Source of the DNA: Acidobacteriota bacterium
Lineage (GTDB): Bacteria > Acidobacteriota > JBCCFW01
Direction of reading: 5' to 3'
Length of the DNA stretch: 64,000 nucleotides
Assembly: GCA_039029535.1 (NCBI GenBank)
Contig: JBCCFW010000004.1
Location: forward strand, 41,512 to 105,511
Positions 1-64,000 of this stretch are shown one piece after another. Both the position numbers and the translations under genes were made by a program. The notes under the pieces are model-generated. The model searched no databases. It was not told where the DNA came from and saw only the letters and a list, made by a program, of their open reading frames with translations. The stretch's first letter is position 1. Every line of letters begins with the position of its first letter.

Positions 1-397
1 TGCAGACGGCACGGAGCGCCGCCAGGCGCAGCGCCGGCAGGGGCTCGCCGAGGATGCGCACGCCCTGCGCTTCGAGCACGAAGCGATCCGGGGAGAAGTC
101 GACACGCACCTCGTCGACGGCGAAGCGATAGATCGCGGCGGTCGTCTCCCAGGCCGCATCCCACGCAGCCTCGGGGGCTTGCGACTCCGGCACGAGCAGG
201 CGGCGGGGTGTCGCGCCCGGGAGCTGAGCGACGTACTTGCGCAAGGTGGAGAGACGCGGCTGACGACCGGCCTCGATGGAGGAGATGGTCGCGACGCCGA
301 CCTTCATCCGCCGGGCGAGCTCGCGCTGGGACAGGCCGGCCGACTCTCGCAGCTCTTCGAGCAGGCGGCAGACCTCGTCCCGCGACGCCGATGCCAT
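1..397 (-). CDS. XRE-family helix-turn-helix transcriptional regulator, N-terminal part (gene runs off the window edge)
   Basis: Absent from ORF track because no stop codon lies within the window. A reverse-strand ATG at 395-397 gives MASASRDEVCRLLEELRESAGLSQRELARRMKVGVATISSIEAGRQPRLSTL..., a Cro/C1-type HTH. The frame is stop-free down to position 1. The start sits 1 nt after the TGA of the upstream acyltransferase gene. Confidence 0.55.
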   Translation of the reverse strand, partial: MASASRDEVCRLLEELRESAGLSQRELARRMKVGVATISSIEAGRQPRLSTLRKYVAQLPGATPRRLLVPESQAPEAAWDAAWETTAAIYRFAVDEVRVDFSPDRFVLEAQGVRILGEPLPALRLAALRAVC

Positions 398-398
398 C

Positions 399-1094
399 TC
401 AGCCTCCAGCCGCCAGGAGTCGTCGAGCTTCGTCGACCTGCTGATCGAGCGAGCCTTGGAGCAGGCCACGCACGTGCTCGAGCTCGTCCGCGTCGGCCCG
501 GAGCGGCACTTCGATCGGTTCGCCGATGGTGATCGCCACCCGACTGCCTGGCTTGGGGACGAGAAGACGATCCCAGGAGCGCAGCGTCCAGGCCGAGGTC
601 AGGGCGGCTCCCATGGGCAGGAGCGGGGCGCCGCTCACTTGAGCCAGCACCACGGCGCCGAGCTGGGCCTCGTGGGCCGGACCGCGGGGACCGTCCGGTG
701 CCAGGAAGACGGCCTGCCCGTCTTCCTTCAATCGACGTCGGAGCTTGGTGAGGGCCTGACGCCCGCCCCGCGAGGTCGAGCCACGGACAGAGTCGGCTCC
801 CCAGGACCTCAGCACGGACGAGCCCAGCTCGCCGTCGCGGGAAAGGCTCACGAGGAAGGTCGGTCGCACTCCTCGTTCACGGAGACGGGAGATGAGGAAG
901 GCCGACACCGGCAACACCCGTCGGTGCCAAGAGCAGGGGATGAACGACCGCTGGTCGTCGAGGAGCGCGGCGAGCGCCTCCTCACCGGACCGATGCGCCG
1001 GTCGTCGGCTGGTGCGCAGCAGCACGCGCGTCATCAGGGACGCGGGCCAGGCTGCACAGCGCATGGCGAGTCGTTCGAGCCGGGGACTCATCAC
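399..1094 (-). CDS. lysophospholipid acyltransferase family protein (DUF374/LPLAT-like)
   Basis: 231-aa ORF with GTG then ATG start (MMSPRLERL...). Composition and length fit small membrane-associated acyltransferases. It is the last enzyme of the fatty acyl-AMP ligase/ACP/acyltransferase operon. Confidence 0.5.
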   Translation of the reverse strand: MMSPRLERLAMRCAAWPASLMTRVLLRTSRRPAHRSGEEALAALLDDQRSFIPCSWHRRVLPVSAFLISRLRERGVRPTFLVSLSRDGELGSSVLRSWGADSVRGSTSRGGRQALTKLRRRLKEDGQAVFLAPDGPRGPAHEAQLGAVVLAQVSGAPLLPMGAALTSAWTLRSWDRLLVPKPGSRVAITIGEPIEVPLRADADELEHVRGLLQGSLDQQVDEARRLLAAGG

Positions 1095-1125
1095 CCCGAA
1101 TCATGACAGTTCTAGCCCGAACGGT

Positions 1126-1320
1126 TGATGAGTGTTCGTCGCGAGCGGCCGGAGACGCCAGCCGAGAAGGGTGAAACGTAGCGACGAGGCCCGCGGCTCA
1201 ATCCGGTGGGAACCGGGGAATGAGAGTCGGAAGCGCACTTGGCGGTGCGTTGAGGAGCCGAGGGGCGAAAGCACGCCCTTCGGAGGCAGCGGATCTGGTC
1301 GCGCAGCAGGAGACTCATCA
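1126..1320. repeat. copy A of a ~190-nt conserved element with closing inverted repeat (TGATGAGT...ACTCATCA); candidate structured RNA
   Basis: About 80% identical to 15203-15384. Conserved blocks include CCGAGAAGGG, GGCTCAATCCGGTGGGAACCG, GGAATGAGAG and GGTGCGTTGAGGA. Stems are conserved while loops differ (CGCAC-TTGGCG-GTGCG vs CGCAC-TTGATG-GTGCG; GGGCG-AAAGCA-CGCCC vs GGGCG-AGTA-CGCCC). The element lies in the intergenic space between the ACP and acyltransferase genes. Confidence 0.5.
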
Positions 1321-1334
1321 ACCGTCCGGGCCGC

Positions 1335-1580
1335 TCAAGGACTGGCGAGTCCGTCCACGAGGGCGAGCAGCGCGCCGACGGTCGCGATGTCGTCGTCCAG
1401 GTCCTCGGGCATCTCCAGCTCGAGCTCGTCCTCCAGCTCTGCGATGAGCTGCACGGACTTGAGCGAGTCGATCCCCAGGTCGGCGACCAGCTCGAGCTCG
1501 TCGGTGAGCTCGCTCTCGGCCCGACCGGTGAGTCGAGCGAGGGCAGCCAGGACGGCTGCGCGTGGCGTCGGGCTGCTCAC
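1335..1580 (-). CDS. acyl carrier protein
   Basis: 81-aa acidic protein with phosphopantetheine-attachment motif DLGIDSL. GTG start overlaps the upstream TGA (GTGA). Confidence 0.85.
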   Translation of the reverse strand: MSSPTPRAAVLAALARLTGRAESELTDELELVADLGIDSLKSVQLIAELEDELELEMPEDLDDDIATVGALLALVDGLASP

Positions 1581-3271
1581 GAAGACTCCTCCGAAGGCAG
1601 CTCGAAGCGGTCGAGCTGCTGCGCCAGGTAGAGACGACGGAGCTCCGCACGGCGGACCTTGCCGCTGCTCGTCTTGGGGACCTGACCCCGTCGGACGAAG
1701 ACCAGGTCCGCCAGCGGCAGGCCCAGGGCACGTCCGAGGCGACTGCGGACCTCGGAGTCGAGAGCGCGGAGCGCCGCGTCGTCGCGGCCGGAGACCTCCA
1801 TGACCAGCACGGGCTCCTCACCGGAGCCGTCGCGGGCGACGGCGAACGCGCCACAGCGCTCGCTGCCGCCACCGCCCGCGGCCTCGTCGGCGAGCCACTC
1901 GAGCTCGTGCGGCATGACATTGTGACCGCGGAGAACGAGGATCTCCTTGTGGCGACCCACCGGGTAGAGCTCGCCATCGTGGAGAAAGGCGAGGTCGCCG
2001 GTGTCGAGCCAGCCGTCGTCGAAGGACTCGTAGGTGCCGTTCGGATCGTCGTAGTAGCCGTCGCAGAGGCTGGGTGCCTTGACCCACAGCCGACCGACCT
2101 TGTCCTCGCCGAGCACCGTGCCGTCGGGTGCGCGGACTTCCAGCTCCGTGTCGGCCACCGGTCGACCATTGCAGGTGACCTCTTCGAGCTCCCAGCCCTC
2201 GGTGCTGCCTTCCGGCGGTCGTCGGAAGCGCGGCCCCTCGCCGCGGTCGTCGAAGGTCACCGCGAGGGTCGCCTCCGCCAGGCCATAGCAGGGACGTAGG
2301 CTCGAGGCGGAGAATCCGCAGGACTCGAAGCGTTCGAGGAAGCCACGGACCGTCTCGGGTCGGACCATCTCGGCGCCCACCAAGGCAGCCTTCCAGCCCG
2401 AGAGGTCGAGGCCGGTCAGCTCCTCGTCGCGCACGCGCTCGGCGCAGAGCTGGTAGGCGAAGTTGGGGGCCGGCGAGAGGCTGGGGGCGCCGGTGGCCAG
2501 GGCCTGCAGCCAGGCGCGGGGCCGTGCCAGGAAGGCTTCGGGCGCCATGAGCGTGAGGTCGAAGCCGCAGCGCAGTGAGAACAGCAGGCCGCCGACCAGG
2601 CCCATGTCGTGGTGCATGGGCAGCCAGGACACCATCCGCTCGAGCGACTCGGCCGCCGTCGAGCCCAGGGGCTGACCGATGGAGAGGTTCGAGGCATAGG
2701 TGTCGTGGAGGATCGCGCGGTGGCTGATGACCCCCGCGCGACGCTTCCCGGTGGAGCCGCTGGTGAGTTGGAGGAAGGCCGTCTGGTCAGGGTGGATGTC
2801 CGGCAGAGCACCGGTGACCGGCGTGAGCTCCTCCAGCTCTTCGGGAGTGACGACACGCTCGGCGATGGCCCTGTCGCCGCGCTCGGTCAGCTGCTCGCGC
2901 AGGTGAGTCGAGCCCACGATGACCCGGGGCGTGAGGGCCTCGGCCGCGTGGACGACTTGGGCCAGGGCCTGCTCCTTCCCCCCGAGCACGCCCGCCGGTG
3001 CGACGGCCGCGGGCCAGGCACCCCGGAGCACGGAGCCGAGCCAGCAGTCGAGGAGCGAGAAGCCCAGCGGCAGGCAGAGGAGGACGCGGTCCTCCGGCTG
3101 GACCCCGTGACGATGGAGACGGCCGGCCTGCGCCTCGGCGATCTCTCCCAGCTCACGCCAGCTCCGCGCTCCGATGCTGCGGCCGCGGCGGTCGAGGATC
3201 TCCAGGCCGCGGTCGGGGCGCGGAGGAGCGAGCAGCAGTTCCTTGAGGCTGAGGGGCGAGTCGGGTGTCAT
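1577..3271 (-). CDS. fatty acyl-AMP ligase / AMP-dependent synthetase (FAAL family)
   Basis: 564 aa with adenylate-forming core motifs (LTSGSTGKRRAGVISHR, YGLAEAT, SSGKVRR, GWLDTGDL). Encoded directly upstream of the ACP gene. Confidence 0.85.
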   Translation of the reverse strand: MTPDSPLSLKELLLAPPRPDRGLEILDRRGRSIGARSWRELGEIAEAQAGRLHRHGVQPEDRVLLCLPLGFSLLDCWLGSVLRGAWPAAVAPAGVLGGKEQALAQVVHAAEALTPRVIVGSTHLREQLTERGDRAIAERVVTPEELEELTPVTGALPDIHPDQTAFLQLTSGSTGKRRAGVISHRAILHDTYASNLSIGQPLGSTAAESLERMVSWLPMHHDMGLVGGLLFSLRCGFDLTLMAPEAFLARPRAWLQALATGAPSLSPAPNFAYQLCAERVRDEELTGLDLSGWKAALVGAEMVRPETVRGFLERFESCGFSASSLRPCYGLAEATLAVTFDDRGEGPRFRRPPEGSTEGWELEEVTCNGRPVADTELEVRAPDGTVLGEDKVGRLWVKAPSLCDGYYDDPNGTYESFDDGWLDTGDLAFLHDGELYPVGRHKEILVLRGHNVMPHELEWLADEAAGGGGSERCGAFAVARDGSGEEPVLVMEVSGRDDAALRALDSEVRSRLGRALGLPLADLVFVRRGQVPKTSSGKVRRAELRRLYLAQQLDRFELPSEESS

Positions 3272-3307
3272 GAGGTGGCGCAGTTTCGGCGGGCGCCACC
3301 GTCAGTG

Positions 3308-4396
3308 TCAACGACGTTGCGCGCCGCCGGGGCTCGGCGTACCGGCCGTGCCACCCCCGCCGGTCCACGGGTCGCCGTGACCGGGCTGGAGCACGGCGGC
3401 CGGTGGGGCGATGAGGTCGACGAAGTACGGGGGGAGGAGGAAGAGGCAACCCGTCGCCGTGTTCTGCACGGGGATCTCGCCGCTCTCGACGGGGGCGCCG
3501 ACGCGGATCTCGGCGGGGGCTCCCTCGCGGGGGTGGAGGCGGAGCCGGGCGATCGGCCGGTCCATTCCGAGCTCGCTGGCCTGGGTCGGGTCGACGGCCA
3601 CCGACCAGGGGATGCGGCCGATGAAGCGGGCGAAGGACTCGACTTGGCTACCGGTGTCCTGACGGTGGCTCCCGCGCTCGATCTTCCACGCGTGACCAGG
3701 GAGACCGGCCCTCAACTCCTGCGGCGTGCGCTCGAGGCTCACGCGGACCAAGGTGTGCGGCGATCCCGAGGCCGGCGCGACCTCGATGCGATCGACGCGT
3801 CCGCCGGGTCCGGGCCAGGACTGGGGGATGACGTGCGGATCGAGCAGCGGCAGCCGGCGCTCGCCCGCCGACAGAGGTGACCAGGGATCAGTGTCAATCG
3901 ACCAGATCTCGCGAGCGTCGACCGCGCGGACGTAGCCACCGGCACCGGGCGTCGGCTTGCCCAGCTCCATGGCGTGCAGGACGTCGCGCCCCGGGTCCTT
4001 CATCATGTTCGGGCCGTGGAAGCGCACGCGCCAGGTCCGGCCGAAGAAGCCGAAGTCAGCCGCACGGCGCGGGTCGGTGCTCCGCACGACGCCCTCACCG
4101 CCGAGCAAGGCGTTGACCAGGGCACCGCGAGCACCCTCGTCGACGATGACGCCGTGATAGCTCAGGCAGCGCCACTGAGCGCCGTCGTTGGCGTAGTAGA
4201 CCGTGCGTCCGTCGGGGGTCTCGACCGACAGTCCGGCCAAGGTCCAGCTCTCGCTCGTCTCCTTTGGAATGGGGTGGCCGATGGCCGACGCCGCCCGACT
4301 CTGCCGGGCGGAGCTCTGCAGCCGGGAGTGCCCTGCCACGAGGGCGACGATGACGAGGAGCAGGACGAGCCAGCTCTTCCAGGGCCAGGGCTTCAT
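3308..4396 (-). CDS. hypothetical exported or membrane-anchored protein (DUF4340-like, GldG-associated)
   Basis: N-terminal signal/TM segment MKPWPWKSWLVLLLVIVALVAG. ATGA overlap with the GldG-like gene. The position immediately after a GldG-like gene is typical of this family. Confidence 0.45.
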   Translation of the reverse strand: MKPWPWKSWLVLLLVIVALVAGHSRLQSSARQSRAASAIGHPIPKETSESWTLAGLSVETPDGRTVYYANDGAQWRCLSYHGVIVDEGARGALVNALLGGEGVVRSTDPRRAADFGFFGRTWRVRFHGPNMMKDPGRDVLHAMELGKPTPGAGGYVRAVDAREIWSIDTDPWSPLSAGERRLPLLDPHVIPQSWPGPGGRVDRIEVAPASGSPHTLVRVSLERTPQELRAGLPGHAWKIERGSHRQDTGSQVESFARFIGRIPWSVAVDPTQASELGMDRPIARLRLHPREGAPAEIRVGAPVESGEIPVQNTATGCLFLLPPYFVDLIAPPAAVLQPGHGDPWTGGGGTAGTPSPGGAQRR

Positions 4397-7300
4397 CGCA
4401 GCTCCGGGATGGGCCGAGCCAGGCCCAGGCGCCGCAGCACGGCGAGACCGATGAGAAGCACGGGCAGGGAGAGCAGGGCGGCGAGCCGCCAGCGGAGCCG
4501 CGCCCCGTCGTCGACGCTCTCGAAACCACGGCCGGCCGAACGTCGGGAGAGCACCTCGGCCAGGCCCTCGTCGAGGGTGAGGCTCGCGACCGCGTTGAGG
4601 AGGAGGTGGTCACCGCGGAAGCGGGGCGCGAGGCTGGGGAGCCGTTCGTCCTTGAACAGCTCCGAGCACGACAGCAGCAACAGCCGGCCGGGAGCCGCGC
4701 CGTCCGCGGGCTCTGAGCGCGGGTAGGGAGGAGTGACCATGACCGGCTCGCCACCGTCGGGCGGGGTCTCCGGCCGCGGACGCTCGAAGCCCTGCGTGGG
4801 CCAGGGGAACTGCCCCTCCACCAGCACGGCGAGGGGCACGGCGCCGACGCGCGTCGTCTCGCTCGGGCCCTCGAGGACCTCGCGAGGAATCCAGCCGCCC
4901 TCCCACTTGAAGGTCCAGGCGTCCTCGGAGGTGGTCATGAGCGTGCGGGCGGTCAGGCCCAGCTCGTCGAGACGCTCCTGGTCGAGTCGGAACCAGGCCG
5001 CGTTGGGGAAGGCCTGGTCGCCGAGGTGACGGGTGACGACCGAGTCCGTGTCGAAGTTCTCGGCCACCGCCCGCAGGTAGAACGGCTCGGCGAGATCCAT
5101 GGTGGTGAACTCGCGACGCTGCGTGCGGTGGACCTGGCTCTCGAGCTCGAGCCGGAACGACTGACGGTCGAAGAGCAGCTCGCGCACCATCTCGATGCCC
5201 AGGTCCGGGAGGTAGTGATGCTCGAGGTCGGGCCACTGCGGCTGGGGCCAGTAGACGAACTCGTAGTCGGTGCCGGCGTACTGCCGCGACTGCACGGAGA
5301 AGTGCTGCGCGGCGATGAGCACGTTCCCGCCGCGGTAGAGCGACTCGACCGCCGGCTCGAGCAACGGATGCACGTTGCGACGCGGCTGCAGCCAGCAGAG
5401 CAGGTCGTAGGAGCGCGGGAGCTGGGCCTTCTTGGGATCGACGTGCGTCACGCGGAAGCCGAGCTCCTCGAGACGTCGACGGGAGATGCTGAAGACGTCC
5501 TTGCCCGAGGGCGCGATGAGCCCCTTCTCCTGGTAGTAGTGGTAGGCCTCGGCGGGCGAGAGCCGGGGCAGGTCGGAGGCGAAGGCGACGTGGGGACGAC
5601 GGTCCTCCTTCAGACGCCAGAGCGCGAACGCCAGCTTGAACTCGAGGTCGTCGAAGGAGGCCTCGTCCGGGAACACCAGGCTCTCGGTGCGGCCGAAGGC
5701 GTGGAGTCGCAGCACCGACCAAGTCTTGCGAACGTGGGTCTGCTCCTCCTCACGGCTGCTCACGTGCAGCGGCTTCAGGCCGTCCTCAGCGAGAGCTTCG
5801 CGCTCCGCGTCGGTCAGCTCCTCGGGGCGTCGGGTGACGACGGTGAGGTCGGCGCCCGCCGCGTCGAGCTCGGCGAGGGTGCCCCGCACGCTGCGCCAGC
5901 CCCGTCGCAGCTCGGGTGGCAGGAGGGCCGGTGGCGAGACGAGCAGCTCGGCTTCGAGCGCGCCGTCGCCTCGGCAGCTCCACGCGAGCTCGCGGGTGCG
6001 CGGGGCGAGGCGGTTGAGGTCGGCGTCGGTGAGGTCGGCGCGGAGCCGCGGGCCGGCGAGGAGCCCGGCGACGAGGCAGGCGAGCACCAGGCCGCCGAGC
6101 AGGCGTCCGGCCAAGGCGGGCTCCCAGCGACGTCGCGGCGCGCCCGTGCTCCGACCGCGACGGAGATGCAGCCAGGTGAGCACCATGACGATGGCGGGAA
6201 GGAGGACGACGCAGGCGATGCGCCAGCCGAGCCGGCTGCCGGCGGAGAGGGCGGGCAGGGGCTCGGGTCGGTCGAGGCCGCTGCGAGCGACGACCAGGGC
6301 CTGGTCCGAGGCGAGCGTGTCGAGCAAGGCATCGAGGAGGTTGCGCGAGCTGCGCGCGGGACCGCCGAGGAGCTGATCGCCGAAGGGACCGCCGCTACTG
6401 AGCAGGATCACCGAGCCGGCGAGCGGGTCGGCGCGGCGGAGCCAGGTGACCAGCGGCTGCTTGGGGACCTCGTCCCCGTACATGTTGACGAGTCGCTCGA
6501 CCGGCCAGGTCCCGGGCTCGAGCGGGACCAGCGAGCTCTTCGCCGAGCTCGTCGCGAGGACGTCGGCGTGCAGGCCGGCGGCCGCCAGGGCGTCACCGTC
6601 CAGCGCGATGGGGACGGGCATTGGGAAGACCAGGGCACCCTGCATCTCGCGGGCGAGGGAGTGGAAGTCCTGGTCGATGGGCGAGCAGGTGATGAGGAAG
6701 GGCAGGTGCGTGTCGCGTCCCGAGACCTTCACGGGCGCAGGGGTCTGGTCGAAGACGAGGCCGGACTGCGGGCGGATGCCGAGGGGGACGAGGAGCCCCT
6801 CGAGCGCGTTGAGGTCGTCGTGGAGGAGCAGCGACGCCGTGCCGTCGTCCTCGCGCCAGCTCGCGCGGGGAGCCAGGCCGATGATGGCCCGGCCGCCACG
6901 ATCGAGGAAGCGCTCGAGCCGGGCGAGAAGGGCCGCGTCGGCGCCCGGCGCGTTCATCCAGACGAGGACGTCGACGTCGTCGGCGAGGGCATCGCCTCGG
7001 CCGAGCTGGATGCGTTGCACGTCACCTCGCTCGTCGAGGAGCTCGGCGAGCCGATCGTGACCGGGGCCCGCGTCGAGGGCGAAGACGGCGTCGCGCGGAG
7101 CGAGGAGCTGCTCGAGCTGAGCGGTGAGGAGATCCTGCAGCCGCGGGAGGTGCTCGGGTCCGACGGCGTCGAGCCGGGTGGGCTTGCGGGCGCCGAGCTC
7201 GAGGGTGAGCGTCGACCAGACCTCCGTCTCGCTGTAGGCGTCGCGGCTGACCTGCCGCATGCGGATGGGAGCGACGCGACGACGGGAGGCGTAGCGGGTG

Positions 7301-7632
7301 AGCTCGGGGGAGTCGTCGGGGTCGACGATGCGGTAGTCGACCTGGTCCGGGTTCTCGCGGCGGAGCGTCTCGAGCAGCCCGGCAACCTCACCCTCGAGCT
7401 GCTTGGCGTGGGACGGGAGCTTCTCGCGTGCGCTCACGTAGTAGGTGAAGAACACCGGCTCGGTGAGCGACTCGAGGAGGCGGCTGAGCTCGTCGGAGAC
7501 TTGGAGAAGACGCGTGCGTCCGAGCTCGACCCGACCACCGCTCCACGCACCGGTCGTGCGCTGGAGCCAGGCGGCCGCGGTCAGCGCGAGCAGCAGGCTG
7601 ACCGTCAAGACGAGGAGGCTGCGGGGCTTCAC
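4393..7632 (-). CDS. GldG-like ABC-transporter auxiliary (Gldg family) large periplasmic protein
   Basis: 1079 aa with N-terminal TM (MKPRSLLVLTVSLLLALTAAAWL) and an internal C-terminal TM. Translationally coupled (GTGA) to the ABC-2 permease and ATPase genes. Confidence 0.55.
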   Translation of the reverse strand: MKPRSLLVLTVSLLLALTAAAWLQRTTGAWSGGRVELGRTRLLQVSDELSRLLESLTEPVFFTYYVSAREKLPSHAKQLEGEVAGLLETLRRENPDQVDYRIVDPDDSPELTRYASRRRVAPIRMRQVSRDAYSETEVWSTLTLELGARKPTRLDAVGPEHLPRLQDLLTAQLEQLLAPRDAVFALDAGPGHDRLAELLDERGDVQRIQLGRGDALADDVDVLVWMNAPGADAALLARLERFLDRGGRAIIGLAPRASWREDDGTASLLLHDDLNALEGLLVPLGIRPQSGLVFDQTPAPVKVSGRDTHLPFLITCSPIDQDFHSLAREMQGALVFPMPVPIALDGDALAAAGLHADVLATSSAKSSLVPLEPGTWPVERLVNMYGDEVPKQPLVTWLRRADPLAGSVILLSSGGPFGDQLLGGPARSSRNLLDALLDTLASDQALVVARSGLDRPEPLPALSAGSRLGWRIACVVLLPAIVMVLTWLHLRRGRSTGAPRRRWEPALAGRLLGGLVLACLVAGLLAGPRLRADLTDADLNRLAPRTRELAWSCRGDGALEAELLVSPPALLPPELRRGWRSVRGTLAELDAAGADLTVVTRRPEELTDAEREALAEDGLKPLHVSSREEEQTHVRKTWSVLRLHAFGRTESLVFPDEASFDDLEFKLAFALWRLKEDRRPHVAFASDLPRLSPAEAYHYYQEKGLIAPSGKDVFSISRRRLEELGFRVTHVDPKKAQLPRSYDLLCWLQPRRNVHPLLEPAVESLYRGGNVLIAAQHFSVQSRQYAGTDYEFVYWPQPQWPDLEHHYLPDLGIEMVRELLFDRQSFRLELESQVHRTQRREFTTMDLAEPFYLRAVAENFDTDSVVTRHLGDQAFPNAAWFRLDQERLDELGLTARTLMTTSEDAWTFKWEGGWIPREVLEGPSETTRVGAVPLAVLVEGQFPWPTQGFERPRPETPPDGGEPVMVTPPYPRSEPADGAAPGRLLLLSCSELFKDERLPSLAPRFRGDHLLLNAVASLTLDEGLAEVLSRRSAGRGFESVDDGARLRWRLAALLSLPVLLIGLAVLRRLGLARPIPELR

Positions 7633-8390
7633 TCGCGGTTCCAGTCCAGGGCCAGCGCGCAGGCCCAGAGGAAGGCTGCCGCCACGCCGAGGTAGTAGCA
7701 GAGACCGGAGAGGCTCACGATGCCGCGGCTGAAGGCGGCGTGATGCGGGGCGATGGAGACCCAGTCGTGAAGCAAGGTTCCCAGCGACAATGACGGCGCC
7801 ATCCCGTCGAGGACGGGCACGACCCTCTCGTTGCCGGCGAGCACGAAGAGGAAGGAGAGCACCGCGGCGCTCACGAACGAGACGATCTGGTCGGCGGTGA
7901 GGGCAGAGACGAAGGAGCCGAGGCCGAGCAGCATGGCGCCGAGCAGGAAGGAGCCCAGGTAGCCGGCGGCGATGCGACCGAGGTCGGGGTCACCGAGCAC
8001 GATGAGCATGACCACGATCGGCAGGGTGCCGAGGAGCATGACCGCGAGCAGCACGAGCCCGGCGAGGAACTTGCCGAGCACCGCTTCGACCGAGCGAATG
8101 GGGAGGGTCAGCAGCAGCTCGATGCTGCGGACGCGTCGCTCCTCGGACCAGGAGCGCATGCTGATGGCGGGCACGAAGAGCGGGAGCAGGAGGGGGAGCA
8201 GCTCGAAGAAGCCGCTCATGTCGACGAGCCCGGTGAGGAAGAACTCGTTCATGAAGATCGAGCTGGCGAGCACGACGAAGGCGATGCCGCAGACGTGGAC
8301 GATCTTCGAGTCGAAGATGGCGGCGACCTCCCGCTCGGCGACGAGCAGGACGGGACGCCAGGACGGCAGGTGGTCGGCCAGGCTGCTCAT
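7629..8390 (-). CDS. ABC-2 type transporter permease
   Basis: Polytopic membrane protein with six hydrophobic helices. Start taken at the internal ATG at 8390 (MSSLADHLPSW...), which overlaps the ATPase TGA (ATGA). The longer ORF-track N-terminus is a low-complexity Arg/Pro artefact. Confidence 0.7.
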   Translation of the reverse strand: MSSLADHLPSWRPVLLVAEREVAAIFDSKIVHVCGIAFVVLASSIFMNEFFLTGLVDMSGFFELLPLLLPLFVPAISMRSWSEERRVRSIELLLTLPIRSVEAVLGKFLAGLVLLAVMLLGTLPIVVMLIVLGDPDLGRIAAGYLGSFLLGAMLLGLGSFVSALTADQIVSFVSAAVLSFLFVLAGNERVVPVLDGMAPSLSLGTLLHDWVSIAPHHAAFSRGIVSLSGLCYYLGVAAAFLWACALALDWNRE

Positions 8391-9139
8391 GCCTTCGCTC
8401 CTTCGCCGGCCGTGGCGGTCTTGCGACCGGCCTGCACGATGTCGAGCAGCACGCGCTCGAGGTCCTGGTCGCCGGCCTCCTTGCGGAGCTCGTCGACGGG
8501 GGTGTCGGCGAGGAGTTGGCCCTCGTTGATGACGAGGAGTCGGTCGGAGACCGCGACGACCTCGGCGAGAATGTGGCTGGAGAAGAGGATGGCCCGGTCC
8601 TCGCGGAGGTCGCGGAGGAAGTCGCGGAAGGCGACGACCTGGACGGGGTCGAGCCCGTGGGTCGGCTCGTCGAGGAGGAGCACGGGCGGGTCGTGGATGA
8701 GGGCAGCCGCCACGCCGATGCGCTGGCGATAGCCCTTCGAGCACTCCCGGCACCACTTCGCGAGGACGGCCTTCAGGTCACAGGCGTCGATGCACCACTC
8801 GAGCCGCTCCTGGAGCCGGTCGCCGGAGAGGCCGCGCATCCGCCCCATGAAGCGGAGGAAGCGGTCGACCTTCATCCCCTCGTAGAGGGCGGAGTGCTCG
8901 GGCAGGTAGCCGAGGAGCCGACGGACGGCGAGAGGCTCGCGGACGACGTCGTGACCGTCGATGGCGATTCGGCCCGCCGTGGGGAGGAGCCAGGTCACCA
9001 TCATCTTCAGGAGGGTGGACTTCCCGGCGCCGTTGGGGCCGAGGAAGCCGACGATCTCGCCCGGGTCCATCCGGAAGGAGACCTGGTCGACGGCCTTCAC
9101 CGGACCGAAGTGCTTGCTGACCTCAGAGACCTCAATCAT
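8387..9139 (-). CDS. ABC transporter ATP-binding protein
   Basis: Walker A GPNGAGKST, ABC signature LSKGYRQR and Walker B LLLDEPT. Confidence 0.9.
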   Translation of the reverse strand: MIEVSEVSKHFGPVKAVDQVSFRMDPGEIVGFLGPNGAGKSTLLKMMVTWLLPTAGRIAIDGHDVVREPLAVRRLLGYLPEHSALYEGMKVDRFLRFMGRMRGLSGDRLQERLEWCIDACDLKAVLAKWCRECSKGYRQRIGVAAALIHDPPVLLLDEPTHGLDPVQVVAFRDFLRDLREDRAILFSSHILAEVVAVSDRLLVINEGQLLADTPVDELRKEAGDQDLERVLLDIVQAGRKTATAGEGAKA

Positions 9140-9364
9140 GAGCTTCCGTTCCCACCGTGCGGACGGTCGAGACAGAGAACCTGGATCAGGAGGGGGCCGA
9201 GGTCAAGGTTTGGGCGGATCCTCGAAGGCAGACGAGCGGTGAACGAGAGTTCCGGAGATGTCGACGTGTCCTCCCTCTCTCATCAATGGCTGGTCGCTCC
9301 GCTGCTGCTCAGTCGCTCCGGTAGAATCCTCGCTTGCCTCGCACGCTCGGGGTGGAGGGGGCTG

Positions 9365-9988
9365 ATGACACTACCGACGAAGGGGAGCCGGCGGCTCGTG
9401 CATGACGGCACGGCCTATCGCTGGTTGCTGACCTCGCGACAGGACCTGCTCCACCTGACCGTCGAGCTCGACGAGGAGCCCGGTCAGGTTCTGCGGGCCT
9501 TCTTCGAGCCTCATGACCAGTACCGGCGTGGCGAGGACAGGCGATGGTCCTTTCATCGTCAAGGACGTGAGGTCACGCCGTCGCTCGTGAGCCGGGTCGT
9601 CGGCCACGGGCTTGCCAACGGCTGGGAGCCGGCGGTGAGAGGGAAACCGCCGCTCGAGATCTACACCTGGCAGGTCGAGGACCTCCCGAAGGTTGAGACC
9701 TCCGAGGACGAAGTGGCCCTGCGGGAGATCGCCGCCGCCGAGGTCACCGACCTGCTGTTCGACATCAGCACCGATGCGGCATGGCGTCAGCGTCTCTTCG
9801 ACGCGCCCGTGCATCAGCGAATCTCCATCCCCGAGGAGGAGCTGTCGAGGCGCGTTCGCGGTCTCGGCCTGCGCTTCGCGGTCTTCAATGACGGGTGGTT
9901 GGGCGACGGCTTCGTCGTGTTCGGCATCGAGTCGGTCGACTTCTCCCACGTGGTCATGTACACCACCAACAACGCCAGCATCATCTGA
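9365..9988 (+). CDS. hypothetical protein
   Basis: Internal ATG at 9365 preceded by GGAGGGGG. The upstream part of ORF-track entry 8516..9988 is antisense to the ABC ATPase gene. Confidence 0.45.
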   Translation: MTLPTKGSRRLVHDGTAYRWLLTSRQDLLHLTVELDEEPGQVLRAFFEPHDQYRRGEDRRWSFHRQGREVTPSLVSRVVGHGLANGWEPAVRGKPPLEIYTWQVEDLPKVETSEDEVALREIAAAEVTDLLFDISTDAAWRQRLFDAPVHQRISIPEEELSRRVRGLGLRFAVFNDGWLGDGFVVFGIESVDFSHVVMYTTNNASII

Positions 9989-10000
9989 CGGAGATGCCCG

Positions 10001-10462
10001 ATGAACGTGACACTCCGAGAAATCACCGCCGACACCGTCGTGAGCATCATCAAGCTCACCGTTGCCGAGAGCCAGAAGGGCTACGTCGCGAGCAACTCCG
10101 TGTCGCTCGCCCAGGCGCTCTTCCAGGAGGAGGCGTGGTACCGCGCGGTCTACCTCGACGACGAGCCGGTCGGCTTCGTGATGCTCGAGGATGACTCCCT
10201 GGCCTCGGAGCCTCCCGACGAGCCGGGCGTCTACCTCTGGCGCTTCATGATCGACGAGAAGTTCCAGGGCCGTGGGATCGGCAAGGCCGCGCTGGAGCTC
10301 GTCATCGAGCACGTCCGCACGAACCGCACGGCACCGAAGCTCACGCTGTCGTACGTGCCCGGACCCGGTGAGCCCGCCGACTTCTACCGGGGTTTCGGCT
10401 TCGAGCCCACCGGTGAGGTCGACGAGGGTGAGATCGTCATGGCCCTGGAGATCGCTCGTTAG
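10001..10462 (+). CDS. GNAT family N-acetyltransferase
   Basis: 153 aa with the acetyl-CoA binding motif QGRGIGKAAL. Confidence 0.8.
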   Translation: MNVTLREITADTVVSIIKLTVAESQKGYVASNSVSLAQALFQEEAWYRAVYLDDEPVGFVMLEDDSLASEPPDEPGVYLWRFMIDEKFQGRGIGKAALELVIEHVRTNRTAPKLTLSYVPGPGEPADFYRGFGFEPTGEVDEGEIVMALEIAR

Positions 10463-10480
10463 CTGAGCGCCGTTCGCGGC

Positions 10481-12427
10481 TCACTTGCCCTTTGCGACGC
10501 TCCCGACCACGAGGTACTGGTCCAGGTCGAAGCCGAGCGTGTCGTCGAAGGTCAGCTCGGACTCCAGCTCGGGGTGAGCGGTCACCGGCTCGAGCGTGAG
10601 CAGCTCCACCCGACCCTCGCCCCAGGTGTTGCTCTCGGGGAGCTGCTTCTTGTCGAGGTGGCTCCAGCGGAGCAGGCTCACCTGCTCGTCGTCGAGCTCA
10701 CCCGACACCACGTCGAGCACGTCGGCGACCTGCACGACCAGCGCCCGTCGGTAGGTCTCGAGCTGCTCGATCGTCGGCACCTCGGTGATCTCGGAGATCC
10801 GACAGCGCACCTGCACGCGAGGAGCCGGCGTGCGGGAGGCGATCGCGGTCGTCACGAGCGACGCCCGCTGAGCGACCTTCTCGTCCGGAAGACGACGCGC
10901 CAGGAGCATGAGCTTCTCGAGACGACCCGACCACGAGTCGCGTCCGTCGGCGAGGCTGCCGATCGAGAGCTCGGCCTCGGTGAACCCACCGAAGGGATGA
11001 CCGGCCGGGATGGCACGGACGTTTTCGCCGTTCACGAACACCGCACCTTCCGCACCGTCGAGAGTGACGATCAGGTGCGCTGGCGAGGCCCCGCCGCCCG
11101 GCAAGGGCGCCAGCGTGACGAAGTCCTTCCGGCCGGGCCAGAGCCCTCTCAGGTCAGCGCCGCTCTGCTTCAACACGAGCCCGGACCACGACAGCAGCAC
11201 GCCGTCCTGAGGACCGTCCGGCGTGATCGTCATCTCCACCGTGAGCGCTTCCTTCGTGGCCACGTGATCGACCAGCGGCGACGGAACCGTGCCGAAGAAG
11301 CGGCCGCGTCCGAGCTGCATGTCATGACGCGAGCCGTAGCGGGCCCGACCCGCCGGGGTGAGCCGACAGTCGAGGCCTCGACCATCGGGCCCCGGCACCT
11401 GGTTCGACGCCGTCGCGACGTCCCAGCCGAACACCGCGTCGGTCTCGTCGGGCGGCCAGGTCGTTCGCGTCGCCTTCGTGGAGCCGCCATCGGCGGGGTC
11501 CTTCGGTCGCGTGCGTGCCACCGTGCCGGCCGGCCGCTCGTGGTTGGTGGCGACGAAGAGGTCCGGGTAGCTGGCGAAGCCACCGCCGGTGCTCAGGCGG
11601 AAGCAGCGGCTCGTCGAGACCTGAACGACGTAAGCCTCACGCTTCGACTCCTTCTTCGAGTCCCCCTGGGCGGCGATCCAGTCGTCGTCGTTGCTCCAGT
11701 GGTGGTTGTCCCAGCGCCGATCGGGCAGGCAGCCGCTGGCCCAGACGCTGACGAGCTCACCACCGCCCCAGGGCTGGAGCTGGAGCTCCTCGTGGCTGCC
11801 CACGTTGTTCATGATCCGCGAGCCGTCGGGAGAGGTGCCCGACGAGCAGCCGCGTGCGTACTTGCGATGGCTGCGCTGCACGAGGTCGATGGCGTAGAGG
11901 TCGTGACCCCAGCGCATGGCCAGGCGCGTGCCGTCCGCGGAGATGCCCGGCTCGCCCGTGTACTGACCCGGCAGCTCGAGCGAGCGCTGGACGCCCGTCT
12001 CGACATTCACCGCCCAGACACGATCTTCCTCGGGCTTCATGAAGACGATCTCGCGACCGTTGGCGTGGAACTCGAGCGCGCAGCCGTGCTTCTCCCAGGC
12101 ACCTTCGACCAGGGGCTTGCGCTCCTGCCCCTCGGCATCCCACAGCTCGATGCGACCGGCTCCCTCGCCGGTCCGGACGAAGACGGCGAGACGCGTACCG
12201 TCGGGGCTCCAGCGGGCGTAGTCGCCCGCGCCGAGCTCGCGCTCGCCTTCGGTCCCGACGTCGACCCGGAGGACGCGACCTTGTCGGGTGAACACCACCG
12301 AGCCCTCGATGAGTGTCGAGAGGCCGCCGTGGGCGGCGTCGGGCTCCGGCAGGGGAGGCGGCGCGGGGGCGCTCGAACACGATGCGGTGGCTAGCCAGAG
12401 GAGCACCGCTACGAGGAGGAGACGCAT
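10481..12427 (-). CDS. lipoprotein with TolB-like WD40/PD40 beta-propeller
   Basis: Start at the internal ATG at 12427, giving MRLLLVAVLLWLATASC with lipobox ASC. Repeated ...SPDG(T/S)R... beta-propeller blades. Last gene of the AlgJ/AlgX operon. Confidence 0.6.
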   Translation of the reverse strand: MRLLLVAVLLWLATASCSSAPAPPPLPEPDAAHGGLSTLIEGSVVFTRQGRVLRVDVGTEGERELGAGDYARWSPDGTRLAVFVRTGEGAGRIELWDAEGQERKPLVEGAWEKHGCALEFHANGREIVFMKPEEDRVWAVNVETGVQRSLELPGQYTGEPGISADGTRLAMRWGHDLYAIDLVQRSHRKYARGCSSGTSPDGSRIMNNVGSHEELQLQPWGGGELVSVWASGCLPDRRWDNHHWSNDDDWIAAQGDSKKESKREAYVVQVSTSRCFRLSTGGGFASYPDLFVATNHERPAGTVARTRPKDPADGGSTKATRTTWPPDETDAVFGWDVATASNQVPGPDGRGLDCRLTPAGRARYGSRHDMQLGRGRFFGTVPSPLVDHVATKEALTVEMTITPDGPQDGVLLSWSGLVLKQSGADLRGLWPGRKDFVTLAPLPGGGASPAHLIVTLDGAEGAVFVNGENVRAIPAGHPFGGFTEAELSIGSLADGRDSWSGRLEKLMLLARRLPDEKVAQRASLVTTAIASRTPAPRVQVRCRISEITEVPTIEQLETYRRALVVQVADVLDVVSGELDDEQVSLLRWSHLDKKQLPESNTWGEGRVELLTLEPVTAHPELESELTFDDTLGFDLDQYLVVGSVAKGK

Positions 12428-12432
12428 GAGAG

Positions 12433-13482
12433 CTATCCGGGTTCGGAGCTGGGGGGAGGCGGCACGGGGACCTTCCGCCAGCCGCTGGCCTGCGTCAGCT
12501 CGCGGGCGGTGAAGCACCACACGACGGCGCGCTTGCCGGCCAGCCACGACGGATCGCGGCGTGCCTTGCGGAACAGGCTGATCCGCGCCGGCGTCGCACC
12601 GGAGCCCCGCACGCCGAGGACGTCGACCCGACGACCGAGACGCCGCGCGAGCTGCTCGGGGAGACCGGCACCCTTGGCGTGAAGGTCGGCCCCGACCGAG
12701 AACACGAGCACGTGCGAGTCGCCCAACACGAGGACGGGGCTCTCGGGGTCGCTCGCGAGCGGCTCGAAGCCCGCGTCGGTCTTCGTGCCGATGAAGTCGA
12801 GCGTGAGCTGCTCCTGCGCCGGTCGTTCTTCCAGCTCGCGCCAGAGGTCGCCCTCGATGGTGATCGTCCGCGGCTCGGCGACGAATCCACCCGGTCCGGC
12901 TTCGAGCGCCTTCGTGTCCAGCAGTTGCTTGGCGGTCTGCTCGGCGGCGAGCTCGATGGCCGGCCCCGCCCAGTGCGTGTCGCTGCGACAGTAGGGCGCG
13001 CGCTTCGGGTCGGCCCGGAGGGACTCGAGCTCGGGCAGCAGGTCGAGCACGGTGAGGCCGGACTCGCGGAGGAGCTTCAGGAACTCGAGGTGCGTCGCGC
13101 GGGCGGCGGTGGGGTCGGTCGCGGTCTCACCCGGTAGCTTCGCGTGATGGACCAGCGCCTTCGGCGGCACCGGCACGAGGACGAGCTCGATGTCGTGCGC
13201 GGCCAGCCCTTCGCGGAAGTCGAGGATGGCCGGGAGAGGGTCGGCCTCGGCAGGCTTGCGCGCTCGCGAGACCTTCGCGGCGTTCTCCCCCCAGAACGGA
13301 CCCGCCGCCACGTGGCGCAGGTCGGAGGGGAGGAACAGCCAGTCGTCCTTGCCGCGGATGACCGACTCGTCGCGGGACTTGGCCTCCTCGACCAGACGCG
13401 CGCAGCGGTCGACGAGCTCCTCGGCTGACGCCGACACGGCGAGGCCCGCGGCCACGATGAGCAGCAGCCGAGCGAGGCTCAT
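12433..13482 (-). CDS. AlgX/AlgJ-like SGNH-fold polysaccharide O-acetyltransferase family protein (periplasmic)
   Basis: Signal peptide MSLARLLLIVAAGLAVSASA. Family signature D-x-H-W (CRSDTHWAGP). ATGA overlap with the upstream gene. Confidence 0.6.
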   Translation of the reverse strand: MSLARLLLIVAAGLAVSASAEELVDRCARLVEEAKSRDESVIRGKDDWLFLPSDLRHVAAGPFWGENAAKVSRARKPAEADPLPAILDFREGLAAHDIELVLVPVPPKALVHHAKLPGETATDPTAARATHLEFLKLLRESGLTVLDLLPELESLRADPKRAPYCRSDTHWAGPAIELAAEQTAKQLLDTKALEAGPGGFVAEPRTITIEGDLWRELEERPAQEQLTLDFIGTKTDAGFEPLASDPESPVLVLGDSHVLVFSVGADLHAKGAGLPEQLARRLGRRVDVLGVRGSGATPARISLFRKARRDPSWLAGKRAVVWCFTARELTQASGWRKVPVPPPPSSEPG

Positions 13483-15188
13483 CGCAGGACCTCGAGGTCT
13501 TCGATCCACAGCGGTTCTTCGAACAAGAGATCCTCGTCGTCGAGCTCGCTGCGAGAGAGACCGCCGAGCTCGTCTTCCACCTCGGCCCAGGGCCGGAGCG
13601 TCATCTTCACGCGTTGACCCGGTCGCAGCCTCGCGGCCGGCGTCCAGCGATGATCTCTCATCCCGTGAACGTGCGCGAGCAGCTCGGTCGCCGGTTCGTC
13701 GTTCATGAGATCCGTCGAGACCGGGTCGGCCAGGTGGAGCGTCATGACGTGGTCGGCGTAGGGCACGCTGCGGGGGCGGGGCACCACCGAGGCGGCGAGC
13801 ACCGTCGCCTCGACCACGCCGCTCCAGCCGTCGGGCGCGGTGACGAAGCGCGAGGGGCGCGGCTCACCGAGCACCAGCGGCAGGACTTCCCAGTCGCCGA
13901 ACGACAGCTCGCGTTCGGCGAGCTCCCAGACGACGACCTTCTTGTCGGCCAAGCGATCGCGACCCGAAGCGAGCTCGCGGTGCAGCACGCGGCGGCTCTC
14001 CACCGCACCACCCGCGTTGACGGCGATGCGATCGACGGGGGCCTCGAGCTCGAGCGCGAGTTGCTCGGCGAGCCCCGCGTCCTCGCCCCAGCCCAGTGAC
14101 GGCAGCGAGAAGACGTTGGTGAAGCTGTCGCCGAGCAGGAGAACCTCGGCCTCGCGCGACGGACGCCAGGTCTCGGACGCTGCGGTGCTCACGCGGCGGA
14201 GCTCGATTCGCTGCGCCGGAAAGCGGTCCTGCTCCTCGGGCAGCGACAGCATCCGCACGATGTCGCCTTCACCGTCGACCGTCGCGGCGTCACCACGCAG
14301 GCGAGCGGTGCCCGTGCGGACGCCGAGATCGCGGAGCGTCGTGGCCAAGCGAGCCGCCGCCAGCTCGACGGCAATCGGTGACCAGTGGCTGTCGGTGCGG
14401 AGGAACACCTCGTCTCCACGAGCCAGCGCGAAGAGCTCCGCCCGCAGGTCGACGACGGTGACGCCCGACTCGGCCAAGGTGGCGAGCAGGTCGCTGGTCG
14501 ACGGGTTCTGCAGCGCCGCGTCGAAGCTGCCGCTGGCGAGCTGCTCGGGATGGATGGCGGCCTTGCCGGGAACCGGCAGCACGACGAGCGCGATGTCGCG
14601 TTCGGCGAGGTCACGGTGGAGCTGAAGGATGGCCGGCGTCGGATCGATGCCGGGGACCGCATCCCAGCTCGGAGCGGCGTCGCGTCGGGACTCGACGTGG
14701 CGAGCGTCGTGGAAGGCCGGACCGGTGAGGTGGTCGACCCCCGGTCGAAAGAACAGCCAGCCCGGGCGGCCGAGGTAGCTGTCTTCGGTCCCTTGACGCA
14801 GTGCTCCCGACATCAAGAGACGGACGGGCGAGACCAGCCCCGCATTCAGGAAAGACGCGTCTTCGAGGGAGCGCTCGTGAGCGGTCATCCCCGCCAGGAG
14901 GCGCCGATTGGCCGCGAGGAGCCCTCTGAGCCCACCACCGGCTTCCCGATGCGCGGCGGGTAGGCCGGGCAGCACGTGCAGCAGGTCGAGCACCGAGGGC
15001 AGGGCGGAGCTTCGTTCGCCACGTCGGTGGGACGCGAGGTCGAGTCCTGCCTGCACGAGTGGGACGACCAGCAGCAGGAGCACGAAGCCGAGGCTCAGCG
15101 CGCGTGCGACGCTGGGCTCGACCTCGGTGTGCCCGATCTCGACGTGGGCCTGGGCCTCGCGGTCGGTGGTCCGGTTGGGGGCGGACAT
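13479..15188 (-). CDS. AlgJ-like membrane-anchored polysaccharide O-acetylation protein with C-terminal extra domain
   Basis: N-terminal TM anchor and signature LRTDSHWSP. Start chosen at ATG 15188 (alternative 15206). Confidence 0.55.
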   Translation of the reverse strand: MSAPNRTTDREAQAHVEIGHTEVEPSVARALSLGFVLLLLVVPLVQAGLDLASHRRGERSSALPSVLDLLHVLPGLPAAHREAGGGLRGLLAANRRLLAGMTAHERSLEDASFLNAGLVSPVRLLMSGALRQGTEDSYLGRPGWLFFRPGVDHLTGPAFHDARHVESRRDAAPSWDAVPGIDPTPAILQLHRDLAERDIALVVLPVPGKAAIHPEQLASGSFDAALQNPSTSDLLATLAESGVTVVDLRAELFALARGDEVFLRTDSHWSPIAVELAAARLATTLRDLGVRTGTARLRGDAATVDGEGDIVRMLSLPEEQDRFPAQRIELRRVSTAASETWRPSREAEVLLLGDSFTNVFSLPSLGWGEDAGLAEQLALELEAPVDRIAVNAGGAVESRRVLHRELASGRDRLADKKVVVWELAERELSFGDWEVLPLVLGEPRPSRFVTAPDGWSGVVEATVLAASVVPRPRSVPYADHVMTLHLADPVSTDLMNDEPATELLAHVHGMRDHRWTPAARLRPGQRVKMTLRPWAEVEDELGGLSRSELDDEDLLFEEPLWIEDLEVLR

Positions 15189-15202
15189 GCAACCCGGACT
15201 CT

Positions 15203-15384
15203 TCATGAGTGTTCGTTGCGAGTGGCTAGCCGAGAAGGGCGCACGTAGCCGCGAAGCCCGTGGCTCAATCCGGTGGGAACCGCGGAATGAGAGCCGGAGG
15301 CGCACTTGATGGTGCGTTGAGGACCGAGGGGCGAGTACGCCCTTCGCAGGCAGCACATCTGGTCACGCAGCAGGAGACTCATGG
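15203..15384. repeat. copy B of the ~190-nt conserved element (candidate structured RNA), closing inverted repeat TCATGAGT...ACTCATGG
   Basis: Aligns to 1126-1320. The closing-helix change G..C to C..G is compensatory between copies. Lies in the intergenic space upstream of the AlgJ-like gene. Confidence 0.5.
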
Positions 15385-15399
15385 AGTGTCCGGGTTTCG

Positions 15400-17880
15400 T
15401 CACTCGACGGGGAGGAGGTCGAAGCACGGCACGGGCCTGCCGCGAAGGTCGCGGACGAAGTCGCGATCGGGGTCGCGAGTCTGACAGTAGCTCGCTGTGG
15501 TCGGGAGCGCGAGGGGCGTGGCGGTCTCGACCCGGACCGTGGTGCCGAAGCCGACGATGGAGATGGCGGTGGCCTCAGGCCCGGCGCCGTCGTCGTAGTA
15601 GAAGAGGTTGGCGTGAAGACCGCCGCCGTCGAAGCTGACGAAGCCGTCGAAGACGTAGTCGACGTACGAGCCTCCCGGTCCCGGCTCGATGCGCACGAGC
15701 TCGACGAGCGAGTCGACGGGCTCGCCGAAGAGGTGCTCGCGCACGGCGTCGGCGAAGCGCACGCCGAGCCTCTTGTACGACGCCGTGTCGAAGTGGAAGT
15801 CGTCGATGCGCGCCGAGTCCATGGTCGTGACGAGATGGGCGTTGACGTCCTCCTCCACGATCAAGCGCTGAGCCTCGCGTATGCGGTTCATCTCGGTGCG
15901 GCTCGGTCCGTCCGAGGTCGCGAGCTGGGCGATGAAGAACGGGAGCTGCGACTGACGGAGGTCGAAGCGGACGAGGGCGAGGAAGTCACGGAGGAAGTCC
16001 GCGTACTCGGTGGTCGAGAGAGCGCCGGCATCGGACTCACCTTGGAACCAGAGCACGGCGGTCAGGCCGTTGCCGTCCTGCTCGAGCACGCGTCGGAGGG
16101 CGTTGCCGTAGAGGCTGCCGTGTCCGAAGGGCGCGTCGTCGTCCCGTTGCCAGTCCGTGCGGATGTTCGTCCCACCCCTTGGTGCCGGGATGATGCCGAC
16201 GGGAAAGCCGGTGCTGGCGTGGATCTCCTTGCCGAAGCGCAGCATGAGGGAATGGGTGGCCTGAGCATCGCCACCGCCGTCGTCGGCCGCCACCGCCTCG
16301 CGCTCGTTCACCGGGTCGTCCATGGGCTCCTGGCCCCGCTTCCAGAGACCGTCGGCGTGGAAGACGTGGACCTCGTCATCGGGTGACTCGATCGGCGAGA
16401 ACGGATCCATCAGGTCGCCGCGGCCCGACATGTTGCTCTGACCCGCGCAAAGGAAGACATCGCCCACGCCCACCTCGAGCAGGGTGTCGTTGCCGAGCAG
16501 GGTGAAGTCGGACTGACGAACGAGCTGCACCTCGATGTCGTAGTTGCCGCCGGCCGGCACGTCGAGGAGCTCGAAGTCGAGCCAGGCGCCGTCGGGCTCC
16601 GCCCCGGTCAGAGTGAGCCGATGGTCTGCGAAGCCGTGCCCTGGCACGAGCGCTCCGCTGTCGCTCTCCAGAACGCGGGCCTGGAGCCAGGCGGGACCGT
16701 CATGACGCAGGTGCAGCCGCAGCGGAATGGTCGCTTCGTCGAATTCGTCGCGCTGGAAGACCTTCCAGTCGTCGGACCACTCGTGATGCCGTCCGATCAC
16801 CAGACCATCCGGTCCCGGCTCCTGGCAGGCGGTGATCCGCTTGATCGGGCGGAGGCCACCGCCCCAGTCACTCATCGCCGAGTGGATGCCCGTGAACTGC
16901 GTGTCGCCGGCGATGTCGAAGATCGCCTGGTCGTCGAGCCAGGTGCTGCTCATGTCGTCGAAGAAGTCGACATGCAGCCGCGAGGTCGTGCCGGCTCCCT
17001 TGCGGAGTCGGAGACGCAGCCGGCGCGAGTCGGGTCCGGTGGGTCCGGCGACCGAGGTCGTCGTCGCGTCGCGTCGTCGCTCGATGAAGTGGAGATCGCC
17101 AGCGTCGCGCACCTGGAGGATCACGCCGGCGCCGGACTGCCACGAGCGGACACCGTCGCTCCAGAGCTCCAGCGAGAAACGACCCATGCCGGGTCCGTAG
17201 TCGACCCACACCGTGGTGTCGAGCTGACGACCGCGGGCGGCGACACGCGAGAACTGCTCGTTCGTGCCCCCATCTCCCGATCCGAACGCGACGACGAGAT
17301 CGGGATCCGGATCGTCGATGACGCCGACCTGGAAAGACATGTTTTCGCTACCGCGCGTCCGCATGTCGGCGGGACGCATCATCGTGATGTCGTCCTCGAA
17401 GGTGTAGGTCTTCGGGTCGCAGGCGTCGCCGATGCCGTCCTCGTTCTGGTCCGCCTGGTCGGGGTTCGCCACGTCGGGGCAGTTGTCGAGCGCACCCTCG
17501 ACGCCGTCGGCGTCCGGGTCGAGGTCGACGACGCAAGGAACGCGGTTCGGTCGCGTCACTCCCTGGCTGGTCGTGCCCAGGGTGCCCTCGCCCGCCGTGT
17601 CGAAGGCGGTGACGAACACGTAGGTCAGCCCGCTCGGACGCGGCCAGTCCGGGGGGACGACCGAGGTCCCCATGACGTCGGGGAGCCGGCACTCGTGGTC
17701 GAAGGGCCGGAGGCTGTCTCCCGCGTGGACGGCGTAGCCGAGCGCACCGGGGACGGGGTCCCAGGTCAGCGTGTCGGCGACCCAGCGGAGGTTGGTGACC
17801 TCACCCGGCTGCGCGCGTGCCGTGTCGAGGCCGGTGGCCAGCAACACGACGACGAGCGCGCAGCGGGCGAGCCGGCTCAA
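15400..17880 (-). CDS. secreted sialate O-acetylesterase-like (SASA/DUF303) carbohydrate esterase with thrombospondin type-3 repeats
   Basis: Signal peptide MSRLARCALVVVLLATGLDTARA. TSP3 Ca-binding repeats (DNCPDVANPDQADQNEDGIGDACD). C-terminal esterase hallmark GQSNMSGRG. TTG start overlapping the upstream stop. Confidence 0.7.
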   Translation of the reverse strand: MSRLARCALVVVLLATGLDTARAQPGEVTNLRWVADTLTWDPVPGALGYAVHAGDSLRPFDHECRLPDVMGTSVVPPDWPRPSGLTYVFVTAFDTAGEGTLGTTSQGVTRPNRVPCVVDLDPDADGVEGALDNCPDVANPDQADQNEDGIGDACDPKTYTFEDDITMMRPADMRTRGSENMSFQVGVIDDPDPDLVVAFGSGDGGTNEQFSRVAARGRQLDTTVWVDYGPGMGRFSLELWSDGVRSWQSGAGVILQVRDAGDLHFIERRRDATTTSVAGPTGPDSRRLRLRLRKGAGTTSRLHVDFFDDMSSTWLDDQAIFDIAGDTQFTGIHSAMSDWGGGLRPIKRITACQEPGPDGLVIGRHHEWSDDWKVFQRDEFDEATIPLRLHLRHDGPAWLQARVLESDSGALVPGHGFADHRLTLTGAEPDGAWLDFELLDVPAGGNYDIEVQLVRQSDFTLLGNDTLLEVGVGDVFLCAGQSNMSGRGDLMDPFSPIESPDDEVHVFHADGLWKRGQEPMDDPVNEREAVAADDGGGDAQATHSLMLRFGKEIHASTGFPVGIIPAPRGGTNIRTDWQRDDDAPFGHGSLYGNALRRVLEQDGNGLTAVLWFQGESDAGALSTTEYADFLRDFLALVRFDLRQSQLPFFIAQLATSDGPSRTEMNRIREAQRLIVEEDVNAHLVTTMDSARIDDFHFDTASYKRLGVRFADAVREHLFGEPVDSLVELVRIEPGPGGSYVDYVFDGFVSFDGGGLHANLFYYDDGAGPEATAISIVGFGTTVRVETATPLALPTTASYCQTRDPDRDFVRDLRGRPVPCFDLLPVE

Positions 17881-20800
17881 GGATCGATGGGCCGGAGGTC
17901 GAAGCAGGGCACCGGCGTGCCCCGGAGGTCGCGGAGGAAGTCGTCTTCCTCTCGCTGCGTGAAGCCGTAGCTGGCGGTGGCCGGGAGCGTGAGGGCGCGG
18001 GAGAGCGTCACGCGCACGGTGTTGCCGCCCATGACGGTCACGCCGGTGGCGGTGGGGCCCGTGTCGTCGTTGAAGCGGAAGAGCTCGGGATCGAGACCAC
18101 CGTCGACGAACTCGACCTCGCCGTCGAAGGTGAAGTCCACCGAGGAGCCACCCGGGCCGACCTGGACGCTCGTGAGGTGCACGAGGGCGTCGAGGGGCTC
18201 GCCGAGCAGGTGCTCGCGGACGGCGTCGGCGAAGCGCACGCCGAGCATCTTGTAGCTGTCCGCGAAGAAGTGGTAGTTGTCGAAGCGCAGGGCGTCGATG
18301 GCCGTGATGAGGTACGCGTCGGCGTCACGCTCCACGACCTGGAGCTGAGCTTCGCGGATGCGCAGGAACTGTCGGTTGCCGACGGCGGTCGAGGTCGCGA
18401 GCTGGGCGATGAAGAACGGCAGGTCCGGCTGACTCAGGTCCGATCGGAGCTGGGAGATGAGCCGCTCCAGGTCGTCGCGATACTGCTCGAGTGTCCTGTT
18501 GTCGGCGGCGTCGGACTCGCCCTGGAACCAGAGCACGCCGGCGAAGCCGTTGGGATCGTTCTGATCCCGCGCCCGACGCATGGCGTTGCCGTAGAGCGAC
18601 TCGTGGGAGTCGGGGTCGTCGACGTCGCGCTGCCACTCGTCCCAGATGGCGGTGCCGCCTCGAGGCGAGGGGATGATGCCGACGGGCAGGCCCGTGCTCG
18701 CGTGGACCTCCTTGCCGAAGCGGAGCATGGGGCTGTGACCGGCGTCGCGGGCACCGCCTCCGTTGTCGGCTGCCACCTGCTCGCGCTCTCCGGTCGCGTC
18801 GTCCATGGGCTCCTGGCCCATCTTCCAGAGACCGTCGGCGTGGTAGACGTGGACCTCGTCGATCGGGGTCTCCGCGTCGGCCATGTCGCCGCGTCCGGAC
18901 ATGTTGCTCTGACCCGTGCAGAGGAAGACGTCGCCCACGCCGAGCTCGACGAGCATGTCGCTGCCCAGGAGGGCCATGTCCGAGCTGCGCACGAGCTGGA
19001 CTTCGACGTCGTAGTTGCCGCCGGCCGGCACGCGGTCGAGATCGAAGGACACCGTCGCCCCATTCGGTGCGGGGTCGGAGAGGTCGAGCTGATGGTCCGA
19101 CCAGTCGTGGTCGGGGACGACCGTGCCGGTGTCGCTCATGACGACGCGGGCTTGCAAGAAGGCCGGCTCGGCGTGACGGACCTGGAGCTGCAAGGGGATG
19201 GTCGCTTCGTCGAAGTCGTCACGCTGGAAGACCTTCCAGTCGTCGGACCACTCGTGATGACGCCCGATGGTCAGGTCGGTCGGACCGGGCTCCGGACAGA
19301 CCGTGATGCGCTTGATCGAGCGACGTCCCTGGCTGAAGTCGGCCATGGCGGTGTCGACGCCGATGAGCGCGCTGTCGTCGACGACGTCGAAGATAGCTTC
19401 GTCCTCGGACCAGCTCCCGGCGATGAAGTAGTCGACGTGGAGCCGTGAGGTCGTGCCGGCGCCCTTGCGCAACCGGAGCCGCAGCCGACGCGAGTCGGGG
19501 CCGCGGGGGCCGGCGACCGGCGTGGCGACGCCCTGATTCTGGAAGCGCTCGATGAAGTAGAGGTCGTTGCGGTCGTCGACCTGGAGCATCAGGCCGGCGC
19601 CGGACTCCCAGCGGAAGGCGCTGTCGCTCCACATCTCGAGGGAGAGCCGGCCGTTGAACGGGCCGTAGTCGAGCCAGACCGTCGTGTCCTGACGGTGGCC
19701 GCTGGCGCGCACGCGGGTGAACTGGTCGTTGGTGCCGTCACGGTCGGAGCGGTACGACGCGGCGAGCTCGCCCTCGACCATCCGCACGAGCAGGGTCTCG
19801 TCGAGACCTCCGTAGGACAACATGTCGGCGGGGCGGCCGTCGATGAGGTCGTCCTCGAAGGTGTAGGTCTTCGGGTCGCAGGGGTCACCGATGCCGTCGT
19901 CGTTGTGGTCCTCCTGGTCGAGGTTCGACGCGAACGGGCAGTTGTCGCAGGCATTGCCGAGGGTGTCGGCGTCGTCGTCGAGCTGCTCGGGGTTGGCGAG
20001 ACCGAGACAGTTGTCGCAGTCGTTGCCGGCGTCGTCCACGTCGTCGTCGGCCTGGTCGGCGTTGCTCAGGCCCGGGCAGTTGTCGCAGGCCTCGTTCGTG
20101 CCGTCGCCGTCGCTGTCTTCCTGGAACGGGTCGAAGTCGTCGGGGCAACCGTCGCAGGCGGTGCCGACGTCGTCGGCGTCTGGGTCCTCTTGCATGGGGT
20201 TGGCGAGACCGGGGCAGTTGTCGCAGGCCTCGCCGGTGCCGTCGCCGTCGGTGTCTTCCTGGAGGGGATCGGCGTCGTCGGGGCAGATGTCGCAGGCACT
20301 GCCGAGCCCATCGACGTCGGGGTCGTCCTGCGTGGGGTTGGCGAGACCGGGACAGTTGTCGCAAGCCTCGCCCGTGCCGTCGACGTCGTCGTCGGCCTGG
20401 TCGTCGTTGTCGAGGGCCGGGCAGTTGTCGCAGGCGTCACCGTGGGTGTCGGCGTCGGAGTTCTGCTGGTCCTCGTTCGAGAACGTCGGGCAGTTGTCGC
20501 AGGCACTGCCCAGGGTGTCGAAGTCGAGGTTCTGCTGGTCCTCGTTGTCCACCGTCGGACAGTTGTCGCAGGCGTCGCCGAAGCTGTCGGTGTCGGAGTT
20601 CGCCTGGTCCGCGTTGGCGACCATCGGGCAGTTGTCGTCGGGGTCGCCGATGCCGTCGAGGTCGAAGTCGGGAATGCAGGGCGCGAGGTTGGGGGTCGGG
20701 TTGCCCAGGCTGTCGGTCCCGAGGGTGCCCTCGCCCTCGCTGTTGACGGCGGTGACCAGGACGTAGGTGAAGCCCGTCGGACGCGGCCAGTCGGGGGGGA

Positions 20801-21068
20801 CGACCGAGGTCTCGGTGATGCCCGAGATCCGGCAGTCGTGGTTGTACATCCACGGGGTCTCGCCGGCGTGGACCGTGTAGCTGGTCGCGCCGGGCACGGG
20901 ATCCCAGGTCAGCGTGTCCGCGACCCATCGCAGGCCGGTGACCTCACCGGGTTGGGCCTGGGCGAGGCTCGTCCCGAGGGTCAGCGCCAGGAGGAGCAGC
21001 AGGCCTCTTGAGTGAAGGGTCCGTGGTGAGCGCACGACGTCATCCCGCGAGCGCGGCGGCAGCCGCAC
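17877..21068 (-). CDS. secreted sialate O-acetylesterase-like carbohydrate esterase, paralog with expanded TSP3 repeat array
   Basis: Same architecture and GQSNMSGRG motif as 15400-17880, with about ten tandem D-x-D-x-DG...DNCP repeats. Confidence 0.7.
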   Translation of the reverse strand: MRLPPRSRDDVVRSPRTLHSRGLLLLLALTLGTSLAQAQPGEVTGLRWVADTLTWDPVPGATSYTVHAGETPWMYNHDCRISGITETSVVPPDWPRPTGFTYVLVTAVNSEGEGTLGTDSLGNPTPNLAPCIPDFDLDGIGDPDDNCPMVANADQANSDTDSFGDACDNCPTVDNEDQQNLDFDTLGSACDNCPTFSNEDQQNSDADTHGDACDNCPALDNDDQADDDVDGTGEACDNCPGLANPTQDDPDVDGLGSACDICPDDADPLQEDTDGDGTGEACDNCPGLANPMQEDPDADDVGTACDGCPDDFDPFQEDSDGDGTNEACDNCPGLSNADQADDDVDDAGNDCDNCLGLANPEQLDDDADTLGNACDNCPFASNLDQEDHNDDGIGDPCDPKTYTFEDDLIDGRPADMLSYGGLDETLLVRMVEGELAASYRSDRDGTNDQFTRVRASGHRQDTTVWLDYGPFNGRLSLEMWSDSAFRWESGAGLMLQVDDRNDLYFIERFQNQGVATPVAGPRGPDSRRLRLRLRKGAGTTSRLHVDYFIAGSWSEDEAIFDVVDDSALIGVDTAMADFSQGRRSIKRITVCPEPGPTDLTIGRHHEWSDDWKVFQRDDFDEATIPLQLQVRHAEPAFLQARVVMSDTGTVVPDHDWSDHQLDLSDPAPNGATVSFDLDRVPAGGNYDVEVQLVRSSDMALLGSDMLVELGVGDVFLCTGQSNMSGRGDMADAETPIDEVHVYHADGLWKMGQEPMDDATGEREQVAADNGGGARDAGHSPMLRFGKEVHASTGLPVGIIPSPRGGTAIWDEWQRDVDDPDSHESLYGNAMRRARDQNDPNGFAGVLWFQGESDAADNRTLEQYRDDLERLISQLRSDLSQPDLPFFIAQLATSTAVGNRQFLRIREAQLQVVERDADAYLITAIDALRFDNYHFFADSYKMLGVRFADAVREHLLGEPLDALVHLTSVQVGPGGSSVDFTFDGEVEFVDGGLDPELFRFNDDTGPTATGVTVMGGNTVRVTLSRALTLPATASYGFTQREEDDFLRDLRGTPVPCFDLRPIDP
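19886..20681 (-). repeat. tandem array of thrombospondin type-3-like Asp-rich calcium-binding repeats (coding, inside esterase paralog)
   Basis: Repeated ...(A/E)CDNCP(G/T)(L/V)(A/S)N(P/E)DQ(x)D(x)D(x)DG(x)G... units visible at protein and DNA level. Confidence 0.75.
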
Positions 21069-21305
21069 TCCGTCCTTTTTCTACATTTACCTGAAGGAAA
21101 CCTAGGCGGCCGAGTCAGGGGCTGTCAACCGGCCTGGAGCGGGTCTTGGAACACCGACGAGACGGAGCTCCGAGATCTCCGCCGACATCGGGTCCTATCG
21201 GCACGGAGGGGGAACGGAATCAGTGAATTCCGGGAGCCTGGGGCCCCGGGCCCAGGTCGGGTCCGGGGCGCTCGTGGGGAGGTCAGGAGCCCGCGACGCA
21301 GGCTT

Positions 21306-22367
21306 CTAGGCCGGGTCGGGCTCGGGGGCGCCCTCCTTGCGGAAGGCATAGACCACGCCGCCGAGGAGCCCGTAGCTCAAGAAGAGCAGGTACTCGAGCC
21401 AGGCGAAGGCGACGGCCTGGGCCTGCTCGACCCCGGCGTAGGCGGTGAGCAGCGCGACGCAGGCGGCTTCGCGGACGCCGATGCCGTTGATGGAGACGGG
21501 CACCAGCATGATGAAGAGGAAGATCGGGACGATGAGATAGAAGTCCGCGTAGTCGATCGGCAGCGAGAGCGACTGGGCGATGAGCCAGTAGAACGTCACC
21601 ACGTTCACCTGGAGCAGCACCGACAGCACGAAGGCGCGACCGAGCTGACCGGTCTTGCCCTGGAAGCTGGTGAGGGCGCGGAGGACCTTCTCGAAGGGTG
21701 AGCGGAGCTTCTTCGGGAAGCGATCGAGGATCCCGTTGACGAAGCTCATGAGCCGCGGCGTGGGGAAGAAGACGATCCACGTGCCGAAGAGCAGACAGGC
21801 GGTCCCGAGAACGACCCAGGGTCGCAGGAGCGGGAAGCGCTCGTTGAGGGCCGGCGAGAACATCAGCGCGCCGAGCGCGAAGCAGATGAGCGCGAGGAAG
21901 CCGACGAGTCGGTCGATGACGAGGATGGCGAGGGAGAGCGCCTTGGGCGTGCCGGCCCGCCAGGTGTCCCAGCCGCGGAGGGCGTCGCCGCCAATGGTGG
22001 TCGGCAGGAACTGACCGACGAAGCGGGCGACCACGCAGGATTGAAACAGGTAGAAGACGGACATCCGGTGACCGTGGGCAGCGAGCAGGCCGCGCCAGCG
22101 GGTGGCGGTCACGAGGGAGCCGACGAACACGAGGGAGAAGGCGGCGAGGAGCCAGGGGAGCTTCGCGCCCTTCATCGCGTCGATGACCTTGCCGAACTCG
22201 GCGTTCTTGACGGTCCAGGCGATGAGCAGGCCGGAGATGACGACCTTGATCAGCGTGAGCGGGAGCTTCTTCTTCTTGCGCTTGGCGCCGAAGGTCTCGC
22301 CGGGCGGAGGGCCGGCGTCGTCGCCGACTGCATCCGGGACGTCGGGGCCGTCCTCGGGGCCGCTCAT
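21306..22367 (-). CDS. lysylphosphatidylglycerol-synthase transmembrane-region-like (MprF flippase-domain / UPF0104) membrane protein
   Basis: Start at the internal ATG at 22367 (MSGPEDG...), which overlaps the upstream TGA. Polytopic protein with the motif [18 protein letters not shown] typical of this family. Confidence 0.55.
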
Positions 22368-23170
22368 GGCTTGCGCGACTTGAGGATCTTGGCGGGGACG
22401 CCCGCGACGATGGAGTAGTCCGGGACGTCCTTGGTCACCACCGCGCCCGAGGCGACGATGCAGCCCTCGCCCACGGTCACGCCGTCGACCACCGCGGCCT
22501 GCGCGCCGATCCACGTGCCGTTTCCGATGGTGATCCCGCCGCGCAGGTCATGACCCTGCTGGCTGATGGGCACGTCGAGCCGGTCGTGGTTGTACATCGT
22601 GCCACCGAGGTAGACGTACGGCCCGAGCATGACGTCGTCACCGAGGACGAGCCGGTTGCCGTGGACAGCGTAGAGACCGCAGTAGGCGCCGATGCCGATG
22701 CGGCTGCCGTAGCTCATCGTGCCGTTCTTGCAGAGCATCAGCGTGCGCTGCCCGACGGTGACGTCGTCGCCGATCTCGATGGCCAGGTCGCCGTCGTTGC
22801 GCGCGTCGACGATGCAACCGTCGGAAATGATCAGGTTGCGGCCGGCGTGGATCTTGTTGGGGCTACGCAGGGTGACGCCGGGGCCGAACAGCGCTCCCTT
22901 GCCCACGCGACCGAGGAGGCCGGGGAAGAGCTTCTTCCGGAACATGAGACCGACCGCGCCGGGCATGTTCGCGCCGAGACCGTGGATGAGCTCGTACTTG
23001 ATCATCGAGCCCAGGCCGGTCGAGCCGACGATCAGCGCCTGGTACTTGGCCAGGGCCGACTTGGACTCGTCGTGGATCTGCGCGTGAACCTTCCGACTCT
23101 TCGCCGGCGGCGCCTCGGCCGGAGCGGTCTCGGTGGGCGGGTTGGCGGGCAGCTCGGGAGGTCCAGACAT
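22364..23170 (-). CDS. left-handed beta-helix (hexapeptide-repeat) acyl/acetyltransferase
   Basis: Start at the internal ATG at 23170 (MSGPPELP...). C-terminal hexapeptide repeats ([33 protein letters not shown]). Confidence 0.65.
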
Positions 23171-23361
23171 GGGCGGAGTCCTGAGTAGAAAAATCGTTCG
23201 CGGAGTGTACCGCATCGACCCGGTCAGTATTCCGAGAGTTTCCGTTGACCCCCTGAGGGGCCTTCGGTAGGGTCGCTCGACACCCAGGGCCGGGGACTGG
23301 CACCCCAGCCGAGAGCGCATCACGGCCTCTCGGTCAGGCTCACCTGAAGAGGGACACGACC

Positions 23362-24342
23362 ATGATGCGACCTCTCGTCCGATTCGTCACGCCGGTGCTC
23401 CTCTCGGTCTTCGTCGTCGCGGCTGTCCCGGCCGCTGCGGGGAGCTTCTTCTTCCAGCCCGAGGTCACCTACCTCGACTTCGACGACGCCGACCTCGTGT
23501 TCGCCGTTGACGGTGAGGTGGGCGACACCATCAGCACCGGGCGGGCCAACCGTCTCGATCCCGACCACGAGATCGGCTACCGACTCGCCCTCGGTTACCG
23601 CTGGGAGAACGCCTGGGACGTCGCCTTCCGCTACGGGATGATCGACAGCGACGACTCCGGCAGCGTGACCAACTCGCGCGGCGTCCTCTTCCCGACGCTG
23701 ACTCACGCGGCCGACACGATGGGCTTCGGCACCGCGGCCGTTGCGACCTCGGGCCTCGACACGGAGCTCTCCACCGTCGACCTCGAGGCCGGCTACTTCT
23801 GGGGCGACCGCAAGCGCAACCACGGCCGCGTGTTCTTCGGCGTGCGGGCGGCGTGGTTCGAGCAGGAGCAGCTCACCAGCTACTTCTCGGCGTCGACCTC
23901 ACCCTTCGACCTCTACACCGTGGACACCGATGCGGACTGGTCGGCCTACGGCCTGCGTGTCGGCGTCGAGGGTGTCGCGGCGCTGCGTGGGAGCGACCAC
24001 TGGCGCTTCCTCGGCAGCCTCTCGGTGTCGGGTCTCGATGGCGACACCGACGTCGACCACCACGAGATCTTCACGAGCACGTCGGCGTCCACCCTGGTGG
24101 ACCTGCACGGTGACTACAGCGAGACGCACTTCGTCGTGGAAGCCTCGCTGGGCGTGGGCTTCGTCGTGGAGCGCGCGACCTCGACCTTCGCCTTCGAGTT
24201 CGGCTACGAGTACGCGAGCTGGGGAGACCTGGTGACCGCGCAGGGTTTCAACGTCGATGCCAACGACTCCGCTCTCGGCAACCAGGGGCAAGAGGACGTC
24301 ACGCTGCAGGGTGCGTTCCTTCGCTTCCGCTGGGAGTGGTGA
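23362..24342 (+). CDS. outer-membrane beta-barrel protein (putative porin)
   Basis: Signal peptide [26 protein letters not shown]. Alternating amphipathic beta-strands. C-terminal aromatic residue (RFRWEW). Confidence 0.6.
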
Positions 24343-24401
24343 GCCGGGCCGTCACGGGCTGAAGCTCTGAGCCGGGGAGCTTGCTGAGGGCAACCCGGAG
24401 G

Positions 24402-24448
24402 AGGCTCGCCAGGAATGGGGCCGGTGAAACGGTCCTCCTGGCGAGCCT
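24402..24448. terminator. imperfect hairpin between the convergent outer-membrane-protein and HlyD genes (possible bidirectional terminator)
   Basis: 13-bp stem AGGCTCGCCAGGA / TCCTGGCGAGCCT around a 21-nt loop. No clear U-tract. Confidence 0.3.
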
Positions 24449-24455
24449 TCCCTCT

Positions 24456-25466
24456 TCACGACGAGGTGCTGCCGATGAGGCCTCGCGTGACCTGACCGAG
24501 GAGGCTCCGTCGCTCGACCACCAGCGAGACGGTCCCCGTCATGCCCGTGGTGAGCTCCAGGCTCGCGGGCACGGGACCGAGCGACAGGTGGGCGCGGTAG
24601 TGGCCGGTCTCGTCGTCGACGCTGCTCACGGCGACGAGCGTGGCGGAGAGCGAGCCCTGGTCGAGCAGCGAGTCGGCATCGAGCCGGAGTCGGCCCTCTC
24701 CGAGCACGCGCTGGAGGAGCCCCACCTGTCGAGGCGCGATCGTCGCCGTCGCGTGGAAGACCGCGGTCGACTGGCCCTCGGCGGAGTCCGACACCAGCGC
24801 GTGCAGCAAGGTCCCCGCCGGAGCGCGGGAGCCGAAGGACAGGTGAGCGACCCGACCGGCCGTGGCCGCCGTGACGTCGAGGTGCGCGTCACCCTCGCTC
24901 ACCGCAGCATGAGGGCCGTAGCGCTCCCGCAGCAGCGCCTCGGCGCGGGCCAGCTCGAAGCCGAGGCGTCGGCGTCGAGCCTGCTGCTCGGTGCTCTCGG
25001 CCTCCAGCCAGGCGAGCTCGGCTCGTGCGGCGTGCAGGCGAGCCAGTGCTTCGGAGAGCTCGGCTGATCGAAGCCGAAGCAGCGGCTGGCCGAGGTCGAC
25101 GCGGTCTCCGATGACGACGTGTCGTGCGTCGATCACGACGTCCTCGAAGAGCGAGTAGCGGTGCTCTCCCTCCACGCGGACGAGCTCGACGGGGAGCTCG
25201 ACCGTCCAGTCGAGGGGGATGAGGGAGCCACCGGCGACCAGCGCCACGGCGAGGAGCAGGCCCAGGCGGAGGGCGACGCGTCGGGCGCCCTGCGTGACGT
25301 CGAGGAGAGGGGAGTCCTCCTCGCGGTAGAGCTCGGTCGACTGGAGCGCGGTGAGCTCTCCCTCGGGTCGGACCTCGCCCGGAGGCGGCGGCCCCTTGCG
25401 GAGTCGGTCCGTGAGATCGACGACGGTCGATCCGGTGCCGTTCGGCGGCGAGACGGGCTCAGGCAT
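24456..25466 (-). CDS. HlyD-family membrane fusion / secretion protein
   Basis: Start at the internal ATG at 25466 (MPEPVSPP...), which overlaps the ABC-transporter TGA (ATGCCTGA). TM segment followed by a coiled-coil. The ORF-track N-terminus is an out-of-frame low-complexity artefact. Confidence 0.65.
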   Translation of the reverse strand: MPEPVSPPNGTGSTVVDLTDRLRKGPPPPGEVRPEGELTALQSTELYREEDSPLLDVTQGARRVALRLGLLLAVALVAGGSLIPLDWTVELPVELVRVEGEHRYSLFEDVVIDARHVVIGDRVDLGQPLLRLRSAELSEALARLHAARAELAWLEAESTEQQARRRRLGFELARAEALLRERYGPHAAVSEGDAHLDVTAATAGRVAHLSFGSRAPAGTLLHALVSDSAEGQSTAVFHATATIAPRQVGLLQRVLGEGRLRLDADSLLDQGSLSATLVAVSSVDDETGHYRAHLSLGPVPASLELTTGMTGTVSLVVERRSLLGQVTRGLIGSTSS

Positions 25467-27657
25467 GGGCGAGATACGCGTTGGTGAGGCTGGCATAGAT
25501 GCCGTCGTGGGAGAGGAGCTGCTCGTGAGTGCCGTCCTCGACGATGCGACCGTCGTCGAGCACGACGATGCGGTCGGCCCCGCGGACCGTGGACATGCGG
25601 TGGGCGATCGTGATGATGGTGGCCTTGGGGAAGCGCTCGTGCAGCCGGGCGGTGATCCTCTGCTCCGACTCGGTGTCCAGGACGCTGGTCGCTTCATCCA
25701 GGAGGATGATCTCCGGGTCGGTGAGGAAGAGCCTTGCGAAGGCCAGCTTCAAGCGCTGCCCGCTCGACAGGTTCCTTCCACCGTCGCTGAGGACGAAGTT
25801 GAAGCCCAGGAAGTTGCGACGCAGGAAGTCGCCGAGCTCGGCGTCCTCCATCGCCTGCTCGAGCTGCTCGAGGCTGGCGTCGGGTCTCACCTGCTGGAGG
25901 TTCGAGCGGATGGTCCCGTGGAAGATGTAGATGTCCTGCGGCAGCATCACGACCGACTGCCGGAGGAGCTGGGGGTGGTACTGCCGGAGCTCCGTGTCGC
26001 CGAGGAAGATGTTGCCCTCGTACGGATGGAGCTGGAGCAGCAGCTTGGCGAGCGTCGACTTGCCCGAGCCGTTGCGGCCCACGATGGCGAGGTGGGTGCC
26101 GGCCTCGACCTCCAGGTCGACCTCGTCGAGCACGCGGTCCGCCTCCTTCTCGGAGTAGCGGAAGGAGAGCCCCTCGATCCTCAGGTCGCCGTCCGGTCGG
26201 GTCGTGCGCTGGCTGCCGACGTCGCGAAACTCCGGCTCCTGGCCGATGAGGTCGTTCAGACGCTCGAAGGTCACGCTGAGCCCCAGCAACATCAGCCAGA
26301 GGTCGCCGAGGCTTCCCGCGCGGCTCACGACCATCATGAAGATGCTCGTGAAGGCCACGTACTGTCCGATCGTGAGCTCGCCCTGGACGGTGAGGTACGC
26401 ACCGATCCAGTACACGGAAACCTGGCTCGCCACGATCAGGCCGGACTGGAGGAGCCCGAGGCGGAGCGTGGACGTCTCCAACTCCATCGTCGAGTTCAGC
26501 GAGCGCGTGAAGAGGTGTCTCCAGTTCCAGAGACGCTGTTGCTCGATCCCGAGGATCTTGACGGTGTTGATGCCGTAGAGCGTCTCGGTGAAGCTGCCCA
26601 TCGCGTGAACGTTCGAGTGAAAGACCTTGTTTTCCAGGCTCCGAAGGCGAGGCGTGAAGACTGCCGACACGATGGTGATCACCAACACGGCCGCCAGCGC
26701 CACCGTGGCGAGGAGGGGGCTGTAGAAGAAGAGGAAGGCCGAGTAGGCGACGACCAGGAGGATGTCGAGCAGGGACTCGAGCACCGCCGGTGACAAGATG
26801 CCGGAGACCGACGACGCCTCCTGCAGGCGGTTGATGAAGTCCTCCTTCGGGTGGTCGTCGAAGTAGGACTGCCGCAGCCGCACGAAGCGATCCATGACCG
26901 CTCCGAAGAACGATCGCTCGTAGCGAGCCTTGAGCTGGATCATGAGGACGTTGCGCAGGTACTTCAGCAGGAGCTGCGTCGAGTAGACGAGGACGAGACC
27001 GAGGAGGATGGCGTGCAACAGGCGCAGGTCGTCGTCGACCAGGACTCGGTCGATGATGCCCTGGGTCATGACCGGGAGCCCGAGCCCCAGCAACTGCAGG
27101 ACGACAGTGGCGAGCAGGAGCTCGGCGAGGACCTTGCGAGCGGCGAGCAGGGGCGGCAGGTAGAACTCGCGGAGGAGACCCCACTTGCGACCACGTCGCT
27201 CCTCGATGAGCTCGAGCAGGTCGGGGTTGCGGAAGGCGTCCTCCGTCGGATCGACGGTGAACACGACGCCGTTCCAGCGAGCATGGAAACGATCCTTGCT
27301 CAGCTCATGCTCGCCGCTTCCCGGATCGATGAAGGTGATGGTGTCGTCGCCGACTCGCGTGACGACGATGAAGTGATCTCCCTGGTAGTGGGCGATGAAC
27401 GGTGCCTGCAGGTCCTGCATGCCCTCCCAGGAGGCGTGGTAACCCATGGCCTCGAAGCCGAACTTCTGAACGACTTCGGCCGCGAGGTAGAGGTTGGTGC
27501 CCTGGGCGTCGACCTGCGCGAGCTCGCGCAGCAGGTCCTGCACGTTGGTCATGCCCCAGTAGCGGAAGATCATCGCCAGGCAGGTGGTCAGACACTCGGA
27601 GCCGTCCCGCTGGAGGATCACCGGTACCGAACGTCGAGGCTTGAGCTTCGGTCTCAT
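25459..27657 (-). CDS. bacteriocin/lanthipeptide-processing ABC transporter with N-terminal C39 peptidase domain (LanT-like)
   Basis: C39 peptidase motifs QRDGSECLTTCLAM and HFIVV. Six-TM domain. Walker A GRNGSGKST, signature LSSGQRLK and Walker B ILLDEATS. ATGA overlap with the LanB gene. Confidence 0.9.
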   Translation of the reverse strand: MRPKLKPRRSVPVILQRDGSECLTTCLAMIFRYWGMTNVQDLLRELAQVDAQGTNLYLAAEVVQKFGFEAMGYHASWEGMQDLQAPFIAHYQGDHFIVVTRVGDDTITFIDPGSGEHELSKDRFHARWNGVVFTVDPTEDAFRNPDLLELIEERRGRKWGLLREFYLPPLLAARKVLAELLLATVVLQLLGLGLPVMTQGIIDRVLVDDDLRLLHAILLGLVLVYSTQLLLKYLRNVLMIQLKARYERSFFGAVMDRFVRLRQSYFDDHPKEDFINRLQEASSVSGILSPAVLESLLDILLVVAYSAFLFFYSPLLATVALAAVLVITIVSAVFTPRLRSLENKVFHSNVHAMGSFTETLYGINTVKILGIEQQRLWNWRHLFTRSLNSTMELETSTLRLGLLQSGLIVASQVSVYWIGAYLTVQGELTIGQYVAFTSIFMMVVSRAGSLGDLWLMLLGLSVTFERLNDLIGQEPEFRDVGSQRTTRPDGDLRIEGLSFRYSEKEADRVLDEVDLEVEAGTHLAIVGRNGSGKSTLAKLLLQLHPYEGNIFLGDTELRQYHPQLLRQSVVMLPQDIYIFHGTIRSNLQQVRPDASLEQLEQAMEDAELGDFLRRNFLGFNFVLSDGGRNLSSGQRLKLAFARLFLTDPEIILLDEATSVLDTESEQRITARLHERFPKATIITIAHRMSTVRGADRIVVLDDGRIVEDGTHEQLLSHDGIYASLTNAYLAHA

Positions 27658-30600
27658 GGTGCGGGTACTTCGGCGGTGACGAGTGGACGTGGTGCCTGCT
27701 CTGCGCGTGAGCGGGCGGCTCGGGAGACGTGGAGTCGATCGAGGAAGTCGTGCAAGACCAACTCGTGGGCACGCTCATGCGAGCGGACGAGACGGTTCAC
27801 GAACATGTGGAGGTAACTGACCGCCAGCTCGGTCATGGACAGGTGGCCGGCCTGCTCGTGCGCTCGCAGGCTCGGCACGATCTCGGCGAGGGCGCGCGAC
27901 CTCTCCTGGAACACGGCCATCGCATCCTTGCCCACGGTGAGCTCGGGTGCATCCAGCGCGTGCTGGACGTGCCGGCGCTCCGAGCGGTAGCGGGCCCCGA
28001 GGGGCACCCGCAACGCCCGCTCACCACCGTGCTCTCGGAGGTAACCGGCCCGCATCGAGCGGATGACGTGGTGGCGGTCCTCGATGTCAGGTAGGAGGTC
28101 TTCGAGGAGTTGCTGGATGCCGACGAGAGCGAGGCGCCAGCGCAGGTCGGCTCCCGAGCTTCCGCGGGAGAGGGCGACGAGACGCAGCACGGCGTCCGAG
28201 TCGGCATGGAAGAGCCGTTCGGACAGCTCCATCCCGTGTCGGCCACCGTAGCGTTCGAGCTCACGCTCATAGGTGTCGAGCTGCACGCGCCAGGCCAGCC
28301 CGTTCCGCAGCGGCTCGCGGAGGGCGGCGTGGAGCTGAGGGACGACGTCCGTGAGCAGGCGTCCCGGCTCACCGTGGACGCGGAGACGCACGGTGGGGTC
28401 GGGGTCCTGGAGTCGGATGAAGAACCAGCGGTCCACGACACCGTCATGCATCCAGCGTTCGACCAGAGGTCGGACGACGTCGCAGAGGAGGTCGTCGGCG
28501 CTCGCCGGCCCCGTGAAGATCCGTGCGTAGAGCCACTCGGAACCGGGAGCGAAGGTCCGCTCGCAGCCCGACAGCTCGACGCGGGGGAGCGAGGGCTCGG
28601 GTGTCGGTTCGCGACGCAGTGTCATCGGTACGAAGAGCTCGTGAACGAAGTCACCCTCCGGTCCGGTGACGGGGAGGTCGTCGAAGCCCCCCCAGTGCTC
28701 GCGAAGAACGGCTTCGTCTTCGCGCAGTAGCAAGTCGAGCAAGCTGTCGACCATCAGCTCGTTGTCGAGATCGACGAGCAGCTCGGAGTCACCACTGCCG
28801 AAGACCACGAAGCGCGGCCAGGCGTGTCGGCGACGCCACTTCGTCAACAGTCGCGGTCGCTCGTCGGGTGCGGACGTCGAGAGTCGCCGCAGGTCGTGTT
28901 GGCTCAGGCGCCAGCGAGCGAGGGAGAGAACGGTGTTCCCGAGGCACACGCGGGGCAGCGATGGCTGGGCCTCGAGCGAGCCCCAGTTCCACTGGAGCCA
29001 GCCGGCGACTCCCTGGAACTGCAGGTCGCTGAGGAAGCGATAGACACCGAGCGTGTGCGAGTCGGCAGAGTGCGCCGTGGTCAATCGAGGGACGACTTCC
29101 TTTCCGAAACGTGCCGACCGCAGGACCACGCGGTCGTCGACGACGCTCACGAGCAGGTCATCGAGCGGAATCTGATCCTGGACCGGGGCCCCGGAACGCC
29201 CGAGGAAGGGAATCTCGTGCTTCCGAAACTGCGGGCGGTGCACGACGTTGCCGTCGCGTCCCTCGGGCACGTGAACGACCTCGGCGAAGGCGGCGTCGGG
29301 GCGGAGAGCCTCCTCGCGTGCGAGGTGCTCGGCGACGTGCTCTCGCAGCGTTGCATCCCCCGTGCAGAATCGACCGAGGAGCTGGGCTCCGGACGGGCCG
29401 ACGGCCCCCTCGAACAGGAACCGGGCGTGGTCGTCCTGCCCCGAGGGAGCGAGCCGGATGCCTGCGGTGAGCGCGTCGGGGAAGGGCGGGCTCTCGGGTC
29501 GACGCAAGGCGGCGACGTCCGCGTCGCTCAGCACGAGCTCGTCCGCTCCGGAGCGTCGCCAGCGTTCGAGGATCTCGTGCAGGACGATGTCACGCGAGCC
29601 CATCTCGAGCGCCGCTCGCCCCGTGCCCGCTTCGTCATCGAGAGGCAGCCCGGCCAGTAGCGGCGAACCCGAGCTGCTCGTGGAGGAGGAGTTGCCGTAG
29701 CCGATGCCGGCCTCTTCGTCGAGCGCCTGGACCAGGGGGATCTCTCGCTCTCCGTAGCGCTCGACGAACGCGTCCCGGAAGCGGCCTAGCTCGCGATCGT
29801 GATCGAAGTCGGAGGCACCACGCAGGAACTCGAGGACGTCGGCAAGCTGGCTCGTGACGTTTTCGGAGAGCGTGGCCTCAGGTGCCGACTTGATGAGCTC
29901 GAGGTGGACGAGCGCTCGGCCGGGCGTGGGCACCGAGAGCGTTTCCAGCGTGGGCGTTAGACGGGACAGGAGCAGGCCCGGGGACGGCGTGCCGTCCCTG
30001 CCGAGCTCCCCCAGCGCGTGGTTGAGGTCGACGAGGGCCTCGTGCCAGCGTCCGCCGCCCGCGTGTTCACCGACCTGAGCGGTCAGCTCATCGAGTGAGC
30101 TAGGACCGGTCAAGCAAGGACGGAGGTCCGGGACGAGGAGCTGCTCCCTCGCCAGCTCCTCGACGTACTCTTCCGCTTCCTCCAGGTCGACGTCGGCCTC
30201 CCGTGCGAGCGAGCGCGCGAGTCGTTCTCGGGTCTCACCACCGCGCGCGTGCTCGAGCGCGGCGTCGAGGAACGGGGACGGCTCGAAACGGACGAGATGA
30301 TGGGCGCGGTTGCGGTCGCTGCCCTGGGCCTGAATGACACCGAGCTTGCCCGCGACGCGATGGAGGGTGGAGCTCGGCCGCAGCTTCGTCGTGGACACGA
30401 GCTCTGGAGCAGTGGCGAGCGCCTCGGCGATCTCCTGCACGACTGCTGCGTCGAGACGGACGTGGAGACGATGACGCGACGTCTCCGCAAGACGCAGGTT
30501 CGTTTCATCGCCGACGCGGACGACGGCGTGACCCGCGAAGAGTCCGAAGGGTGTCGCCCGCGAGGTCATGCGGGTCAGGTAGCGGACCAGCGAGCGCTCC

Positions 30601-30857
30601 ACGGCGCGACCCTGACGACTGTCCGGAGCGCGACGCCAACCTGGCAGCTCCGCGTGCAGGCTCGGCGAGGCAAGTGCGATCGCCGTGTCCACGTCTTCGC
30701 GATCGATGAACGCCGCGAGTCGATCTCGGAGCTCGCTTCGGTCGGATGAAGGAGCGTCGCCGCACCACTCCCTGAGCTCCCGGAGCGCATGTGCTGGCGT
30801 CCTCAGCACGGCGAAGCCCGAGCTTTCGAGGACGGGAGAGCGTTCCGAGGTCTTCAT
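27654..30857 (-). CDS. class I lanthipeptide dehydratase (LanB-like, glutamylation plus elimination domains)
   Basis: 1067 aa, the typical LanB size, with the N-terminal motif TPFGLFAG. ATGA overlap with the LanC gene. Confidence 0.8.
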   Translation of the reverse strand: MKTSERSPVLESSGFAVLRTPAHALRELREWCGDAPSSDRSELRDRLAAFIDREDVDTAIALASPSLHAELPGWRRAPDSRQGRAVERSLVRYLTRMTSRATPFGLFAGHAVVRVGDETNLRLAETSRHRLHVRLDAAVVQEIAEALATAPELVSTTKLRPSSTLHRVAGKLGVIQAQGSDRNRAHHLVRFEPSPFLDAALEHARGGETRERLARSLAREADVDLEEAEEYVEELAREQLLVPDLRPCLTGPSSLDELTAQVGEHAGGGRWHEALVDLNHALGELGRDGTPSPGLLLSRLTPTLETLSVPTPGRALVHLELIKSAPEATLSENVTSQLADVLEFLRGASDFDHDRELGRFRDAFVERYGEREIPLVQALDEEAGIGYGNSSSTSSSGSPLLAGLPLDDEAGTGRAALEMGSRDIVLHEILERWRRSGADELVLSDADVAALRRPESPPFPDALTAGIRLAPSGQDDHARFLFEGAVGPSGAQLLGRFCTGDATLREHVAEHLAREEALRPDAAFAEVVHVPEGRDGNVVHRPQFRKHEIPFLGRSGAPVQDQIPLDDLLVSVVDDRVVLRSARFGKEVVPRLTTAHSADSHTLGVYRFLSDLQFQGVAGWLQWNWGSLEAQPSLPRVCLGNTVLSLARWRLSQHDLRRLSTSAPDERPRLLTKWRRRHAWPRFVVFGSGDSELLVDLDNELMVDSLLDLLLREDEAVLREHWGGFDDLPVTGPEGDFVHELFVPMTLRREPTPEPSLPRVELSGCERTFAPGSEWLYARIFTGPASADDLLCDVVRPLVERWMHDGVVDRWFFIRLQDPDPTVRLRVHGEPGRLLTDVVPQLHAALREPLRNGLAWRVQLDTYERELERYGGRHGMELSERLFHADSDAVLRLVALSRGSSGADLRWRLALVGIQQLLEDLLPDIEDRHHVIRSMRAGYLREHGGERALRVPLGARYRSERRHVQHALDAPELTVGKDAMAVFQERSRALAEIVPSLRAHEQAGHLSMTELAVSYLHMFVNRLVRSHERAHELVLHDFLDRLHVSRAARSRAEQAPRPLVTAEVPAP

Positions 30858-32173
30858 GACGTCGCCTCAGCGCACGGAGAAGACAGGAGCAGGATCGCGT
30901 CCCAGGCTGGTGCGATCGAAGTCGTCGCCGCGAGAAGGGCGAGCGCGATGCCGGAGGCTCCGTTGAGGAAGCCGCTGTCGTCGTGCCATGCGAGTCGGCC
31001 GTCATCGCCTCGGTCCCAGGCGCGGTAGCCAGCAACGCCGGTTCCCGGGTGCTGCATGTCGAGTGCGAGCTCGAACCAGCGTCGTGCCGCGTCGGCCATC
31101 ACGTCGTCGCCCGTTGCATGCCAGAGGCGGTTGAACACGTGGCCGATGCCGGAAGCACCGTGGCACAGGGCGGCGTCCTCCACGCCGCTGCTCTCGCGGG
31201 TCCGCGCTGCCGCGCGTCGAGCGATCACACGCGCCTCGAGCTCCCAGTCCTGCCGGCCCGTGGCGCGCGCTGCCTGGAGCAGGACCACGCTGATGCCGAG
31301 CTCGCCGTGGCACCAGGCGAGACGAGCTGGGAGCTCATCCCTGCCGTCTCCCATGTCGTAGGGGAACACGGCGTCGGCATCGTCTTCGAGCTTGCGAGCG
31401 AGCAACCAGCTCACCGCTCCGTCGAGCAGGACGAGGGCACGGTCGCGCTCGATGTCGGCACGCACCAGCGCGCTCAGCAGGGCGGCGATTCCGGCGACGC
31501 CGTGGGCGACTCCGACACAATAGGTACCGCCGTTCGCGACGGCGTGTTCTGATGGCACCAGGTCGTTGCTCGTGAACCAGGCGAGGCCGTCGCCATGCTC
31601 CACGGCGAGCGTCTCGAGGTGGCCGAGCATCGAGCGCAGGCACGAGAACGCGCTCTCTCGAGGAAGTCGCGACAGCGCGTGGGCGCCGAAGCCGACGAGG
31701 CCTTCCACGAGGTCGTGATGATGGGGCCATGTCTCTCGCGAGAGATGTTCCGCCAGCGCGAGGTCGACGACCTCGCCGGGATCCGGAATGTCATCGAGAC
31801 CCGAGACGCGGTGAGCGAGCTGGCTCATGACGTGATCGCGGGCCCAGGCAACACCGACGAAGCCACAGTAGAGGGAGGCGGACATGGGGGTCTCGGCGAG
31901 CGCCACCACCGAACGCTCGAGTCTCGTCGCGACGGCATCTCCTGCCACCAGGCCGGGTCGAGCTGCCGAGAGATACGCGAGGGTGAGCGCGCGACCTGCA
32001 TTGCCGTCGGCCAGTGATTCGTCATCGGGACGCAATGTCGGCTCGGACAGGAGGGCGTCTGCGAGGTCACCGAGGGCGACGTTGGCTCGGACGGCGAGGT
32101 CGCCCTCCAGGACGGGAGTCCACGTGGCTGGAGTCGGGGTCGTTCGCGTTCGGCTAGCGCTGAGTGAGGTCAT
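30854..32173 (-). CDS. lanthipeptide cyclase (LanC-like)
   Basis: LanC zinc-site motifs VAHGVAGIAALL, AWCHGELG and ALCHGASGIGHV. Start assigned to the internal ATG at 32173, which is preceded by AGGAGA at 7 nt. The ATG at 32209 abuts the hairpin. Confidence 0.85.
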   Translation of the reverse strand: MTSLSASRTRTTPTPATWTPVLEGDLAVRANVALGDLADALLSEPTLRPDDESLADGNAGRALTLAYLSAARPGLVAGDAVATRLERSVVALAETPMSASLYCGFVGVAWARDHVMSQLAHRVSGLDDIPDPGEVVDLALAEHLSRETWPHHHDLVEGLVGFGAHALSRLPRESAFSCLRSMLGHLETLAVEHGDGLAWFTSNDLVPSEHAVANGGTYCVGVAHGVAGIAALLSALVRADIERDRALVLLDGAVSWLLARKLEDDADAVFPYDMGDGRDELPARLAWCHGELGISVVLLQAARATGRQDWELEARVIARRAAARTRESSGVEDAALCHGASGIGHVFNRLWHATGDDVMADAARRWFELALDMQHPGTGVAGYRAWDRGDDGRLAWHDDSGFLNGASGIALALLAATTSIAPAWDAILLLSSPCAEATS

Positions 32174-32212
32174 GCCCGGTCTCCTGGTTGGTCGGGGTGA
32201 GTGGTGCATGGA

Positions 32213-32243
32213 GCGTCCGGACCGGCATCGTCGGTCCGGACGC
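32213..32243 (-). terminator. perfect 12-bp stem-loop (GCGTCCGGACCG-N7-CGGTCCGGACGC) between precursor A and lanC; probable attenuator or processing hairpin
   Basis: Perfect inverted repeat read directly. No U-tract follows, so partial termination or transcript stabilisation is more likely than full termination. Confidence 0.5.
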
Positions 32244-32259
32244 GTCCACCGCGTTCGGA

Positions 32260-32460
32260 CTAGAGCCCGAAGTCCTCGCCGGTCTCGGCCTGGCGTGCGC
32301 TACCGCATCCCCGCTTCTTGCACTTCGTGCAGCCACAGGTGCTCTTGCGCTTGCTCTTCGGGACCGCCACGCCGCCCTGCACGTCCTGCAGCTCGTCGGC
32401 GTCGAGCTGGCGGAGGGTGTCCTTGTTCAGCACGAGCTTCTTCACGTTGTTCTTGGTCAT
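32260..32460 (-). CDS. RiPP precursor peptide A (double-glycine leader; polycationic Cys/Ser/Thr-rich core)
   Basis: 66 aa: MTKNNVKKLVLNKDTLRQLDADELQDVQGG / VAVPKSKRKSTCGCTKCKKRGCGSARQAETGEDFGL. ATG at 32460 preceded by AGAGGAAG. Leader has hydrophobic residues at -4, -7, -12, -15 and ends in GG. Confidence 0.85.
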   Translation of the reverse strand: MTKNNVKKLVLNKDTLRQLDADELQDVQGGVAVPKSKRKSTCGCTKCKKRGCGSARQAETGEDFGL

Positions 32461-32550
32461 GGTCAGGCTTCCTCTCATTGATTGATTCGGTCTTCGGTAG
32501 GCACGGCCGACTGAGTGCGGGTGGTGGTGCGCGTGAGCGGCCGTCGTCTC

Positions 32551-32579
32551 CCTGTACAGCTCCTCGTGCGGGACCTGAC
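32551..32579 (-). promoter_or_regulatory. conserved cis motif GTCAG-N15-CTGTACAGG, copy upstream of precursor A (about 90 nt from the ATG)
   Basis: One of four copies with identical 15-nt spacing (also 32949-32977, 36365-36393, 38731-38759). Confidence 0.5.
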
Positions 32580-32640
32580 ACGCCACCAAGCTAGTCCCGC
32601 TCGTCTCCTCGTCCTGGGAGGAGTGAGCGGAGACGCAACG

Positions 32641-32665
32641 CTCGGACCGCGGCCGCCGGTCCGAG
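32641..32665 (-). terminator. stem-loop CTCGGACCG-N7-CGGTCCGAG immediately downstream of precursor B
   Basis: Perfect 9-bp stem. Shares the CGGACCG...CGGTCCG core with the hairpin after precursor A. Confidence 0.45.
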
Positions 32666-32684
32666 CGCCACCGAGCTCACTCGA

Positions 32685-32864
32685 TCAGGCGCCGCCGCGG
32701 CAGAACCGCGACTTGCCCTTCTGGCAGCTGCAGGTCGACTTCCGCTTGGTCCCCTTGCGCTTCGGGACCGCCTCGCCTCCCTGCACGTCCTGCAGGTCGT
32801 CGGCGTCGAGCTGGCGGAGGGTGTCCTTGTTCAGGCTGAGCTTCTTCACGTCGTTGTTGCTCAT
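32685..32864 (-). CDS. RiPP precursor peptide B (paralog of A)
   Basis: 59 aa: MSNNDVKKLSLNKDTLRQLDADDLQDVQGG / EAVPKRKGTKRKSTCSCQKGKSRFCRGGA. ATG at 32864 preceded by GAAGGAA. Leader DNA is ~90% identical to precursor A while the cores diverge. Confidence 0.85.
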   Translation of the reverse strand: MSNNDVKKLSLNKDTLRQLDADDLQDVQGGEAVPKRKGTKRKSTCSCQKGKSRFCRGGA

Positions 32865-32948
32865 GATCAGTTCCTTCTGAGTGGATTGGCATTGCTGTGT
32901 TGGGGACGACGACCCACGACGGGTGCGCGGACCATCGGCCGTCACCCC

Positions 32949-32977
32949 CCTGTACAGTCAGCCGTTCGGAACCTGAC
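32949..32977 (-). promoter_or_regulatory. conserved cis motif GTCAG-N15-CTGTACAGG, copy upstream of precursor B (about 84 nt from the ATG)
   Basis: See 32551-32579. Confidence 0.5.
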
Positions 32978-32986
32978 GCAGAGTTG

Positions 32987-34354
32987 TCAGGGCGTGACCG
33001 TCGCTCGGTGCTGTCCGCTTCGTGTCGCTGGCTGATCGAGGAAGCAACGAAGGAAGTACGGAGCACCATCGCGCAGCTCCCAGCGCGACGTTGGCACGCA
33101 GCGCTTCAGCTCTCGCCAGCGGCCGATGGCGAGATGCAGCGGTGCCAGCCACTCGGCGAGACGGAGGGTCTCGGCCAACTCCTCCGGTGTCGCGAACCCT
33201 CGCCAAGGCCCCAGGTAGGCTGCAAGCACTCGCGCTCGCAACTCCGGCGGCTCGCCATCGAGCAGGCCGGTGAAGGGGGTGAGGAAAGGATGGCTGAGCG
33301 TCGCGTCGGTCCAGTCGAGGATCGCGGGCTGACCATCGCGCTCGCAGAGATTGCCCAGATGAAAGTCGCCGTGCTCGAGCCCGCTGGGTCCGAGGAGTGC
33401 CAGGCGCCTACAAGCGTCGACGAGGTCTCCGCGGAGAGACGCGAACACGTCGAGCTCGGTTGCGGTGAGCCCGAATCGACCGAAGGTGACGGTCTCGGTT
33501 TCGTGCAGCAGTGAGTCGACTTGCTCTGGGAGTAGGTCGATGGCGGCTTCCGGCAGCCTGAGCGTGCGGAGCTCGTGTTCGTTCTCCAGGAGCGCGCGTT
33601 GCATCGTCGCGAGCGTGGCGGCCGCCTGGCAGGCGGCGTCTGTTCGAGAGAGTGTCGAGACGAGCGGATCGCCGAGCGAGCGTGTCAAGAACCAACCCCG
33701 GGATCGGTCATGGGCGATCAGCTCGGGAACGCGCCCGGGGCAGCGTGCGGCGAGGCAGCGGAGGAGAGCGGCCTCGCGTGTCGAGCTTGGCCCGACCATC
33801 TTGAGGTACGTGGTGCCGGCGTCGGTCTCCAACATGACGACGGCACCACCGGAGTCGGACTTGAGCGACTGAGCCTCGAGCACCGGCCGTTCCAGAGCGA
33901 CCTCGGCCCAGTCGATGGCCTCGTCCAGCCAACCTCGTCGCTGCCACGGCGCGAGGGTGACCGCTTCTCGCTCCGCCTCTTGGAGGCATTGACTCACGAC
34001 TGCGACGTGAGTTTCGTCGGCGAGATCCGCTCGAGCCAGCTCCTCCTCGGCCCACCATCGACTCTCGGCGGTGGCTCCGGTGCGGTGCCCGACGACGTGG
34101 TACACGTGGAACCGTTCGCCGGTCTGCAAGAACTCCGTTCCGGCTGCCACGACCTCCCGTGAGAACTGAGAGCGGACGCCGTGCCGTACCAGAAGCCAGT
34201 CCGTGACGTCCTGGACCTCGGGCTCGTCGTCGTTGTCGAACTCCACGGCAGGAAGGGTCCAGCCCTCACCGCTTCGGACGAGCAAGACCCTTGGCAGCGT
34301 GTCGTGGAGCAGGAGTGAGCAGAGTCGGGTGCGCCTTGCTCGCGGGCTACTCAC
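32987..34354 (-). CDS. aminoglycoside-phosphotransferase (APH)-family kinase with N-terminal ~150-aa extension
   Basis: Brenner catalytic motif HGDFHLGNL and downstream ILDWTDA (Mg-binding D). GTG start 13 nt after the JmjC stop. Confidence 0.7.
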   Translation of the reverse strand: MSSPRARRTRLCSLLLHDTLPRVLLVRSGEGWTLPAVEFDNDDEPEVQDVTDWLLVRHGVRSQFSREVVAAGTEFLQTGERFHVYHVVGHRTGATAESRWWAEEELARADLADETHVAVVSQCLQEAEREAVTLAPWQRRGWLDEAIDWAEVALERPVLEAQSLKSDSGGAVVMLETDAGTTYLKMVGPSSTREAALLRCLAARCPGRVPELIAHDRSRGWFLTRSLGDPLVSTLSRTDAACQAAATLATMQRALLENEHELRTLRLPEAAIDLLPEQVDSLLHETETVTFGRFGLTATELDVFASLRGDLVDACRRLALLGPSGLEHGDFHLGNLCERDGQPAILDWTDATLSHPFLTPFTGLLDGEPPELRARVLAAYLGPWRGFATPEELAETLRLAEWLAPLHLAIGRWRELKRCVPTSRWELRDGAPYFLRCFLDQPATRSGQHRATVTP

Positions 34355-34367
34355 GACGCGATCCCGT

Positions 34368-35558
34368 TCAGTGAACCTGCTGGCCGGCGTCTCGCTGGAG
34401 CGCGCCTTCCTTCAGCAGGTAGGCGAGGGTGAGCTCGACGAGATCCGGCGCGACGCTCGAGCACGCCGCGCGGGCGTCCTGAGCGGTGAAGGCGCTCGGG
34501 CGGTCGACGAGCCACTGCACCAACGGGAGCAGCTCGGTGTCGACCTCGATCTCCGCCCCCGCGTTCGGACGCCTGACACGGAGCTTCCAGTTGCTTCCTC
34601 GAACGCCCTCGTCCCGCAGCGACTTCGACGCGTCTGCCGGCCAGTGGAAGCGCTCGCCCGAGACGCTGGCGCTCTGCAGCAGTGACTCGGCGTCGAGCCC
34701 ATCGACCACCCGAGCGAGATCGGGAAGCAAGGTGGCGAGCTCGCGCGCGAGCCGTGCCCGGGAGCGCTCGTCTCCGGCGAGTCCGAGGGGGTAGGCCCGC
34801 CACTCCGCCAGGTTTCCGAGGCGGCGGTCGAGCTCCTCGAGCACGACGTTCTTCCAGGTCGGAGGTTGCACGGTGAAGTTGAGCGCGAAGGACTCACCGG
34901 CGACACCGGTCTCGTGCCAGACCCCGCGAGGGAGGAACATGACGCTTCCCTCCCTCAGCTCGACGGTCTCGGAGTTGCGTGGCATCCGACGAGGGAGCGG
35001 CCGACGTGCGTGCGGTGGGCCGTGGTCGTCCGTGGCCTTCGCGTGGTAGCTCTCGGTCGGGTTCACGACGTGGTGATTCGGCGCGAGACGCCAGGTCTTG
35101 GTTCCCCTGAGCTGCACGTTGAAGTTCACGTCGAAGTCGTAGTGCATCGGCACGCCCAGGCTGCGCTTCGAGGCAAATGCCTCGATGGAGACGTGGTCTG
35201 GATGGACTCCGAGGTCGGCGGCGAGCTCGGCCCGGGGGGAGCGCAGCTCGGGCACCGCGTTCTCGACGTTCGTGATGTAGAGCGTGTCGCCGCGCTCGTA
35301 GAGGTCGCGAGCGGTCGCGGCAGGGACCTCGGTCTGGAATCCCTTGTCGCCGAAGATGGTCACGGGCTTGCGGAGTCTTCCGAGCAGGACTCCGAGGTCG
35401 CGCATGGCGGGTAGGGTCGCGAGCAACCCGAGGCGGTCGACGGCGCCGTGGCCCACGTGACTGACTTCGGGCCAGTGCTGCCGGAGGAAGTCACGCTTGG
35501 GCATGCCGAAGAGGGTCCGCAGTCCGAGCTTCTTGTCAGTCGAGCCGTCTCGTCTCAT
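34368..35558 (-). CDS. JmjC/cupin-4 family Fe(II)/2-oxoglutarate-dependent hydroxylase
   Basis: HxD...H facial triad context (VPMHYDFDVNFNVQLRGTKTWRL ... FLPRGVWHET). Start at ATG 35558 with a GGAGAAG SD. Confidence 0.65.
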   Translation of the reverse strand: MRRDGSTDKKLGLRTLFGMPKRDFLRQHWPEVSHVGHGAVDRLGLLATLPAMRDLGVLLGRLRKPVTIFGDKGFQTEVPAATARDLYERGDTLYITNVENAVPELRSPRAELAADLGVHPDHVSIEAFASKRSLGVPMHYDFDVNFNVQLRGTKTWRLAPNHHVVNPTESYHAKATDDHGPPHARRPLPRRMPRNSETVELREGSVMFLPRGVWHETGVAGESFALNFTVQPPTWKNVVLEELDRRLGNLAEWRAYPLGLAGDERSRARLARELATLLPDLARVVDGLDAESLLQSASVSGERFHWPADASKSLRDEGVRGSNWKLRVRRPNAGAEIEVDTELLPLVQWLVDRPSAFTAQDARAACSSVAPDLVELTLAYLLKEGALQRDAGQQVH

Positions 35559-35589
35559 GTCTCTTCTCCGTCGTGTGGTTCGTGGCGCT

Positions 35590-36321
35590 TCAGGACGCGA
35601 TGTCGGATTGGTCGAGGTGGATGACGCCGGCACGCGAGGCTGCGTGGCGACCGAGGTCCCGGCGGAGCTCGATGGGGTCGAAGGCGGAGCTCTGGCGACC
35701 GTCTCGCATGCCGCGAGGCCGCCGGTCCCACCAGTTGACGAGGAAGGTCACGCGGATGGAGCCGGCGACGTCACCGGGGTAGATCGCGTGATAGAGATGA
35801 CCCGGGAACACGGTGTAGTGATTCGAGCGGGGGAGCACGGCGACGCCGCGTGTCGGGCTGGGCGGCGAGAGCGTCTTGCCAGAGGGGTCACAGCCTTGAT
35901 CGACGATGAGCGTCGGGCCGCCGTTGCGACCCAGGTAGAACACGGACGCGACGAGCGGGTGCACCATCCGTCCCGTGTCTTCGAAGAGCTGTTCGTCCTT
36001 GTCGAAGTGAAAGCTCTTTCCGTCGGTCGTGTCTCGAACCTGGAACCACCACTCCGCTCCGATGCAACTCGGTCCCGGCCGCGCCAGCCGTCGAAGCCGT
36101 CGAATGGCGTGCTCGGGCAGGGTCGACGGTGCGCGGTCGAGCGGGTACCAACCACCCGCCCGTGAGAGCTCGTTCCGCGCGCCCCGGCGGAGGGTGCGAC
36201 GGACGTGCTCGGCGAAGCGGCGATACAGGGTCGACGGCAGCGCCGAGCGGAAGCAGCGCGTGCTCGTCACGTCGGCTCGGTGACGGGAGCGGGGCTTTTC
36301 GGCGAGGGCTCGTGACGACAT
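35590..36321 (-). CDS. putative Fe(II)/2-oxoglutarate oxygenase (prolyl-4-hydroxylase-like fold)
   Basis: HFDKDE (HxD), ~55 aa later HYTVFPGHLYH, then IRVTF (RxS/T-like). ATG 36321 with a GGAG SD. Confidence 0.45.
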   Translation of the reverse strand: MSSRALAEKPRSRHRADVTSTRCFRSALPSTLYRRFAEHVRRTLRRGARNELSRAGGWYPLDRAPSTLPEHAIRRLRRLARPGPSCIGAEWWFQVRDTTDGKSFHFDKDEQLFEDTGRMVHPLVASVFYLGRNGGPTLIVDQGCDPSGKTLSPPSPTRGVAVLPRSNHYTVFPGHLYHAIYPGDVAGSIRVTFLVNWWDRRPRGMRDGRQSSAFDPIELRRDLGRHAASRAGVIHLDQSDIAS

Positions 36322-36364
36322 GGCGAACTCCGTTGGCGAGCCAGGGATGGCTCGTCGGTAGTTG

Positions 36365-36393
36365 CCTGTACAGCGCAGCGGTCCAGCTCTGAC
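36365..36393 (-). promoter_or_regulatory. conserved cis motif GTCAG-N15-CTGTACAGG, copy upstream of the oxygenase/JmjC/kinase unit (about 43 nt from the ATG)
   Basis: See 32551-32579. Confidence 0.5.
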
Positions 36394-36402
36394 ATCGGGC
36401 GG

Positions 36403-38673
36403 TCAAGCCGACGGAGCGATGGGCATGAGCAACGCTTCGTCCCAGGTGGGCTCGTCGAGGCTGACGGCCGAGAGCAACCCGAGAACGACGCCCGAGCGTC
36501 CATCGAGCAGGCCGTTGCCGCTCAGACGTGGAGGCGTGTCGTCGGTGGGCAGGGCGAGGGTCACGGCGTGGTCGAGCCACGTTCGCGCTGCCTGCTCGAG
36601 TGAGGGGTGACCGAGGGCTCGATGCAGGCGATTGAGGGCCTGGGCGACGCCGATGGCTCCGTGGCAGGCAGAGGCCGTGTCGATGCCGGCCGACTCCGCC
36701 GAACGAGTGGCGGCGTGGAGCGCGATGTCGAGGGCGAGAATCTCCCAGCTCGACTCTCCGATCGAGCGAGCAGCCGAGAGCAGTGCGAGCGCGATCCCGA
36801 GGTCTCCCGAACACCACGATGGGCGCGACGGGGTCGGTGTCGCCCAGCCGACGAATGACGGGAATCGAGACGCCGAGCCCGGAGGAAGCTCCCGGTCGAG
36901 GAGCCACTCGATGCTCTCGAACAACAGCTCCCGTGCGGAGCCCGGTGGCTCGTCGAGCGCGCAGGCCCGGGAGAGCAGTGCGACGACGCCCGCCATCCCG
37001 TGCAGCACGCCGAGGTCGCGACGTCCCCCGCGGAAGACATGAGGTGCCTCGGGTGCGTGGCGCATGAGCGCGAGAGACCAGTCCCGCGAGCCGTTCACGA
37101 GCGAGGCCTGGTCGAGCCGCTCGATCACGTCCTCAATGAGGCTTCGTGCCGACGCACGTGACCGGCGCTCGAGGGCATGAACGCCGATCCCGACGAGCCC
37201 GCCGCGGAGATCCAACCGCCCGGTCCAAGCCTGTGAGGCGAGCGTGTCCGCGAGGGTGGCGTCGACGTCCTCCAGGCCGTCGGCTTCGTGCAGGCTCGCT
37301 TCCGAGAACCGCGAGGCGACCCACGCGACACCGGTGAAGCCGTCGTGGAGACCGATGCCCAGCGGACGCTCGGCGACTGCTTCGAGCGCGACATCGAGCC
37401 ATCGCGACGCCAGGTCGTCGTGAGCCGAGTCGATGCCGGCGCGCGCCAGCTCGAGATGGCAGAGCGCACGGCCGGCCGCACCGGTCGCCAGGGAAGCGTC
37501 GACGGACCCGGCGTCGACCGAGACGTCGGGCTCGGAGACCAGCTCGTCGGACAAGCGGGCGATCGCGTCCCAGGTCGTCTCTGCTTCCTGGCCGACGAGG
37601 AGTGGTTGCCACCCTGAGACGGGAGAGGGGCTCATCGCAGCCGGGGATGGCACGACGTCGAGCCGGGCTGCGCCGTCGCTTGGGCCTCTCGCCGTCGGTT
37701 CGAGCTCGAGCACGTGGAAGGCCCGGCAGGCGATCGGCTCGGCGCCCAGCCGCTCTGCAAGACGGAGGGTGTGTCGGTAACCGGAGAGGTGGCAGTTGGT
37801 GTCGAACCACGTGCGGGTCGCGCCTTGCTCCGCCGCACGCTCGGCGACCGCCGAAAGGAGGAGCGCGTGAATTCCCGTCCTCCTCATGTCCGGCAGGATC
37901 TCCTCGTACTCGGCGTGAACGTGCGGCCCCTTCCGGAACGCGAGCAGCACGCCGACGGCGCGGTCGTTCACGCGTGCGACGACCGAGAGGTCGCGGAGCG
38001 CGCGGTAGTCCTCGCTCAGGAGCCAGGTGCGGAAGTCGTCGCCCTTCCGGCCCAGCACGACGTGAAACAGCGACTCGAGCGAGGCGTCGGGGTCGTCCGG
38101 GAGTGGGCCGAGGCTCAGGCCGTCCGGGAGCGTTCGCCGACGGGCGATGCGCTCGCACAGCGTCGCGACGTGGGCACGGAAGTCTCCGAGGTCCACGTCG
38201 AAGCTGGCTTGCTCGAGGTCGCGGGAGAAGCCCTGCTCACGGAGGAAGGCGACGGCTCCGGGCTCCGTCGGCTGCGTCACTTCGAGAGACGTGACTCCGG
38301 CGGCCCGACCGTCCTCGCGCAGCCGCTCGAGGAGGATGCTGCCGACACCGCGCCGACGGGCGCCCTCGGCGACACGCAGCAACAGGGGCACGCGCTCGCC
38401 GACGTCGCCCCAGTAGCGAACACCGCGCGCCGCGGCGCCGACCGGTCGGCCCCCTGCTTCCGCGATGAGCAGGCCCGGCGCCCACGGGCCCAGCGGTCCG
38501 AGGTGCTCCGCGAGTTGGGCCCAGTCGGGTCGTTCCTCGAAGAGCTCCGGCAGGAGCTCTCGGAGAACGTCGGAATCGGAGCCGGTGGCTTGCCGGACTC
38601 GAATCCCCGGTTCGGCCGGTGGGATCGAGTCCGACCACGTGGTCGCTGCCTGCGTCTCGGACCTGCCCTGCAT
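36403..38673 (-). CDS. fusion protein: tandem GNAT acetyltransferase-like domains plus C-terminal LanC-like cyclase domain
   Basis: N-terminal ~330 aa with GNAT-like segments (RRRGVGSILLERL). C-terminal LanC motifs GVLHGMAGVVALL, SWCSGDLG and SACHGAIG. ATG 38673 preceded by GGAGGAAC. Confidence 0.75.
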   Translation of the reverse strand: MQGRSETQAATTWSDSIPPAEPGIRVRQATGSDSDVLRELLPELFEERPDWAQLAEHLGPLGPWAPGLLIAEAGGRPVGAAARGVRYWGDVGERVPLLLRVAEGARRRGVGSILLERLREDGRAAGVTSLEVTQPTEPGAVAFLREQGFSRDLEQASFDVDLGDFRAHVATLCERIARRRTLPDGLSLGPLPDDPDASLESLFHVVLGRKGDDFRTWLLSEDYRALRDLSVVARVNDRAVGVLLAFRKGPHVHAEYEEILPDMRRTGIHALLLSAVAERAAEQGATRTWFDTNCHLSGYRHTLRLAERLGAEPIACRAFHVLELEPTARGPSDGAARLDVVPSPAAMSPSPVSGWQPLLVGQEAETTWDAIARLSDELVSEPDVSVDAGSVDASLATGAAGRALCHLELARAGIDSAHDDLASRWLDVALEAVAERPLGIGLHDGFTGVAWVASRFSEASLHEADGLEDVDATLADTLASQAWTGRLDLRGGLVGIGVHALERRSRASARSLIEDVIERLDQASLVNGSRDWSLALMRHAPEAPHVFRGGRRDLGVLHGMAGVVALLSRACALDEPPGSARELLFESIEWLLDRELPPGSASRFPSFVGWATPTPSRPSWCSGDLGIALALLSAARSIGESSWEILALDIALHAATRSAESAGIDTASACHGAIGVAQALNRLHRALGHPSLEQAARTWLDHAVTLALPTDDTPPRLSGNGLLDGRSGVVLGLLSAVSLDEPTWDEALLMPIAPSA

Positions 38674-38730
38674 GGTTCCTCCGTCGGGAGCAGCCGCGCC
38701 AGGACGGAGCCCGGCGTTCGTCTCGCAGCG

Positions 38731-38759
38731 TCAGGACAGTGCAGGGCCAAGAACCTGAC
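38731..38759 (-). promoter_or_regulatory. conserved cis motif variant GTCAG-N15-CTGTCCTGA upstream of the GNAT-LanC gene (about 57 nt from the ATG)
   Basis: Same 15-nt spacing, and its GTCAGGTTC matches copy B. The 3' block is degenerate (CTGTCCTGA vs CTGTACAGG). Confidence 0.4.
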
Positions 38760-39117
38760 TCCAGCGTCGCGGATCCGAAATCCGCGTGCGGCACGTTCCT
38801 CTCGGAATCGTGACCACCCTCTCGGCCGGCTGACCGCGACCAAACGACGCGCGGCAATCCCGCTCAGAGGGGAAAATTCAGCCGTCTCAGCCCTTCCTGA
38901 ATTGCTGATTCACCAAATTCCAACTCTCGCTTGACCGGTCGGCTGGGTGAGCGCAATTTGTTTAGAAATTCAGTCAGGAAGGTTCAGGGGCCTGGGGCTC
39001 ACGGGGTGTTGCCAGCATCCCGACACGGACGACCCCCAACGCCGGGGGTCGTCCTGCGTCTCATGCGGACTCCCGCCCGTCGTGAGCACGCAGGATTCCG
39101 GGTCTCGAACGCAGAAA

Positions 39118-39165
39118 GACGAAAAGGGCGTGGAGTCGCCAACTCCACGCCCTTTTCATTTTTCG
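39118..39165 (-). terminator. Rho-independent terminator downstream of the Nif11-type precursor gene (bidirectional)
   Basis: 14-bp GC-rich stem AAAAGGGCGTGGAG / CTCCACGCCCTTTT with 7-nt loop. Flanked by T-tracts on both strands (TTTTCATTTTT on plus; UUUUCGUCUUUC on minus). Confidence 0.75.
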
Positions 39166-39213
39166 ATCGGCTGGTCAGCCGTTGCTCGCCTCAACGGGCG
39201 GGCAACGAGAGGA

Positions 39214-39708
39214 CTAGTTCATCCACTTGTCGAGCCAACCGGTGTCGATGCTGACCGAACCGGAGGCCGAGCCGCCGACGGTGCCGGGCTTCGTGCCGCT
39301 GACGCCGGTGTTGTTGCGGTTGGCCGCCTGGCCGGGGGCCGAGCCGCCGCCGCCCATGCCGCTGCCGACACCCATGGTGTTGCCGGCCGAGCGACGACGA
39401 ACCGCGTCGTAGACGGCGGAGGCGTCGATGGTGCCGCCACGGATGTTGCCGACCGTGCCGCCCACGCCGCCGGCGACCTGCTCGAGCATGTCGTCGGAGA
39501 GCTCTTCCGCGCTGGCCATGCGGGCCTTCAGGGCCTCACGGAGACCGGACGCGTCCTCGGCCGAGAAGGCGAAACCGTGCTTGCCAGCGACCTCGGCGAC
39601 GGAGGTGTCGACGTCCGCCGCCTCCTCGAGGGTGCGGTTCAGCTCATCCCGCAGGCCTTCGTCCTGACAGGCTTTGTTGAAGAACTCCAGGGCCTTTTCC
39701 GTGCTCAT
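39214..39708 (-). CDS. Nif11-type leader RiPP precursor peptide with Cys-free Gly/Ser/Thr-rich core
   Basis: 164 aa. Leader MSTEKALEFFNKACQDEGLRDELNRTLEEAADVDTSVAEVAGKHGFAFSAEDASGLREALKARMASAEELSDDMLEQVAGG matches the Nif11 leader family (ends LSDDMLEQVAGG). Core GTVGNIRGGTIDASAVYDAVRRRSAGNTMGVGSGMGGGGSAPGQAANRNNTGVSGTKPGTVGGSASGSVSIDTGWLDKWMN. SD GGAGGAAG. Confidence 0.8.
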   Translation of the reverse strand: MSTEKALEFFNKACQDEGLRDELNRTLEEAADVDTSVAEVAGKHGFAFSAEDASGLREALKARMASAEELSDDMLEQVAGGVGGTVGNIRGGTIDASAVYDAVRRRSAGNTMGVGSGMGGGGSAPGQAANRNNTGVSGTKPGTVGGSASGSVSIDTGWLDKWMN

Positions 39709-39888
39709 CGCGCTTCCTCCGCGGCGTGTTCCTTGGGTGGTTCGTAAACCGTGAACCAGGAGAGTACACGCTCTTCGTCACGCTGAAAAGACCTGGTCTC
39801 CAGAACGTCGTTCTTGACCGAAATCGACCACCTAGGCACCCTGAGACGGTCCTGAAGCGCCTCGAACGGGGGTCCCCTGCGCACCGGA

Positions 39889-40530
39889 TTGCTCCTCCTC
39901 ATCGGCCTGAGCCTCCTCGGCTCGACCACCCGGCCCGACCTGATCCGGGGCCGCTGCGTCCGTGTTCTCGATGGCGACAGCCTCGAGATGGAGGGCCCCA
40001 CGGGGCCCTTCACGGTGCGTCTCTCCGGCGTGGACGCCCCCGAGTGGGACCAGCCCTGGGGCCGCGCCGCCCGGGCCTGGGTCGAGGAGCTATGCGAGGG
40101 GCGGATGCTGACCCTGGACGTCGTCGACCGCGACCGGCACGGACGGCTCGTCGCGCGGGTGCGGTCGGGCCGCATCGACGTCTCCCGCAGCCTGGCCGAC
40201 GCCGGCCTGGCCTGGCACGACGAGCGGTACTCGCGCGACGGCCAGCTCCGGGACCTGGCGCGCTCGGCGCGTCGCGCCGGACGCGGGTTGTGGTCGACCT
40301 CGAAGCCGGTGGCGCCCTGGGACCATCGGGCACGTCGCTCGGCCGATGCGAGCGAGGTGGCCGAGAAGGACGCGACCACCCCGTCGGTCTTCGTTGCCAA
40401 CACGCGCAGCGGTGTCTTTCACTCCGCTTCCTGTCGGAACGCGGGCTGCCGGAACTGCCGGCGTCACTACGCCCGTCGTGCGGACGCGCTGGCTGCCGGT
40501 CATCGGCCGGCCGGCTGCTGTCGACCATGA
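39889..40530 (+). CDS. thermonuclease (staphylococcal-nuclease-like) family protein, exported
   Basis: SNase motifs VLDGDSLEM...VRLSGVDAPE. N-terminal hydrophobic segment. TTG start. Confidence 0.65.
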   Translation: MLLLIGLSLLGSTTRPDLIRGRCVRVLDGDSLEMEGPTGPFTVRLSGVDAPEWDQPWGRAARAWVEELCEGRMLTLDVVDRDRHGRLVARVRSGRIDVSRSLADAGLAWHDERYSRDGQLRDLARSARRAGRGLWSTSKPVAPWDHRARRSADASEVAEKDATTPSVFVANTRSGVFHSASCRNAGCRNCRRHYARRADALAAGHRPAGCCRP

Positions 40531-40570
40531 TGACGGTGCGGCCTCACCCCGCGCCGGCGAAGGATTGAAC

Positions 40571-41368
40571 GTGCTCGGTCAAGGTCGCGCGCCCCTGGTG
40601 GTCCTCGGTGTCACGGTGATGTCCGTGATCGGAGCTCGGCTCATGGGGGCCTCACCATCGCTGCTGATCGCAGCCGGCGTCATCGGGGCGCTCCTGGGGC
40701 TCGCGATCGTCTTCGTCCGGCGCAAGCTGCGCGAAGGTCTCACTCGCAACCTTCCCGCCGATCACCCCGAAGTCGTCGCGCTCTGCTCGCGGCTCCCGCT
40801 GCGGGAGCCCTGGCCGCGCTTCGGTGGTTGGGCGATCCTCCCGGACTTCGCCGAGCTCCTCCTCGAGCTCACGAAGGAGCGTCCCCACGCGTGCATCCTC
40901 GAGCTCGGTGGCGGTGCCTCGACTCAGGTGTTGGCGGCCGCCCTCGGCGACTCGACCCGCATCGTGTCGGTGGAAGCCGAGAAGCGCTTCGCCGACGATC
41001 TCCGCGACGCGCTCACGCACCAGGAGCTCACCGACCACGTGGAGGTCCTCGACGCAGCCATGAGCGGCACGCCGCCCTGGTACGACCGCGAGCGCGTGCA
41101 GTCGGCGGCGGAGCGACTCGGCCCCATCGACCTGCTCGTCGTCGATGGTCCCTCCACCGCGCTCGACGCGCGAGCACGTGAGCCGGCCATGCCCGAGCTG
41201 CTGAGCCGTCTGGCTCCCGACGCGACGGTCGTCCTCGACGACACGGTGCGCGAGGGTGAGCAGGCCATCGTCGAGGCGTGGCGTGAGCAGGGCCTGCTCG
41301 AAGGGTTCGAGGTGGAGCAGCGCCCGCTCGGTCGCGGGGCCATCGTGCTCCGACGTCAGTCGACCTAG
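40571..41368 (+). CDS. class I SAM-dependent methyltransferase-like protein with N-terminal TM helix
   Basis: Motif ILELGGGASTQVLAAAL (glycine-rich SAM binding) and acidic DDTV. Start assigned to GTG 40571 with an AAGGA SD (alternative ATG 40619). Confidence 0.5.
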   Translation: MLGQGRAPLVVLGVTVMSVIGARLMGASPSLLIAAGVIGALLGLAIVFVRRKLREGLTRNLPADHPEVVALCSRLPLREPWPRFGGWAILPDFAELLLELTKERPHACILELGGGASTQVLAAALGDSTRIVSVEAEKRFADDLRDALTHQELTDHVEVLDAAMSGTPPWYDRERVQSAAERLGPIDLLVVDGPSTALDARAREPAMPELLSRLAPDATVVLDDTVREGEQAIVEAWREQGLLEGFEVEQRPLGRGAIVLRRQST

Positions 41369-42690
41369 CCCGCTGCGTCTTCCATCATCCCGCGCCAGCG
41401 CTCGATCTCCTCGCGCAGCGACGCTCGCTCGGCTCGCATCTGTTGCAGGTGGCGAGGATGACGCAGGCGCAAGCGCCACTCCCGACGCCAGGAGCGCAGC
41501 GCGAGCACGCCCCGTCGCGTGATCAGCCCGAGGAAGGGAGCGACGAGCAGGCTGAGCACCGCCGGCACCGGCCCGAGCCAGGCATGCAGTCCCAGGGCGA
41601 GCAGGCCCCAGTACAGCGGGAAGAGCAAGGTGCCGCTGAGCAGCGCATGCCAGGCCTGAGACGGAGCGCCGGTGACCAGCGCGCGCCGACGAGCTCGACG
41701 GCCGGCCAGCCAGTACGGCGGTCCCGACTGAAGGAGCCCGAGCAGGAGCACGGGCAGGCCGAGGAGCGACAGCGCACGTCCTGTGATCCTCCGGTGGCTC
41801 GTGCGGAGGTCGAGCGAGGCGGCGGAGATCCCCTGGAGGTCGAGCTGCTCGGCGAGGGCGACCAGCCGCTGACGGAAGTCGTCGAGACGCTCGGGCTCCT
41901 CCTTCGAGAAGCGACGGATGGCGCGGGCCACCGCCAGGTCGAGGGCGTGACGCTCGCCCGGATCGTCGGCCCCGATGCGGTCGGCCAGCTCGCTCCGTTC
42001 GATGACGCGGAAGGCCGTGAGCAGCTCCTCGTGCTCGCCATCGTCGACGGCGACGAGCTGTTCCGACAGTCGCTCCTCGAGCACGCTCATGAAGGCATCG
42101 GACTCGAGCTCGGCGTCCACGGCGATCGGCTCGCCGATCACGATGGCAGCCTCGCTGCGGAAGCGTGCGCGGTCAGGGAAGTGCAAGACGACCGGCAGGA
42201 CCTGAACGGGCTCACCCGACAGCTCGGCAGCGCGGCGCGCGACGTGAGCGACCCCCTTGCGGAGTCGCTTGAGCCGTGGCTCGAGGTGCGTGAGGCCCTC
42301 GGGGAAGATGCCGAGCACGGTGCCTTCGGCGACGGCTTCGGCAGCCGTCTCGATGGCCGGGTTGGTGCCGCGGCTCTCACGTCCCTCGTGACGACGTCGC
42401 ACGGGGATGACCCCGAACGAGGAGAGCATCTTCGCGGCGAGGGGATGCTCGAAGAGTGGTGCCTTGGCGAGCCAGCGGATGGGGCGGGGGAACCAGGCCG
42501 ACAGCAGGAGCGGGTCGATGATGCTGTTGGGATGGTTCGCGGCGACCACGAGGGGACCGTCGGGCACGCGGCCGAGACCGGTGATCGAGAGATCCGGGTA
42601 GAAGGAGTGGAGGAGCAGACGCGCGAGACGGCGGATGGGCCGGTGCAGTCGCGTGCCGCCGGCGGTCGAGCTCACGGTCCGGCCGCCCAC
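41365..42690 (-). CDS. 1-acyl-sn-glycerol-3-phosphate acyltransferase (PlsC family) with C-terminal TM extension
   Basis: HX4D motif NHPNSIIDP and FPEG motif. Alternative GTG start at 42675 would give a GTGA overlap with the upstream gene. Confidence 0.75.
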   Translation of the reverse strand: MGGRTVSSTAGGTRLHRPIRRLARLLLHSFYPDLSITGLGRVPDGPLVVAANHPNSIIDPLLLSAWFPRPIRWLAKAPLFEHPLAAKMLSSFGVIPVRRRHEGRESRGTNPAIETAAEAVAEGTVLGIFPEGLTHLEPRLKRLRKGVAHVARRAAELSGEPVQVLPVVLHFPDRARFRSEAAIVIGEPIAVDAELESDAFMSVLEERLSEQLVAVDDGEHEELLTAFRVIERSELADRIGADDPGERHALDLAVARAIRRFSKEEPERLDDFRQRLVALAEQLDLQGISAASLDLRTSHRRITGRALSLLGLPVLLLGLLQSGPPYWLAGRRARRRALVTGAPSQAWHALLSGTLLFPLYWGLLALGLHAWLGPVPAVLSLLVAPFLGLITRRGVLALRSWRREWRLRLRHPRHLQQMRAERASLREEIERWRGMMEDAAG

Positions 42691-43289
42691 CAGAGGAAGA
42701 GGCTCTCGGCCGCCCCGACGGCGAAGCCGAGGACGCCACCGAGGATCTCCACGTGTTTCAGCTCGCGAGCGGCGATGCGGTAGACGACGCGCTCGAGATG
42801 CGCGACGTCGAAGCCTTCGATGCGCTCGCGGACCATCTCGCGCACGTCGATCTGTCGCTCGATGCCGGCGTGCATCTGCTCGGACAGGCCCGTGAACACG
42901 GCGAGGATCTCTTCCTCCAAGCGAGCCTTGAGGTCGTCGGTGAGCCCACCGGCGAAGCTCCGGACCATCGGGCCCATCTTGTTGAGCTGCTCCTCGACCA
43001 TGACGTCGAGACGCTCGCGCAGGCTGGCGCGGAGACTCTCGTCCTCGGTCAGCCCCTTCACGACGTCCTGGATGTCCTTGGCCGAGAGCAGCTCTTGCTC
43101 GACGGTGTCGGCGACCGAGGCGGCGAGCTCGGAGCGGCGCTTCGGCAAGACGCCCTGCACCTTGAAGCCCAGCACCGACACGGGCTCGCGCGGGCGGAAG
43201 ATCATCTTCACCGCCAGGGTGTTGGTCACCCAGCCGATGAGCGCGCCGATGAAGGGCAGCGCGAGCAGGGTCAGCGTGGTCGGGCTCAT
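42672..43289 (-). CDS. DUF445 family membrane protein
   Basis: N-terminal TM MSPTTLTLLALPFIGALIGWVTN followed by the FRPREPVSVLGFKVQGVLPKR block typical of DUF445. ATGA overlap. Confidence 0.55.
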   Translation of the reverse strand: MSPTTLTLLALPFIGALIGWVTNTLAVKMIFRPREPVSVLGFKVQGVLPKRRSELAASVADTVEQELLSAKDIQDVVKGLTEDESLRASLRERLDVMVEEQLNKMGPMVRSFAGGLTDDLKARLEEEILAVFTGLSEQMHAGIERQIDVREMVRERIEGFDVAHLERVVYRIAARELKHVEILGGVLGFAVGAAESLFLWWAAGP

Positions 43290-43770
43290 CGGAGGATCCT
43301 AGCGGGGGGCGTCGGGGTATCGGGTCGCTCGATGACGATGCGACGGTCGTCGGGACCGAGCTCGGACAGGGTCACGCGACAGGCTGCGCCCGCCTCGTGA
43401 CCGGCCAGGCGCTCGGGCCACTCCACCGCCGCGATGGCGTCGGAACCGGGCAGCTCGTCGAGCCCGAGCTCGGTCAGCTCCTCGGGACCGTCGATGCGGT
43501 AGAGGTCGACGTGGACCAGGCCGAGTCGGGGCTCGTCGTCGTCGGTGACGGCTGGACGGTGAACGTTGACGATCGTGAAGGTCGGCGAGCAGACGTCGTC
43601 GGGAGAGAGGCCGAGGCCCTCGGCCAGGCCCTTGGCGAAGTGGGTCTTGCCCACGCCGAGATCACCGACGAGGTGGATCACCGAGCCACCGGGCAGGGAG
43701 GCCGCGAGCTCGGCCGCGATCTCCATCGTCTCGGAGACGTCGTGGCTCTCGAAGGAACGCGTGGTCGTCA
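43286..43770 (-). CDS. tsaE: tRNA threonylcarbamoyladenosine biosynthesis protein TsaE (YjeE-like ATPase)
   Basis: P-loop GDLGVGKTHFAKGLAEGLG and conserved SPTFTIVNVH. Start assigned to GTG 43770 (GTGA overlap with nnr); the ORF-track start at 43831 would overlap nnr by 64 nt. Confidence 0.6.
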
Positions 43771-45369
43771 CGAGTCGGAGTCGTCTCCCTCGTCCTGCTC
43801 GTCGGCGAGCCGGTGCACGGCCAGGGGCCAAGCGTCGACGAGGTCACCCGCGCAGGTCGACAGCACGCCGCGACGCTCCTCGGCCACCTCGCCGGCCAGC
43901 CCATGGCTGACCACCCCCAGGGCCGCGGCCGCGCGGGGCGTGAGGTCCTGGGCGAGCAGGCCGCCGATCAGGCCGGCGAGGACGTCACCGGAGCCGGCGG
44001 TCGCCAACGCCGGACCGCCGTCGAGGGAGACGAGGGCCGGCTCATCGGGCTCGACGACGAGGGTGCGGTAGCCCTTGGCGACGATCGTTGCCTCGAGCTC
44101 GGTGGCCAGCTTGCGGGTCGGTGCGAGTCGTTCGTCCGCTCGATGACCTCGTGGCAGCGGCTCGTGACCGAAGCCGGTCAGGAGTCGACCCAGCTCGCCG
44201 GGGTGGGGCGTGAGGACGAGCGGGCAGCCCTCGCCGTCAGGCGAGGGAACCTCACCGAGGCTCGCGAGCAGGTTGAGCGCGTCGGCGTCGAGGACGGTGG
44301 GGACCTCGGTCTTCGCGAGCAGCGTCGCGAGCAGCTCGGCTGCGGCTTCGCCCGTGCCCCAGCCGGGGCCGATCACGAGCACGCTCGCCCGTTCGAGGAT
44401 CGCCTCGACGTCGGCGCCGTCGGCGAGCTGGCCGTCGTCGGTGGACGGCAATGGCAGGGCCATGAGCTCGGGGTGGGCGGCCAGGGCGGGGACCGCGACG
44501 TCGGGTAGCGCGATCGTGCAGAGCCCGGCTCCGGCGGTCATGGCGGCCCGACCGGCGAGCACGGTGGCGCCGGCGCTGCCGAGGCGTCCGCCCACGATGA
44601 CGACGTGTCCGTTCTCGCCCTTGTGGGTGTCGGCCGGTCGGTCCTCCAGCTCGTCGAGGATCTCGGCCAGCTCGTCGTGCTCGATGGTCTCGAGTCGGGC
44701 CTCGGCGCGGTCGAGGCTCATCTCCGGGATGCCGATGTCGGCGACGACGAGGTCGCCACAGAGCTCGCCGGCGGGCGCGAACACGTGACAGTACTTCGCG
44801 GCCGCGAAGGTCACCGTGGCCGAGGCGGCGATCACCGGACCCGGCAGGCCGCCGTGGTCACCGCAGAGACCCGACGGCACGTCGACGGCCAGCACCGGGA
44901 GGTTCGAGGCGTTGAGGTCGGTGGCGACTCGGGCGAGCAGGCCCTCGAGGCGACCGTCGAAGCCAGTGCCGAGCAGGGCGTCGATGGCGAGGTCGTAGCC
45001 CTCGAGCGAGTAAGCCAGCTCGGACCAGCGTTCCTCGTCGCAGGGCTCGAGCGGGAGGCCGAGTCGCTCCAGGATGGCCGCCTGGGCGTTGGCATCCTCC
45101 GACAGGCGGCCGCTGCGCGAGAGCAGCAGGGGAGTGACGTCGGCGCCGCGGTCACTGGCACGTCGGGCGATGACCATGCCGTCGCCGCCGTTGTTGCCCG
45201 ACCCGCAGAGGACGAGGAGCCGTCGCCCTTCCAAGCCGCCGAGGCGTTCGTGGGCTTCTTCCACCACGGAGAGACCGGCCGACTCCATGAGGACGGCTGA
45301 CGGGAGGCCCAGCTCCTCGATGGCGTGGGCGTCGGCGGAGCGCATCTGCCAGGCGTCGAGGACTCTCAT
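43768..45369 (-). CDS. nnr: bifunctional NAD(P)H-hydrate repair enzyme (NAD(P)HX epimerase / ADP-dependent dehydratase)
   Basis: YjeF_N motif LVLCGSGNNGGDG and C-terminal carbohydrate-kinase-like domain (GTGFDG...GSGDVLAG). Confidence 0.85.
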   Translation of the reverse strand: MRVLDAWQMRSADAHAIEELGLPSAVLMESAGLSVVEEAHERLGGLEGRRLLVLCGSGNNGGDGMVIARRASDRGADVTPLLLSRSGRLSEDANAQAAILERLGLPLEPCDEERWSELAYSLEGYDLAIDALLGTGFDGRLEGLLARVATDLNASNLPVLAVDVPSGLCGDHGGLPGPVIAASATVTFAAAKYCHVFAPAGELCGDLVVADIGIPEMSLDRAEARLETIEHDELAEILDELEDRPADTHKGENGHVVIVGGRLGSAGATVLAGRAAMTAGAGLCTIALPDVAVPALAAHPELMALPLPSTDDGQLADGADVEAILERASVLVIGPGWGTGEAAAELLATLLAKTEVPTVLDADALNLLASLGEVPSPDGEGCPLVLTPHPGELGRLLTGFGHEPLPRGHRADERLAPTRKLATELEATIVAKGYRTLVVEPDEPALVSLDGGPALATAGSGDVLAGLIGGLLAQDLTPRAAAALGVVSHGLAGEVAEERRGVLSTCAGDLVDAWPLAVHRLADEQDEGDDSDS

Positions 45370-45381
45370 CTGTTTCCCTCG

Positions 45382-47787
45382 TCAGGGCATGGGTTCGAGG
45401 CGGGCGTGCTCGCAGACGAGCTTCACGCGGCCGCGACCGGCGAAGTACACGTTGATCTTGGCAGTCTTGCCCCCGCCTTCGAAACCCAGAACCGTGCCGA
45501 CGCCGAAGCGTCCGTGACGGACGAGGTCGCCCTTCTTGAGCTTCCGAGGATCGACGGGACCGGCCGCAGCTGGTGCCGGAGCAGCGGGTGCAGCGACGGG
45601 CTCCGGAGCGGTCATCTCCGGCTCGTCGTCGACCTGGCGGGCGGGGACCTCGTCCTCCTCCGCCGGAGCCGACTCGGTCTCGAACTCGTCGTCGGGGGAT
45701 TCCTGGGAGTAATCCTCGGTGGGGACCTGCTCGTCGCCGAAGAAGCTCGCCAGCGCCTGCTGCTGCGAGCTGCCCAGGCGACGCTTGCGTCGCGGCGTCG
45801 AGCCACGACCACCGCCGCCGATCGCCTCGTGCTTCAGGAGCTCGGGCGGGAGCTCGTCGAGGAAGCGCGACGGGTCCTGGAGCTTGAGCTCACCGAAGAC
45901 CCGACGCATCCGGGCGTGGGTGATCCAGAGTCGCTTCTTGGCGCGAGTCACGCCGACGTAGCAGAGACGCCGCTCTTCTTCGAGCGCGGCGAGCTCGTCG
46001 AGGCTGCCGCCGTGGGGGAGCAGGCCCTCCTCGAGACCGGTGAGGAAGACGCAGTCGAACTCGAGACCCTTGGCGGCGTGCAAGGTCATGAGCTGGGCCT
46101 TCTCGCCGCCGAGCTCGTCGGTCTCGCTCGACAGGGCGACGTCGGCGAGGAAGCCGGCGAGCCCGCCCTCGTCTTCCGAGTCGGGATCCTGCATGGCGAT
46201 CTCGGCGCGCCGCTCGTGATCGGTGGCGGCGGCGACGAGCTCCTGCAGGTGGGAGGCCCGCTCCTTGGCGATGGCCTCACCTTCCTTCTCCAGGTAGGCA
46301 ATGTAGTTGGACTCGTCGATCACCAGCTCGATGAGCTCGGCGACCCGCAGCTCGGGTGCCTGCTTGCGGAGGCTCTCGACCAGGTCGATGAAGCGATCGA
46401 GCGCCCGCTCGACACGCGGCGGGTAGGCGGAGTCCTGGACGCCCCGCTGGATGGCGTCGTAGAGGGAGCAGCGGCGCTCTCGGGCCAACGTGAAGATGGC
46501 CTCCCGCGCGCCGCGGCCGATGCCGCGGGGGGGGACGTTGAGCACGCGATCGACCGCGAGGTCGTCGTTGGGGTTGAGCGAGAGTCGGAGGTAGGACAGC
46601 AGGTCCTTGATCTCGCGTCGCTCGTAGAAGCGCATCCCGCCCACGACCACGTGGGGGATGCCGCGCCGGGTGAAGGCCTCCTCGAACTGTCGCGACTGGA
46701 CGTTCGTGCGGTAGGTGACCGCGACCTCGCCCAGGCCGTGCTCCTGACTCCAGCGCTGCGCCAGGTCTGCGACCCACTCGGCTTCGTCGACGCCGCTCTC
46801 GGCCACCGCGAGGGTGATGGGCTCGCCCTCCTCGGCGTCGGTCCACAGCCGCTTGCCCTTGCGCTCGCGGTTGCACGCGACGAGAGCGTTGGCGGCTTCG
46901 AGGATGTTCCCGGAGCTGCGGTAGTTGCGCTCGACGCGATAGACGGTCGTGCCGGCGAAGTCCTTCTCGAAGGAGAGGATGTTCTGGATGTCCGCCCCGC
47001 GGAAGCGGTAGATGCTCTGGTCCTCGTCACCGACGGCGCAGGGGGTGGTGTTCTCACCGCAGAGCAACTTGATGAGGCGGTACTGGATCGGGTTGGTGTC
47101 CTGGTACTCGTCGATGAGCAGGTGCGACAACCGCTCGCGGTACTTGTCCCGAATGTCCTCGCGGACCTCGAACAGCCGCACGCAGCGCATGAGCAGGTCG
47201 TCGAAGTCGCAGGCGTTCGACTGGACGAGACGCTCTTGATAGAGCGGGTAGACCTTCGCTGCGGCCTCGTCGAGCTCGTCGCCACCATCGACCTTGCGCG
47301 CGAAGGCCTTGGGGTCGAGACAGTCGGCCTTGGCCCGGGAGATGCGGGAGAGCACCCGGCGCGGAAGCCAGGTGCGATCGTCGACGCCGAGCTCGCGCTG
47401 GCAGGCCTTCACCAGGGCGCGGGCGTCGTCTTGATCGAGGACGACGAAGCCGGGGGTCAGCTCGATCTCGTCGACCTCCGCCCGCAGCAGTCGGAGACAG
47501 CAGCCGTGGAAGGTGCCCATCCACGGAGCGGGGAGGTCGTAGCCGGCTCGGTCGAGCAGGGCGAGGACTCGCTCGCGCATCTCCCGCGCCGCCTTGTTCG
47601 TGAAGGTGAGGGCGAGGATGGAGCCCGGGTGCGCGCCGGAGGCCAGGAGGTGGGCGATCCGGTAGGTGATGACCCGGGTCTTGCCCGAGCCGGCACCGGC
47701 CAGGATCAGCATGGGACCGCCCTCGTGGGCGGCGGCGGCACGCTGCTCGGGATTGAGCTCGTCGAGCCAGGTCATGAGGGCCATCAA
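45382..47787 (-). CDS. ATP-dependent DNA helicase, UvrD/PcrA family
   Basis: Walker A AGAGSGKT, DEYQDT, GDEDQSIY, VGVTRAK and C-terminal Tudor-like GRFGVGTV. Confidence 0.9.
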   Translation of the reverse strand: MMALMTWLDELNPEQRAAAAHEGGPMLILAGAGSGKTRVITYRIAHLLASGAHPGSILALTFTNKAAREMRERVLALLDRAGYDLPAPWMGTFHGCCLRLLRAEVDEIELTPGFVVLDQDDARALVKACQRELGVDDRTWLPRRVLSRISRAKADCLDPKAFARKVDGGDELDEAAAKVYPLYQERLVQSNACDFDDLLMRCVRLFEVREDIRDKYRERLSHLLIDEYQDTNPIQYRLIKLLCGENTTPCAVGDEDQSIYRFRGADIQNILSFEKDFAGTTVYRVERNYRSSGNILEAANALVACNRERKGKRLWTDAEEGEPITLAVAESGVDEAEWVADLAQRWSQEHGLGEVAVTYRTNVQSRQFEEAFTRRGIPHVVVGGMRFYERREIKDLLSYLRLSLNPNDDLAVDRVLNVPPRGIGRGAREAIFTLARERRCSLYDAIQRGVQDSAYPPRVERALDRFIDLVESLRKQAPELRVAELIELVIDESNYIAYLEKEGEAIAKERASHLQELVAAATDHERRAEIAMQDPDSEDEGGLAGFLADVALSSETDELGGEKAQLMTLHAAKGLEFDCVFLTGLEEGLLPHGGSLDELAALEEERRLCYVGVTRAKKRLWITHARMRRVFGELKLQDPSRFLDELPPELLKHEAIGGGGRGSTPRRKRRLGSSQQQALASFFGDEQVPTEDYSQESPDDEFETESAPAEEDEVPARQVDDEPEMTAPEPVAAPAAPAPAAAGPVDPRKLKKGDLVRHGRFGVGTVLGFEGGGKTAKINVYFAGRGRVKLVCEHARLEPMP

Positions 47788-47955
47788 GAGGATGGAGGGG
47801 GAAGAAGCGCGGCATCATGTCATGAGGCCGGGAGTCGACGGATCGCGGTGGTCCGCGAGTCTCGCGGGCGAGCCGGAGCGGTCCTCCGAAGTCGTGCATC
47901 GGGCCAGGCTCGCGGTACTCTTGTCGTGCTTCCGTCAACCCGGGAGACCGCTGCC

Positions 47956-48945
47956 ATGACGTGCTCGAGCCCCCGCTGCTGCTTCCTGCAAACCCTTCAC
48001 CTGCCGTCGCTTCTCGCCGTCACCGCCCTCGTGGCGGTCCCCGCCGCTGCGAGCGGTGCGGCCGGGCTGCGCGCCGAGCTGGCGTCCGCGCTCCGGACCA
48101 ACGAGCAGCTCACCCAGGACCTGCTCCGTCAGCGTGAGCACGCACGACGTCTCAGCAGCGAGCTGGCTGCCGCCCGACGCGAGGTCGAGCAGCTCCGCAA
48201 CGCGGGTGCTCGTCGCTCGGCGCAGGAGCGTCGGTTCCGGAGTGACCAGCGTTGGCAGGTCGACCAGGCGGTGAGTGAGGCCCTGCGTCAGCGCGACGCG
48301 GAGCACGACGCCGCGCTCGCCGCGCTCCAGTTGAAGCAGCGACGCGAGCTGGACGCCGCTCGCATCGAGGAGCGGCAGCGTCGCTCCGAGCTGGCCGACG
48401 AGCAGCAGACGGTGCAGCAGCAGTTCGTCGTCAACTGCGCTGAGCTCCACGAGCGGGCGCTGGCCGATCAGGAGACCTTCCTGCGGGCGGAGTTCGATCG
48501 CGAGAAGGCCGAGCTCCTCAAGCAGCACGAGAAGAAGCTGCGCGCGGTGGGCAAGGAGTCCGGCTGGGAGCAGGAGTTCGACCGCGAGCTCCGGGCGCAG
48601 GTCCGCGAGCAGCTCGAGCTCCAGCTCGGTGAGCAGCGCGAGCGCAACAAGGCCAAGATTCGTGGCCGCGATGCCGACATGGACCGACGCATTCGACGTC
48701 TCGAAGACGACGCCGAACGCGACTGCGACAGTCGGCTGGCCATTCAGAAGGAAGAGGACGCGCAGGCGCACCGACGTCAGCTCGAGCAGGAGCGGCAGAA
48801 GGCGGAGCAGCTCGTCGTGAGCGCGCGCACCGAAGAGCGGCAGACTTGCCTGCGTGGTCTCGAGACGGCGCTGCGACGGTGCTCGGAGGGCGCGAGCGTC
48901 GACGAGGTTCGATCGGAGCTGCGCTCGGGCAGCATTGGGCAGTGA
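47956..48945 (+). CDS. secreted coiled-coil protein (hypothetical)
   Basis: Internal ATG at 47956 gives signal peptide MTCSSPRCCFLQTLHLPSLLAVTALVAVPAAASGA. The rest is heptad-rich E/R/Q/L coiled coil. The upstream 2.6 kb of ORF-track entry 45325..48945 is antisense to the helicase. Confidence 0.55.
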   Translation: MTCSSPRCCFLQTLHLPSLLAVTALVAVPAAASGAAGLRAELASALRTNEQLTQDLLRQREHARRLSSELAAARREVEQLRNAGARRSAQERRFRSDQRWQVDQAVSEALRQRDAEHDAALAALQLKQRRELDAARIEERQRRSELADEQQTVQQQFVVNCAELHERALADQETFLRAEFDREKAELLKQHEKKLRAVGKESGWEQEFDRELRAQVREQLELQLGEQRERNKAKIRGRDADMDRRIRRLEDDAERDCDSRLAIQKEEDAQAHRRQLEQERQKAEQLVVSARTEERQTCLRGLETALRRCSEGASVDEVRSELRSGSIGQ

Positions 48946-50012
48946 GCGACCCGCTCTGGACGGCGCTCAAGCCGCTGGTCTTCTCCCTCGACGCCGAGCT
49001 GGCTCACGAGCTGGGGCTCGGCTTCCTGGCCGCGGTCTCACGCTCTCGCTCGGCCCGGGGTTGGCTGGAGGGCTCGTGTCGCTTCGGTCGTGAGGACGAT
49101 GCGGCGTCCCCCGTCGAGGTCTTCGGTCTTCGCTTCCCCAACCGCTTCGGTCTCGCCGCGGGCTGTGACAAGGACGGTCGCGCGGTGCCGGCGCTGTTCG
49201 CCCTGGGCTTCGGCTTCGTGGAGGTCGGGACGGTCACTCCTCGTCCGCAATCCGGCAATCCCCGACCACGGATGTTCCGCGCGCCGGGGCCGGGGGCCCT
49301 GGTCAATCGCCTGGGCTTCAACAGCCGCGGGGCCGAGGTCGTGGCGGCAGCGCTGTCGGCGCTCGACGACGACGTCCGCTCGCAGGGCGTGCTCGGCATC
49401 AACCTCGGCAAGAACAAGCTGACCTCGGCCGAGGATGCGGCCGCCGACTACGCCGTCGCGCTGCGCGCCTTGCACGGCCTGGGCGACTACTTCGTCGTCA
49501 ACGTGTCGAGCCCCAACACGCCGGGCCTGCGCGACCTGCAGTCGGAGCAGGCGCTCGAGCCGCTCTTGCGCGAGGTCGTGCGGGTCGAGGCCGAGCTGGC
49601 CGAGGCGAGCGGCACGCCATCGAAGCCGGTGCTCCTCAAGCTCGCGCCCGACCTGAGCGACGAGGGCCTGGAGGCGGCGCTGGCGGTAGCGGAGTCGGTA
49701 GGCATCACCGGGCTCATCGCGACCAACACGACGCTCGCACGCCCCGAGTGCCTGCCGCCCGAGATCGCGGCGGAAGCGGGGGGACTCTCCGGAGCGCCCT
49801 TGCTCGAGAGAGCGCTGGAGGTCGTCGCTCGCATCCATGCACGCGTCGGCGACAGCTTGCCTGTCATCGGCGTCGGTGGCGTGAGCGCGCCGGACGACGC
49901 ACGTCGCATGCTCGACGCGGGTGCGAGCCTCGTGCAGGCCTATACCGGCTTCGTGTACGGCGGTCCGCGGTGGGTGGGGGACGTGGTGGGAGCGCTGGGC
50001 GAAGGCCGTTAG
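48942..50012 (+). CDS. pyrD: dihydroorotate dehydrogenase (quinone), class 2
   Basis: N-terminus (M)SDPLWTALKPLVFSLDAELAHELGL typical of PyrD type 2, and LGINLGKNK. Start assigned to GTG 48942 (the ATG at 48846 would overlap the previous gene by 100 nt). Confidence 0.8.
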   Translation: MSDPLWTALKPLVFSLDAELAHELGLGFLAAVSRSRSARGWLEGSCRFGREDDAASPVEVFGLRFPNRFGLAAGCDKDGRAVPALFALGFGFVEVGTVTPRPQSGNPRPRMFRAPGPGALVNRLGFNSRGAEVVAAALSALDDDVRSQGVLGINLGKNKLTSAEDAAADYAVALRALHGLGDYFVVNVSSPNTPGLRDLQSEQALEPLLREVVRVEAELAEASGTPSKPVLLKLAPDLSDEGLEAALAVAESVGITGLIATNTTLARPECLPPEIAAEAGGLSGAPLLERALEVVARIHARVGDSLPVIGVGGVSAPDDARRMLDAGASLVQAYTGFVYGGPRWVGDVVGALGEGR

Positions 50013-50024
50013 GCCGTCCTGCGA

Positions 50025-50705
50025 TCAGCTCACCGGTGCTTCCACCTGCGTCAGGAACTCCTCCATGGCGGGCACGTGCCAGGAGGGGAGGTCCATGAAC
50101 TGGAGCCCGTGAGACCAGGTGCCCGAGGCGCTCTCGCTGCGGACGATCTTGCCGAGCGCGATGATGTCTTCGTTGGAGCCGGGCAGCGCCAGCTTGAGCC
50201 GAAGGATCTCGTTCTCGGTGAGCCGCCGCGTCGACTCGAAGCGCACGCCACCCATCGACATGTCGACGATGCGGACGGGGAAGTCGGTGTCACCGACCGT
50301 GCCGGTGGCGTCGAGCTCGATGAGCGAGCGTTCGTGCTGACGGAGGCCGACGCCGAGGTGCTGGCAGATCTTGGCGGTGAGCTCGGTCGTGCAGGTGGGG
50401 CGGCGGACGATGTCGGCGGCCCCGGCCGAGAGCAGCTCGGCGGCGCGCTCGTCGGCGTCGCGGTCGACCACGACGAGGACGGCTCCCGTGCCGCCCTGCT
50501 CGACGAGCTTCTCCATGAACTCCTCGGCGGTGGAGCCGGGGAGGTCCGAGTCGACGAGGAAGGCGTCCACGCGGTCGGCCGCGTCGACGTCGAGGGCCTC
50601 GCGATACGAGGACGCCACGCCCAGGACGCACTCCCGCCGTCGGAACAGCGAGCCGGACAGCCCTTCGATGGGTCGGTGGCCTTCCACCACGAGGATCTTC
50701 TTCAT
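50025..50705 (-). CDS. response regulator receiver protein with C-terminal PilZ domain
   Basis: REC domain (MKKILVVEGH...DAFLVDSDLPG...) and PilZ-like RxxxR...DxSxGG context (FPVRIVDMSMGGVRFES). Confidence 0.65.
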   Translation of the reverse strand: MKKILVVEGHRPIEGLSGSLFRRRECVLGVASSYREALDVDAADRVDAFLVDSDLPGSTAEEFMEKLVEQGGTGAVLVVVDRDADERAAELLSAGAADIVRRPTCTTELTAKICQHLGVGLRQHERSLIELDATGTVGDTDFPVRIVDMSMGGVRFESTRRLTENEILRLKLALPGSNEDIIALGKIVRSESASGTWSHGLQFMDLPSWHVPAMEEFLTQVEAPVS

Positions 50706-50798
50706 CGGGTCTCCTCAGGAGTCTCCTGAACGGACCATCGGCCCGCTCCCGGGGGGACCTGAGCAGAACTTGCGCCCGAGCTCGACCGGACCTAGATT

Positions 50799-51209
50799 GT
50801 GATCGTGAGCATGCACACCGGTCCTCGCGAGCCGCTTCGGCTGAGTGAGGCCACGGGCGTGCCGTTCTACCGGCAGATCGTCCAGCAGCTCAGCGACCAG
50901 ATCCGCAGCGGTGGGCTCCAGCCCGGCGAGCGCTTGCCGTCGGTGCGGGAGCTGGCGGCCGAGCTGGTCGTGTCGCTCATCACGACACGACGGGCCTACG
51001 CGGAGCTGGAAGCGGAGGGGCTGATCGTCCGCCGGCAGGGGCAGGGCACGTTCGTGAGGGAGGCGGTCGAGCAGGCCAGTCGACGTCAAGCACGTCGAGA
51101 GGTCGAGCGTTCGCTCGGCGAGGCCTTGCAGCGCGGACGTCACCTCGGTTTCGACGACGACCAGCTTCGCGAGCTGGTCGACGAGATCCTGAAAGGAGGG
51201 GAAGCGTGA
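50799..51209 (+). CDS. GntR-family (YtrA-like short) transcriptional regulator
   Basis: winged HTH LPSVRELAAELVVSLITTRRAYAELEAEGLIVRRQGQGTFV. 136 aa. Confidence 0.8.
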   Translation: MIVSMHTGPREPLRLSEATGVPFYRQIVQQLSDQIRSGGLQPGERLPSVRELAAELVVSLITTRRAYAELEAEGLIVRRQGQGTFVREAVEQASRRQARREVERSLGEALQRGRHLGFDDDQLRELVDEILKGGEA

Positions 51210-51919
51210 GCGACGAGGAGGTCATTCGGCTCGAGAACGTGGAGGTGCGTCGTGGGAGCTTCCGGCTTCGCGTTCCGAGCTGGTCGGTGCCCAGCGGCTG
51301 CGTGGTGGGGGTGATCGGAGCGAGCGGCGCGGGGAAGACGACCCTGCTGCGTCTGCTGCCAGGGCTCGATCCCGTCCATGGCGGCTCCGTGCGCGTGTTC
51401 GGGCTGGATCCGCGAAGGGCTCCCGAGGACGTCCGGTCGGCGCTGGGCTACATGACCGACGACCTGCCCGTCTTCTCGATGCAGCTCGACGAGCTCTTCC
51501 GCTTCGTGTCGGGCTACTACCCGTCCTGGGATGCGACGCTCGTCGACGAGCTCCTCCAGCGGTTCCCGCTCGAACTGGACAAGCAGGCGAGTGAGCTCTC
51601 GAAGGGCGAGGCGACGAAGCTGCGGTTGATCCTCGCGATGGCGTTCCGTCCACGCGTGCTCGTGCTGGACGAACCGGCGACCGGGCTCGATCTCATGAGT
51701 CGGCGGAACCTCCTCACGACCGTGCTCGAGGTGGTCAAGGAGCCCGAGCGCACGGTGATCGTGAGCTCTCATGCCATCGTCGATCTCGAACGCATCGCCG
51801 ATCACTTGCTGGTCCTGCGCGAAGGGGAGGTCGTGCAACAGGGCGCGACCGATGAGCTGGTCGGCGAAGGACGGAGTCTCGAGGAGGCCTTCCTCGAGTG
51901 GAGCGGCGAACGCACGTGA
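51206..51919 (+). CDS. ABC transporter ATP-binding protein
   Basis: Walker A GASGAGKTT, signature LSKGEATKL and Walker B LVLDEPATGLD. GTGA overlap with the GntR gene. Confidence 0.85.
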   Translation: MSDEEVIRLENVEVRRGSFRLRVPSWSVPSGCVVGVIGASGAGKTTLLRLLPGLDPVHGGSVRVFGLDPRRAPEDVRSALGYMTDDLPVFSMQLDELFRFVSGYYPSWDATLVDELLQRFPLELDKQASELSKGEATKLRLILAMAFRPRVLVLDEPATGLDLMSRRNLLTTVLEVVKEPERTVIVSSHAIVDLERIADHLLVLREGEVVQQGATDELVGEGRSLEEAFLEWSGERT

Positions 51920-53412
51920 GCTGGCAGCACCTGTGGACCTACCTCTTCGGATGCTTGGCGAGCGAGAAGGAGAGACCTGGCCGCTTGTTCAAGCTCGGCG
52001 ACGGTTGTGGGATGTTCCTCGGCGTCGTCGTCTTCGGTGGGTTCTTCGCCCTTCTCTCACGCATCGCTGTCGGGATTGGCGAGATGGGCCCCATCGGCTT
52101 GGGTTTCATCGTGCTCGTCTTGGCCGCGACTGGCGCCATTGGCGAGTACGAGATGCCGACCCTGCCGTTGGCGCCGCGAACGAGAGCGCTCACCGAGGTC
52201 ACCACTCTCCTGATGCTCCTGGGCGCATGTGCGTTCCCCGCCTGCTTGCTCTGGGAGTTGCTGTCGGCCTCCGGCTTCGGGGAGGCCGAGCCGAGGGCTC
52301 TCCCGGCAGTGGAGCAGTGGGTCTGGCTGTCGCTTGGCATCGACGGACGACTGGCGTGGCTCGTGGCCGTGCTCTGCCTGTTCTGGCCAGTGATGCTGAT
52401 GGGGCGCATCGCCGTCCACGAAGGTCACGGCTTCTCCTTCATGGCGACCCTGCCAGTGGCAGTCCTCGTCGTCGTCCTCGCACGCTTCGTCGGGACGGGA
52501 GGTCCGACAGGCCCGATGTTGATCGGACTGACCGTTGCCGTGCTCGTGTTCGTGACGGCGCCGTTCGAGCTCCTGCCGCGATCGCGCAGAGCGGACCGCA
52601 GTGAGTCGGTTCTTGACGTGCCGCCCTCAGCTGGAGAAGACCGGAGCGAGTTGGTTCCCGACGCGTTGCCCTCTGCGGGAGAGGACCGGAGAGAGTCGAT
52701 TCCTCGACTGCCTTCCCCCTTCCGAGAAGGGCTGCCGGCCGGTGAGGCGTTGCTGCGCGACTCTCGGGCGAGGCTCTTGCCCGAGCTCCTGCCGAGGGCC
52801 GCACTGGGTGCGTGCGTCATCTTCTCCATCGCGCTGCTTGGTTCGCTGTTCGGTGAGTCCTGGGCCCCGCACGCTCAGGTTGTCAGCCTGGCTGTCTACT
52901 TCGCGATGCGGAGCTGGTACCTGGCAGACTCTCGCTTGTGCCAGGAGGCGACTGGCGCGAGCTCCATCATGATGAAAGTCGGACGGGATCGGGAGGCCTG
53001 GTCCGTCTTGCCTGTCGCACCCAGGAGGCTCGCTGCGGCCGTGGTGGAAGAGACCAGGGGGCCCCTGTACGTGCAGGCCGGCCTCGCGTGCCTTGCCGCC
53101 TTGCTCGTGTTCCTCCCGCTACCCGGCAGCCTGGCCGTCCGGGGGACTCTCGGTTGGCTCGGAGTGTTCGCCTGGCTGACCGCATTGCGTCAGTTCTTGG
53201 GACCCGTCCTCTGGGGTATGAGCAGCGCGGCGGAAGAGGGGCCTGGCCGAATGCCGGGTTGCTTCGGCGGCATCTTCTACGGAGTCGCGATCCTCGCGGC
53301 CGTGTACTGGACGCCGTGGTGGGGAGTGATCGCTGTCGTGGTCACCATCGTGACCCATGTCGGAGTGGTGCGGTGGCTGTCCGAGAACCTTCGACACGAG
53401 CTCTGTGGTTGA
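51916..53412 (+). CDS. polytopic membrane protein of unknown function (partner of the ABC ATPase)
   Basis: Many hydrophobic helices. Start assigned to GTG 51916 (GTGA overlap; ORF-track start is 51898). Confidence 0.5.
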   Translation: MSWQHLWTYLFGCLASEKERPGRLFKLGDGCGMFLGVVVFGGFFALLSRIAVGIGEMGPIGLGFIVLVLAATGAIGEYEMPTLPLAPRTRALTEVTTLLMLLGACAFPACLLWELLSASGFGEAEPRALPAVEQWVWLSLGIDGRLAWLVAVLCLFWPVMLMGRIAVHEGHGFSFMATLPVAVLVVVLARFVGTGGPTGPMLIGLTVAVLVFVTAPFELLPRSRRADRSESVLDVPPSAGEDRSELVPDALPSAGEDRRESIPRLPSPFREGLPAGEALLRDSRARLLPELLPRAALGACVIFSIALLGSLFGESWAPHAQVVSLAVYFAMRSWYLADSRLCQEATGASSIMMKVGRDREAWSVLPVAPRRLAAAVVEETRGPLYVQAGLACLAALLVFLPLPGSLAVRGTLGWLGVFAWLTALRQFLGPVLWGMSSAAEEGPGRMPGCFGGIFYGVAILAAVYWTPWWGVIAVVVTIVTHVGVVRWLSENLRHELCG

Positions 53413-53472
53413 TCAAGTCGATGCAGTTTCGAATGGAAGACGACACCTGATGGTCGATGGAGGGAGAGCGTG

Positions 53473-54183
53473 ATGAGTCGCGACGAGTTGATCGTGTTCG
53501 AGGACGTCGAGGTACGGAGGGGCGGCTTTCGCCTCAACGTGCCTCGGTGGTCGGTGCGTGCCGGTGGCGTGATCGGAGTCGTGGGCGCGAACGGAGCCGG
53601 CAAGACCACGTTGCTGCGTCTCTTGCCTGGTCTCGATCCCGTCGATGGCGGCAGCATTCGCGTGTTCGGGCACGACCCCTGGCAAGAGCCGGTCGAGGTT
53701 CGGACGCAGCTCGGGTTCATGACGGACGACATGCCCGTCTTCGCCCTACGGCTGGCCGAGCTCTTGCGCTTCGTTTCCGGCTACTACCCCTCCTGGGATG
53801 CCGGGCTCGTCGACGAGTTGATCAGGCGATTCGAGCTCGACCTGAGCAAGCACGCCGCAGTGCTCTCGAAGGGGGAGGCCACGCGCCTGCGTCTGGTCCT
53901 CGCGATGGCCATCCGGCCGCGGGTGTTGGTGCTCGACGAGCCGGCGACCGGTCTCGACCTCATGGGTCGGAGAACGTTGCTCGAGACCGTGCTCGAGTTC
54001 GTGCAAGACCCGCAGCGCACGGTCATCGTGAGCTCCCACGCCATCGCCGACGTCGAGCGGATCGCCGATCAGCTCCTCGTGTTGAAGGGTGGGGAGGTCT
54101 TGCAAGACGGACCGACGGATGAGCTCGTCGGTGAAGGCCGGAGCCTGGAGGAGGCGTTCCTTCAGTGGAACGAGGCGAGCTGA
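53473..54183 (+). CDS. ABC transporter ATP-binding protein (paralog of 51206-51919)
   Basis: About 65% identical to the first ATPase (GANGAGKTTLLRLLPGLDPVDGGSIRVFGHDP...). ATG preceded by GGAGGGAG. Confidence 0.85.
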   Translation: MSRDELIVFEDVEVRRGGFRLNVPRWSVRAGGVIGVVGANGAGKTTLLRLLPGLDPVDGGSIRVFGHDPWQEPVEVRTQLGFMTDDMPVFALRLAELLRFVSGYYPSWDAGLVDELIRRFELDLSKHAAVLSKGEATRLRLVLAMAIRPRVLVLDEPATGLDLMGRRTLLETVLEFVQDPQRTVIVSSHAIADVERIADQLLVLKGGEVLQDGPTDELVGEGRSLEEAFLQWNEAS

Positions 54184-55655
54184 TGGTCGTGCGTCAGTTG
54201 GTCGCTCACTGGCGAACCTGCGTGGGTCTCTTGCGATGCGAGACGCGACAGGAGGTGCCGGCGACCCTCGCGGGCTTCGAGGAGATGGCGCCCAGAACCA
54301 AGCTTGCTCTCGCGCTGTGCGCCATCGGGTTCTTCGTGACCTGCCTGGGACGTGGCGTGGCCGAGCTCGGGACGTTGGGGTGGCTGGGATGTGCATTGCT
54401 GGCCCTCGGGCTCGGTCTGACCTGCTCGCTTCTCTCGGTCAGCCTCCGAGCCACGACACATTGGCCGGCCGTCGTGCCGCCGATGCCCGTTCTTCCACTG
54501 CACGTGAAGCATCGCGCTGTGGTCGAGGCGGTCGTCGTCATCATCTTGGGGCTCGTTGGCAGCCTGCCGTTTGCCCTGCTTTGGGAGGTCATCGCCGCGC
54601 GCGTCGACGCCATGCAAGTTGCTCCCGAGGAGAGCTCTCCACTCTTCGAGTTGATGTACTTGCCGACGGGGCTCGGCTGGCGCTTCGGCTCGTTGTTCGT
54701 GACGGCGGCCTTGATGCTGCCCGTGCAGGTCGCAGCCTGCTTCATCGGGAGTGAGTACCGCTTGGCGACCTACACTCGAGCGCTTGCCGTGGCGTTCGTC
54801 GTGGTCGGGGTTGCTCGCACGGTCGCGCCTCACTCGGCGTTGCTCACCCTGGTGCTGCCTCTCCTCCTCACGCCCTTCGTGATGAAGGTCGTCCCGCGTG
54901 ATCGACCGGCTCGCTCGCAATCGAGCGGCAGCACGTGGCCGCCCTTGCCCGAGCCTCGGCGCGATGGCTTGCCTTCCGTAGCGGCCTTGAGGCGGGACTC
55001 ACGCGATCAGATCGTGCGTCATCTTCCAGCGGAGTCTGCGTTGCTCCTGGGGATGGGCGCCGTCTCGCTCTGGCGTGGGCCGGGAAGTGAGTACGTTCAC
55101 TTCCTGACGCTTCCGGTCTTGATCTTCTTCCTCGCCTTTCGAGGGATGAAGCCAGCCTTGCGCACTCTCTCCGTGGGCAGCGGTAGCCGATTCCCAGCCA
55201 CGGGATGTGCAGCGTGGAGCTGGATGCCGGTCGTGCCGAGGGCCCTCTGCCGTGCGGTGGACGAAGAAGTGTGGCTTCCCTTCATTCTTCGAGCGGGAGT
55301 CGTGCTCGTCGGGGCTCTCCTGGCGGCCCTCGTGGCTCCGGGACGAGAAGGGATGGCTTCCTCTGCCGCACAGCTAGGTGCTCTCATCCTCATCATGACG
55401 ATGGCCGACTGCATCGCCACTCAGCAGTGGGTCGGCGAGAGCATCGCTTCCGTGGGGAAGCTCATGGGGACCTGTGCCCTGGGCGTCGTCGGAGTGGCGT
55501 TCTCGCTGATTGCCGGCGCTGGTCTCGCCTGGTTTCCGAAGGTCTCCCTGGTGCTGGTTGCCGTGGCGTTGGTCGCCATCGTGGGCCTCGCGCGACAGCA
55601 CTCACGGTCGCTCCTACGAGCGCTGGTGCCGCGAAGCCAGGAACGGGTCGGCTGA
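54183..55655 (+). CDS. polytopic membrane protein of unknown function (paralogous partner)
   Basis: Same architecture as 51916-53412. ATG overlaps the ATPase stop (TGATG). Confidence 0.5.
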   Translation: MVVRQLVAHWRTCVGLLRCETRQEVPATLAGFEEMAPRTKLALALCAIGFFVTCLGRGVAELGTLGWLGCALLALGLGLTCSLLSVSLRATTHWPAVVPPMPVLPLHVKHRAVVEAVVVIILGLVGSLPFALLWEVIAARVDAMQVAPEESSPLFELMYLPTGLGWRFGSLFVTAALMLPVQVAACFIGSEYRLATYTRALAVAFVVVGVARTVAPHSALLTLVLPLLLTPFVMKVVPRDRPARSQSSGSTWPPLPEPRRDGLPSVAALRRDSRDQIVRHLPAESALLLGMGAVSLWRGPGSEYVHFLTLPVLIFFLAFRGMKPALRTLSVGSGSRFPATGCAAWSWMPVVPRALCRAVDEEVWLPFILRAGVVLVGALLAALVAPGREGMASSAAQLGALILIMTMADCIATQQWVGESIASVGKLMGTCALGVVGVAFSLIAGAGLAWFPKVSLVLVAVALVAIVGLARQHSRSLLRALVPRSQERVG

Positions 55656-55659
55656 GCGC

Positions 55660-56322
55660 TCACTCCTCCCCGACCAGCTCCTCCCAGATCTCCAGCACCC
55701 TCGCTCGCAAGGCCTCCAGGTCACCGGAGTTGTCCACCACCCAGTCGGCGCGCGCGGCCTTCTCGGCCTGAGGCATCTGTGCCTCCATCCGAGCCCGCGC
55801 CGCCGCGACGGCCTTTTCGCGCGCTTCACCTTCGGCCTGGTCGTCACCCGATCGCGACAAGACTCGGGCGAGCTGCACGTCCTCGTCGCAGGTCACGACC
55901 AGCAGCTTGTCGAAGCGGTCGAGCGAGCTCTCACCCGAGCTGCCCGACAAGGCCGACTCGAGCAGGAGCGCCGCCTCGGTCACCGCGACGACGACACCTT
56001 CACCACGGAAGCGATCGAGCCGGGCCCAGTTCTCCGCGATGACCAACGGATGAAGGAGATGCTCGAGCTGCTTGCGAGCTTCGTCGTCGGCGAACACCAC
56101 GCCGCCGAGCGCCTGGCGGTCGACGCAACGTGCGCCGTCGTCATCGCTCCCTTCAGCCGACGGGAACGCGGTGAGCACCGGCTCGACGCCGGCACCACCC
56201 GCCGCGAGCAGCTCGTGGACGATGACGTCGGCGTCGATGAGGGCGGCGCCGAGACGACCGAGCTCAGCGGCCACCGTCGACTTGCCACAGCCGATGTTGC
56301 CGGTGAGCCCGACCGAGATCAC
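55660..56322 (-). CDS. coaE: dephospho-CoA kinase
   Basis: N-terminal P-loop MISVGLTGNIGCGKST. Confidence 0.85.
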   Translation of the reverse strand: MISVGLTGNIGCGKSTVAAELGRLGAALIDADVIVHELLAAGGAGVEPVLTAFPSAEGSDDDGARCVDRQALGGVVFADDEARKQLEHLLHPLVIAENWARLDRFRGEGVVVAVTEAALLLESALSGSSGESSLDRFDKLLVVTCDEDVQLARVLSRSGDDQAEGEAREKAVAAARARMEAQMPQAEKAARADWVVDNSGDLEALRARVLEIWEELVGEE

Positions 56323-57266
56323 TTCTCGTCGATCCCGGCTCGACGGAAGGCCGCGTCCACCGTGTTCGCCATGAGCATGGCGATGGTGAGTGGTCCGACC
56401 CCGCCCGGCACGGGCGTGAGCAGGCCGGCCTTCTTGCGGGCCTCGACGTGGTTCACGTCGCCGACCAGCGCGTGACCCTTCTCCTCGAAGCGCGCCAGCC
56501 GCTTGGGGCCGAGCACCTTCTTGGCGATCTCGAGGTCACGCGGGTGCTCGATGCGGTTGATGCCGACATCCACCACGACCGCGCCTTGCCTGATGCAGGA
56601 GCCGTCGATGAAGCCCGGTCGACCCACCGCCGCCACGAGGACGTCCGCCTGAGAGCAGACCTCGGGGAGGTTCTTCGTGCGCGAGTGGCAGGTGGTCACC
56701 GTCGCGTTGGCCGACAGCAGCAGCGCGCCCATGGGCTTGCCGACGATGTTGCTGCGACCGACCACCACCGCGTGCGCACCCGAGAGGTTCACGTCCGCGT
56801 CGGCCAGCGCTTCCATGACACCAGCCGGCGTGCAGGGCGCGCAGGTGGGCAGGCCGGAGTGGAGACGACCCACGCTCTCGGGATGGAAGCCGTCGACGTC
56901 CTTGGCAGGTGAGATGGTCTCGAGAACGACCTGCTCGTCGATCTGATCCGGCAAGGGAAGCTGCACGAGGATGCCGTCGACCTCGTCGTCCGCGTTGAGC
57001 CGCTCCACCGTCGCGAGGACCTCGTCGTGGGGCGTGTCGGCCGACAAGCGGATCGACTTCGAGCTCATGCCGAGCTCGCCCGCCGTGCGCTCCTTGCTGC
57101 CGACGTACACCGCCGAGGCGGGATCGTCACCGACCAGGACGACGGTCAGGCCCGGGGCCCGGCCGGCGGCCTCGGTGAACGCACGCACGCGTCCGGCCAC
57201 GCGATCTTGAATGCGACCCGCGATCGCCTTGCCGTCCAACTTGGTCGCCACGCTACCTTCACTCAC
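56319..57266 (-). CDS. folD: bifunctional methylenetetrahydrofolate dehydrogenase/cyclohydrolase
   Basis: Characteristic FolD blocks (VVVGRSNIVGKPM, PGGVGPLT). Confidence 0.85.
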   Translation of the reverse strand: MSEGSVATKLDGKAIAGRIQDRVAGRVRAFTEAAGRAPGLTVVLVGDDPASAVYVGSKERTAGELGMSSKSIRLSADTPHDEVLATVERLNADDEVDGILVQLPLPDQIDEQVVLETISPAKDVDGFHPESVGRLHSGLPTCAPCTPAGVMEALADADVNLSGAHAVVVGRSNIVGKPMGALLLSANATVTTCHSRTKNLPEVCSQADVLVAAVGRPGFIDGSCIRQGAVVVDVGINRIEHPRDLEIAKKVLGPKRLARFEEKGHALVGDVNHVEARKKAGLLTPVPGGVGPLTIAMLMANTVDAAFRRAGIDEK

Positions 57267-57958
57267 GGTTGCTCCTTGGTGCTCCAGGACCGTCCGGACC
57301 TGGCCCGTTGTTCCTTGCTGGGTCGTTCTTCGTAGTTGCGCAGGGGCATGACCGGGCTGAAGTGCTGAAGCCCGACCTGCAGCGGTCCCAGCTCCAAGAT
57401 GAGGCGCTCCATCCGGTGCGTTCGGCTGTCGAAGACGAGCAGGCGGGTGGCCCGCTCACCGTTCTCGAGCACGAGCCGCTCGTGATGGAACACCGACAGT
57501 CCCGCCAGCGCCTTGCGCTCGGTCTCCTGGCTCCACTGCGTGATGTCCGGTCCACCGTGGCAGATGCGCAACATCTCGAAGTACTTGTCTGCATGCCACG
57601 GCAGCAGCTCCTTGCCGCCGGGCACCTTGCACGCCGCCAGGTTGGGCGTGAACGACAGTCGCTGACCCGAGCGATTGTCGAACGAGACCTCGAACACCGT
57701 CAGGCCCTTGGGCCGCTCGTAGAGACAGGTGAAGGGATCGTGTCCGAGCTGCGTCCGTAGCTGGAAGAAGGTGCTCCGCTCGCCCGGCGTGAGGGGGGCC
57801 AGGCGCACGTGGACCCCGTGCGACTGGAGCTCGAAGGCGCCGTCGATGATGGTCAGCGGCGGGCGCGTGTGCTCCACGTCGGGCTCGATTCCGGCGACAG
57901 CCGGGCCCGAGAGGGTGCCGATCACGAAGAGGAGAAGGAGGACGATGACTCTCGACAT
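57263..57958 (-). CDS. hypothetical exported protein
   Basis: Internal ATG at 57958 gives signal peptide MSRVIVLLLLFVIGTLSGPAVAG, with a GAGGA SD. The longer ORF-track N-terminus would collide with the divergent gene. Confidence 0.4.
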   Translation of the reverse strand: MSRVIVLLLLFVIGTLSGPAVAGIEPDVEHTRPPLTIIDGAFELQSHGVHVRLAPLTPGERSTFFQLRTQLGHDPFTCLYERPKGLTVFEVSFDNRSGQRLSFTPNLAACKVPGGKELLPWHADKYFEMLRICHGGPDITQWSQETERKALAGLSVFHHERLVLENGERATRLLVFDSRTHRMERLILELGPLQVGLQHFSPVMPLRNYEERPSKEQRARSGRSWSTKEQP

Positions 57959-57977
57959 GGGACGATATCCTCGCATC

Positions 57978-58574
57978 ATGACGCCCCAAACGACGAGCGC
58001 TTCGCGCGTCCCCGCCCCCTGGCTGGCGCTGGTGCTGGCCTGCGGCCTCGCCCTGCCGGCCCTCGCCGAGACCGAGGTCATCGACCAGATCGACGCCAGC
58101 GCGAGCGTCGAGGCGGTGACGATCGGCAAGAAGAAGGGATTCAAGCACTTGCGCAAGGCGCTCGGCGGCGGGATCGCCGAGAGCACCGCCCGCCAGCAGG
58201 CCCACGAGGCCCTCGAGCTCCGACGGGCGTTCCGCGAGATGCTCGACGAGGGGGGCGACTACCGCCTGACCCTCGTCACCGCCTCCGTGGAGACCGATCA
58301 GCGGCGGCTCAAGGACTACCAGTCCAAGCGCAGCTACCACGTCTTCAAGGGCGAGTTCGCCTACCAGTGGCGGACGGGGGACGAGCTGCTGCACGAGGGG
58401 CGCTTCACGGTCGAGGGGCGCACGGAGTACGACGACAAGCCTCACCTCAAGGACATCGAGCTCGGCGCTCGCCGCCTCATCGAGACCGCCGCCATCGAGG
58501 CCTTCGCTCAGGGTTGGGAAGCAGGAGTGTTCGGCAATCGTCCGACGATCGACGGCACGCGCTGGATTCCCTGA
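57978..58574 (+). CDS. hypothetical secreted protein
   Basis: Internal ATG at 57978 gives MTPQTTSASRVPAPWLALVLACGLALPALAETEV (signal peptide). Only ~20 bp separate it from the divergent start at 57958, so one of the two starts is uncertain. Confidence 0.4.
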   Translation: MTPQTTSASRVPAPWLALVLACGLALPALAETEVIDQIDASASVEAVTIGKKKGFKHLRKALGGGIAESTARQQAHEALELRRAFREMLDEGGDYRLTLVTASVETDQRRLKDYQSKRSYHVFKGEFAYQWRTGDELLHEGRFTVEGRTEYDDKPHLKDIELGARRLIETAAIEAFAQGWEAGVFGNRPTIDGTRWIP

Positions 58575-58708
58575 GTAGGACGCATGATTGCGTCACGTTC
58601 TGTCCCATGGCGTGTGCATTAGCTGTGGAAATCGGGACCCTCGCGTGAGATGATCCGTTTCCTCAGGGAGGGCCCTCGGAAGAGCAAGTGCTTCATTGCA
58701 AGTGACTT

Positions 58709-61700
58709 GTGGGGGCGCCCGGAAAGGGACGAATCTCGGTGCTGCGCCTAGACGGTCTGAGTCTCAGTGGCTTCAAGTCCTTCGCCTCGCGGGCGGACAT
58801 GACGCTTCCCGAGGGCATCACCTGCGTCGTGGGGCCCAATGGCTGTGGCAAGTCCAACATCGTGGACGCCATCACCTGGGTGCTCGGCGAGACGCGGGCC
58901 AAGTCGCTCCGCGGCGCCAAGATGGAAGACGTCATCTTCGCCGGGTCCCGCAGCCGCAAGCCGGGTGGCCTCGCCGAGGTGTCGCTCCGCTTCAGCCCCC
59001 GGCCTGGCGGCCCCATCGCCGTCAGCCTGGCCGAGGCGCCGGACCAGGAAGTCCTCATCCAGCCCGACCCCGCCTTCGACGCCAGCTCGGAGGAGGCGGA
59101 CGCCAGCGCCGAGGCTGATGCCGACGCGCCAGAGGCCGGGGAGGAGGCCGCCGACGCTGAGGACACCGAGGCCGCCGCTGAGGCCGCCGCCGAGGACGGC
59201 GAGGCCAGCACGGAGGCGAGCGAGGGCGACGACGCCGGCAAGACGCCGGCCCCGCTCCCGCCCGAGACCTTCGACTCGAGGCTTCAGGAGTCGCTCGAGA
59301 TCACTCGTCGTCTCTACCGCAACGGTGACTCCGAGTACCTCATCAATGGTCAGAAGGCGCGCCTGAAGGACGTCAAGGAGCTCCTCATGGGCACGGGCCT
59401 GACCACCCGCGCCTACTCGATCATCGGGCAGGGTCGGGTCGATCAGATCCTCAACTCGAAGCCCACCGACCGCCGGATGCTCCTGGAAGAGGCCGCGGGC
59501 ATCGCCGGCTACCGCGCCAAGCGTCGCAGCGCGAAGATCAAGCTCGACGACTCCGAGCAGGATCTCCTCCGCGTCACCGACATCATCTCGGAGATCGAGA
59601 AGCAGCTCCGCTCGCTCAAGCGTCAGGCTGCTGCGGCTCGCCGCTACCGCAAGCACGCGGGTCGGCTCCGCATCCTCCAGCGAGCTCTCTACGCGGTTCA
59701 GCACGCCAAGCTCGGCGAGCAGCTCGACGCCGCGCGCAACGAGCTCGCCGCCCTGCGGATGAGCGAAGACGAGAGCCGAGCGGCCCTCGCTGCGCACGAA
59801 GAGTCCGCTCGCGGCGCCCGCGAGACGGTCGCGAGCCTCGAAGAGGCACGAGACGTCGTCGCCCAGCGGCAGCAGGCGCTCGAGCTCGAGCTCGAGCGAG
59901 CCCGCGGCCAGCTCTCGGCCTGTCGTGAGCGCCTGGCCGACAACGCCGAGCAGAGTCGTCGCAACGAGCGCGCGCGTCAGGTCGCCGAGGAGGACCTCGG
60001 TCGGGTGAAGGAGCGGCTCCAGGAGCAGGAAGAGCGACTCGAGCGACTCGAGGTCGAGCTCTCCCAGGCCCAAGAAGCCCTTGCCAACTCGAAGGAAGCG
60101 TCTTCGGAGAGTCGCGAGAAGCTCGAGTCGGCACACCGCGTCGTCGCCGAGACCAAGGAGACGATCTTCGAGGTCATGAGCGAGGCGGCCGGCCTCCGCA
60201 ACCGTCGCGCTGAGGCGGAGGCGGCCCTCGAGCGACTCGAAGTGCAGCACGCCCGTCTCACCGAGTCGTTCACTGAGGCCGAGGCCGAGGCCGCGCGGCT
60301 CGAGGCCGAGCGCGAGGCCGGTGAGGAGACGCTTCGCCTGGCGCGTGAGCGCGAGGCGTCGTTGAAGGATGAGTTCGGCGAGGCCAAGACGGCGCTCCAC
60401 GCCCAGACCACCGAGATCGAGGCGGCCTCGGCGAAGGTCGACGAGCATCGTCGGCTGCTCAACGACGCCGAGTGGCAGCTCGCCGCGGTCGAAGAGCTCA
60501 TCAAGACGCGCTCATCGTTCGGCGAGGGCGTGCGTCGCTTCCTCGAGAGTGATGACGGCACGGCCCTCGGCACGGTCTCCGACTTCGTCACCAGCGACGA
60601 GGCGGACGCCACGGCGTGCGAGAAGGCGCTCGGCCCGCTGCTCCAGTCCGTCGTCTTCGCCGACCGCGACACGGCCGAGTCGGTCGTGCGTCGGCTCGCT
60701 CCCGGCGACGAGCCCGAGCTGGCCTTCGTCTTCCCCGAGACGCCGCCGGTTCCGTCAGCGGAGCTCGCCTCCGAGCTCACCGGGCTGCCCTCGCTGCGGC
60801 AGGCGCTGCGCGTGGCGCCCGAGGTCTCGTGGCTCGAAGGGCTCGTGCCCGACGCGGTCCTCGTCGACACGCGGGACGAAGCCATCGACCTCTCCCGTCG
60901 TCACCCCGGCCTGCTGCTCGTCTCCCGCGACGGCGCCCTGCTCGGGCCCTGGGGTCGGGGCAGCGCGGGCCGTCCGCTCGGCGACGGTGAGGGCATCCTC
61001 GAGACGCAGAGTCGCCGCGATCGTCTCGCAGGCGAGGTGCGTGAGCATGGCGCCGCCGTCGAGGAGGCCGAGTCGGCCCGCGCGGTCCTCGACGAGCGAC
61101 GCGAGGAGCTGGCCGCCACGGTCGGTCGTCTTCGCGACGAGCTCAGCGACGCCGAGAAGGCCGCCCTCTCGGCGCGCCATGCTCAGGACCGCCTCACGCA
61201 GGGTGTCGACACGGCACAGGCTCAGCTGTCCACCTTGACCTTCGAGCACCAGGCCGTCGGTGGCGAGCTCGAGGGTGCGCGCACGCGCATCAGCGAGTAC
61301 GCGGAGCGGCTGCAGGCGGGAATGGAGCGTCGCGAGACGCTGGATGCCACGCTCACCGACGCTCAGGGCCTGGTGACCGAGCTGGAGAGCGAGGTCGGCA
61401 GCGCGGACGCCGAGCGCACGCGTCTCTCACAGGAAGCCGCCATCCGCCAGGATCGCCGGCAAGGTCTGGCCTCCGAGCTGGAGCCCATCCGCGCGCAGGT
61501 GGCGCAGGCCACGGAGCGTGTCGAGCTCCTCGGTGAGGAGTCCGAGGCCCTCACGCATCAGAAGGGCCAGCTCGAAGAGATCATCACCACGTCGCAGACG
61601 ACGCTCGACGAGGGTCATCCGCGGGGTGAGGAGCTCCAGTCCGAGCTCGGCGTCGCCGAGGAGAAGCTCAACGAGCACCGCGACGGGATGATGCAGGAGG

Positions 61701-62803
61701 CCAACCGGCTCCGCGACCTGCGGCTGTCTCACGAGGAGCGCTCGAAGGCGGCCAACGGTGTCGACCTCCGGCGTGAGCGGCTCAGCTCGCAGCTCGAGCA
61801 CCTCGTGGCTGACTGCGAGTCGCAGCTCGGCATGCTGCCCACCGAGCTCGAGATTCCCACGCCTCCGCAGCCCGAGGCCGAGGTCGAAGAAGAGACCGAC
61901 GCCGAGGTCGCGGCGGAAGCCGATGCCGACGAGCCGACCGAGACCGAGGACACCGAAGCCAGCGCCGAAGGCGACTCCGAGAGTGAAGAGAGCGCCGAGG
62001 GTGACGCTGACGACTCCGAGGAGACCGACGAGGACGTCGACTCCGAGGCGGATGAGGAAGGCGAAGGCTCCACGACCGCCGAAGACGATGAGCCCATCGA
62101 CGAGAACCTCCCGTGGACGGAGGACGGGGAGCTCGAGCTCGACCTGGTCGCCACCGAGGTGGCGGACGTCAAGCGCAAGATCAAGAACATCGGCCCGGTG
62201 AACCTGGTCGCCATCGAGGAGTGCGACGAGCAGGAGGAGCGGCTGTCCTTCCTGACGAAGGAGCGCGACGACCTGGTCACCTCGATCGAGCGTCTCAAGG
62301 AGACCATCGAGCAGATCGACCACACCTCGCGCGAGCGCTTCCTCGCGTGCTTCGAGCAGGTCAAGGAGACCTTCAACACCTCCTTCACCAAGCTCTTCCG
62401 CGGCGGTCGCGCCGAGCTTCGGCTTCAGGACGAGGAAGACGTCCTCGAGTCGGGCATCGAGATCATCGCCCAGCCTCCGGGCAAGCGGCTGCAGAACATG
62501 CTGCTGCTCTCCGGTGGCGAGAAGGCGCTGACCGCCATCGCCCTGCTCGTGGCGCTCTTCCGCTACAAGCCCTCGCCCTTCTGCGTCCTCGACGAGGTCG
62601 ATGCGCCGCTCGACGAGGCCAACGTCGTTCGCTTCATCGACCTGGTGAACTCGATGTCGAAGGACACGCAGTTCATCGTCGTCACGCACAACCGCCGCTC
62701 GATGGAGCAGGGCAAGGTGCTGTACGGCGTCACGATGGAGGAGCAGGGCTGCAGCAAGCTCGTCTCCGTGCGCTTCGACGGCATGACCGAGAACGTCGCC
62801 TGA
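58709..62803 (+). CDS. smc: chromosome segregation protein SMC
   Basis: N-terminal Walker A GPNGCGKSN, long coiled coils, hinge region and C-terminal LSGGEKALTAIALLVALF...VLDEVDAPLD. GTG start (alternative GTG 58739 gives VLRLDGLSLSGFKSF). Carries two acidic low-complexity insertions. Confidence 0.9.
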   Translation: MGAPGKGRISVLRLDGLSLSGFKSFASRADMTLPEGITCVVGPNGCGKSNIVDAITWVLGETRAKSLRGAKMEDVIFAGSRSRKPGGLAEVSLRFSPRPGGPIAVSLAEAPDQEVLIQPDPAFDASSEEADASAEADADAPEAGEEAADAEDTEAAAEAAAEDGEASTEASEGDDAGKTPAPLPPETFDSRLQESLEITRRLYRNGDSEYLINGQKARLKDVKELLMGTGLTTRAYSIIGQGRVDQILNSKPTDRRMLLEEAAGIAGYRAKRRSAKIKLDDSEQDLLRVTDIISEIEKQLRSLKRQAAAARRYRKHAGRLRILQRALYAVQHAKLGEQLDAARNELAALRMSEDESRAALAAHEESARGARETVASLEEARDVVAQRQQALELELERARGQLSACRERLADNAEQSRRNERARQVAEEDLGRVKERLQEQEERLERLEVELSQAQEALANSKEASSESREKLESAHRVVAETKETIFEVMSEAAGLRNRRAEAEAALERLEVQHARLTESFTEAEAEAARLEAEREAGEETLRLAREREASLKDEFGEAKTALHAQTTEIEAASAKVDEHRRLLNDAEWQLAAVEELIKTRSSFGEGVRRFLESDDGTALGTVSDFVTSDEADATACEKALGPLLQSVVFADRDTAESVVRRLAPGDEPELAFVFPETPPVPSAELASELTGLPSLRQALRVAPEVSWLEGLVPDAVLVDTRDEAIDLSRRHPGLLLVSRDGALLGPWGRGSAGRPLGDGEGILETQSRRDRLAGEVREHGAAVEEAESARAVLDERREELAATVGRLRDELSDAEKAALSARHAQDRLTQGVDTAQAQLSTLTFEHQAVGGELEGARTRISEYAERLQAGMERRETLDATLTDAQGLVTELESEVGSADAERTRLSQEAAIRQDRRQGLASELEPIRAQVAQATERVELLGEESEALTHQKGQLEEIITTSQTTLDEGHPRGEELQSELGVAEEKLNEHRDGMMQEANRLRDLRLSHEERSKAANGVDLRRERLSSQLEHLVADCESQLGMLPTELEIPTPPQPEAEVEEETDAEVAAEADADEPTETEDTEASAEGDSESEESAEGDADDSEETDEDVDSEADEEGEGSTTAEDDEPIDENLPWTEDGELELDLVATEVADVKRKIKNIGPVNLVAIEECDEQEERLSFLTKERDDLVTSIERLKETIEQIDHTSRERFLACFEQVKETFNTSFTKLFRGGRAELRLQDEEDVLESGIEIIAQPPGKRLQNMLLLSGGEKALTAIALLVALFRYKPSPFCVLDEVDAPLDEANVVRFIDLVNSMSKDTQFIVVTHNRRSMEQGKVLYGVTMEEQGCSKLVSVRFDGMTENVA

Positions 62804-62819
62804 GGGAGGGAGCGCTGTC

Positions 62820-64000
62820 GTGAGTTTCAAGGCCGGATTCCGAAGACTGCTGCGGCGGTTGGCGGGTGAGCCGGTCGAACGCTCGGCGGCCGACGATTTC
62901 GGCGACACCGCTCGCGACATCGAGGCGAAGGCGGCGAGTCTCCGCACCCGCAGCGACGGTCAGCTCCGCGAGCGTGCCGAGACGCTGCGAGAGCAGGCTC
63001 AGCACCAAGGACGCGTCGATGTCGTCGATGGCCTGTCCCTCGTGCGCGAGGCAGGTGAGCGGGTCCTCGGCTTGCGTCTCCACGACGCGCAGGTGCTCGC
63101 AGCAGTCGCCCTGCATCACGGTCGGGTGGTCGAGCTGGCGACCGGTGAAGGCAAGACGCTCGCGGCGGTCGGGCCGGCCTGGCTCGGCGCCTTGGCGGGA
63201 CGGGGCTCCCACGTCCTGACCTTCAACGACTATCTCGCGCGTCGCGACGCCGAGTGGATGGGGCCGGTCTACCAGCTTCTCGGAGCCAGCCTCGGCTGCG
63301 TGCAGGAAGGGGACTCACCCGAGCAGCGACGAGAAGCCTGGGCCAGTGACGTCACCTACGCGACGGCGAAGCAGTCGGGCTTCGACTACCTGCGTGACTC
63401 GCGAGTGCTGGCGCTCGAAGACCGCGTTCACCGTCCCTTCCATCAGGCCATCGTCGACGAGGCCGACTCGCTCATGGTCGACGAGGCCCGGGTGCCGCTG
63501 GTGCTGGCGGGTGGGGAAGACGAGCCGCCGGTCGACCGAGCGAAGCTCGCCGAGCTGGCCGCCAAGCTGGAAGACCAGCACTTCGAGGTCGAGGACAATG
63601 CGCGCCACGTGGCGCTCACGCCGTCGGGCATCCGGATGGTCGAGGCGAGTCTCGACCTCCGCAACCTCCACGAGGACTTCAACCGCGAGGTCCACGCCGG
63701 CCTGAACCTCGCCCTGCATGCGCGCACCTTGCTGCACCGCGACGTCGACTACGTCGTCGCCGACGAGCGCGTCCAGGTCATCGACGAGTTCACGGGTCGT
63801 GTCGTCCCCGACCGACGCTGGCCCGACGGCCTGCACCCGGCGCTCGAGGCGAAGGAGGAGCTGCCGCACAGGAAGGAAGGGCGCGTGCTGGCGTCCATCC
63901 CCTTGCAGCACTTCTTCCCGCTCTATCCACGCCTGGCGGGGATGACCGGCACGGCGGTGGCGGCCGCCGACGAGCTCGACGCGTTCTATGGCCTCGAGGT
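62820..64000 (+). CDS. SecA-family preprotein translocase ATPase, N-terminal part (continues beyond the window end)
   Basis: Not in ORF track because it is open to the window end. GTG 62820 preceded by GGGAGGGAG. Motor motifs ELATGEGKTLAAVGPAWLGALAGRGSHVLTFNDYLARRDAEWMGPVY and IVDEADSLMVDEARVPLV. N-terminus is divergent from canonical SecA. Confidence 0.65.
   Translation, partial: MSFKAGFRRLLRRLAGEPVERSAADDFGDTARDIEAKAASLRTRSDGQLRERAETLREQAQHQGRVDVVDGLSLVREAGERVLGLRLHDAQVLAAVALHHGRVVELATGEGKTLAAVGPAWLGALAGRGSHVLTFNDYLARRDAEWMGPVYQLLGASLGCVQEGDSPEQRREAWASDVTYATAKQSGFDYLRDSRVLALEDRVHRPFHQAIVDEADSLMVDEARVPLVLAGGEDEPPVDRAKLAELAAKLEDQHFEVEDNARHVALTPSGIRMVEASLDLRNLHEDFNREVHAGLNLALHARTLLHRDVDYVVADERVQVIDEFTGRVVPDRRWPDGLHPALEAKEELPHRKEGRVLASIPLQHFFPLYPRLAGMTGTAVAAADELDAFYGLE

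Follow-up and report, generated by a model that had tools for sequence, protein, structure and literature searches.

Gene organization of the cluster

The stretch of DNA analysed here, 64 kb in length and referred to as the window, carries a class I lanthipeptide cluster of an uncultured Acidobacteriota bacterium. In the direction of transcription its genes and features are the following:

39214-39708, minus strand: Nif11-leader gene (164-aa ORF)
36403-38673, minus strand: unit 1, GNAT-GNAT-LanC fusion of 756 aa (Pfam, NCBIfam)
32987-36321, minus strand: unit 2, three genes that overlap or lie 13 nt apart
35590-36321, minus strand: unit 2, 243-aa ORF with no family match
34368-35633, minus strand: unit 2, JmjC/cupin protein
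32987-34354, minus strand: unit 2, APH-like kinase
32685-32864, minus strand: unit 3, precursor B, 59 aa, with a class I lanthipeptide leader ending in GG
32594-32671, minus strand: two stable hairpins 3' of precursor B (32635-32671 and 32594-32634), without a U-tract
32300-32460, minus strand: unit 4, first gene, precursor A, 53 aa
32208-32249, minus strand: attenuator-like hairpin between precursor A and LanC, in a gap with no motif copy
24456-32209, minus strand: unit 4 continued, from LanC to the HlyD-like protein
30854-32209 (or with a start at 32173), minus strand: LanC
27654-30857, minus strand: LanB
25459-27774, minus strand: LanT, a C39-peptidase ABC exporter
24456 to about 25460, minus strand: weakly HlyD-like protein

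Precursors A and B are a duplicated gene pair, 77% identical in protein, and the hairpin pair behind precursor B folds with -62 kcal/mol (z = -3.0). The LanC-LanB-LanT operon comes after precursor A, past a hairpin. Relatives of the GNAT-LanC fusion were absent from a collection of genome contigs, and a database of 5.8 billion proteins returned none but the protein itself. The 243-aa ORF had been labelled an oxygenase in the preliminary description; no family match bears this out, and the sole ground for the label is an HxD...H oxygenase-like pattern read from the translation.

Neither jackhmmer, started from three ECF queries, nor Pfam detected an ORF of the sigma-70 family in the 64 kb window, and no sigma, anti-sigma or other regulator gene was found in the cluster or within about 11 kb of it (Pfam; jackhmmer for ECF). 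The possibility that one of the unannotated cluster proteins is a regulator was rejected: the 243-aa ORF has an oxygenase-like HxD...H pattern, a 430-aa ORF is weakly HlyD-like and the 164-aa ORF is a Nif11-leader peptide.

A two-block motif upstream of four start codons

When both strands of the window were scanned for GTCAG-N15-CTGT[A/C]C, exactly four matches were obtained, all of them on the minus (coding) strand, in intergenic DNA, upstream of start codons of the cluster. Three copies (A, B and C) read GTCAG-N15-CTGTACAGG, and copy D reads GTCAG-N15-CTGTCCTGA:

32551-32579, minus strand: copy A, GTCAGGTCCCGCACGAGGAGCTGTACAGG, 90 nt 5' of the precursor A ATG (32460)
32949-32977, minus strand: copy B, GTCAGGTTCCGAACGGCTGACTGTACAGG, 84 nt 5' of the precursor B ATG (32864)
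36365-36393, minus strand: copy C, GTCAGAGCTGGACCGCTGCGCTGTACAGG, 43 nt 5' of the ATG (36321) of the 243-aa ORF
38731-38759, minus strand: copy D, GTCAGGTTCTTGGCCCTGCACTGTCCTGA, 57 nt 5' of the GNAT-LanC ATG (38673)

The four copies, their coordinates, their strand and the exact 15-nt spacing are as the preliminary description had given them, and the distances to the start codons, measured from the 3' end of the motif, agree with its range of about 43-90 nt. Its statement that a copy lies upstream of each transcription unit goes too far: none belongs to the LanC-LanB-LanT operon itself, and any copy at the Nif11-leader gene is degenerate at best, its spacer being of another length. Apart from the gap from precursor A to LanC, which contains a hairpin, all intergenic gaps of the cluster carry a copy, and the start codons downstream of the copies have a Shine-Dalgarno sequence. 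Copy A is situated just downstream of the two hairpins trailing precursor B; copies B and C each begin 9 nt past a stop codon, that of the kinase and that of GNAT-LanC, respectively, with no terminator between; and copy D, which precedes the first gene, has a terminator (39121-39157) on its 5' side.

Among the copies the 15-nt spacer is not conserved while the flanking blocks are, which is the pattern expected of a -35/-10 pair. Between the paralogous A and B regions the blocks are intact despite the divergence of both spacer and flanks, indicating selection on the blocks. The 3' block spans 9 nt conserved in three copies. It had been described as palindromic, and this holds for the 8-bp CTGTACAG present in three of the four copies but not for copy D, where the palindrome is broken; it does not extend past 8 bp in any case, and the motif as a whole is asymmetric and has one orientation relative to the genes in all four copies. 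The two blocks are alike (GT-CAGG versus GTACAGG), with a repeat period of 22-23 bp, and they are also partly complementary (GTCAG versus CTG-T-AC). A literature search for CTGTACAG returned unrelated eukaryotic papers only.

Significance and distribution of the motif

The GTCAG-N15-CTGTMC motif is real and far beyond chance. Its four exact occurrences compare with a mean of 0.12 in dinucleotide shuffles, and none of 100 shuffles reached four. With a 41-nt weight matrix the four sites score 34-43 bits, against 14.9 for the highest-scoring other site of the 64 kb window. A hindsight-free shared-word test was performed on the four 150-nt upstream regions against 3000 Markov-1 random sets: the only word of the form 5-mer, N8-21, 4-mer common to all four regions is GTCAG-N15-CTGT, and no random set (0/3000) had any such two-part word in common. 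A 5-N-9 word common to two unrelated regions arose in 5 of the 3000 sets. Copies A and B are not fully independent, because both precede paralogous precursor genes.

Across the sequence covered, the motif is restricted to this cluster, with its four matches in the 64 kb window and none in 64 related loci of other bacteria, among them 57 precursor loci, 3 LanB loci and 3 loci with homologues of the 243-aa ORF. LanB shares only 44% identity with its closest relatives, and the regions upstream of the precursors in the related loci appear heterogeneous, some being sigma-70-like and one sigma-54-like. A strict pattern derived from copies A and B had no match in metagenomes. With the general 15-base pattern, all of the first 120 metagenome matches listed were single and isolated (median GC 0.50), and none of these 120 was accompanied by lanthipeptide genes or a second motif copy; they are chance matches, showing only that the clustering is special.

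Comparison with known promoter classes

The motif had been said to match neither sigma-70 nor sigma-54 promoters, and we find the same. A scan of 32000-39800 for TTGACA-N16-18-TATAAT, in which the second base of the -10 element had to be A and the sixth T, gave no sigma-70-like site; neither TACAGG nor TCCTGA ends in T, and in copy D the A is missing too. For sigma-54 (GG-N10-GC; TGGCAC-N5-TTGC), inspection of the four sequences found no GC 10 nt past the GG of GTCAGG.

ECF promoters generally consist of two short blocks at a fixed distance of about 15-18 nt from each other, with AAC in the -35 and CGT in the -10 element, and transcription starts about 6-10 nt downstream of the -10 block. [quoted passage not shown] In the cluster, two short blocks with a fixed spacer stand in one orientation upstream of genes, as in ECF promoters; the canonical -35 AAC and -10 CGT are both missing. 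A typical ECF consensus had been denied to the motif, which is right as regards AAC and CGT but not as regards the architecture, since this is the ECF-promoter layout.

The same layout is seen in the microbisporicin cluster, where promoters of the ECF sigma factor MibX, GAACC-N15-GCTAC, precede 5 of 6 operons, 8-10 nt upstream of the transcription start (PMC4973701). A sigma/anti-sigma pair is encoded within that cluster itself, whose precursor operon does not depend on MibX (PMC4973701). Both cases share a 5-mer, N15, 5-mer arrangement, repeated before several operons of one class I lantibiotic cluster, and would share coordinated control of tailoring, export and regulatory genes. They differ in that the motif described here lacks AAC and has TGTAC in place of GCTAC, that no sigma gene lies nearby, that both precursor genes carry the motif, and that the host belongs to the Acidobacteriota, whereas the microbisporicin host belongs to the Actinomycetota.

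COE proteins are carboxymuconolactone decarboxylases, oxidoreductases or epimerases. ECF41 sigma factors, which occur in Acidobacteria, recognize TGTCACA-N16±1-CGTC/TGTT/TGTC, and their known targets are single COE genes adjoining the sigma gene rather than biosynthetic clusters (PMC3426412). In sequence this is the closest class, with GTCA in the upstream and TGT/xGTC in the downstream block in common; read as nGTCAGG-N15-TGTM, the motif has a spacing within the reported range, at its lower limit. Its -35 block, however, ends in GG instead of CA, and three copies have TGTA. The genes that follow the motif code for lanthipeptide precursors and for tailoring enzymes, and the window contains neither an ECF41 nor a COE gene. 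Sigma-AntA of the antimycin cluster shows that AAC and CGT can both be missing from ECF promoters of biosynthetic clusters (PMC3933326). Compared by description, the likeness lies in a pathway-specific alternative-sigma promoter pair within the cluster, with nearly identical -35 and -10 elements before two operons; the sigma-AntA gene, however, lies inside its own cluster, and the host is a Streptomyces. Because the layout is of the ECF type and sigma-AntA promoters also lack AAC and CGT, the "unusual sigma factor" first proposed overstates the strangeness of the motif, for which the MibX layout, the ECF41 likeness and the sigma-AntA precedent can be cited.

Interpretation of the motif

A shared regulatory motif before the operons of one biosynthetic cluster is a real but familiar arrangement, and co-regulation of the units by the motif is its natural reading. 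Most likely the motif is a shared promoter or regulator site that would switch four gene groups on together. The best reading is a cluster-specific promoter by which a factor encoded elsewhere would co-regulate the precursors together with the tailoring enzymes, a transcription-factor site being less likely. More specifically, we give a probability of roughly 0.45 to the proposal that the four copies are promoters of one specificity, read by an alternative ECF-type sigma factor encoded outside the cluster. Such a factor would read GTCAG(G) as -35 and (C)TGT(A/C) as -10, and transcription would start roughly 6-10 nt downstream of TGTAC. The promoter at copy D would then serve GNAT-LanC, that at copy C the 243-aa ORF, JmjC and kinase genes, that at copy B precursor B, and that at copy A precursor A and, by read-through of the hairpin, LanC-LanB-LanT. 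The sigma factor, or any other reader of the motif, would be encoded outside the cluster. The position of copy A after two strong hairpins means that a new transcription start is needed there. Several findings speak against an ECF-type promoter: AAC and CGT are missing, the 9-nt 3' block of three copies is longer than the usual ECF -10, no cognate sigma gene was found in the 64 kb window, none of the 64 related loci has the motif, and few related clusters have an ECF gene nearby (5 of 61 loci, jackhmmer). In addition, copies B and C lie 9 nt past a stop codon and no terminator intervenes, so the genes downstream of them could be expressed by read-through alone.

It is less probable, if still quite conceivable, that the motif is the binding site of an activator or repressor rather than the promoter itself. 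A response regulator or a LuxR/NarL-type protein could occupy (T)GTCAGG and TGTACAGG as two similar half-sites on one helix face, 22-23 bp apart, or a dimer could bind the CTGTACAG palindrome. The mutual resemblance of the blocks and their partial complementarity, the 8-bp palindrome in three of four copies and the length of the conserved block, 9 nt being long for a -10 element, all favor such a site, as does a block spacing of two helical turns like that of the paired 9-bp LytTR repeats of bacteriocin operons. LytTR-type regulators of these operons include AgrA, ComE and PlnC, and their box, which lies 5' of a -10 element, is a pair of 9-bp direct repeats 12-13 bp apart, with a two-component system in the locus. 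The likeness extends to two similar short blocks about 21-23 bp apart, the 22-23 bp period of the motif fitting this, and to a position before precursor, export and modification operons of double-glycine-leader peptides; but the repeat sequence differs, LytTR boxes stand upstream of a recognizable -10, of which none was found here, and the window contains no LytTR or histidine kinase gene. More generally, no -10/-35 is recognizable downstream of or overlapping the motif, and the 43 nt between copy C and its ATG are too few for a separate downstream promoter. The strict single orientation would be needless for a symmetric operator, and Pfam detected no regulator gene in the window. The motif does not look like a symmetric repressor operator, which has a dyad of about 14-20 bp over the promoter; its dyad is limited to 8 bp, broken in copy D, and set in an asymmetric motif.

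An action of the motif in RNA, as a processing or stabilizing signal that cuts a long polycistronic transcript into enzyme and precursor messages, appears improbable. Copies B and C, exactly 9 nt past the upstream stop with no terminator, are probably transcribed by read-through, and GUCAG is able to pair with CUG-U-AC; but the consensus fold is negligible (-2.5 kcal/mol), and the five inter-block pairs never vary and so provide no evidence of covariation. No Rfam match was obtained up to E = 1, and a structured RNA was rejected for want of such a match and of a conserved fold. Blocks kept at a constant distance by a spacer that is itself not conserved, with no helix to support them, are typical of protein-DNA recognition, and for copy D, behind its terminator, there is perhaps no upstream transcript to process. 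Least probable of all, and in our view scarcely credible, is a functionless duplication relic or a chance similarity. Copies A and B do belong to the duplicated precursor pair, 77% identical in protein, and a decayed look-alike is found 243 nt upstream of copy D; but copies C and D precede unrelated genes, chance is excluded by the shuffles and the shared-word test, and the intact blocks of A and B amid diverged spacer and flanks point to selection.

Implications

To our knowledge, almost nothing is known about promoters in Acidobacteriota. If the motif is a promoter, it would define all transcription units of an unusual lanthipeptide cluster in an uncultured member of this phylum, and add one more case of recognition outside the canonical ECF consensus; for heterologous switch-on of the pathway, there would be four short sequences to replace or a single factor to supply. 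It is also possible, although we consider it rather unlikely, that the motif is the recognition sequence of a sigma factor or regulator of undescribed specificity in uncultured Acidobacteriota, encoded away from the cluster and subjecting the entire RiPP pathway, with its precursors, to a single global signal. The motif would then represent a promoter class to which the AAC/CGT rule of ECF sigma factors does not apply.

Possible degenerate forms near the motif copies

At 39764-39786 on the minus strand, 55 nt 5' of the Nif11-leader gene, TCAG-N14-TGTAC may represent a fifth, degenerate copy whose spacer is shorter by 2 nt; by itself it is not significant. The decayed look-alike of copy D sits 243 nt upstream of that copy.

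Gene content of the cluster

The window has 69% G+C and belongs to a 112-kb contig of a metagenome-assembled genome labelled Acidobacteriota bacterium. Pfam and NCBIfam searches placed a class I lanthipeptide cluster on its minus strand, at about 24.4-38.7 kb, in which a two-block DNA word, GTCAG-N15-CTGT[A/C]C (the motif), stands before four of the genes.

Features of the cluster and its upstream flank (genes by Pfam and NCBIfam unless stated; motif copies by pattern match)
24456 to about 25460, minus: weakly HlyD-like protein
25459-27774, minus: C39-peptidase ABC exporter LanT
27654-30857, minus: LanB
30854-32209, minus: LanC
32300-32460, minus: precursor A
32551-32579, minus: motif copy A
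32685-32864, minus: precursor B
32949-32977, minus: motif copy B
32987-34354, minus: APH-like kinase
34368-35633, minus: JmjC/cupin protein
35590-36321, minus: 243-aa ORF, no Pfam or NCBIfam match
36365-36393, minus: motif copy C
36403-38673, minus: GNAT-GNAT-LanC fusion
38731-38759, minus: motif copy D
39214-39708, minus: Nif11-leader peptide gene, upstream of the cluster

Besides the stand-alone LanC at 30854-32209, the cluster encodes a second one, GNAT-LanC, a 756-aa protein in which two GNAT acetyltransferase-like domains are joined to a LanC cyclase domain. GNAT-LanC matched only itself in a search of 5.8 billion proteins. The core peptides of precursors A and B (32300-32864, minus strand) are short, very Lys/Arg-rich and hold three Cys; their occurrence together with a JmjC_2-type oxygenase and an APH-like kinase points to a modification set unusual for a class I lanthipeptide. 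The 243-aa ORF (35590-36321, minus strand) carries an HxD...H pattern and has few homologues, which in three loci of other bacteria adjoin a JmjC_2 protein and a 54-aa ORF (L064), a C39-ABC exporter with HlyD (L063) or an Acetyltransf_6 protein (L062); these neighbourhoods suggest an uncharacterised peptide-tailoring family. The product of the Nif11-leader gene (164 aa) shows a double-glycine site (…EQVAGG) and, after it, a tail that is rich in Gly and Ser and free of Cys; the C39-peptidase exporter might have it as a further substrate. A strong bidirectional terminator hairpin lies after this gene and upstream of the cluster, at 39121-39157.

A cis element specific to the cluster within the window

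The preliminary description reported four copies with a spacing of exactly 15 nt, about 43-90 nt from the start codons, and the counts and measurements bear it out: the window holds exactly four GTCAG-N15-CTGT[A/C]C matches, all on the minus strand, with N15 in 4/4, and from the motif 3' end to the ATG there are 90 nt (precursor A), 84 nt (precursor B), 43 nt (243-aa ORF) and 57 nt (GNAT-LanC). Every copy is oriented towards its downstream gene, and each of the four ATGs is preceded by a Shine-Dalgarno sequence. Three of the four copies read GTCAG-N15-CTGTACAGG and the remaining one GTCAG-N15-CTGTCCTGA. The 3' block had been called palindromic; CTGTACAG is indeed palindromic over 8 bp, but no further, and copy D breaks the symmetry; the motif as a whole is asymmetric.

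By chance, 0.12 matches are expected per shuffle, and none of 100 shuffles reached four. Scored with a weight matrix derived from them, the four sites reach 34-43 bits, against 14.9 for the best other site in the 64 kb. In a test free of hindsight, which enumerated all 5-mer/N8-21/4-mer words in the 150-nt regions upstream of the four genes, GTCAG-N15-CTGT was the sole word common to all four regions, and no word was common to all regions in any of 3000 Markov-1 random sets, while only 5/3000 sets had a 5-N-9 word common to two unrelated regions. Between the conserved blocks the 15-nt spacer varies, even when the upstream regions of the paralogous precursors A and B are compared, where the flanks of the copies have also diverged. 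The motif is a real cis element and, across the window, specific to the cluster; that it is a functionless relic is very improbable.

A candidate promoter for an alternative sigma factor

The preliminary description had found no match to sigma-70, sigma-54 or typical ECF consensus. Nothing of sigma-70 type was found anywhere in 32000-39800, and on inspection the motif does not follow the GG-N10-GC rule of sigma-54. As for ECF promoters, the canonical AAC and CGT signatures are absent from the motif, but its layout is that of promoters of alternative, ECF-type sigma factors. [quoted passage not shown] ECF41 promoters consist of TGTCACA, a 16±1 spacer and CGTC, TGTT or TGTC (PMC3426412), and come nearest to the motif if it is read nGTCAGG-N15-TGT(A/C), the match being partial. 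As sigma-AntA shows, neither AAC nor CGT need be present in the ECF promoters of biosynthetic clusters (PMC3933326). By these comparisons the motif would work like such a promoter; they do not make it a member of any of the three regulons.

We put at roughly 45% the probability that the motif serves as promoter for an alternative, ECF-like sigma factor whose gene lies elsewhere and which co-expresses precursors and tailoring enzymes. The main rival of this reading, a transcription-factor site made of two half-sites that resemble each other and lie two helical turns apart, appears possible but rather less probable. The cluster and its flanks were found to hold no gene for a sigma factor, an anti-sigma factor or another regulator; apart from a GntR-family protein and a PilZ-receiver protein, which lie about 11 kb off among housekeeping genes, the window has no regulators. 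An RNA processing signal is unlikely: no Rfam family matched up to E = 1, the four sites give a negligible consensus fold (-2.5 kcal/mol), and the five pairs that join one block to the other are invariant and thus give no evidence of covariation.

Under the promoter reading, the most economical map has four units, starting at putative promoters P_D, P_C, P_B and P_A (at copies D to A). P_D would drive GNAT-LanC; P_C the 243-aa ORF, JmjC and kinase genes; P_B precursor B; and P_A precursor A, with attenuated read-through into LanC-LanB-LanT. Copies B and C start exactly 9 nt past the preceding stop codon (gaps 32978-32986 and 36394-36402, minus strand), with no terminator between, an offset identical in both. 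Between precursor B and copy A stand two strong hairpins; another lies between precursor A and LanC, a gap that holds no motif copy.

Relatives and metagenomes

The motif was in none of 57 loci with related precursor leaders (mostly Thermoanaerobaculia and Holophagae), three LanB loci and three more in which the 243-aa ORF has homologues. The closest LanB relative is 44% identical, and ECF genes near these related loci are rare. In L064, a sigma-54-like TGGTAC-N5-CTGCA at ~1230-1250 lies upstream of a 54-aa precursor-like ORF, so promoter types seem to differ widely among related clusters. Of the metagenome matches to the general pattern, those listed (at least 120) were all isolated, single and without link to lanthipeptide genes; the speciality is thus the clustering in the window and not the word itself. 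What is unusual is the cluster under control rather than the control element, which is of a known kind.

Other sites near the motif

The motif words recur, with a spacer 2 nt shorter, as TCAG-N14-TGTAC at 39764-39786 (minus strand), 55 nt upstream of the Nif11-leader gene. About 5 matches of this relaxed pattern are expected per window, so that a degenerate copy is only suggestive; in its 147-nt gap about 0.006 are expected. At 38974-39002 (minus strand), 243 nt upstream of copy D, GTGAG-N15-CCTTCCTGA is identical to that copy at 19/29 positions and scores only 3.8 bits by the matrix; either it is a chance match or it is a duplicate that has decayed. Immediately upstream of copy D, a perfect 19-bp inverted repeat, CGCGGAT-TTCGG-ATCCGCG (~38766-38784, minus strand), would fall at about -45 to -65 if that copy is a promoter, and a further regulator of the first unit could bind there. 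The AT-richer stretch 38870-38990 holds three CTGAATTT-like words.

Follow-up and report, generated by a model that had tools for sequence, protein, structure and literature searches.

Immunity in class I lanthipeptide producers is normally conferred by LanI/LanFEG, and we know of no separate APH-type kinase in this class; in the class II peptide salivaricin 10, a phosphate is put on by the LanM synthetase itself. This phosphate, on pThr4, is retained in the mature lantibiotic (PMC10235938). Among separate kinases of the APH family, LanK (CaoK, LxmK) and TvaC act on precursor hydroxyls in lanthipeptide-type RiPP clusters and work with the HopA1-like lyases LanY and TvaD (PMC9486802), while ComG phosphorylates the hydroxyl on a hydroxylated residue of the cationic peptide antibiotic corramycin for self-resistance (PMC10996006). 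Hydroxylation in RiPP pathways has been demonstrated for two JmjC enzymes of the YxbC-like kind: CzlI of curacozole converts Phe to Tyr (PMC11575548), and BipG of biphenomycin carries out the gamma-hydroxylation of Orn (PMC12707348).

In the metagenome-assembled genome of an uncultured Acidobacteriota bacterium, genes for two putative oxygenases and an APH-type kinase (the trio) are embedded in a class I lanthipeptide cluster. The positions below are those of the window, i.e., the whole 64-kb stretch of DNA that was analyzed.

36403..38673, minus strand: GNAT-GNAT-LanC fusion gene, directly upstream of the trio
35590..36321, minus strand: gene of a predicted 243-aa Fe(II)/2OG oxygenase whose double-stranded beta-helix resembles that of prolyl-4-hydroxylases; no Pfam/NCBIfam model matching
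34368..35558 (ATG at 35558), minus strand: gene of a predicted YxbC-like JmjC/cupin Fe(II)/2OG hydroxylase of 396 aa, with about 100 additional residues at the C terminus
32987..34354, minus strand: kinase gene, 455 aa, GTG start, PF01636 APH
33950..34354, minus strand: N-terminal NUDIX-fold domain of the kinase (approximately residues 1-135), with a degenerate Nudix box
32987..33949, minus strand: APH/choline-kinase-fold phosphotransferase domain of the kinase
32685..32864, minus strand: precursor A1, with leader MSNNDVKKLSLNKDTLRQLDADDLQDVQGG and core EAVPKRKGTKRKSTCSCQKGKSRFCRGGA; NF038153 lant_leader_L1a
32260..32460, minus strand: precursor A2, with core VAVPKSKRKSTCGCTKCKKRGCGSARQAETGEDFGL; NF038153
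30854..32209, minus strand: LanC cyclase (PF05147, E 4e-33; LANC_like, 115 bits)
27654..30857, minus strand: full-length LanB dehydratase (Lant_dehydr_N, 471.7 bits; Lant_dehydr_C, 217.9 bits)
25459..27657, minus strand: C39-peptidase ABC exporter, which would cleave the GG leader

With both a full-length LanB, carrying Lant_dehydr_N and Lant_dehydr_C, and a LanC encoded, this is a class I lanthipeptide cluster, and its tailoring set is unusual. The class I leader NF038153 is found in A1 and A2 alike (30.3 bits, cut-off 22), and each core has 5-6 Ser/Thr and 3-4 Cys. Lys, Arg, and Pro are abundant in both cores, Lys plus Arg together accounting for 34% of the residues in one and 25% in the other. 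The RiPP context claimed in the first-pass annotation is confirmed by LanB, LanC, the C39-ABC exporter, and the precursors with L1a leaders, and its description of the cores as Lys/Arg-rich holds as well. A second precursor type, a Cys-free Nif11 peptide, and a second LanC are encoded nearby. A Pfam scan of all ORFs from 24.4 to 40.5 kb detected no HopA1-like lyase, the cluster genes that were scanned include no immunity gene of the LanI/LanFEG type, and the cluster has no arginase, unlike bip and the Paraliomyxa cluster described below.

The operon-like packing of the trio also stands: the gaps are exactly the 31 nt (243-aa gene to JmjC gene) and 13 nt (JmjC gene to kinase gene) first given. 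The GC3 is uniform across the three genes, that of the kinase gene matching its neighbors, and the NCBI and Logan gene calls agree in length for each of them. Because the same three genes are also found on a separate Logan contig (run SRR22824298), their linkage is not a binning artefact. No significant hairpin was found after the kinase stop codon.

An upstream element is common to the trio and both precursor genes. In the window, GTCAG-N15-CTGTACAGG is present in exactly three copies, with 0 mismatches and always on the minus strand:

36365..36393, minus strand: copy 1, ending 43 nt before the ATG of the 243-aa gene, in the 81-nt gap that separates this gene from the GNAT-LanC gene
32949..32977, minus strand: copy 2, beginning 10 nt past the kinase stop codon and ending 84 nt before the ATG of precursor A1
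32551..32579, minus strand: copy 3, ending 90 nt before the ATG of precursor A2

When up to 2 mismatches are allowed, 0.30 matches are expected, and three were reached in 0/100 shuffles; the palindrome CTGTACAG alone occurs 3 times against 0.18 expected. A sigma-70 consensus scan of the region gave no match. The motif copy originally noted ahead of the trio is exact, and the two others precede the precursor genes. Co-regulation of the trio with the two precursor genes through this common putative cis-element is part of the explanation favored below and shares its roughly even chance of being correct.

The 2OG-like oxygenase, JmjC hydroxylase, and APH-like kinase assignments of the first-pass annotation all hold. 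In Pfam, the 396-aa protein matches JmjC_2 (42.9 bits, cut-off 22) and Cupin_8 (38.5 bits, cut-off 27.4), and it is related to YxbC (7ZCC, 1VRB) at E 4e-26. The triad residues H139, D141, and H215 and the 2OG-binding K154 are invariant in the JmjC alignment and align with the YxbC triad. Judged from its sequence, the protein is a YxbC-like JmjC/cupin Fe(II)/2OG hydroxylase. It resembles CzlI and BipG in the JmjC/cupin fold, in the HxD...H triad aligned with YxbC, and in its site beside a precursor in a RiPP cluster (PMC11575548, PMC12707348), whereas it differs from them in belonging to a class I lanthipeptide cluster with Lys/Arg-rich cores, in its additional C-terminal 100 or so residues, and in being paired with a second, P4H-like oxygenase. 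A homologue occurs in the Paraliomyxa class I lanthipeptide cluster (L014), which encodes an L1a-type leader, LanB, LanC, two arginases, and two JmjC proteins; another adjoins a Lant_leader_dom gene, and a third is located in a YcaO and C39-ABC locus (L012). On the other hand, many loci with JmjC homologues are not RiPP-like, which counts against a peptide-tailoring reading, and a kinase homologue is absent from all JmjC homologue loci examined.

For the 243-aa protein, Pfam and NCBIfam give no match even at E<=10, the 2OG-FeII_Oxy and P4Hc models included, and its family profile has no sequence match in the PDB. Its AF2 model (pLDDT 82, pTM 0.79), however, gives 302 Foldseek matches at E<=1e-3, all of them 2OG-dependent oxygenases among the matches listed, and the top ones are the P. 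putida P4H (4J25, probability 1.0 and E 2e-7; 4IW3) and PHD2. As modeled, the protein is a 2OG-oxygenase with a prolyl-4-hydroxylase-like double-stranded beta-helix fold. In common with the bacterial enzyme P. putida PPHD and the HIF enzyme PHD2, it has this fold and the HxD...H triad, and the Arg on its eighth strand would bind the C5-carboxylate of 2OG. Compared with these enzymes, the identity is only 12-21% and the TM score 0.42-0.64, and the protein lies outside the Pfam P4H models, in an unannotated family of thousands of representatives (4468 cluster representatives with the family profile). H105, D107, H178, and R190 are invariant among the 8 aligned sequences. The first-pass annotation had named a lack of conservation of the facial triads as grounds for rejecting its reading; in both oxygenases, the triads are conserved. 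Some members of the 243-aa family are fused to FemAB/GNAT or PDI-like thioredoxin domains. Two points count against a peptide-tailoring reading, namely that this large family is mostly without RiPP linkage and that the protein is strongly basic (pI 10.9, net +15), which is not expected for binding a +9 core.

The two oxygenase genes are adjacent in three independent loci (the window, L008, and L116/L117), and both products look like genuine peptide-tailoring enzymes. Independent of the kinase, the locus defines a conserved Fe/2OG oxygenase pair, one member of which comes from a large family without a Pfam model, and it adds to the evidence for YxbC-like JmjC proteins as a recurring means of RiPP tailoring. 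Both results offer handles for genome mining and for engineering peptides rich in Lys, Arg, or Pro through hydroxylation at a late stage.

In the kinase, the PF01636 APH match is well above the cut-off (49.9 bits against 23.2), and the catalytic core is intact, with the catalytic (ATP-binding) Lys, the HGD..N loop, and the DWxD motif with the Mg-binding Asp. The N-terminal domain of about 150 aa, at first described as uncharacterized, has the alpha/beta/alpha sandwich fold of NUDIX proteins. The Nudix box is GX5EX7REUXEEXGU, with catalytic glutamates; in the alignment, DWLLVRHG stands where REUXEEXG is expected, and only the Gly of this region is near-invariant across the kinase family. The closest characterized relative, by both sequence profile and fold, is ComG (PDB 8AGY), although the identity is only 18% and ComG lacks a NUDIX-like N-terminal domain. 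Like ComG and the capreomycin and viomycin kinases Cph and Vph, the protein has the APH fold, and its gene is located inside the producer's cluster. Because ComG, the nearest characterized relative, serves self-resistance to corramycin, the suggestion that the kinase is an immunity enzyme gains support. The candidate substrate here is a ribosomal lanthipeptide, in contrast to the NRPS/PKS product phosphorylated by ComG.

The contexts of kinase homologues count against a role on the peptide. Among 80 metagenome loci (550 kb), none (0/80) contains LanB, LanC, JmjC, an L1a precursor, or a member of the 243-aa family, and the neighboring gene families do not recur from locus to locus. Family members are found beside unrelated genes, such as those of sugar epimerases and a 2-oxoacid dehydrogenase. 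No RiPP association was found in the 80 loci, in 3 looked-up contexts, or in 2 plasmid matches. The first-pass annotation had held that homologues confined to aminoglycoside-resistance contexts, with no RiPP association, would contradict it; the second part of this picture was found, whereas the first was not, as no aminoglycoside-resistance contexts were seen either. The link between the kinase and the peptide consists of adjacency in one locus.

The analysis shows the gene order, the RiPP context, the motif statistics, the folds with their catalytic residues, and that the oxygenase pair recurs; the substrates, the sites, the reaction order, and the physiological role of phosphorylation are inferred. 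In the explanation that we favor, and to which we give about an even chance, the trio is a tailoring and self-protection sub-operon of the class I lanthipeptide cluster, co-regulated with the precursors. LanB, not the kinase, would carry out the Ser/Thr dehydration. The P4H-like and JmjC oxygenases, as a conserved two-gene module, would hydroxylate side chains of the cationic cores, the candidate sites being Pro4, conserved within the motif AVPK, and Lys or Arg. The NUDIX-APH kinase would transfer phosphate from ATP to a hydroxyl group of the peptide (O-phosphorylation), most probably as a ComG-like inactivation or self-protection (or pro-drug) step. It would be odd, however, for immunity to depend on a cytoplasmic kinase when the peptide is exported and activated by a C39-ABC transporter. 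Hydroxylation followed by phosphorylation is a plausible but unproven route, as is a role in immunity. Were the peptide indeed the substrate of the kinase, this would amount to either a new RiPP modification, the O-phosphorylation of an enzymatically installed hydroxyl, or a new lantibiotic immunity/pro-drug logic parallel to that of ComG and Cph in non-ribosomal peptides.

A related but less probable possibility, in line with the role on a hydroxylated residue first suggested for the kinase, is a biosynthetic route, in which the oxygenases install a hydroxyl (e.g., 5-hydroxy-Lys or hydroxy-Pro) and the kinase phosphorylates it, the phosphate being kept in the exported peptide or serving as a leaving group for further chemistry. 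The human hydroxylysine kinase HYKK is a member of the APH family, which agrees with this route, as do the translational closeness of the trio genes behind one common upstream motif and the abundance of Lys, Arg, and Pro in the cores. The action of ComG on a hydroxylated peptide residue (PMC10996006) and the existence of a mature phosphorylated lantibiotic, salivaricin 10 with pThr (PMC10235938), provide precedents, although salivaricin 10 belongs to class II, whereas a separate APH-type kinase is encoded here in a class I cluster. However, conserved oxygenase-kinase co-occurrence was not found elsewhere, either at the JmjC loci or at the 80 kinase loci; in L008, what comes after the two oxygenase genes is an FAD amine oxidase gene and no kinase; the cluster is without a lyase or phosphatase partner; and an added phosphate would oppose the cationic character of the peptide. 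An extended version, which we regard as speculative and rather unlikely, is that the pair hydroxylates Lys/Pro of the cores and a kinase from a stand-alone NUDIX-APH family phosphorylates the new hydroxyl, with the phosphate as a reversible charge-masking pro-drug/immunity switch and the dead NUDIX domain as a peptide-recognition module. If this were true, a phospho-hydroxy-amino acid would have been found in a ribosomal peptide for the first time.

It is also possible, but again doubtful, that the kinase is not directed at the peptide at all. It would then belong to a stand-alone soil-bacterial NUDIX-APH family with a small-molecule substrate (a metabolite or foreign antibiotic) and merely sit in, or have recently been inserted into, the operon, with only the oxygenases tailoring the peptide; the locus would be an ordinary, nicely decorated lanthipeptide cluster. 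The unrelated, non-recurring contexts of its relatives are consistent with this. Moreover, the protein is an ordinary family member, with 26-32% identity to the family (members are mutually 28-48% identical, except for two closely related groups at 74-86%), and its acidity is typical of the family. Against this stand the 13-nt gap to the JmjC gene with no terminator between, the GC3 like that of the neighbors, the precursor promoter-like motif that begins directly after the kinase gene, and the nearest characterized relative, which acts on a peptide antibiotic.

The earlier proposal that the kinase acts on Ser/Thr in the manner of class III-V lanthipeptides is disfavored. In its class V or thioamitide-like form, in which precursor Ser/Thr would be phosphorylated for dehydration and the target could be the Cys-free Nif11 peptide or residues skipped by LanB, it is highly improbable, because a full-length LanB is present and the scan of the cluster ORFs gave no HopA1-like (LanY) partner. 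As fold matches, LxmK and TvaE reach only the middle ranks, although the APH-family LanK and TvaC do act in this way (PMC9486802) and the second precursor type and second LanC lie nearby. Hydroxylation of cellular targets has precedents in YcfD/L16 and in P. putida P4H/EF-Tu. Target-modifying self-resistance, in which the hydroxylases, and perhaps the kinase, modify a cellular protein such as a ribosomal protein or EF-Tu so that the producer's target escapes the peptide, would agree with two features of the 243-aa protein, its strongly basic character and its closest match in fold to the EF-Tu prolyl hydroxylase (4IW3), and with the name L16 3-hydroxylase that one source gives to a JmjC relative, but is very unlikely, as the JmjC family recurs across differing RiPP and PKS/NRPS clusters with different products, and the YxbC-like enzymes characterized from RiPP clusters have the precursor peptide as their substrate (PMC11575548, PMC12707348).

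The locus is a class I lanthipeptide cluster that contains genes for an oxygenase, a JmjC protein and an APH-type kinase immediately ahead of its two L1a-type precursors. The coordinates, strand and start codons of these three genes are as described in the first-pass annotation, and the intergenic gaps of 81, 31, 13 and 122 nt also agree. In gene order, the cluster comprises the following features:

39214-39708, minus strand, Nif11-leader precursor of 164 aa, first in the cluster
36403-38673, minus strand, GNAT-GNAT-LanC fusion of 756 aa, directly upstream of the three genes
35590-36321, minus strand, 243-aa oxygenase
34368-35558, minus strand, 396-aa JmjC protein
32987-34354, minus strand, 455-aa APH-type kinase
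32685-32864, minus strand, lanthipeptide precursor A1
32260-32460, minus strand, lanthipeptide precursor A2
followed on the minus strand by LanC, LanB, a C39-peptidase ABC exporter and a weakly HlyD-like protein

The oxygenase, JmjC and kinase genes are also present, in the same order, on a separately assembled 3.9-kb Logan contig (run SRR22824298). Both A1 and A2 match the NCBIfam model for the class I lanthipeptide leader L1a (NF038153), and both leaders terminate in a GG cleavage site; the cores are EAVPKRKGTKRKSTCSCQKGKSRFCRGGA in A1 and VAVPKSKRKSTCGCTKCKKRGCGSARQAETGEDFGL in A2, with 34% and 25% Lys plus Arg, respectively. The Nif11-leader precursor carries a core of approximately 80 residues after ...VAGGVGG, which is rich in Gly, Ser, Thr and Asn and lacks Cys, and the gene is equipped with a terminator of its own, a strong hairpin plus T-tract (39121-39157, minus strand; z -6.3). 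The 756-aa fusion combines two GNAT domains (Acetyltransf_1 and Acetyltransf_6) with the second LanC cyclase of the cluster; the zinc-ligand motifs WCxG and CHG are visible in its sequence, and it shows a weak match to the RiPP N-acetyltransferase HaaN (E 7e-4). The protein at 24456-25697 was considered as a hidden lyase and rejected, as it gave only weak HlyD-like signals.

The oxygenase, JmjC and kinase genes had been regarded as one promoter-driven unit. The motif GTCAG-N15-CTGTACAGG occurs in three zero-mismatch copies, all on the coding strand and all intergenic; A1, A2 and the 243-aa gene each have one ahead of them. When up to two mismatches are allowed, the chance expectation is 0.30 occurrences, and three were not attained in any shuffle. 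Within the window, the palindromic core CTGTACAG is restricted to these three sites, and the motif is missing from all 114 related loci searched. Scanning the region for the sigma-70 consensus gave no promoter, and the motif is accordingly no canonical sigma-70 promoter; it is a putative cis-element, which may be a promoter or an operator. No significant RNA structure was found from the kinase stop codon to motif copy 2, and none follows the kinase gene, unlike the regions after A1 and A2. Taken together, the layout fits a single transcription unit that would be co-regulated with the precursors.

A degenerate fourth copy (GTCAGGTTC...CTGTCCTGA, 38731-38759, minus strand) lies 58 nt 5' of the GNAT-LanC start codon and has three mismatches, a stringency at which chance accounts for the matches in the window (6 vs 4.1 expected); it has the extended GTCAGGTYC in common with copies 2 and 3. 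GC-rich stems with perfect 10-bp and 12-bp cores, longer in the predicted folds, are located 3' of the precursor stop codons (32640-32666 and 32213-32243, minus strand), with z values of -1.6 after A1 and -4.7 after A2. An attenuator-like structure after lanA genes is a classic arrangement, which these stems resemble.

The 243-aa protein matches no Pfam or NCBIfam model, with Pfam searched to E<=10. In the alignment of its eight relatives found by word-indexed search, H105, D107, H178 and R190 are invariant. The AF2 model (pLDDT 82) adopts a double-stranded beta-helix in which H105 and D107 follow strand 102-105, H178 is situated on strand 176-180 and R190 on strand 189-198. A Foldseek search of this model against the PDB returned 302 matches at E<=0.001, all those listed being 2OG-dependent oxygenases, with Pseudomonas putida prolyl-4-hydroxylase and human PHD2 at the top. 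The family is large: its profile reached 4468 of 1.84 billion representatives at E<=1e-3 and 473 at E<=1e-30. The invariant residues, the modelled fold, the family size and the absence of any model match thus identify the protein as a member of a real, unannotated family of predicted Fe(II)/2OG oxygenases with a P4H-like fold. Some members are fused to FemAB/Acetyltransf_6 or PDI-like Thioredoxin_6 domains (P0026, P0036 and P0064), and a further member adjoins a C39-ABC/HlyD exporter and a Gly-rich GG-leader peptide. A possible link of the family to Fem/GNAT transferases was considered on the basis of the P0026 fusion and of the Fem/GNAT genes that adjoin some members (L006, 8692-10693; L007, 3541-10645); no similarity was detectable between the GNAT region of the window and the Acetyltransf_6 protein of L006. 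The 243-aa oxygenase is unusually basic (pI 10.9, net charge +15), a property that sits poorly with its binding a +9 core peptide directly. Its closest relatives are also unusually basic, namely P0014, which is paired with a JmjC gene, and P0015, whose downstream neighbour is not JmjC.

The JmjC protein scores above the Pfam thresholds for JmjC_2 and Cupin_8, and Bacillus subtilis YxbC (7ZCC, 1VRB) aligns with it over 280 residues (E 4e-26). H139, D141, K154 and H215 are invariant among its relatives. A search of its C-terminal 107 residues for an RRE/PqqD-like domain gave no Pfam match at E<=10; RRE-like domains are on record for JmjC proteins from RiPP-like contexts (PMC12710340). That YxbC-like JmjC enzymes hydroxylate RiPPs is now proven: CzlI converts Phe to Tyr in curacozole (PMC11575548), and BipG catalyzes ornithine gamma-hydroxylation in biphenomycin after the action of an arginase (PMC12707348). 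A scan of one genome per species yielded 25 loci with JmjC relatives. One of these, in Paraliomyxa miuraensis SMH-27-4 (NZ_JAOVZF010000164.1, 3679-17007), is a class I lanthipeptide cluster, whose precursor was detected via tblastn similarity to A1/A2 and has an L1a-type leader (MDQNKKKKLTLDTQTVRRLTKDELNNVRGG-) and the core LAIEDADVDAACSYSRTCADSKGGTARRCRN. Alongside this precursor are genes for LanC, LanB, two arginase-family proteins, two JmjC proteins and a protein containing a HAD hydrolase. The gene set suggests a biphenomycin-like tailoring route from Arg through Orn to hydroxy-Orn, which here would act on a lanthipeptide. Elsewhere, one metagenomic relative adjoins a Lant_leader_dom gene, a Hyalangium locus combines JmjC with YcaO and a C39-ABC exporter, and the sole Streptomyces short-form locus with annotated neighbours sits in a PKS/NRPS cluster; several other loci have no biosynthetic context.

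The recurrent unit is the oxygenase pair, not the trio. Besides the window, a 243-like gene is directly followed by a JmjC homologue at two places. At L008 (1334-4821), a 54-aa small ORF (MAKKIAAPKNTDRKGVKLTKAEQEKLKAGLVASSATSTARVSAGTEASYSKRCW) comes first, then the 243-like and JmjC genes and finally an FAD amine oxidase gene; the locus may represent an unrecognised RiPP-like operon around the same oxygenase pair. At L116/L117, the JmjC gene overlaps the 243-like gene by 14 nt, and its product, a fragment, shares 44% identity with the JmjC protein of the window. No kinase homologue was found in any JmjC or 243-family locus examined. In a deltaproteobacterial MAG (L023, 7748-11062), a Hanks-type Ser/Thr protein kinase and a 277-aa protein of unknown function are followed in tandem by a JmjC homologue of 38% identity; this second kinase-JmjC adjacency, which involves another kinase family, may be due to chance.

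The kinase matches PF01636 over residues ~136-455 and retains the ATP-binding K185, helix-C E194, the catalytic loop H328-G-D330...N335 and the metal-binding D347-W-x-D350; it was modelled by AF2 at pLDDT 84, and its NUDIX-fold N-terminus has no Pfam match at E<=10. Within its diverse family it is unexceptional, with 26-32% identity to members that share 28-48% among themselves apart from two close groups at 74-86%, and its codon composition is in line with that of the neighbour genes. Because its relatives are equally acidic, net charge and pI do not discriminate a cationic substrate. Against PDB sequences, the family profile placed ComG first (E 8.6e-8) and did not reach LxmK. ComG, encoded in the corramycin cluster, phosphorylates the hydroxyl of a hydroxylated residue and so inactivates the peptide antibiotic (PMC10996006).

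A wider association of the kinase with RiPPs was not found. Word-indexed search gave 12 relatives. A metagenome scan gave 177, and from these 80 loci (550 kb) were examined by tblastn; with an ABC exporter also among the queries, no LanB, LanC, JmjC, 243-aa family or L1a precursor was detected there. Neighbour clustering placed no family in more than 5 of 70 loci, three individually inspected contexts were unrelated to peptides, and two inspected plasmid matches covered the kinase domain only, the one annotated record (Nostoc) again having a context unrelated to peptides. Nothing beyond the window locus thus ties the kinase to RiPPs, and it could be a small-molecule kinase merely adjacent to the cluster. 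Its membership of the pathway is suggested by three features: 13 nt separate it from the JmjC gene, no terminator is present, and the precursor motif begins 10 nt past its stop codon.

In the proposed pathway, LanB and LanC would form the thioether rings, the P4H-like/JmjC pair would hydroxylate core side chains, and the kinase would move phosphate from ATP onto a peptide hydroxyl. Judging from the fold relatives and from the preference of BipG for a primary-amine side chain, the candidate hydroxylation sites are the conserved Pro4 of the AVPK motif common to both cores, plus Lys or Arg. For the kinase, a ComG-like inactivating or charge-masking role is weakly favoured over a structural modification, since its nearest characterised relative confers self-resistance, its relatives resemble resistance or detoxification genes that stand alone, and neither LanI nor LanFEG was found among the cluster genes scanned. 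The protein-hydroxylase-like enzymes might also act on the target within the producer itself, but this is disfavoured by the spread of the family over clusters with different products. A Ser/Thr role in the manner of class III-V lanthipeptides, as raised in the first-pass annotation, is disfavoured, and class V-type dehydration was rejected as unlikely, given the complete LanB, the absence of a HopA1-like lyase from the cluster ORFs scanned and the only mid-rank fold matches to LxmK and TvaE (PMC9486802).

Fe/2OG and JmjC hydroxylases in RiPP clusters are already known, as are APH kinases in class V lanthipeptide/thioamitide clusters and as resistance enzymes for non-ribosomal peptides; salivaricin 10 is a phosphorylated lantibiotic (PMC10235938). 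In the literature searched, there is no description of an APH-type kinase encoded as a separate protein in a class I lanthipeptide cluster, of a NUDIX-fold/APH fusion in any RiPP cluster, of the P4H-like/JmjC gene pair or of the shared GTCAG-N15-CTGTACAGG element.

PADLOC defence models gave no match. A PF03706 protein (lysyl-phosphatidylglycerol synthase TM region, MprF-type) is encoded at 21306-22514 on the minus strand, ~2 kb past the exporter end of the cluster. Protection against cationic peptides is a known function of proteins of this type, and this one could be an alternative immunity candidate.

Follow-up and report, generated by a model that had tools for sequence, protein, structure and literature searches.

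A candidate tandem-GNAT–LanC fusion protein in a class I lanthipeptide cluster of an Acidobacteriota bacterium

The fusion gene and its cluster

The window, the whole 64-kb stretch of DNA that was analysed, comes from an uncultured bacterium and contains one co-directional class I lanthipeptide cluster with LanB, LanC, C39-ABC exporter and precursor genes, and the gene under study lies within it (Table 1). As the first-pass annotation had described, it is a single ATG-initiated reading frame of 756 codons; it is complete, uninterrupted and carried by the minus strand. Its product corresponds to MEM7244056.1, which the record annotates as 'MAG: GNAT family N-acetyltransferase [Acidobacteriota bacterium]'. 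The GC3 of frame 1 stays between 0.72 and 0.95 over the full length of the gene, junction included. The strong Shine-Dalgarno sequence noted at first is also present, 3 nt before the ATG at 38673. A sigma-70 scan of 36200-39900 returned no promoter, and an Rfam scan of 24000-43000 gave no match.

Table 1 Positions of the fusion gene, its domains and the surrounding cluster features in the window.
Feature	Position	Strand	Remarks
LanT-type exporter	25459..27657	-	C39 peptidase, ABC membrane and ATPase domains; cleaves at GG site
LanB dehydratase	27654..30857	-	Lant_dehydr_N and Lant_dehydr_C
Stand-alone LanC (LanC1)	30854..32209	-	37% identical to the fused LanC domain
Precursor A2	32260..32460	-	66 aa; leader MTKNNVKKLVLNKDTLRQLDADELQDVQGG, core VAVPKSKRKSTCGCTKCKKRGCGSARQAETGEDFGL; candidate substrate
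cis motif, copy 1	32551-32580	-	GTCAG-N~18-CTGTACAGG
Precursor A1	32685..32864	-	59 aa; leader MSNNDVKKLSLNKDTLRQLDADDLQDVQGG, core EAVPKRKGTKRKSTCSCQKGKSRFCRGGA; candidate substrate
cis motif, copy 2	32949-32978	-	GTCAG-N~18-CTGTACAGG
APH-family phosphotransferase-like gene	32987..34354	-	between fusion and precursors
JmjC/cupin oxygenase gene	34368..35633	-	between fusion and precursors
243-aa protein gene	35590..36321	-	no family match; HxD...H pattern (FHFDKDE ... HAIYPG)
cis motif, copy 3	36365-36394	-	GTCAG-N~18-CTGTACAGG
GNAT-GNAT-LanC fusion ORF	36403..38673	-	756 aa, ATG start
LanC cyclase domain	36406..37638	-	residues 346-756; Pfam LANC_like (PF05147) at 391-749
ATGA at Met346	37635..37638	-	retained LanC start codon overlapping TGA of the +1 frame
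Linker	37639..37698	-	20 residues (326-345), PTARGPSDGAARLDVVPSPAA up to Met346
GNAT domain 2	37699..38127	-	residues ~183-325; Pfam Acetyltransf_6 at 230-287, E 2.3e-6
GNAT domain 1	38227..38550	-	residues 42-149; Pfam Acetyltransf_1, E 2.9e-17
Shine-Dalgarno sequence	38677..38682	-	GGAGGA, read directly
Nif11-leader precursor	39214..39708	-	164 aa; Pfam Nif11 and TIGR03798; directly upstream of the fusion

The stand-alone LanC (LanC1; motifs GVAHGVAG, AWCHGELG and ALCHGASG), which had been placed next to the fusion, does belong to the same cluster but is separated from the fusion by 4.2 kb, in which lie three genes and those for precursors A1 and A2. Both of these precursors have Lys/Arg-rich cores, in line with the earlier claim of cationic cores, and short GG leaders that are of neither the NHLP nor the Nif11 type. 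One core holds 3 cysteines and the other 4; they begin with different residues (E and V), contain many lysines and share AVPK at positions 2-5 (xAVPK after the GG site). The Nif11-leader precursor has its GG site after ...EQVAGG, followed by an 83-residue Gly/Ser-rich core that is free of cysteine and contains only 2 lysines; a 16-bp terminator hairpin at 39121-39157 follows its gene. No dedicated LanI or LanFEG immunity genes were recognised in the cluster. An ABC system is located elsewhere in the window (4393-9139).

The only motif found to repeat across the cluster is a GTCAG element with a spacer of about 18 nt, present in exactly three minus-strand copies. The upstream copy initially assigned to the fusion gene is not there: the third copy is situated 9-38 nt downstream of the fusion stop and 44 nt upstream of the gene for the 243-residue protein, which immediately follows the fusion, and none occurs in the 540 nt (38674-39213) that precede the fusion.

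Domains and junction of the fusion protein

Pfam recognises two GNAT domains and a LANC_like domain, all above their gathering scores, and the GNAT-GNAT-LanC architecture proposed at first is corroborated by structure prediction, fold search and alignment of LanC homologues. The tandem-GNAT module comprises residues ~24-325. In a full-length AF2 model computed with a LanC-only MSA, the N-terminal half had a pLDDT of 30-50; a rerun of the N-terminal part with a 94-sequence tandem-GNAT MSA yielded a pLDDT of 81 and two beta/alpha GNAT repeats, with the strands and helices of the second domain falling within residues 186-323. The top Foldseek matches of the module are all tandem GNATs, namely VipF (5e-17), MAB_4324, 3tt2 (TM 0.67), CBG and MshD, and Eis-type enzymes appear among the more distant matches. 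By Pfam, AF2 and Foldseek, the N-terminal part is thus predicted to be two GNAT folds in one unit of ~300 residues.

The two domains differ in their CoA-binding loops. The GNAT1 P-loop, R106-R-R-G-V-G111, is canonical; it fits the motif Q/R-x-x-G-x-G/A and matches the motif A consensus, RRRGVG(S/T), of 94 tandem-GNAT homologues. The corresponding GNAT2 segment, R264-R-T-G-I-H269, deviates from the motif at its last position and is unique among the 94 homologues. Column statistics reveal substitutions at four near-invariant family positions of GNAT2 (T257E, R266T, A/G269H and K273L). With these and the non-canonical P-loop, transferase activity could be lost.

The complete LanC domain with three zinc-site motifs that had been read from the sequence is likewise upheld, as the PF05147 profile aligns over positions 3-350 of 350 (E 6.2e-29, 101 bits; cutoff 23.2) and the motifs are located at residues 555-562 (GVLHGMAG), 619-626 (SWCSGDLG) and 668-675 (SACHGAIG). 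A PDB sequence search matched the domain to the solved structures 8byk and NisC (2g02), and its AF2 pLDDT exceeds 90. With NisC residues C284, C330, H331, H212 and D141 as reference for the zinc and catalytic sites, the fused LanC retains D488, H558, R617, C621, C670 and H671, all in columns at least 90% conserved. It keeps 49 of the 54 columns that are conserved at this level in 39 outside LanCs, and LanC1 keeps 50. The substitutions include Y499H, A557L and Y622S, the last of which converts the WCYG motif to WCSG. These data indicate that the last 410 residues constitute an entire LanC domain with intact zinc and catalytic residues, for which cyclase activity is predicted. The fused domain is more divergent than LanC1, the best outside matches scoring 237 and 356 bits, respectively. 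Changes at Y499 (to His) and Tyr622 are common to both proteins and are therefore specific to this cluster rather than a sign of decay.

The GNAT-LanC architecture appears to be a singleton. A word-indexed protein search with the whole fusion returned the query itself and is too insensitive for such a low-complexity, high-GC protein (residues 1-350 gave one weak match); an exhaustive HMMER and profile search replaced it for distant relatives. None of the 149 LanC relatives among the best 150 of 5,583 HMMER matches (1.84 billion representative proteins) carries a tandem-GNAT extension, and a profile search detected no LanC domain on 113 tandem-GNAT homologues. No GNAT-LanC fusion or adjacency occurs among 80 genomic LanC loci, a profile-based metagenome scan found neither LanC nor LanB near 30 GNAT loci, and a metagenome scan with the fusion protein itself found no relative. 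The search for further GNAT-LanC fusions that the first-pass annotation had proposed thus produced none among the best matches and loci surveyed. The open-access literature searched contains no report of a GNAT-LanC fusion or of an acetyltransferase domain on a LanC, which does not prove their absence.

The junction DNA reads gcgATGAgc. Met346 is 8 residues before the conserved W-x-P-L-L, at the site where stand-alone LanCs start, and tandem GNATs of this family that stand alone have their C-terminus a few residues beyond the first linker position. From codon 263, frame 2 remains open up to the TGA that overlaps the Met346 ATG. The ATGA at the retained LanC start suggests an origin as two coupled genes, a tandem GNAT and a LanC, that would have been merged by a one-base frameshift at the 3' end of the GNAT gene.

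These same features would be expected if the MAG contig had joined two separate, translationally coupled genes through an erroneous 1-nt indel, the true products being a tandem GNAT of ~345 residues ending at the TGA of the ATGA and a LanC of ~410 residues starting at Met346. With frame 2 open to the TGA, such a two-gene arrangement follows from any indel of one base within the 20 linker codons, and the fusion sequence is known from one contig only. An artefact is nevertheless quite unlikely. The frame-1 GC3 remains at 0.78-0.83 through the linker, no Shine-Dalgarno sequence precedes the internal ATG, and an A after an ATG arises by chance about once in 6 or 7 cases at this GC content. All other large genes read within the window are intact and none looks frameshifted, which points to a low indel error rate and renders an error in just this 60-nt stretch improbable a priori. 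Even an artefact would leave a GNAT-LanC operon pairing, an adjacency likewise not seen elsewhere. As the fusion is a singleton on a single MAG contig, selection for the fused state is not demonstrable.

Possible functions

We infer, tentatively, that the fusion is most likely a bifunctional class I lanthipeptide cyclase/acyltransferase acting on Lys side chains of leader-bearing precursors. In this scheme LanB would dehydrate Ser and Thr residues of the leader-bearing precursors, and the LanC domain of the fusion would bind a precursor and close some of its thioether rings. LanC1 and the fusion could divide the work, for instance by acting on different precursors or different subsets of rings. 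Using acyl-CoA, the tethered GNAT module would attach an acetyl group, or a longer acyl chain, to the epsilon-amine of a Lys in the precursor that the LanC domain has bound. The likeliest target would be the Lys of the AVPK segment found in both cores, and the transfer would precede removal of the leader by the C39-ABC exporter. GNAT1 would provide the CoA site and GNAT2 probably the acceptor-peptide groove, as proposed for NpuN, the characterised tandem-GNAT lysine acyltransferase of a lanthipeptide (nostolysamide) pathway (PMC13060382, PMC8784127).

The initial proposal of cyclisation coupled to N-acetylation stands in part: the coupling is the most plausible reading, with NpuN as precedent, and the N-terminus is a less likely target than a Lys side chain. 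C39-ABC transporters cleave the leader together with export. Since the leader is probably removed only at that stage, the N-terminal amine would not be free in the cytoplasm.

The alternative that survives best, though an unlikely one, is that one half of the protein is non-catalytic, with the GNAT module acting as a scaffold or in substrate recognition for a second cyclase, or with the LanC domain merely docking the leader. The altered GNAT2 fits this idea, as the C-terminal domain is the catalytic half in most characterised tandem GNATs (PMC13060382 section 11). So do the unusual divergence of the fused LanC, its replacement of Tyr622 and Ala557, and the canonical LanC1 already present in the cluster. 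Set against these are the perfectly conserved GNAT1 P-loop and the observation that NpuN, a tandem GNAT whose P-loop is in the first domain and whose C-terminal domain is divergent (PMC13060382 section 11), is active with a P-loop pattern like that of the fusion (PMC13060382). On the LanC side, all zinc and acid/base residues are kept along with the 49 conserved columns, and two of the substituted positions are changed in LanC1 as well.

Two further alternatives are improbable to a similar degree. In the first, once the leader has been removed, the GNAT module would cap the N-terminus by acetylating the core's alpha-amine, with the LanC domain serving as cyclase. Capping of this kind is reported for paenibacillin and the N-acylated class III lipolanthines. 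Modification of RiPP N-termini by GNATs has precedents (PMC13060382 introduction; PMC13647313 introduction), and GNAT1 weakly matches the NCBIfam RiPP N-acetyltransferase HaaN (E 7e-4, far under the cutoff). However, the cluster shows no leader protease other than the C39 domain of the exporter, and as its cleavage is coupled to export, the free N-terminus would be beyond the reach of a cytoplasmic enzyme. Moreover, fusion to a leader-dependent cyclase suggests a leader-bearing substrate, and the cores differ in their first residue, yet both are rich in Lys.

In the second, already raised as an alternative in the first-pass annotation, the fusion would confer self-protection, with Lys acetylation inactivating mature or imported cationic peptide in the cytoplasm, comparable to aminoglycoside acetyltransferases and Eis, and with the LanC domain binding the cyclised peptide. 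GNATs of natural-product clusters can give self-resistance (PMC13060382 section 10), the more distant fold matches include Eis-type enzymes, and the cluster lacks recognisable LanI/LanFEG genes. This possibility is weakened by the retention of all catalytic and zinc residues in the LanC domain, although a domain serving only for binding could do without them, and by the ABC system at 4393-9139. In addition, lanthipeptides generally act at the envelope and not in the cytoplasm. Very improbable is a scheme in which the LanC domain, instead of or besides closing intramolecular rings, would act like eukaryotic LanCL enzymes and couple a small thiol, for example free cysteine, to LanB-made dehydroamino acids, after which the MshD-like tandem GNAT would acetylate the cysteinyl amine to give N-acetylcysteinyl (mercapturate-like) adducts, the candidate substrate being the Cys-free Nif11 core.

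A less radical reading is that class I lanthipeptides with acylated or lipidated Lys side chains would be made here for the first time, by means of a covalently coupled cyclase-acyltransferase. If real and active, the fusion would exemplify a novel means of tying tailoring to ring formation in RiPP pathways, in which the acyltransferase borrows the substrate binding of a leader-dependent cyclase and evolves no recognition of its own. Side-chain acylation would then reach from class II (selidamide) to class I pathways and extend to Acidobacteriota, a phylum from which few natural products have been characterised. In engineering, a portable cyclase-acyltransferase might turn gene-encoded cores rich in Lys into lanthipeptides that bear acetyl or lipid groups. 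The retained start codon and ATGA of the junction would also offer a clean snapshot of two coupled genes becoming one multidomain enzyme.

Comparison with known systems

With class I LanC cyclases (NisC, PDB 2G02; PF05147) the fusion shares the Cys-Cys-His zinc site, the conserved Asp, His and Arg, and a cluster with LanB, precursors and LanT; it differs from them by the 345-residue N-terminal tandem-GNAT extension. LanM, LanKC and LanL likewise link a C-terminal LanC-like domain to a pathway enzyme, but their partner domains are dehydrating. The flavoprotein-LanC protein P0079 resembles the fusion in carrying an N-terminal tailoring domain on a LanC, the partner there being a LanD-type flavoprotein. 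An acyl-CoA transferase as the partner of a LanC, predicted here, was not seen previously in the searches run.

The nearest folds of the N-terminal module are those of stand-alone tandem GNATs of ~300 residues with an MshD-like architecture (VipF, MAB_4324, CBG and S. thermophilus 3TT2). Motif A of its domain 1 is identical to their consensus, whereas domain 2 departs from them at near-invariant positions. Stand-alone tandem GNATs are also the nearest sequence relatives of residues 1-330 (113 profile matches; P0151 with 33% identity, E 2.9e-5). None of the three genomic contexts examined for such homologues is a RiPP cluster. One homologue adjoins an Orn/DAP decarboxylase gene and may for this reason act on a diamine that resembles the Lys side chain. 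Identity with MshD (mycothiol synthase) was rejected: the fold match to 1OZP/2C27 is generic only (rank 14-16; 13-15% identity), neither the PDB sequence search nor NCBIfam returned MshD, and the gene is surrounded by those of the lanthipeptide cluster. Where homologues are called 'mycothiol synthase', the name is an automatic JGI label.

A functional parallel is provided by the selidamide GNATs KspN, PhaN and NpuN. In lanthipeptide BGCs, selidamide GNATs acylate Lys or Orn near the core N-terminus of leader-bearing precursors in a leader-dependent manner (PMC8784127, PMC13647313). NpuN (L084:6513-7400), recovered from plasmid pNPUN01 through its precursor, was the sole member compared by sequence. 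Membership of the fusion in this family was rejected (BLASTP E 0.35 and an hhalign probability of 9% against NpuN); as there is no significant similarity, the analogy holds at the level of fold and architecture only. At that level, the tandem-GNAT fold and the combination of an N-terminal P-loop with a divergent C-terminal domain are alike. The cluster also has GG-leader precursors (one of them Nif11-type), a C39-ABC exporter and Lys/Arg-rich core ends, but the core of the Nif11 precursor is Cys-free with only 2 Lys, and the Lys-rich precursors have neither NHLP nor Nif11 leaders. The selidamide GNATs are stand-alone proteins that accompany class II LanM synthetases, whereas here the tandem-GNAT module is covalently fused to a class I LanC.

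Domain architecture and junction of the fusion

The GNAT-GNAT-LanC protein is encoded by a single open reading frame of 756 codons that begins with ATG and is preceded by GGAGGA, 3 nt 5' of the start codon, in agreement with the uninterrupted ORF and Shine-Dalgarno sequence proposed in the first-pass annotation. The GC content of the window is ~69%, and third-position GC in the frame of the fusion is 0.72-0.95 in every 40-codon segment, including the domain junction. The product is identical to GenBank MEM7244056.1, labelled 'MAG: GNAT family N-acetyltransferase [Acidobacteriota bacterium]'. Three Pfam matches, each exceeding its curated threshold (see table), together with structure prediction, confirm the GNAT-GNAT-LanC architecture. 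AlphaFold2 modelling of the N-terminal part, which required a separate alignment of 94 homologues for folding, yielded two consecutive GNAT β/α units (~24-161 and 186-323) with a pLDDT of 81. Foldseek comparison with the PDB placed tandem GNATs on top, the best matches being VipF (5e-17), MAB_4324, 3TT2 (TM 0.67), the clavulanate CBG protein and MshD.

The CoA P-loop of GNAT1, R106-R-R-G-V-G111, is identical to the 94-member family consensus. The equivalent position of GNAT2 reads R264-R-T-G-I-H269, the only sequence of the family with His at the final G/A, and GNAT2 also deviates at the near-invariant T257, R266 and K273, which makes a conventional C-terminal catalytic domain less likely.

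The LanC part (AlphaFold2 pLDDT >90) retrieves the LanC structures 8BYK and NisC in a PDB sequence search, and contains all three zinc-site motifs named earlier (GVLHGMAG, SWCSGDLG and SACHGAIG). When aligned to 39 outside LanCs, it retains 49 of the 54 columns conserved at ≥90%, among them D488, H558, R617, C621, C670 and H671, the counterparts of the acid/base residues and zinc ligands of NisC; LanC1, the stand-alone LanC of the cluster, retains 50. This copy, which the first-pass annotation placed next to the fusion, shares 37% identity with the fused domain and belongs to the same cluster, but lies 4.2 kb away rather than strictly adjacent. Both copies carry Y499H at a position where the reference Tyr is conserved at ≥90%, and both lack the WCYG Tyr, replaced by H in LanC1 and by S in the fusion (36406-37638). 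These shared replacements suggest a cluster-specific adaptation around the active site.

Stand-alone proteins related to the GNAT module extend only a few residues past the equivalent of residue 325, and stand-alone LanCs start ~8 residues ahead of a conserved W-x-P-L-L; Met346 of the fusion is located exactly 8 residues before W354. In the junction DNA, gcgATGAgc, a +1-frame TGA overlaps the Met346 ATG, and no stop interrupts the +1 frame between codon 263 and that TGA. The locus looks like two translationally coupled genes joined by a one-base change within 20 codons (residues 326-345). The change may date from evolution or have arisen during assembly. The protein is on record from one contig only (112 kb), which counts against a real fusion, but an assembly artefact is improbable: the frame-1 coding signal runs on through the linker, the internal ATG has no Shine-Dalgarno sequence, and the other large genes read in the window show no sign of a frameshift. 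Even then, a GNAT-LanC gene pair would be unusual.

Rarity of the domain combination

Database searches for other GNAT-LanC fusions, one of the checks proposed by the first-pass annotation, revealed none among the matches assessed. Of 5,583 matches obtained when 1.84 billion representative proteins were searched exhaustively with HMMER, the best 150 were assessed. All but the query align to residues ~330-756 only, the top outside match scoring 237 bits (42% identity), and are stand-alone LanCs of 366-503 aa with a sole exception. This library protein (P0079, 721 aa), among the nearest LanC relatives, carries a Flavoprotein domain (LanD-type, PF02441) N-terminal to LanC and is another tailoring enzyme-LanC fusion.

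The GNAT part has a single direct relative, a 299-aa stand-alone tandem GNAT of 33% identity, and none of 113 tandem GNATs from a profile search, most of ~300 aa, carries a LanC domain. The three genomic contexts inspected contained no RiPP clusters; two suggest small-molecule amine metabolism. A Hyalangium tandem GNAT lies beside an Orn/DAP decarboxylase, an aminotransferase and an MFS gene, and another adjoins a second tandem GNAT and glutamine synthetase genes.

Among 185,579 species-representative genomes, the best 80 LanC loci belong mostly to Thermoanaerobaculia and other Acidobacteriota, and also to Myxococcota. None matches query residues below 319, a GNAT ORF occurs within 8 kb in only one, and the JmjC, APH-like, 243-aa and Nif11 genes have no homologue in any of them. 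A metagenome scan with the fusion gave no match, and of 30 loci found with the tandem-GNAT profile none lies beside LanC or LanB. No GNAT-LanC fusion was found in the full text of open-access papers; a lanthipeptide cluster survey of >100,000 genomes mentions acetyltransferases only as class IV cluster neighbours (PMC7268733). The fusion brings two well-known enzyme types together in a new domain combination, apparently unique to one MAG.

At several loci, mostly from Thermoanaerobaculia or other Acidobacteriota (L013, L035, L047, L048, L049, L051, L053, L062, L063, L076 and L082), the LanC match spans 2.2-3.0 kb. These may be two side-by-side LanC genes, and paired LanCs may be common in the lineage.

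Cluster context and cis motif

Features of the cluster and its surroundings (residue numbers refer to the fusion product)
Feature	Position	Strand	Remarks
SNase-like (E 6.7e-18) and Methyltransf_24 proteins	39889-41368	plus	divergent, upstream of Nif11 gene; ORFs overlap when listed with longest possible starts
Nif11-leader precursor	39214-39708	minus	GG site, 83-aa Cys-free core
Terminator hairpin	39121-39157		strong, 16 bp; after Nif11 gene; T-runs on both strands
Fusion	36403-38673	minus	GNAT-GNAT-LanC
Acetyltransf_1 (GNAT1)	residues 42-149		Pfam E 2.9e-17
Acetyltransf_6 (GNAT2)	residues 230-287		Pfam E 2.3e-6
LANC_like	residues 391-749		Pfam E 6.2e-29, profile positions 3-350 of 350
cis motif	36365-36394	minus
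243-aa protein	35590-36321	minus	no family match; HxD...H pattern
JmjC/cupin oxygenase	34368-35633	minus
APH-family phosphotransferase-like protein	32987-34354	minus
cis motif	32949-32978	minus
Precursor A1	32685-32864	minus	59 aa
cis motif	32551-32580	minus
Precursor A2	32260-32460	minus	66 aa
LanC1	30854-32209	minus
LanB	27654-30857	minus
C39-peptidase ABC exporter	25459-27657	minus
Weakly HlyD-like protein	24456-25697	minus
Paralogous secreted-looking proteins	12433-21068	minus	unrelated to fusion; two with AlgX SGNH-like domains, two very large with sialate O-acetylesterase (SASA) domains and thrombospondin type 3 repeats

Precursors A1 and A2 share a leader, ...LNKDTLRQLDAD(D/E)LQDVQGG, and their cores, EAVPKRKGTKRKSTCSCQKGKSRFCRGGA and VAVPKSKRKSTCGCTKCKKRGCGSARQAETGEDFGL, are strongly cationic, as first described. 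Only one related precursor was found elsewhere (locus L059, 7719-7973); its leader, KKLVLNRETLRELTQDDMAQVEGG, is of the same type, but its core, NGVKPFTKGNMCDFTSGSASGDPCACC, is non-cationic. Hence the leader family is generic, while cationic cores are specific to the present cluster. The Nif11 precursor core is Gly/Ser/Thr-rich and ends in ...IDTGWLDKWMN; lacking Cys, it cannot form lanthionines on its own.

The presence of the APH-like, JmjC/cupin and 243-aa genes suggests that the Lys/Arg-rich cores are hydroxylated and possibly phosphorylated. For AviCys, cyclases with a kinase fold have been described as a family (PMC12291118), but this cluster has neither a LanD gene nor a C-terminal Cys.

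The sole motif found repeating across the cluster, GTCAG-N~18-CTGTACAGG (30 nt), has exactly three copies in the window. The first-pass annotation had assigned the fusion its own upstream copy, but none is present within 540 nt upstream; the third copy (36365-36394) lies 9-38 nt past the stop codon of the fusion and 44 nt before the 243-aa gene. The other two lie upstream of precursors A1 and A2, and the distance to the three gene starts is 44-91 nt. The motif may serve as a promoter of a type other than sigma-70, or as a regulator site, through which the three genes are controlled together.

Proposed function and relation to known acyltransferases

By analogy, the fusion is most likely bifunctional, a cyclase and acyltransferase whose substrates would be the cationic precursors with their leaders still attached. 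LanB would dehydrate the precursors, after which the fused LanC would bind them and close part of the rings, dividing the work with LanC1, while the tethered tandem GNAT would acylate a Lys ε-amine, plausibly that in the AVPK motif common to the two cores; removal of the leader by the C39-ABC exporter would come last. N-terminal capping by the GNAT is a rival reading, but side-chain acylation is preferred because the leader protease belongs to the exporter and because lanthipeptide GNATs of the selidamide type provide direct precedent. Other rivals are acetylation-based self-protection and loss of catalysis in one half of the fusion. In a striking alternative of low probability, the LanC domain would act like LanCL and add a small thiol to the Nif11 core, which has no Cys, and the MshD-like module would then carry out N-acetylation. 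The functional interpretation of the fusion as a cyclase/acyltransferase is plausible, and the protein is a good target for heterologous expression; it is a neat example of gene fusion rather than a new kind of system.

The selidamide GNATs (KspN, PhaN and NpuN type) carry out leader-dependent acylation of Lys/Orn close to the N-terminal end of the core; the lanthipeptide clusters that encode them feature GG leaders and C39-ABC exporters (PMC8784127, PMC13647313). NpuN, the experimentally active lysine acyltransferase of the nostolysamide pathway, is itself a tandem GNAT in which the N-terminal domain bears the P-loop and the C-terminal one is divergent (PMC13060382), the same pattern as in the fusion. 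The similarity between NpuN (from plasmid pNPUN01) and the N-terminal part of the fusion is not significant (BLASTP E 0.35, hhalign probability 9%), and assignment to the selidamide type was dropped on these values. The analogy with the selidamide GNATs is thus one of function, not of family membership.
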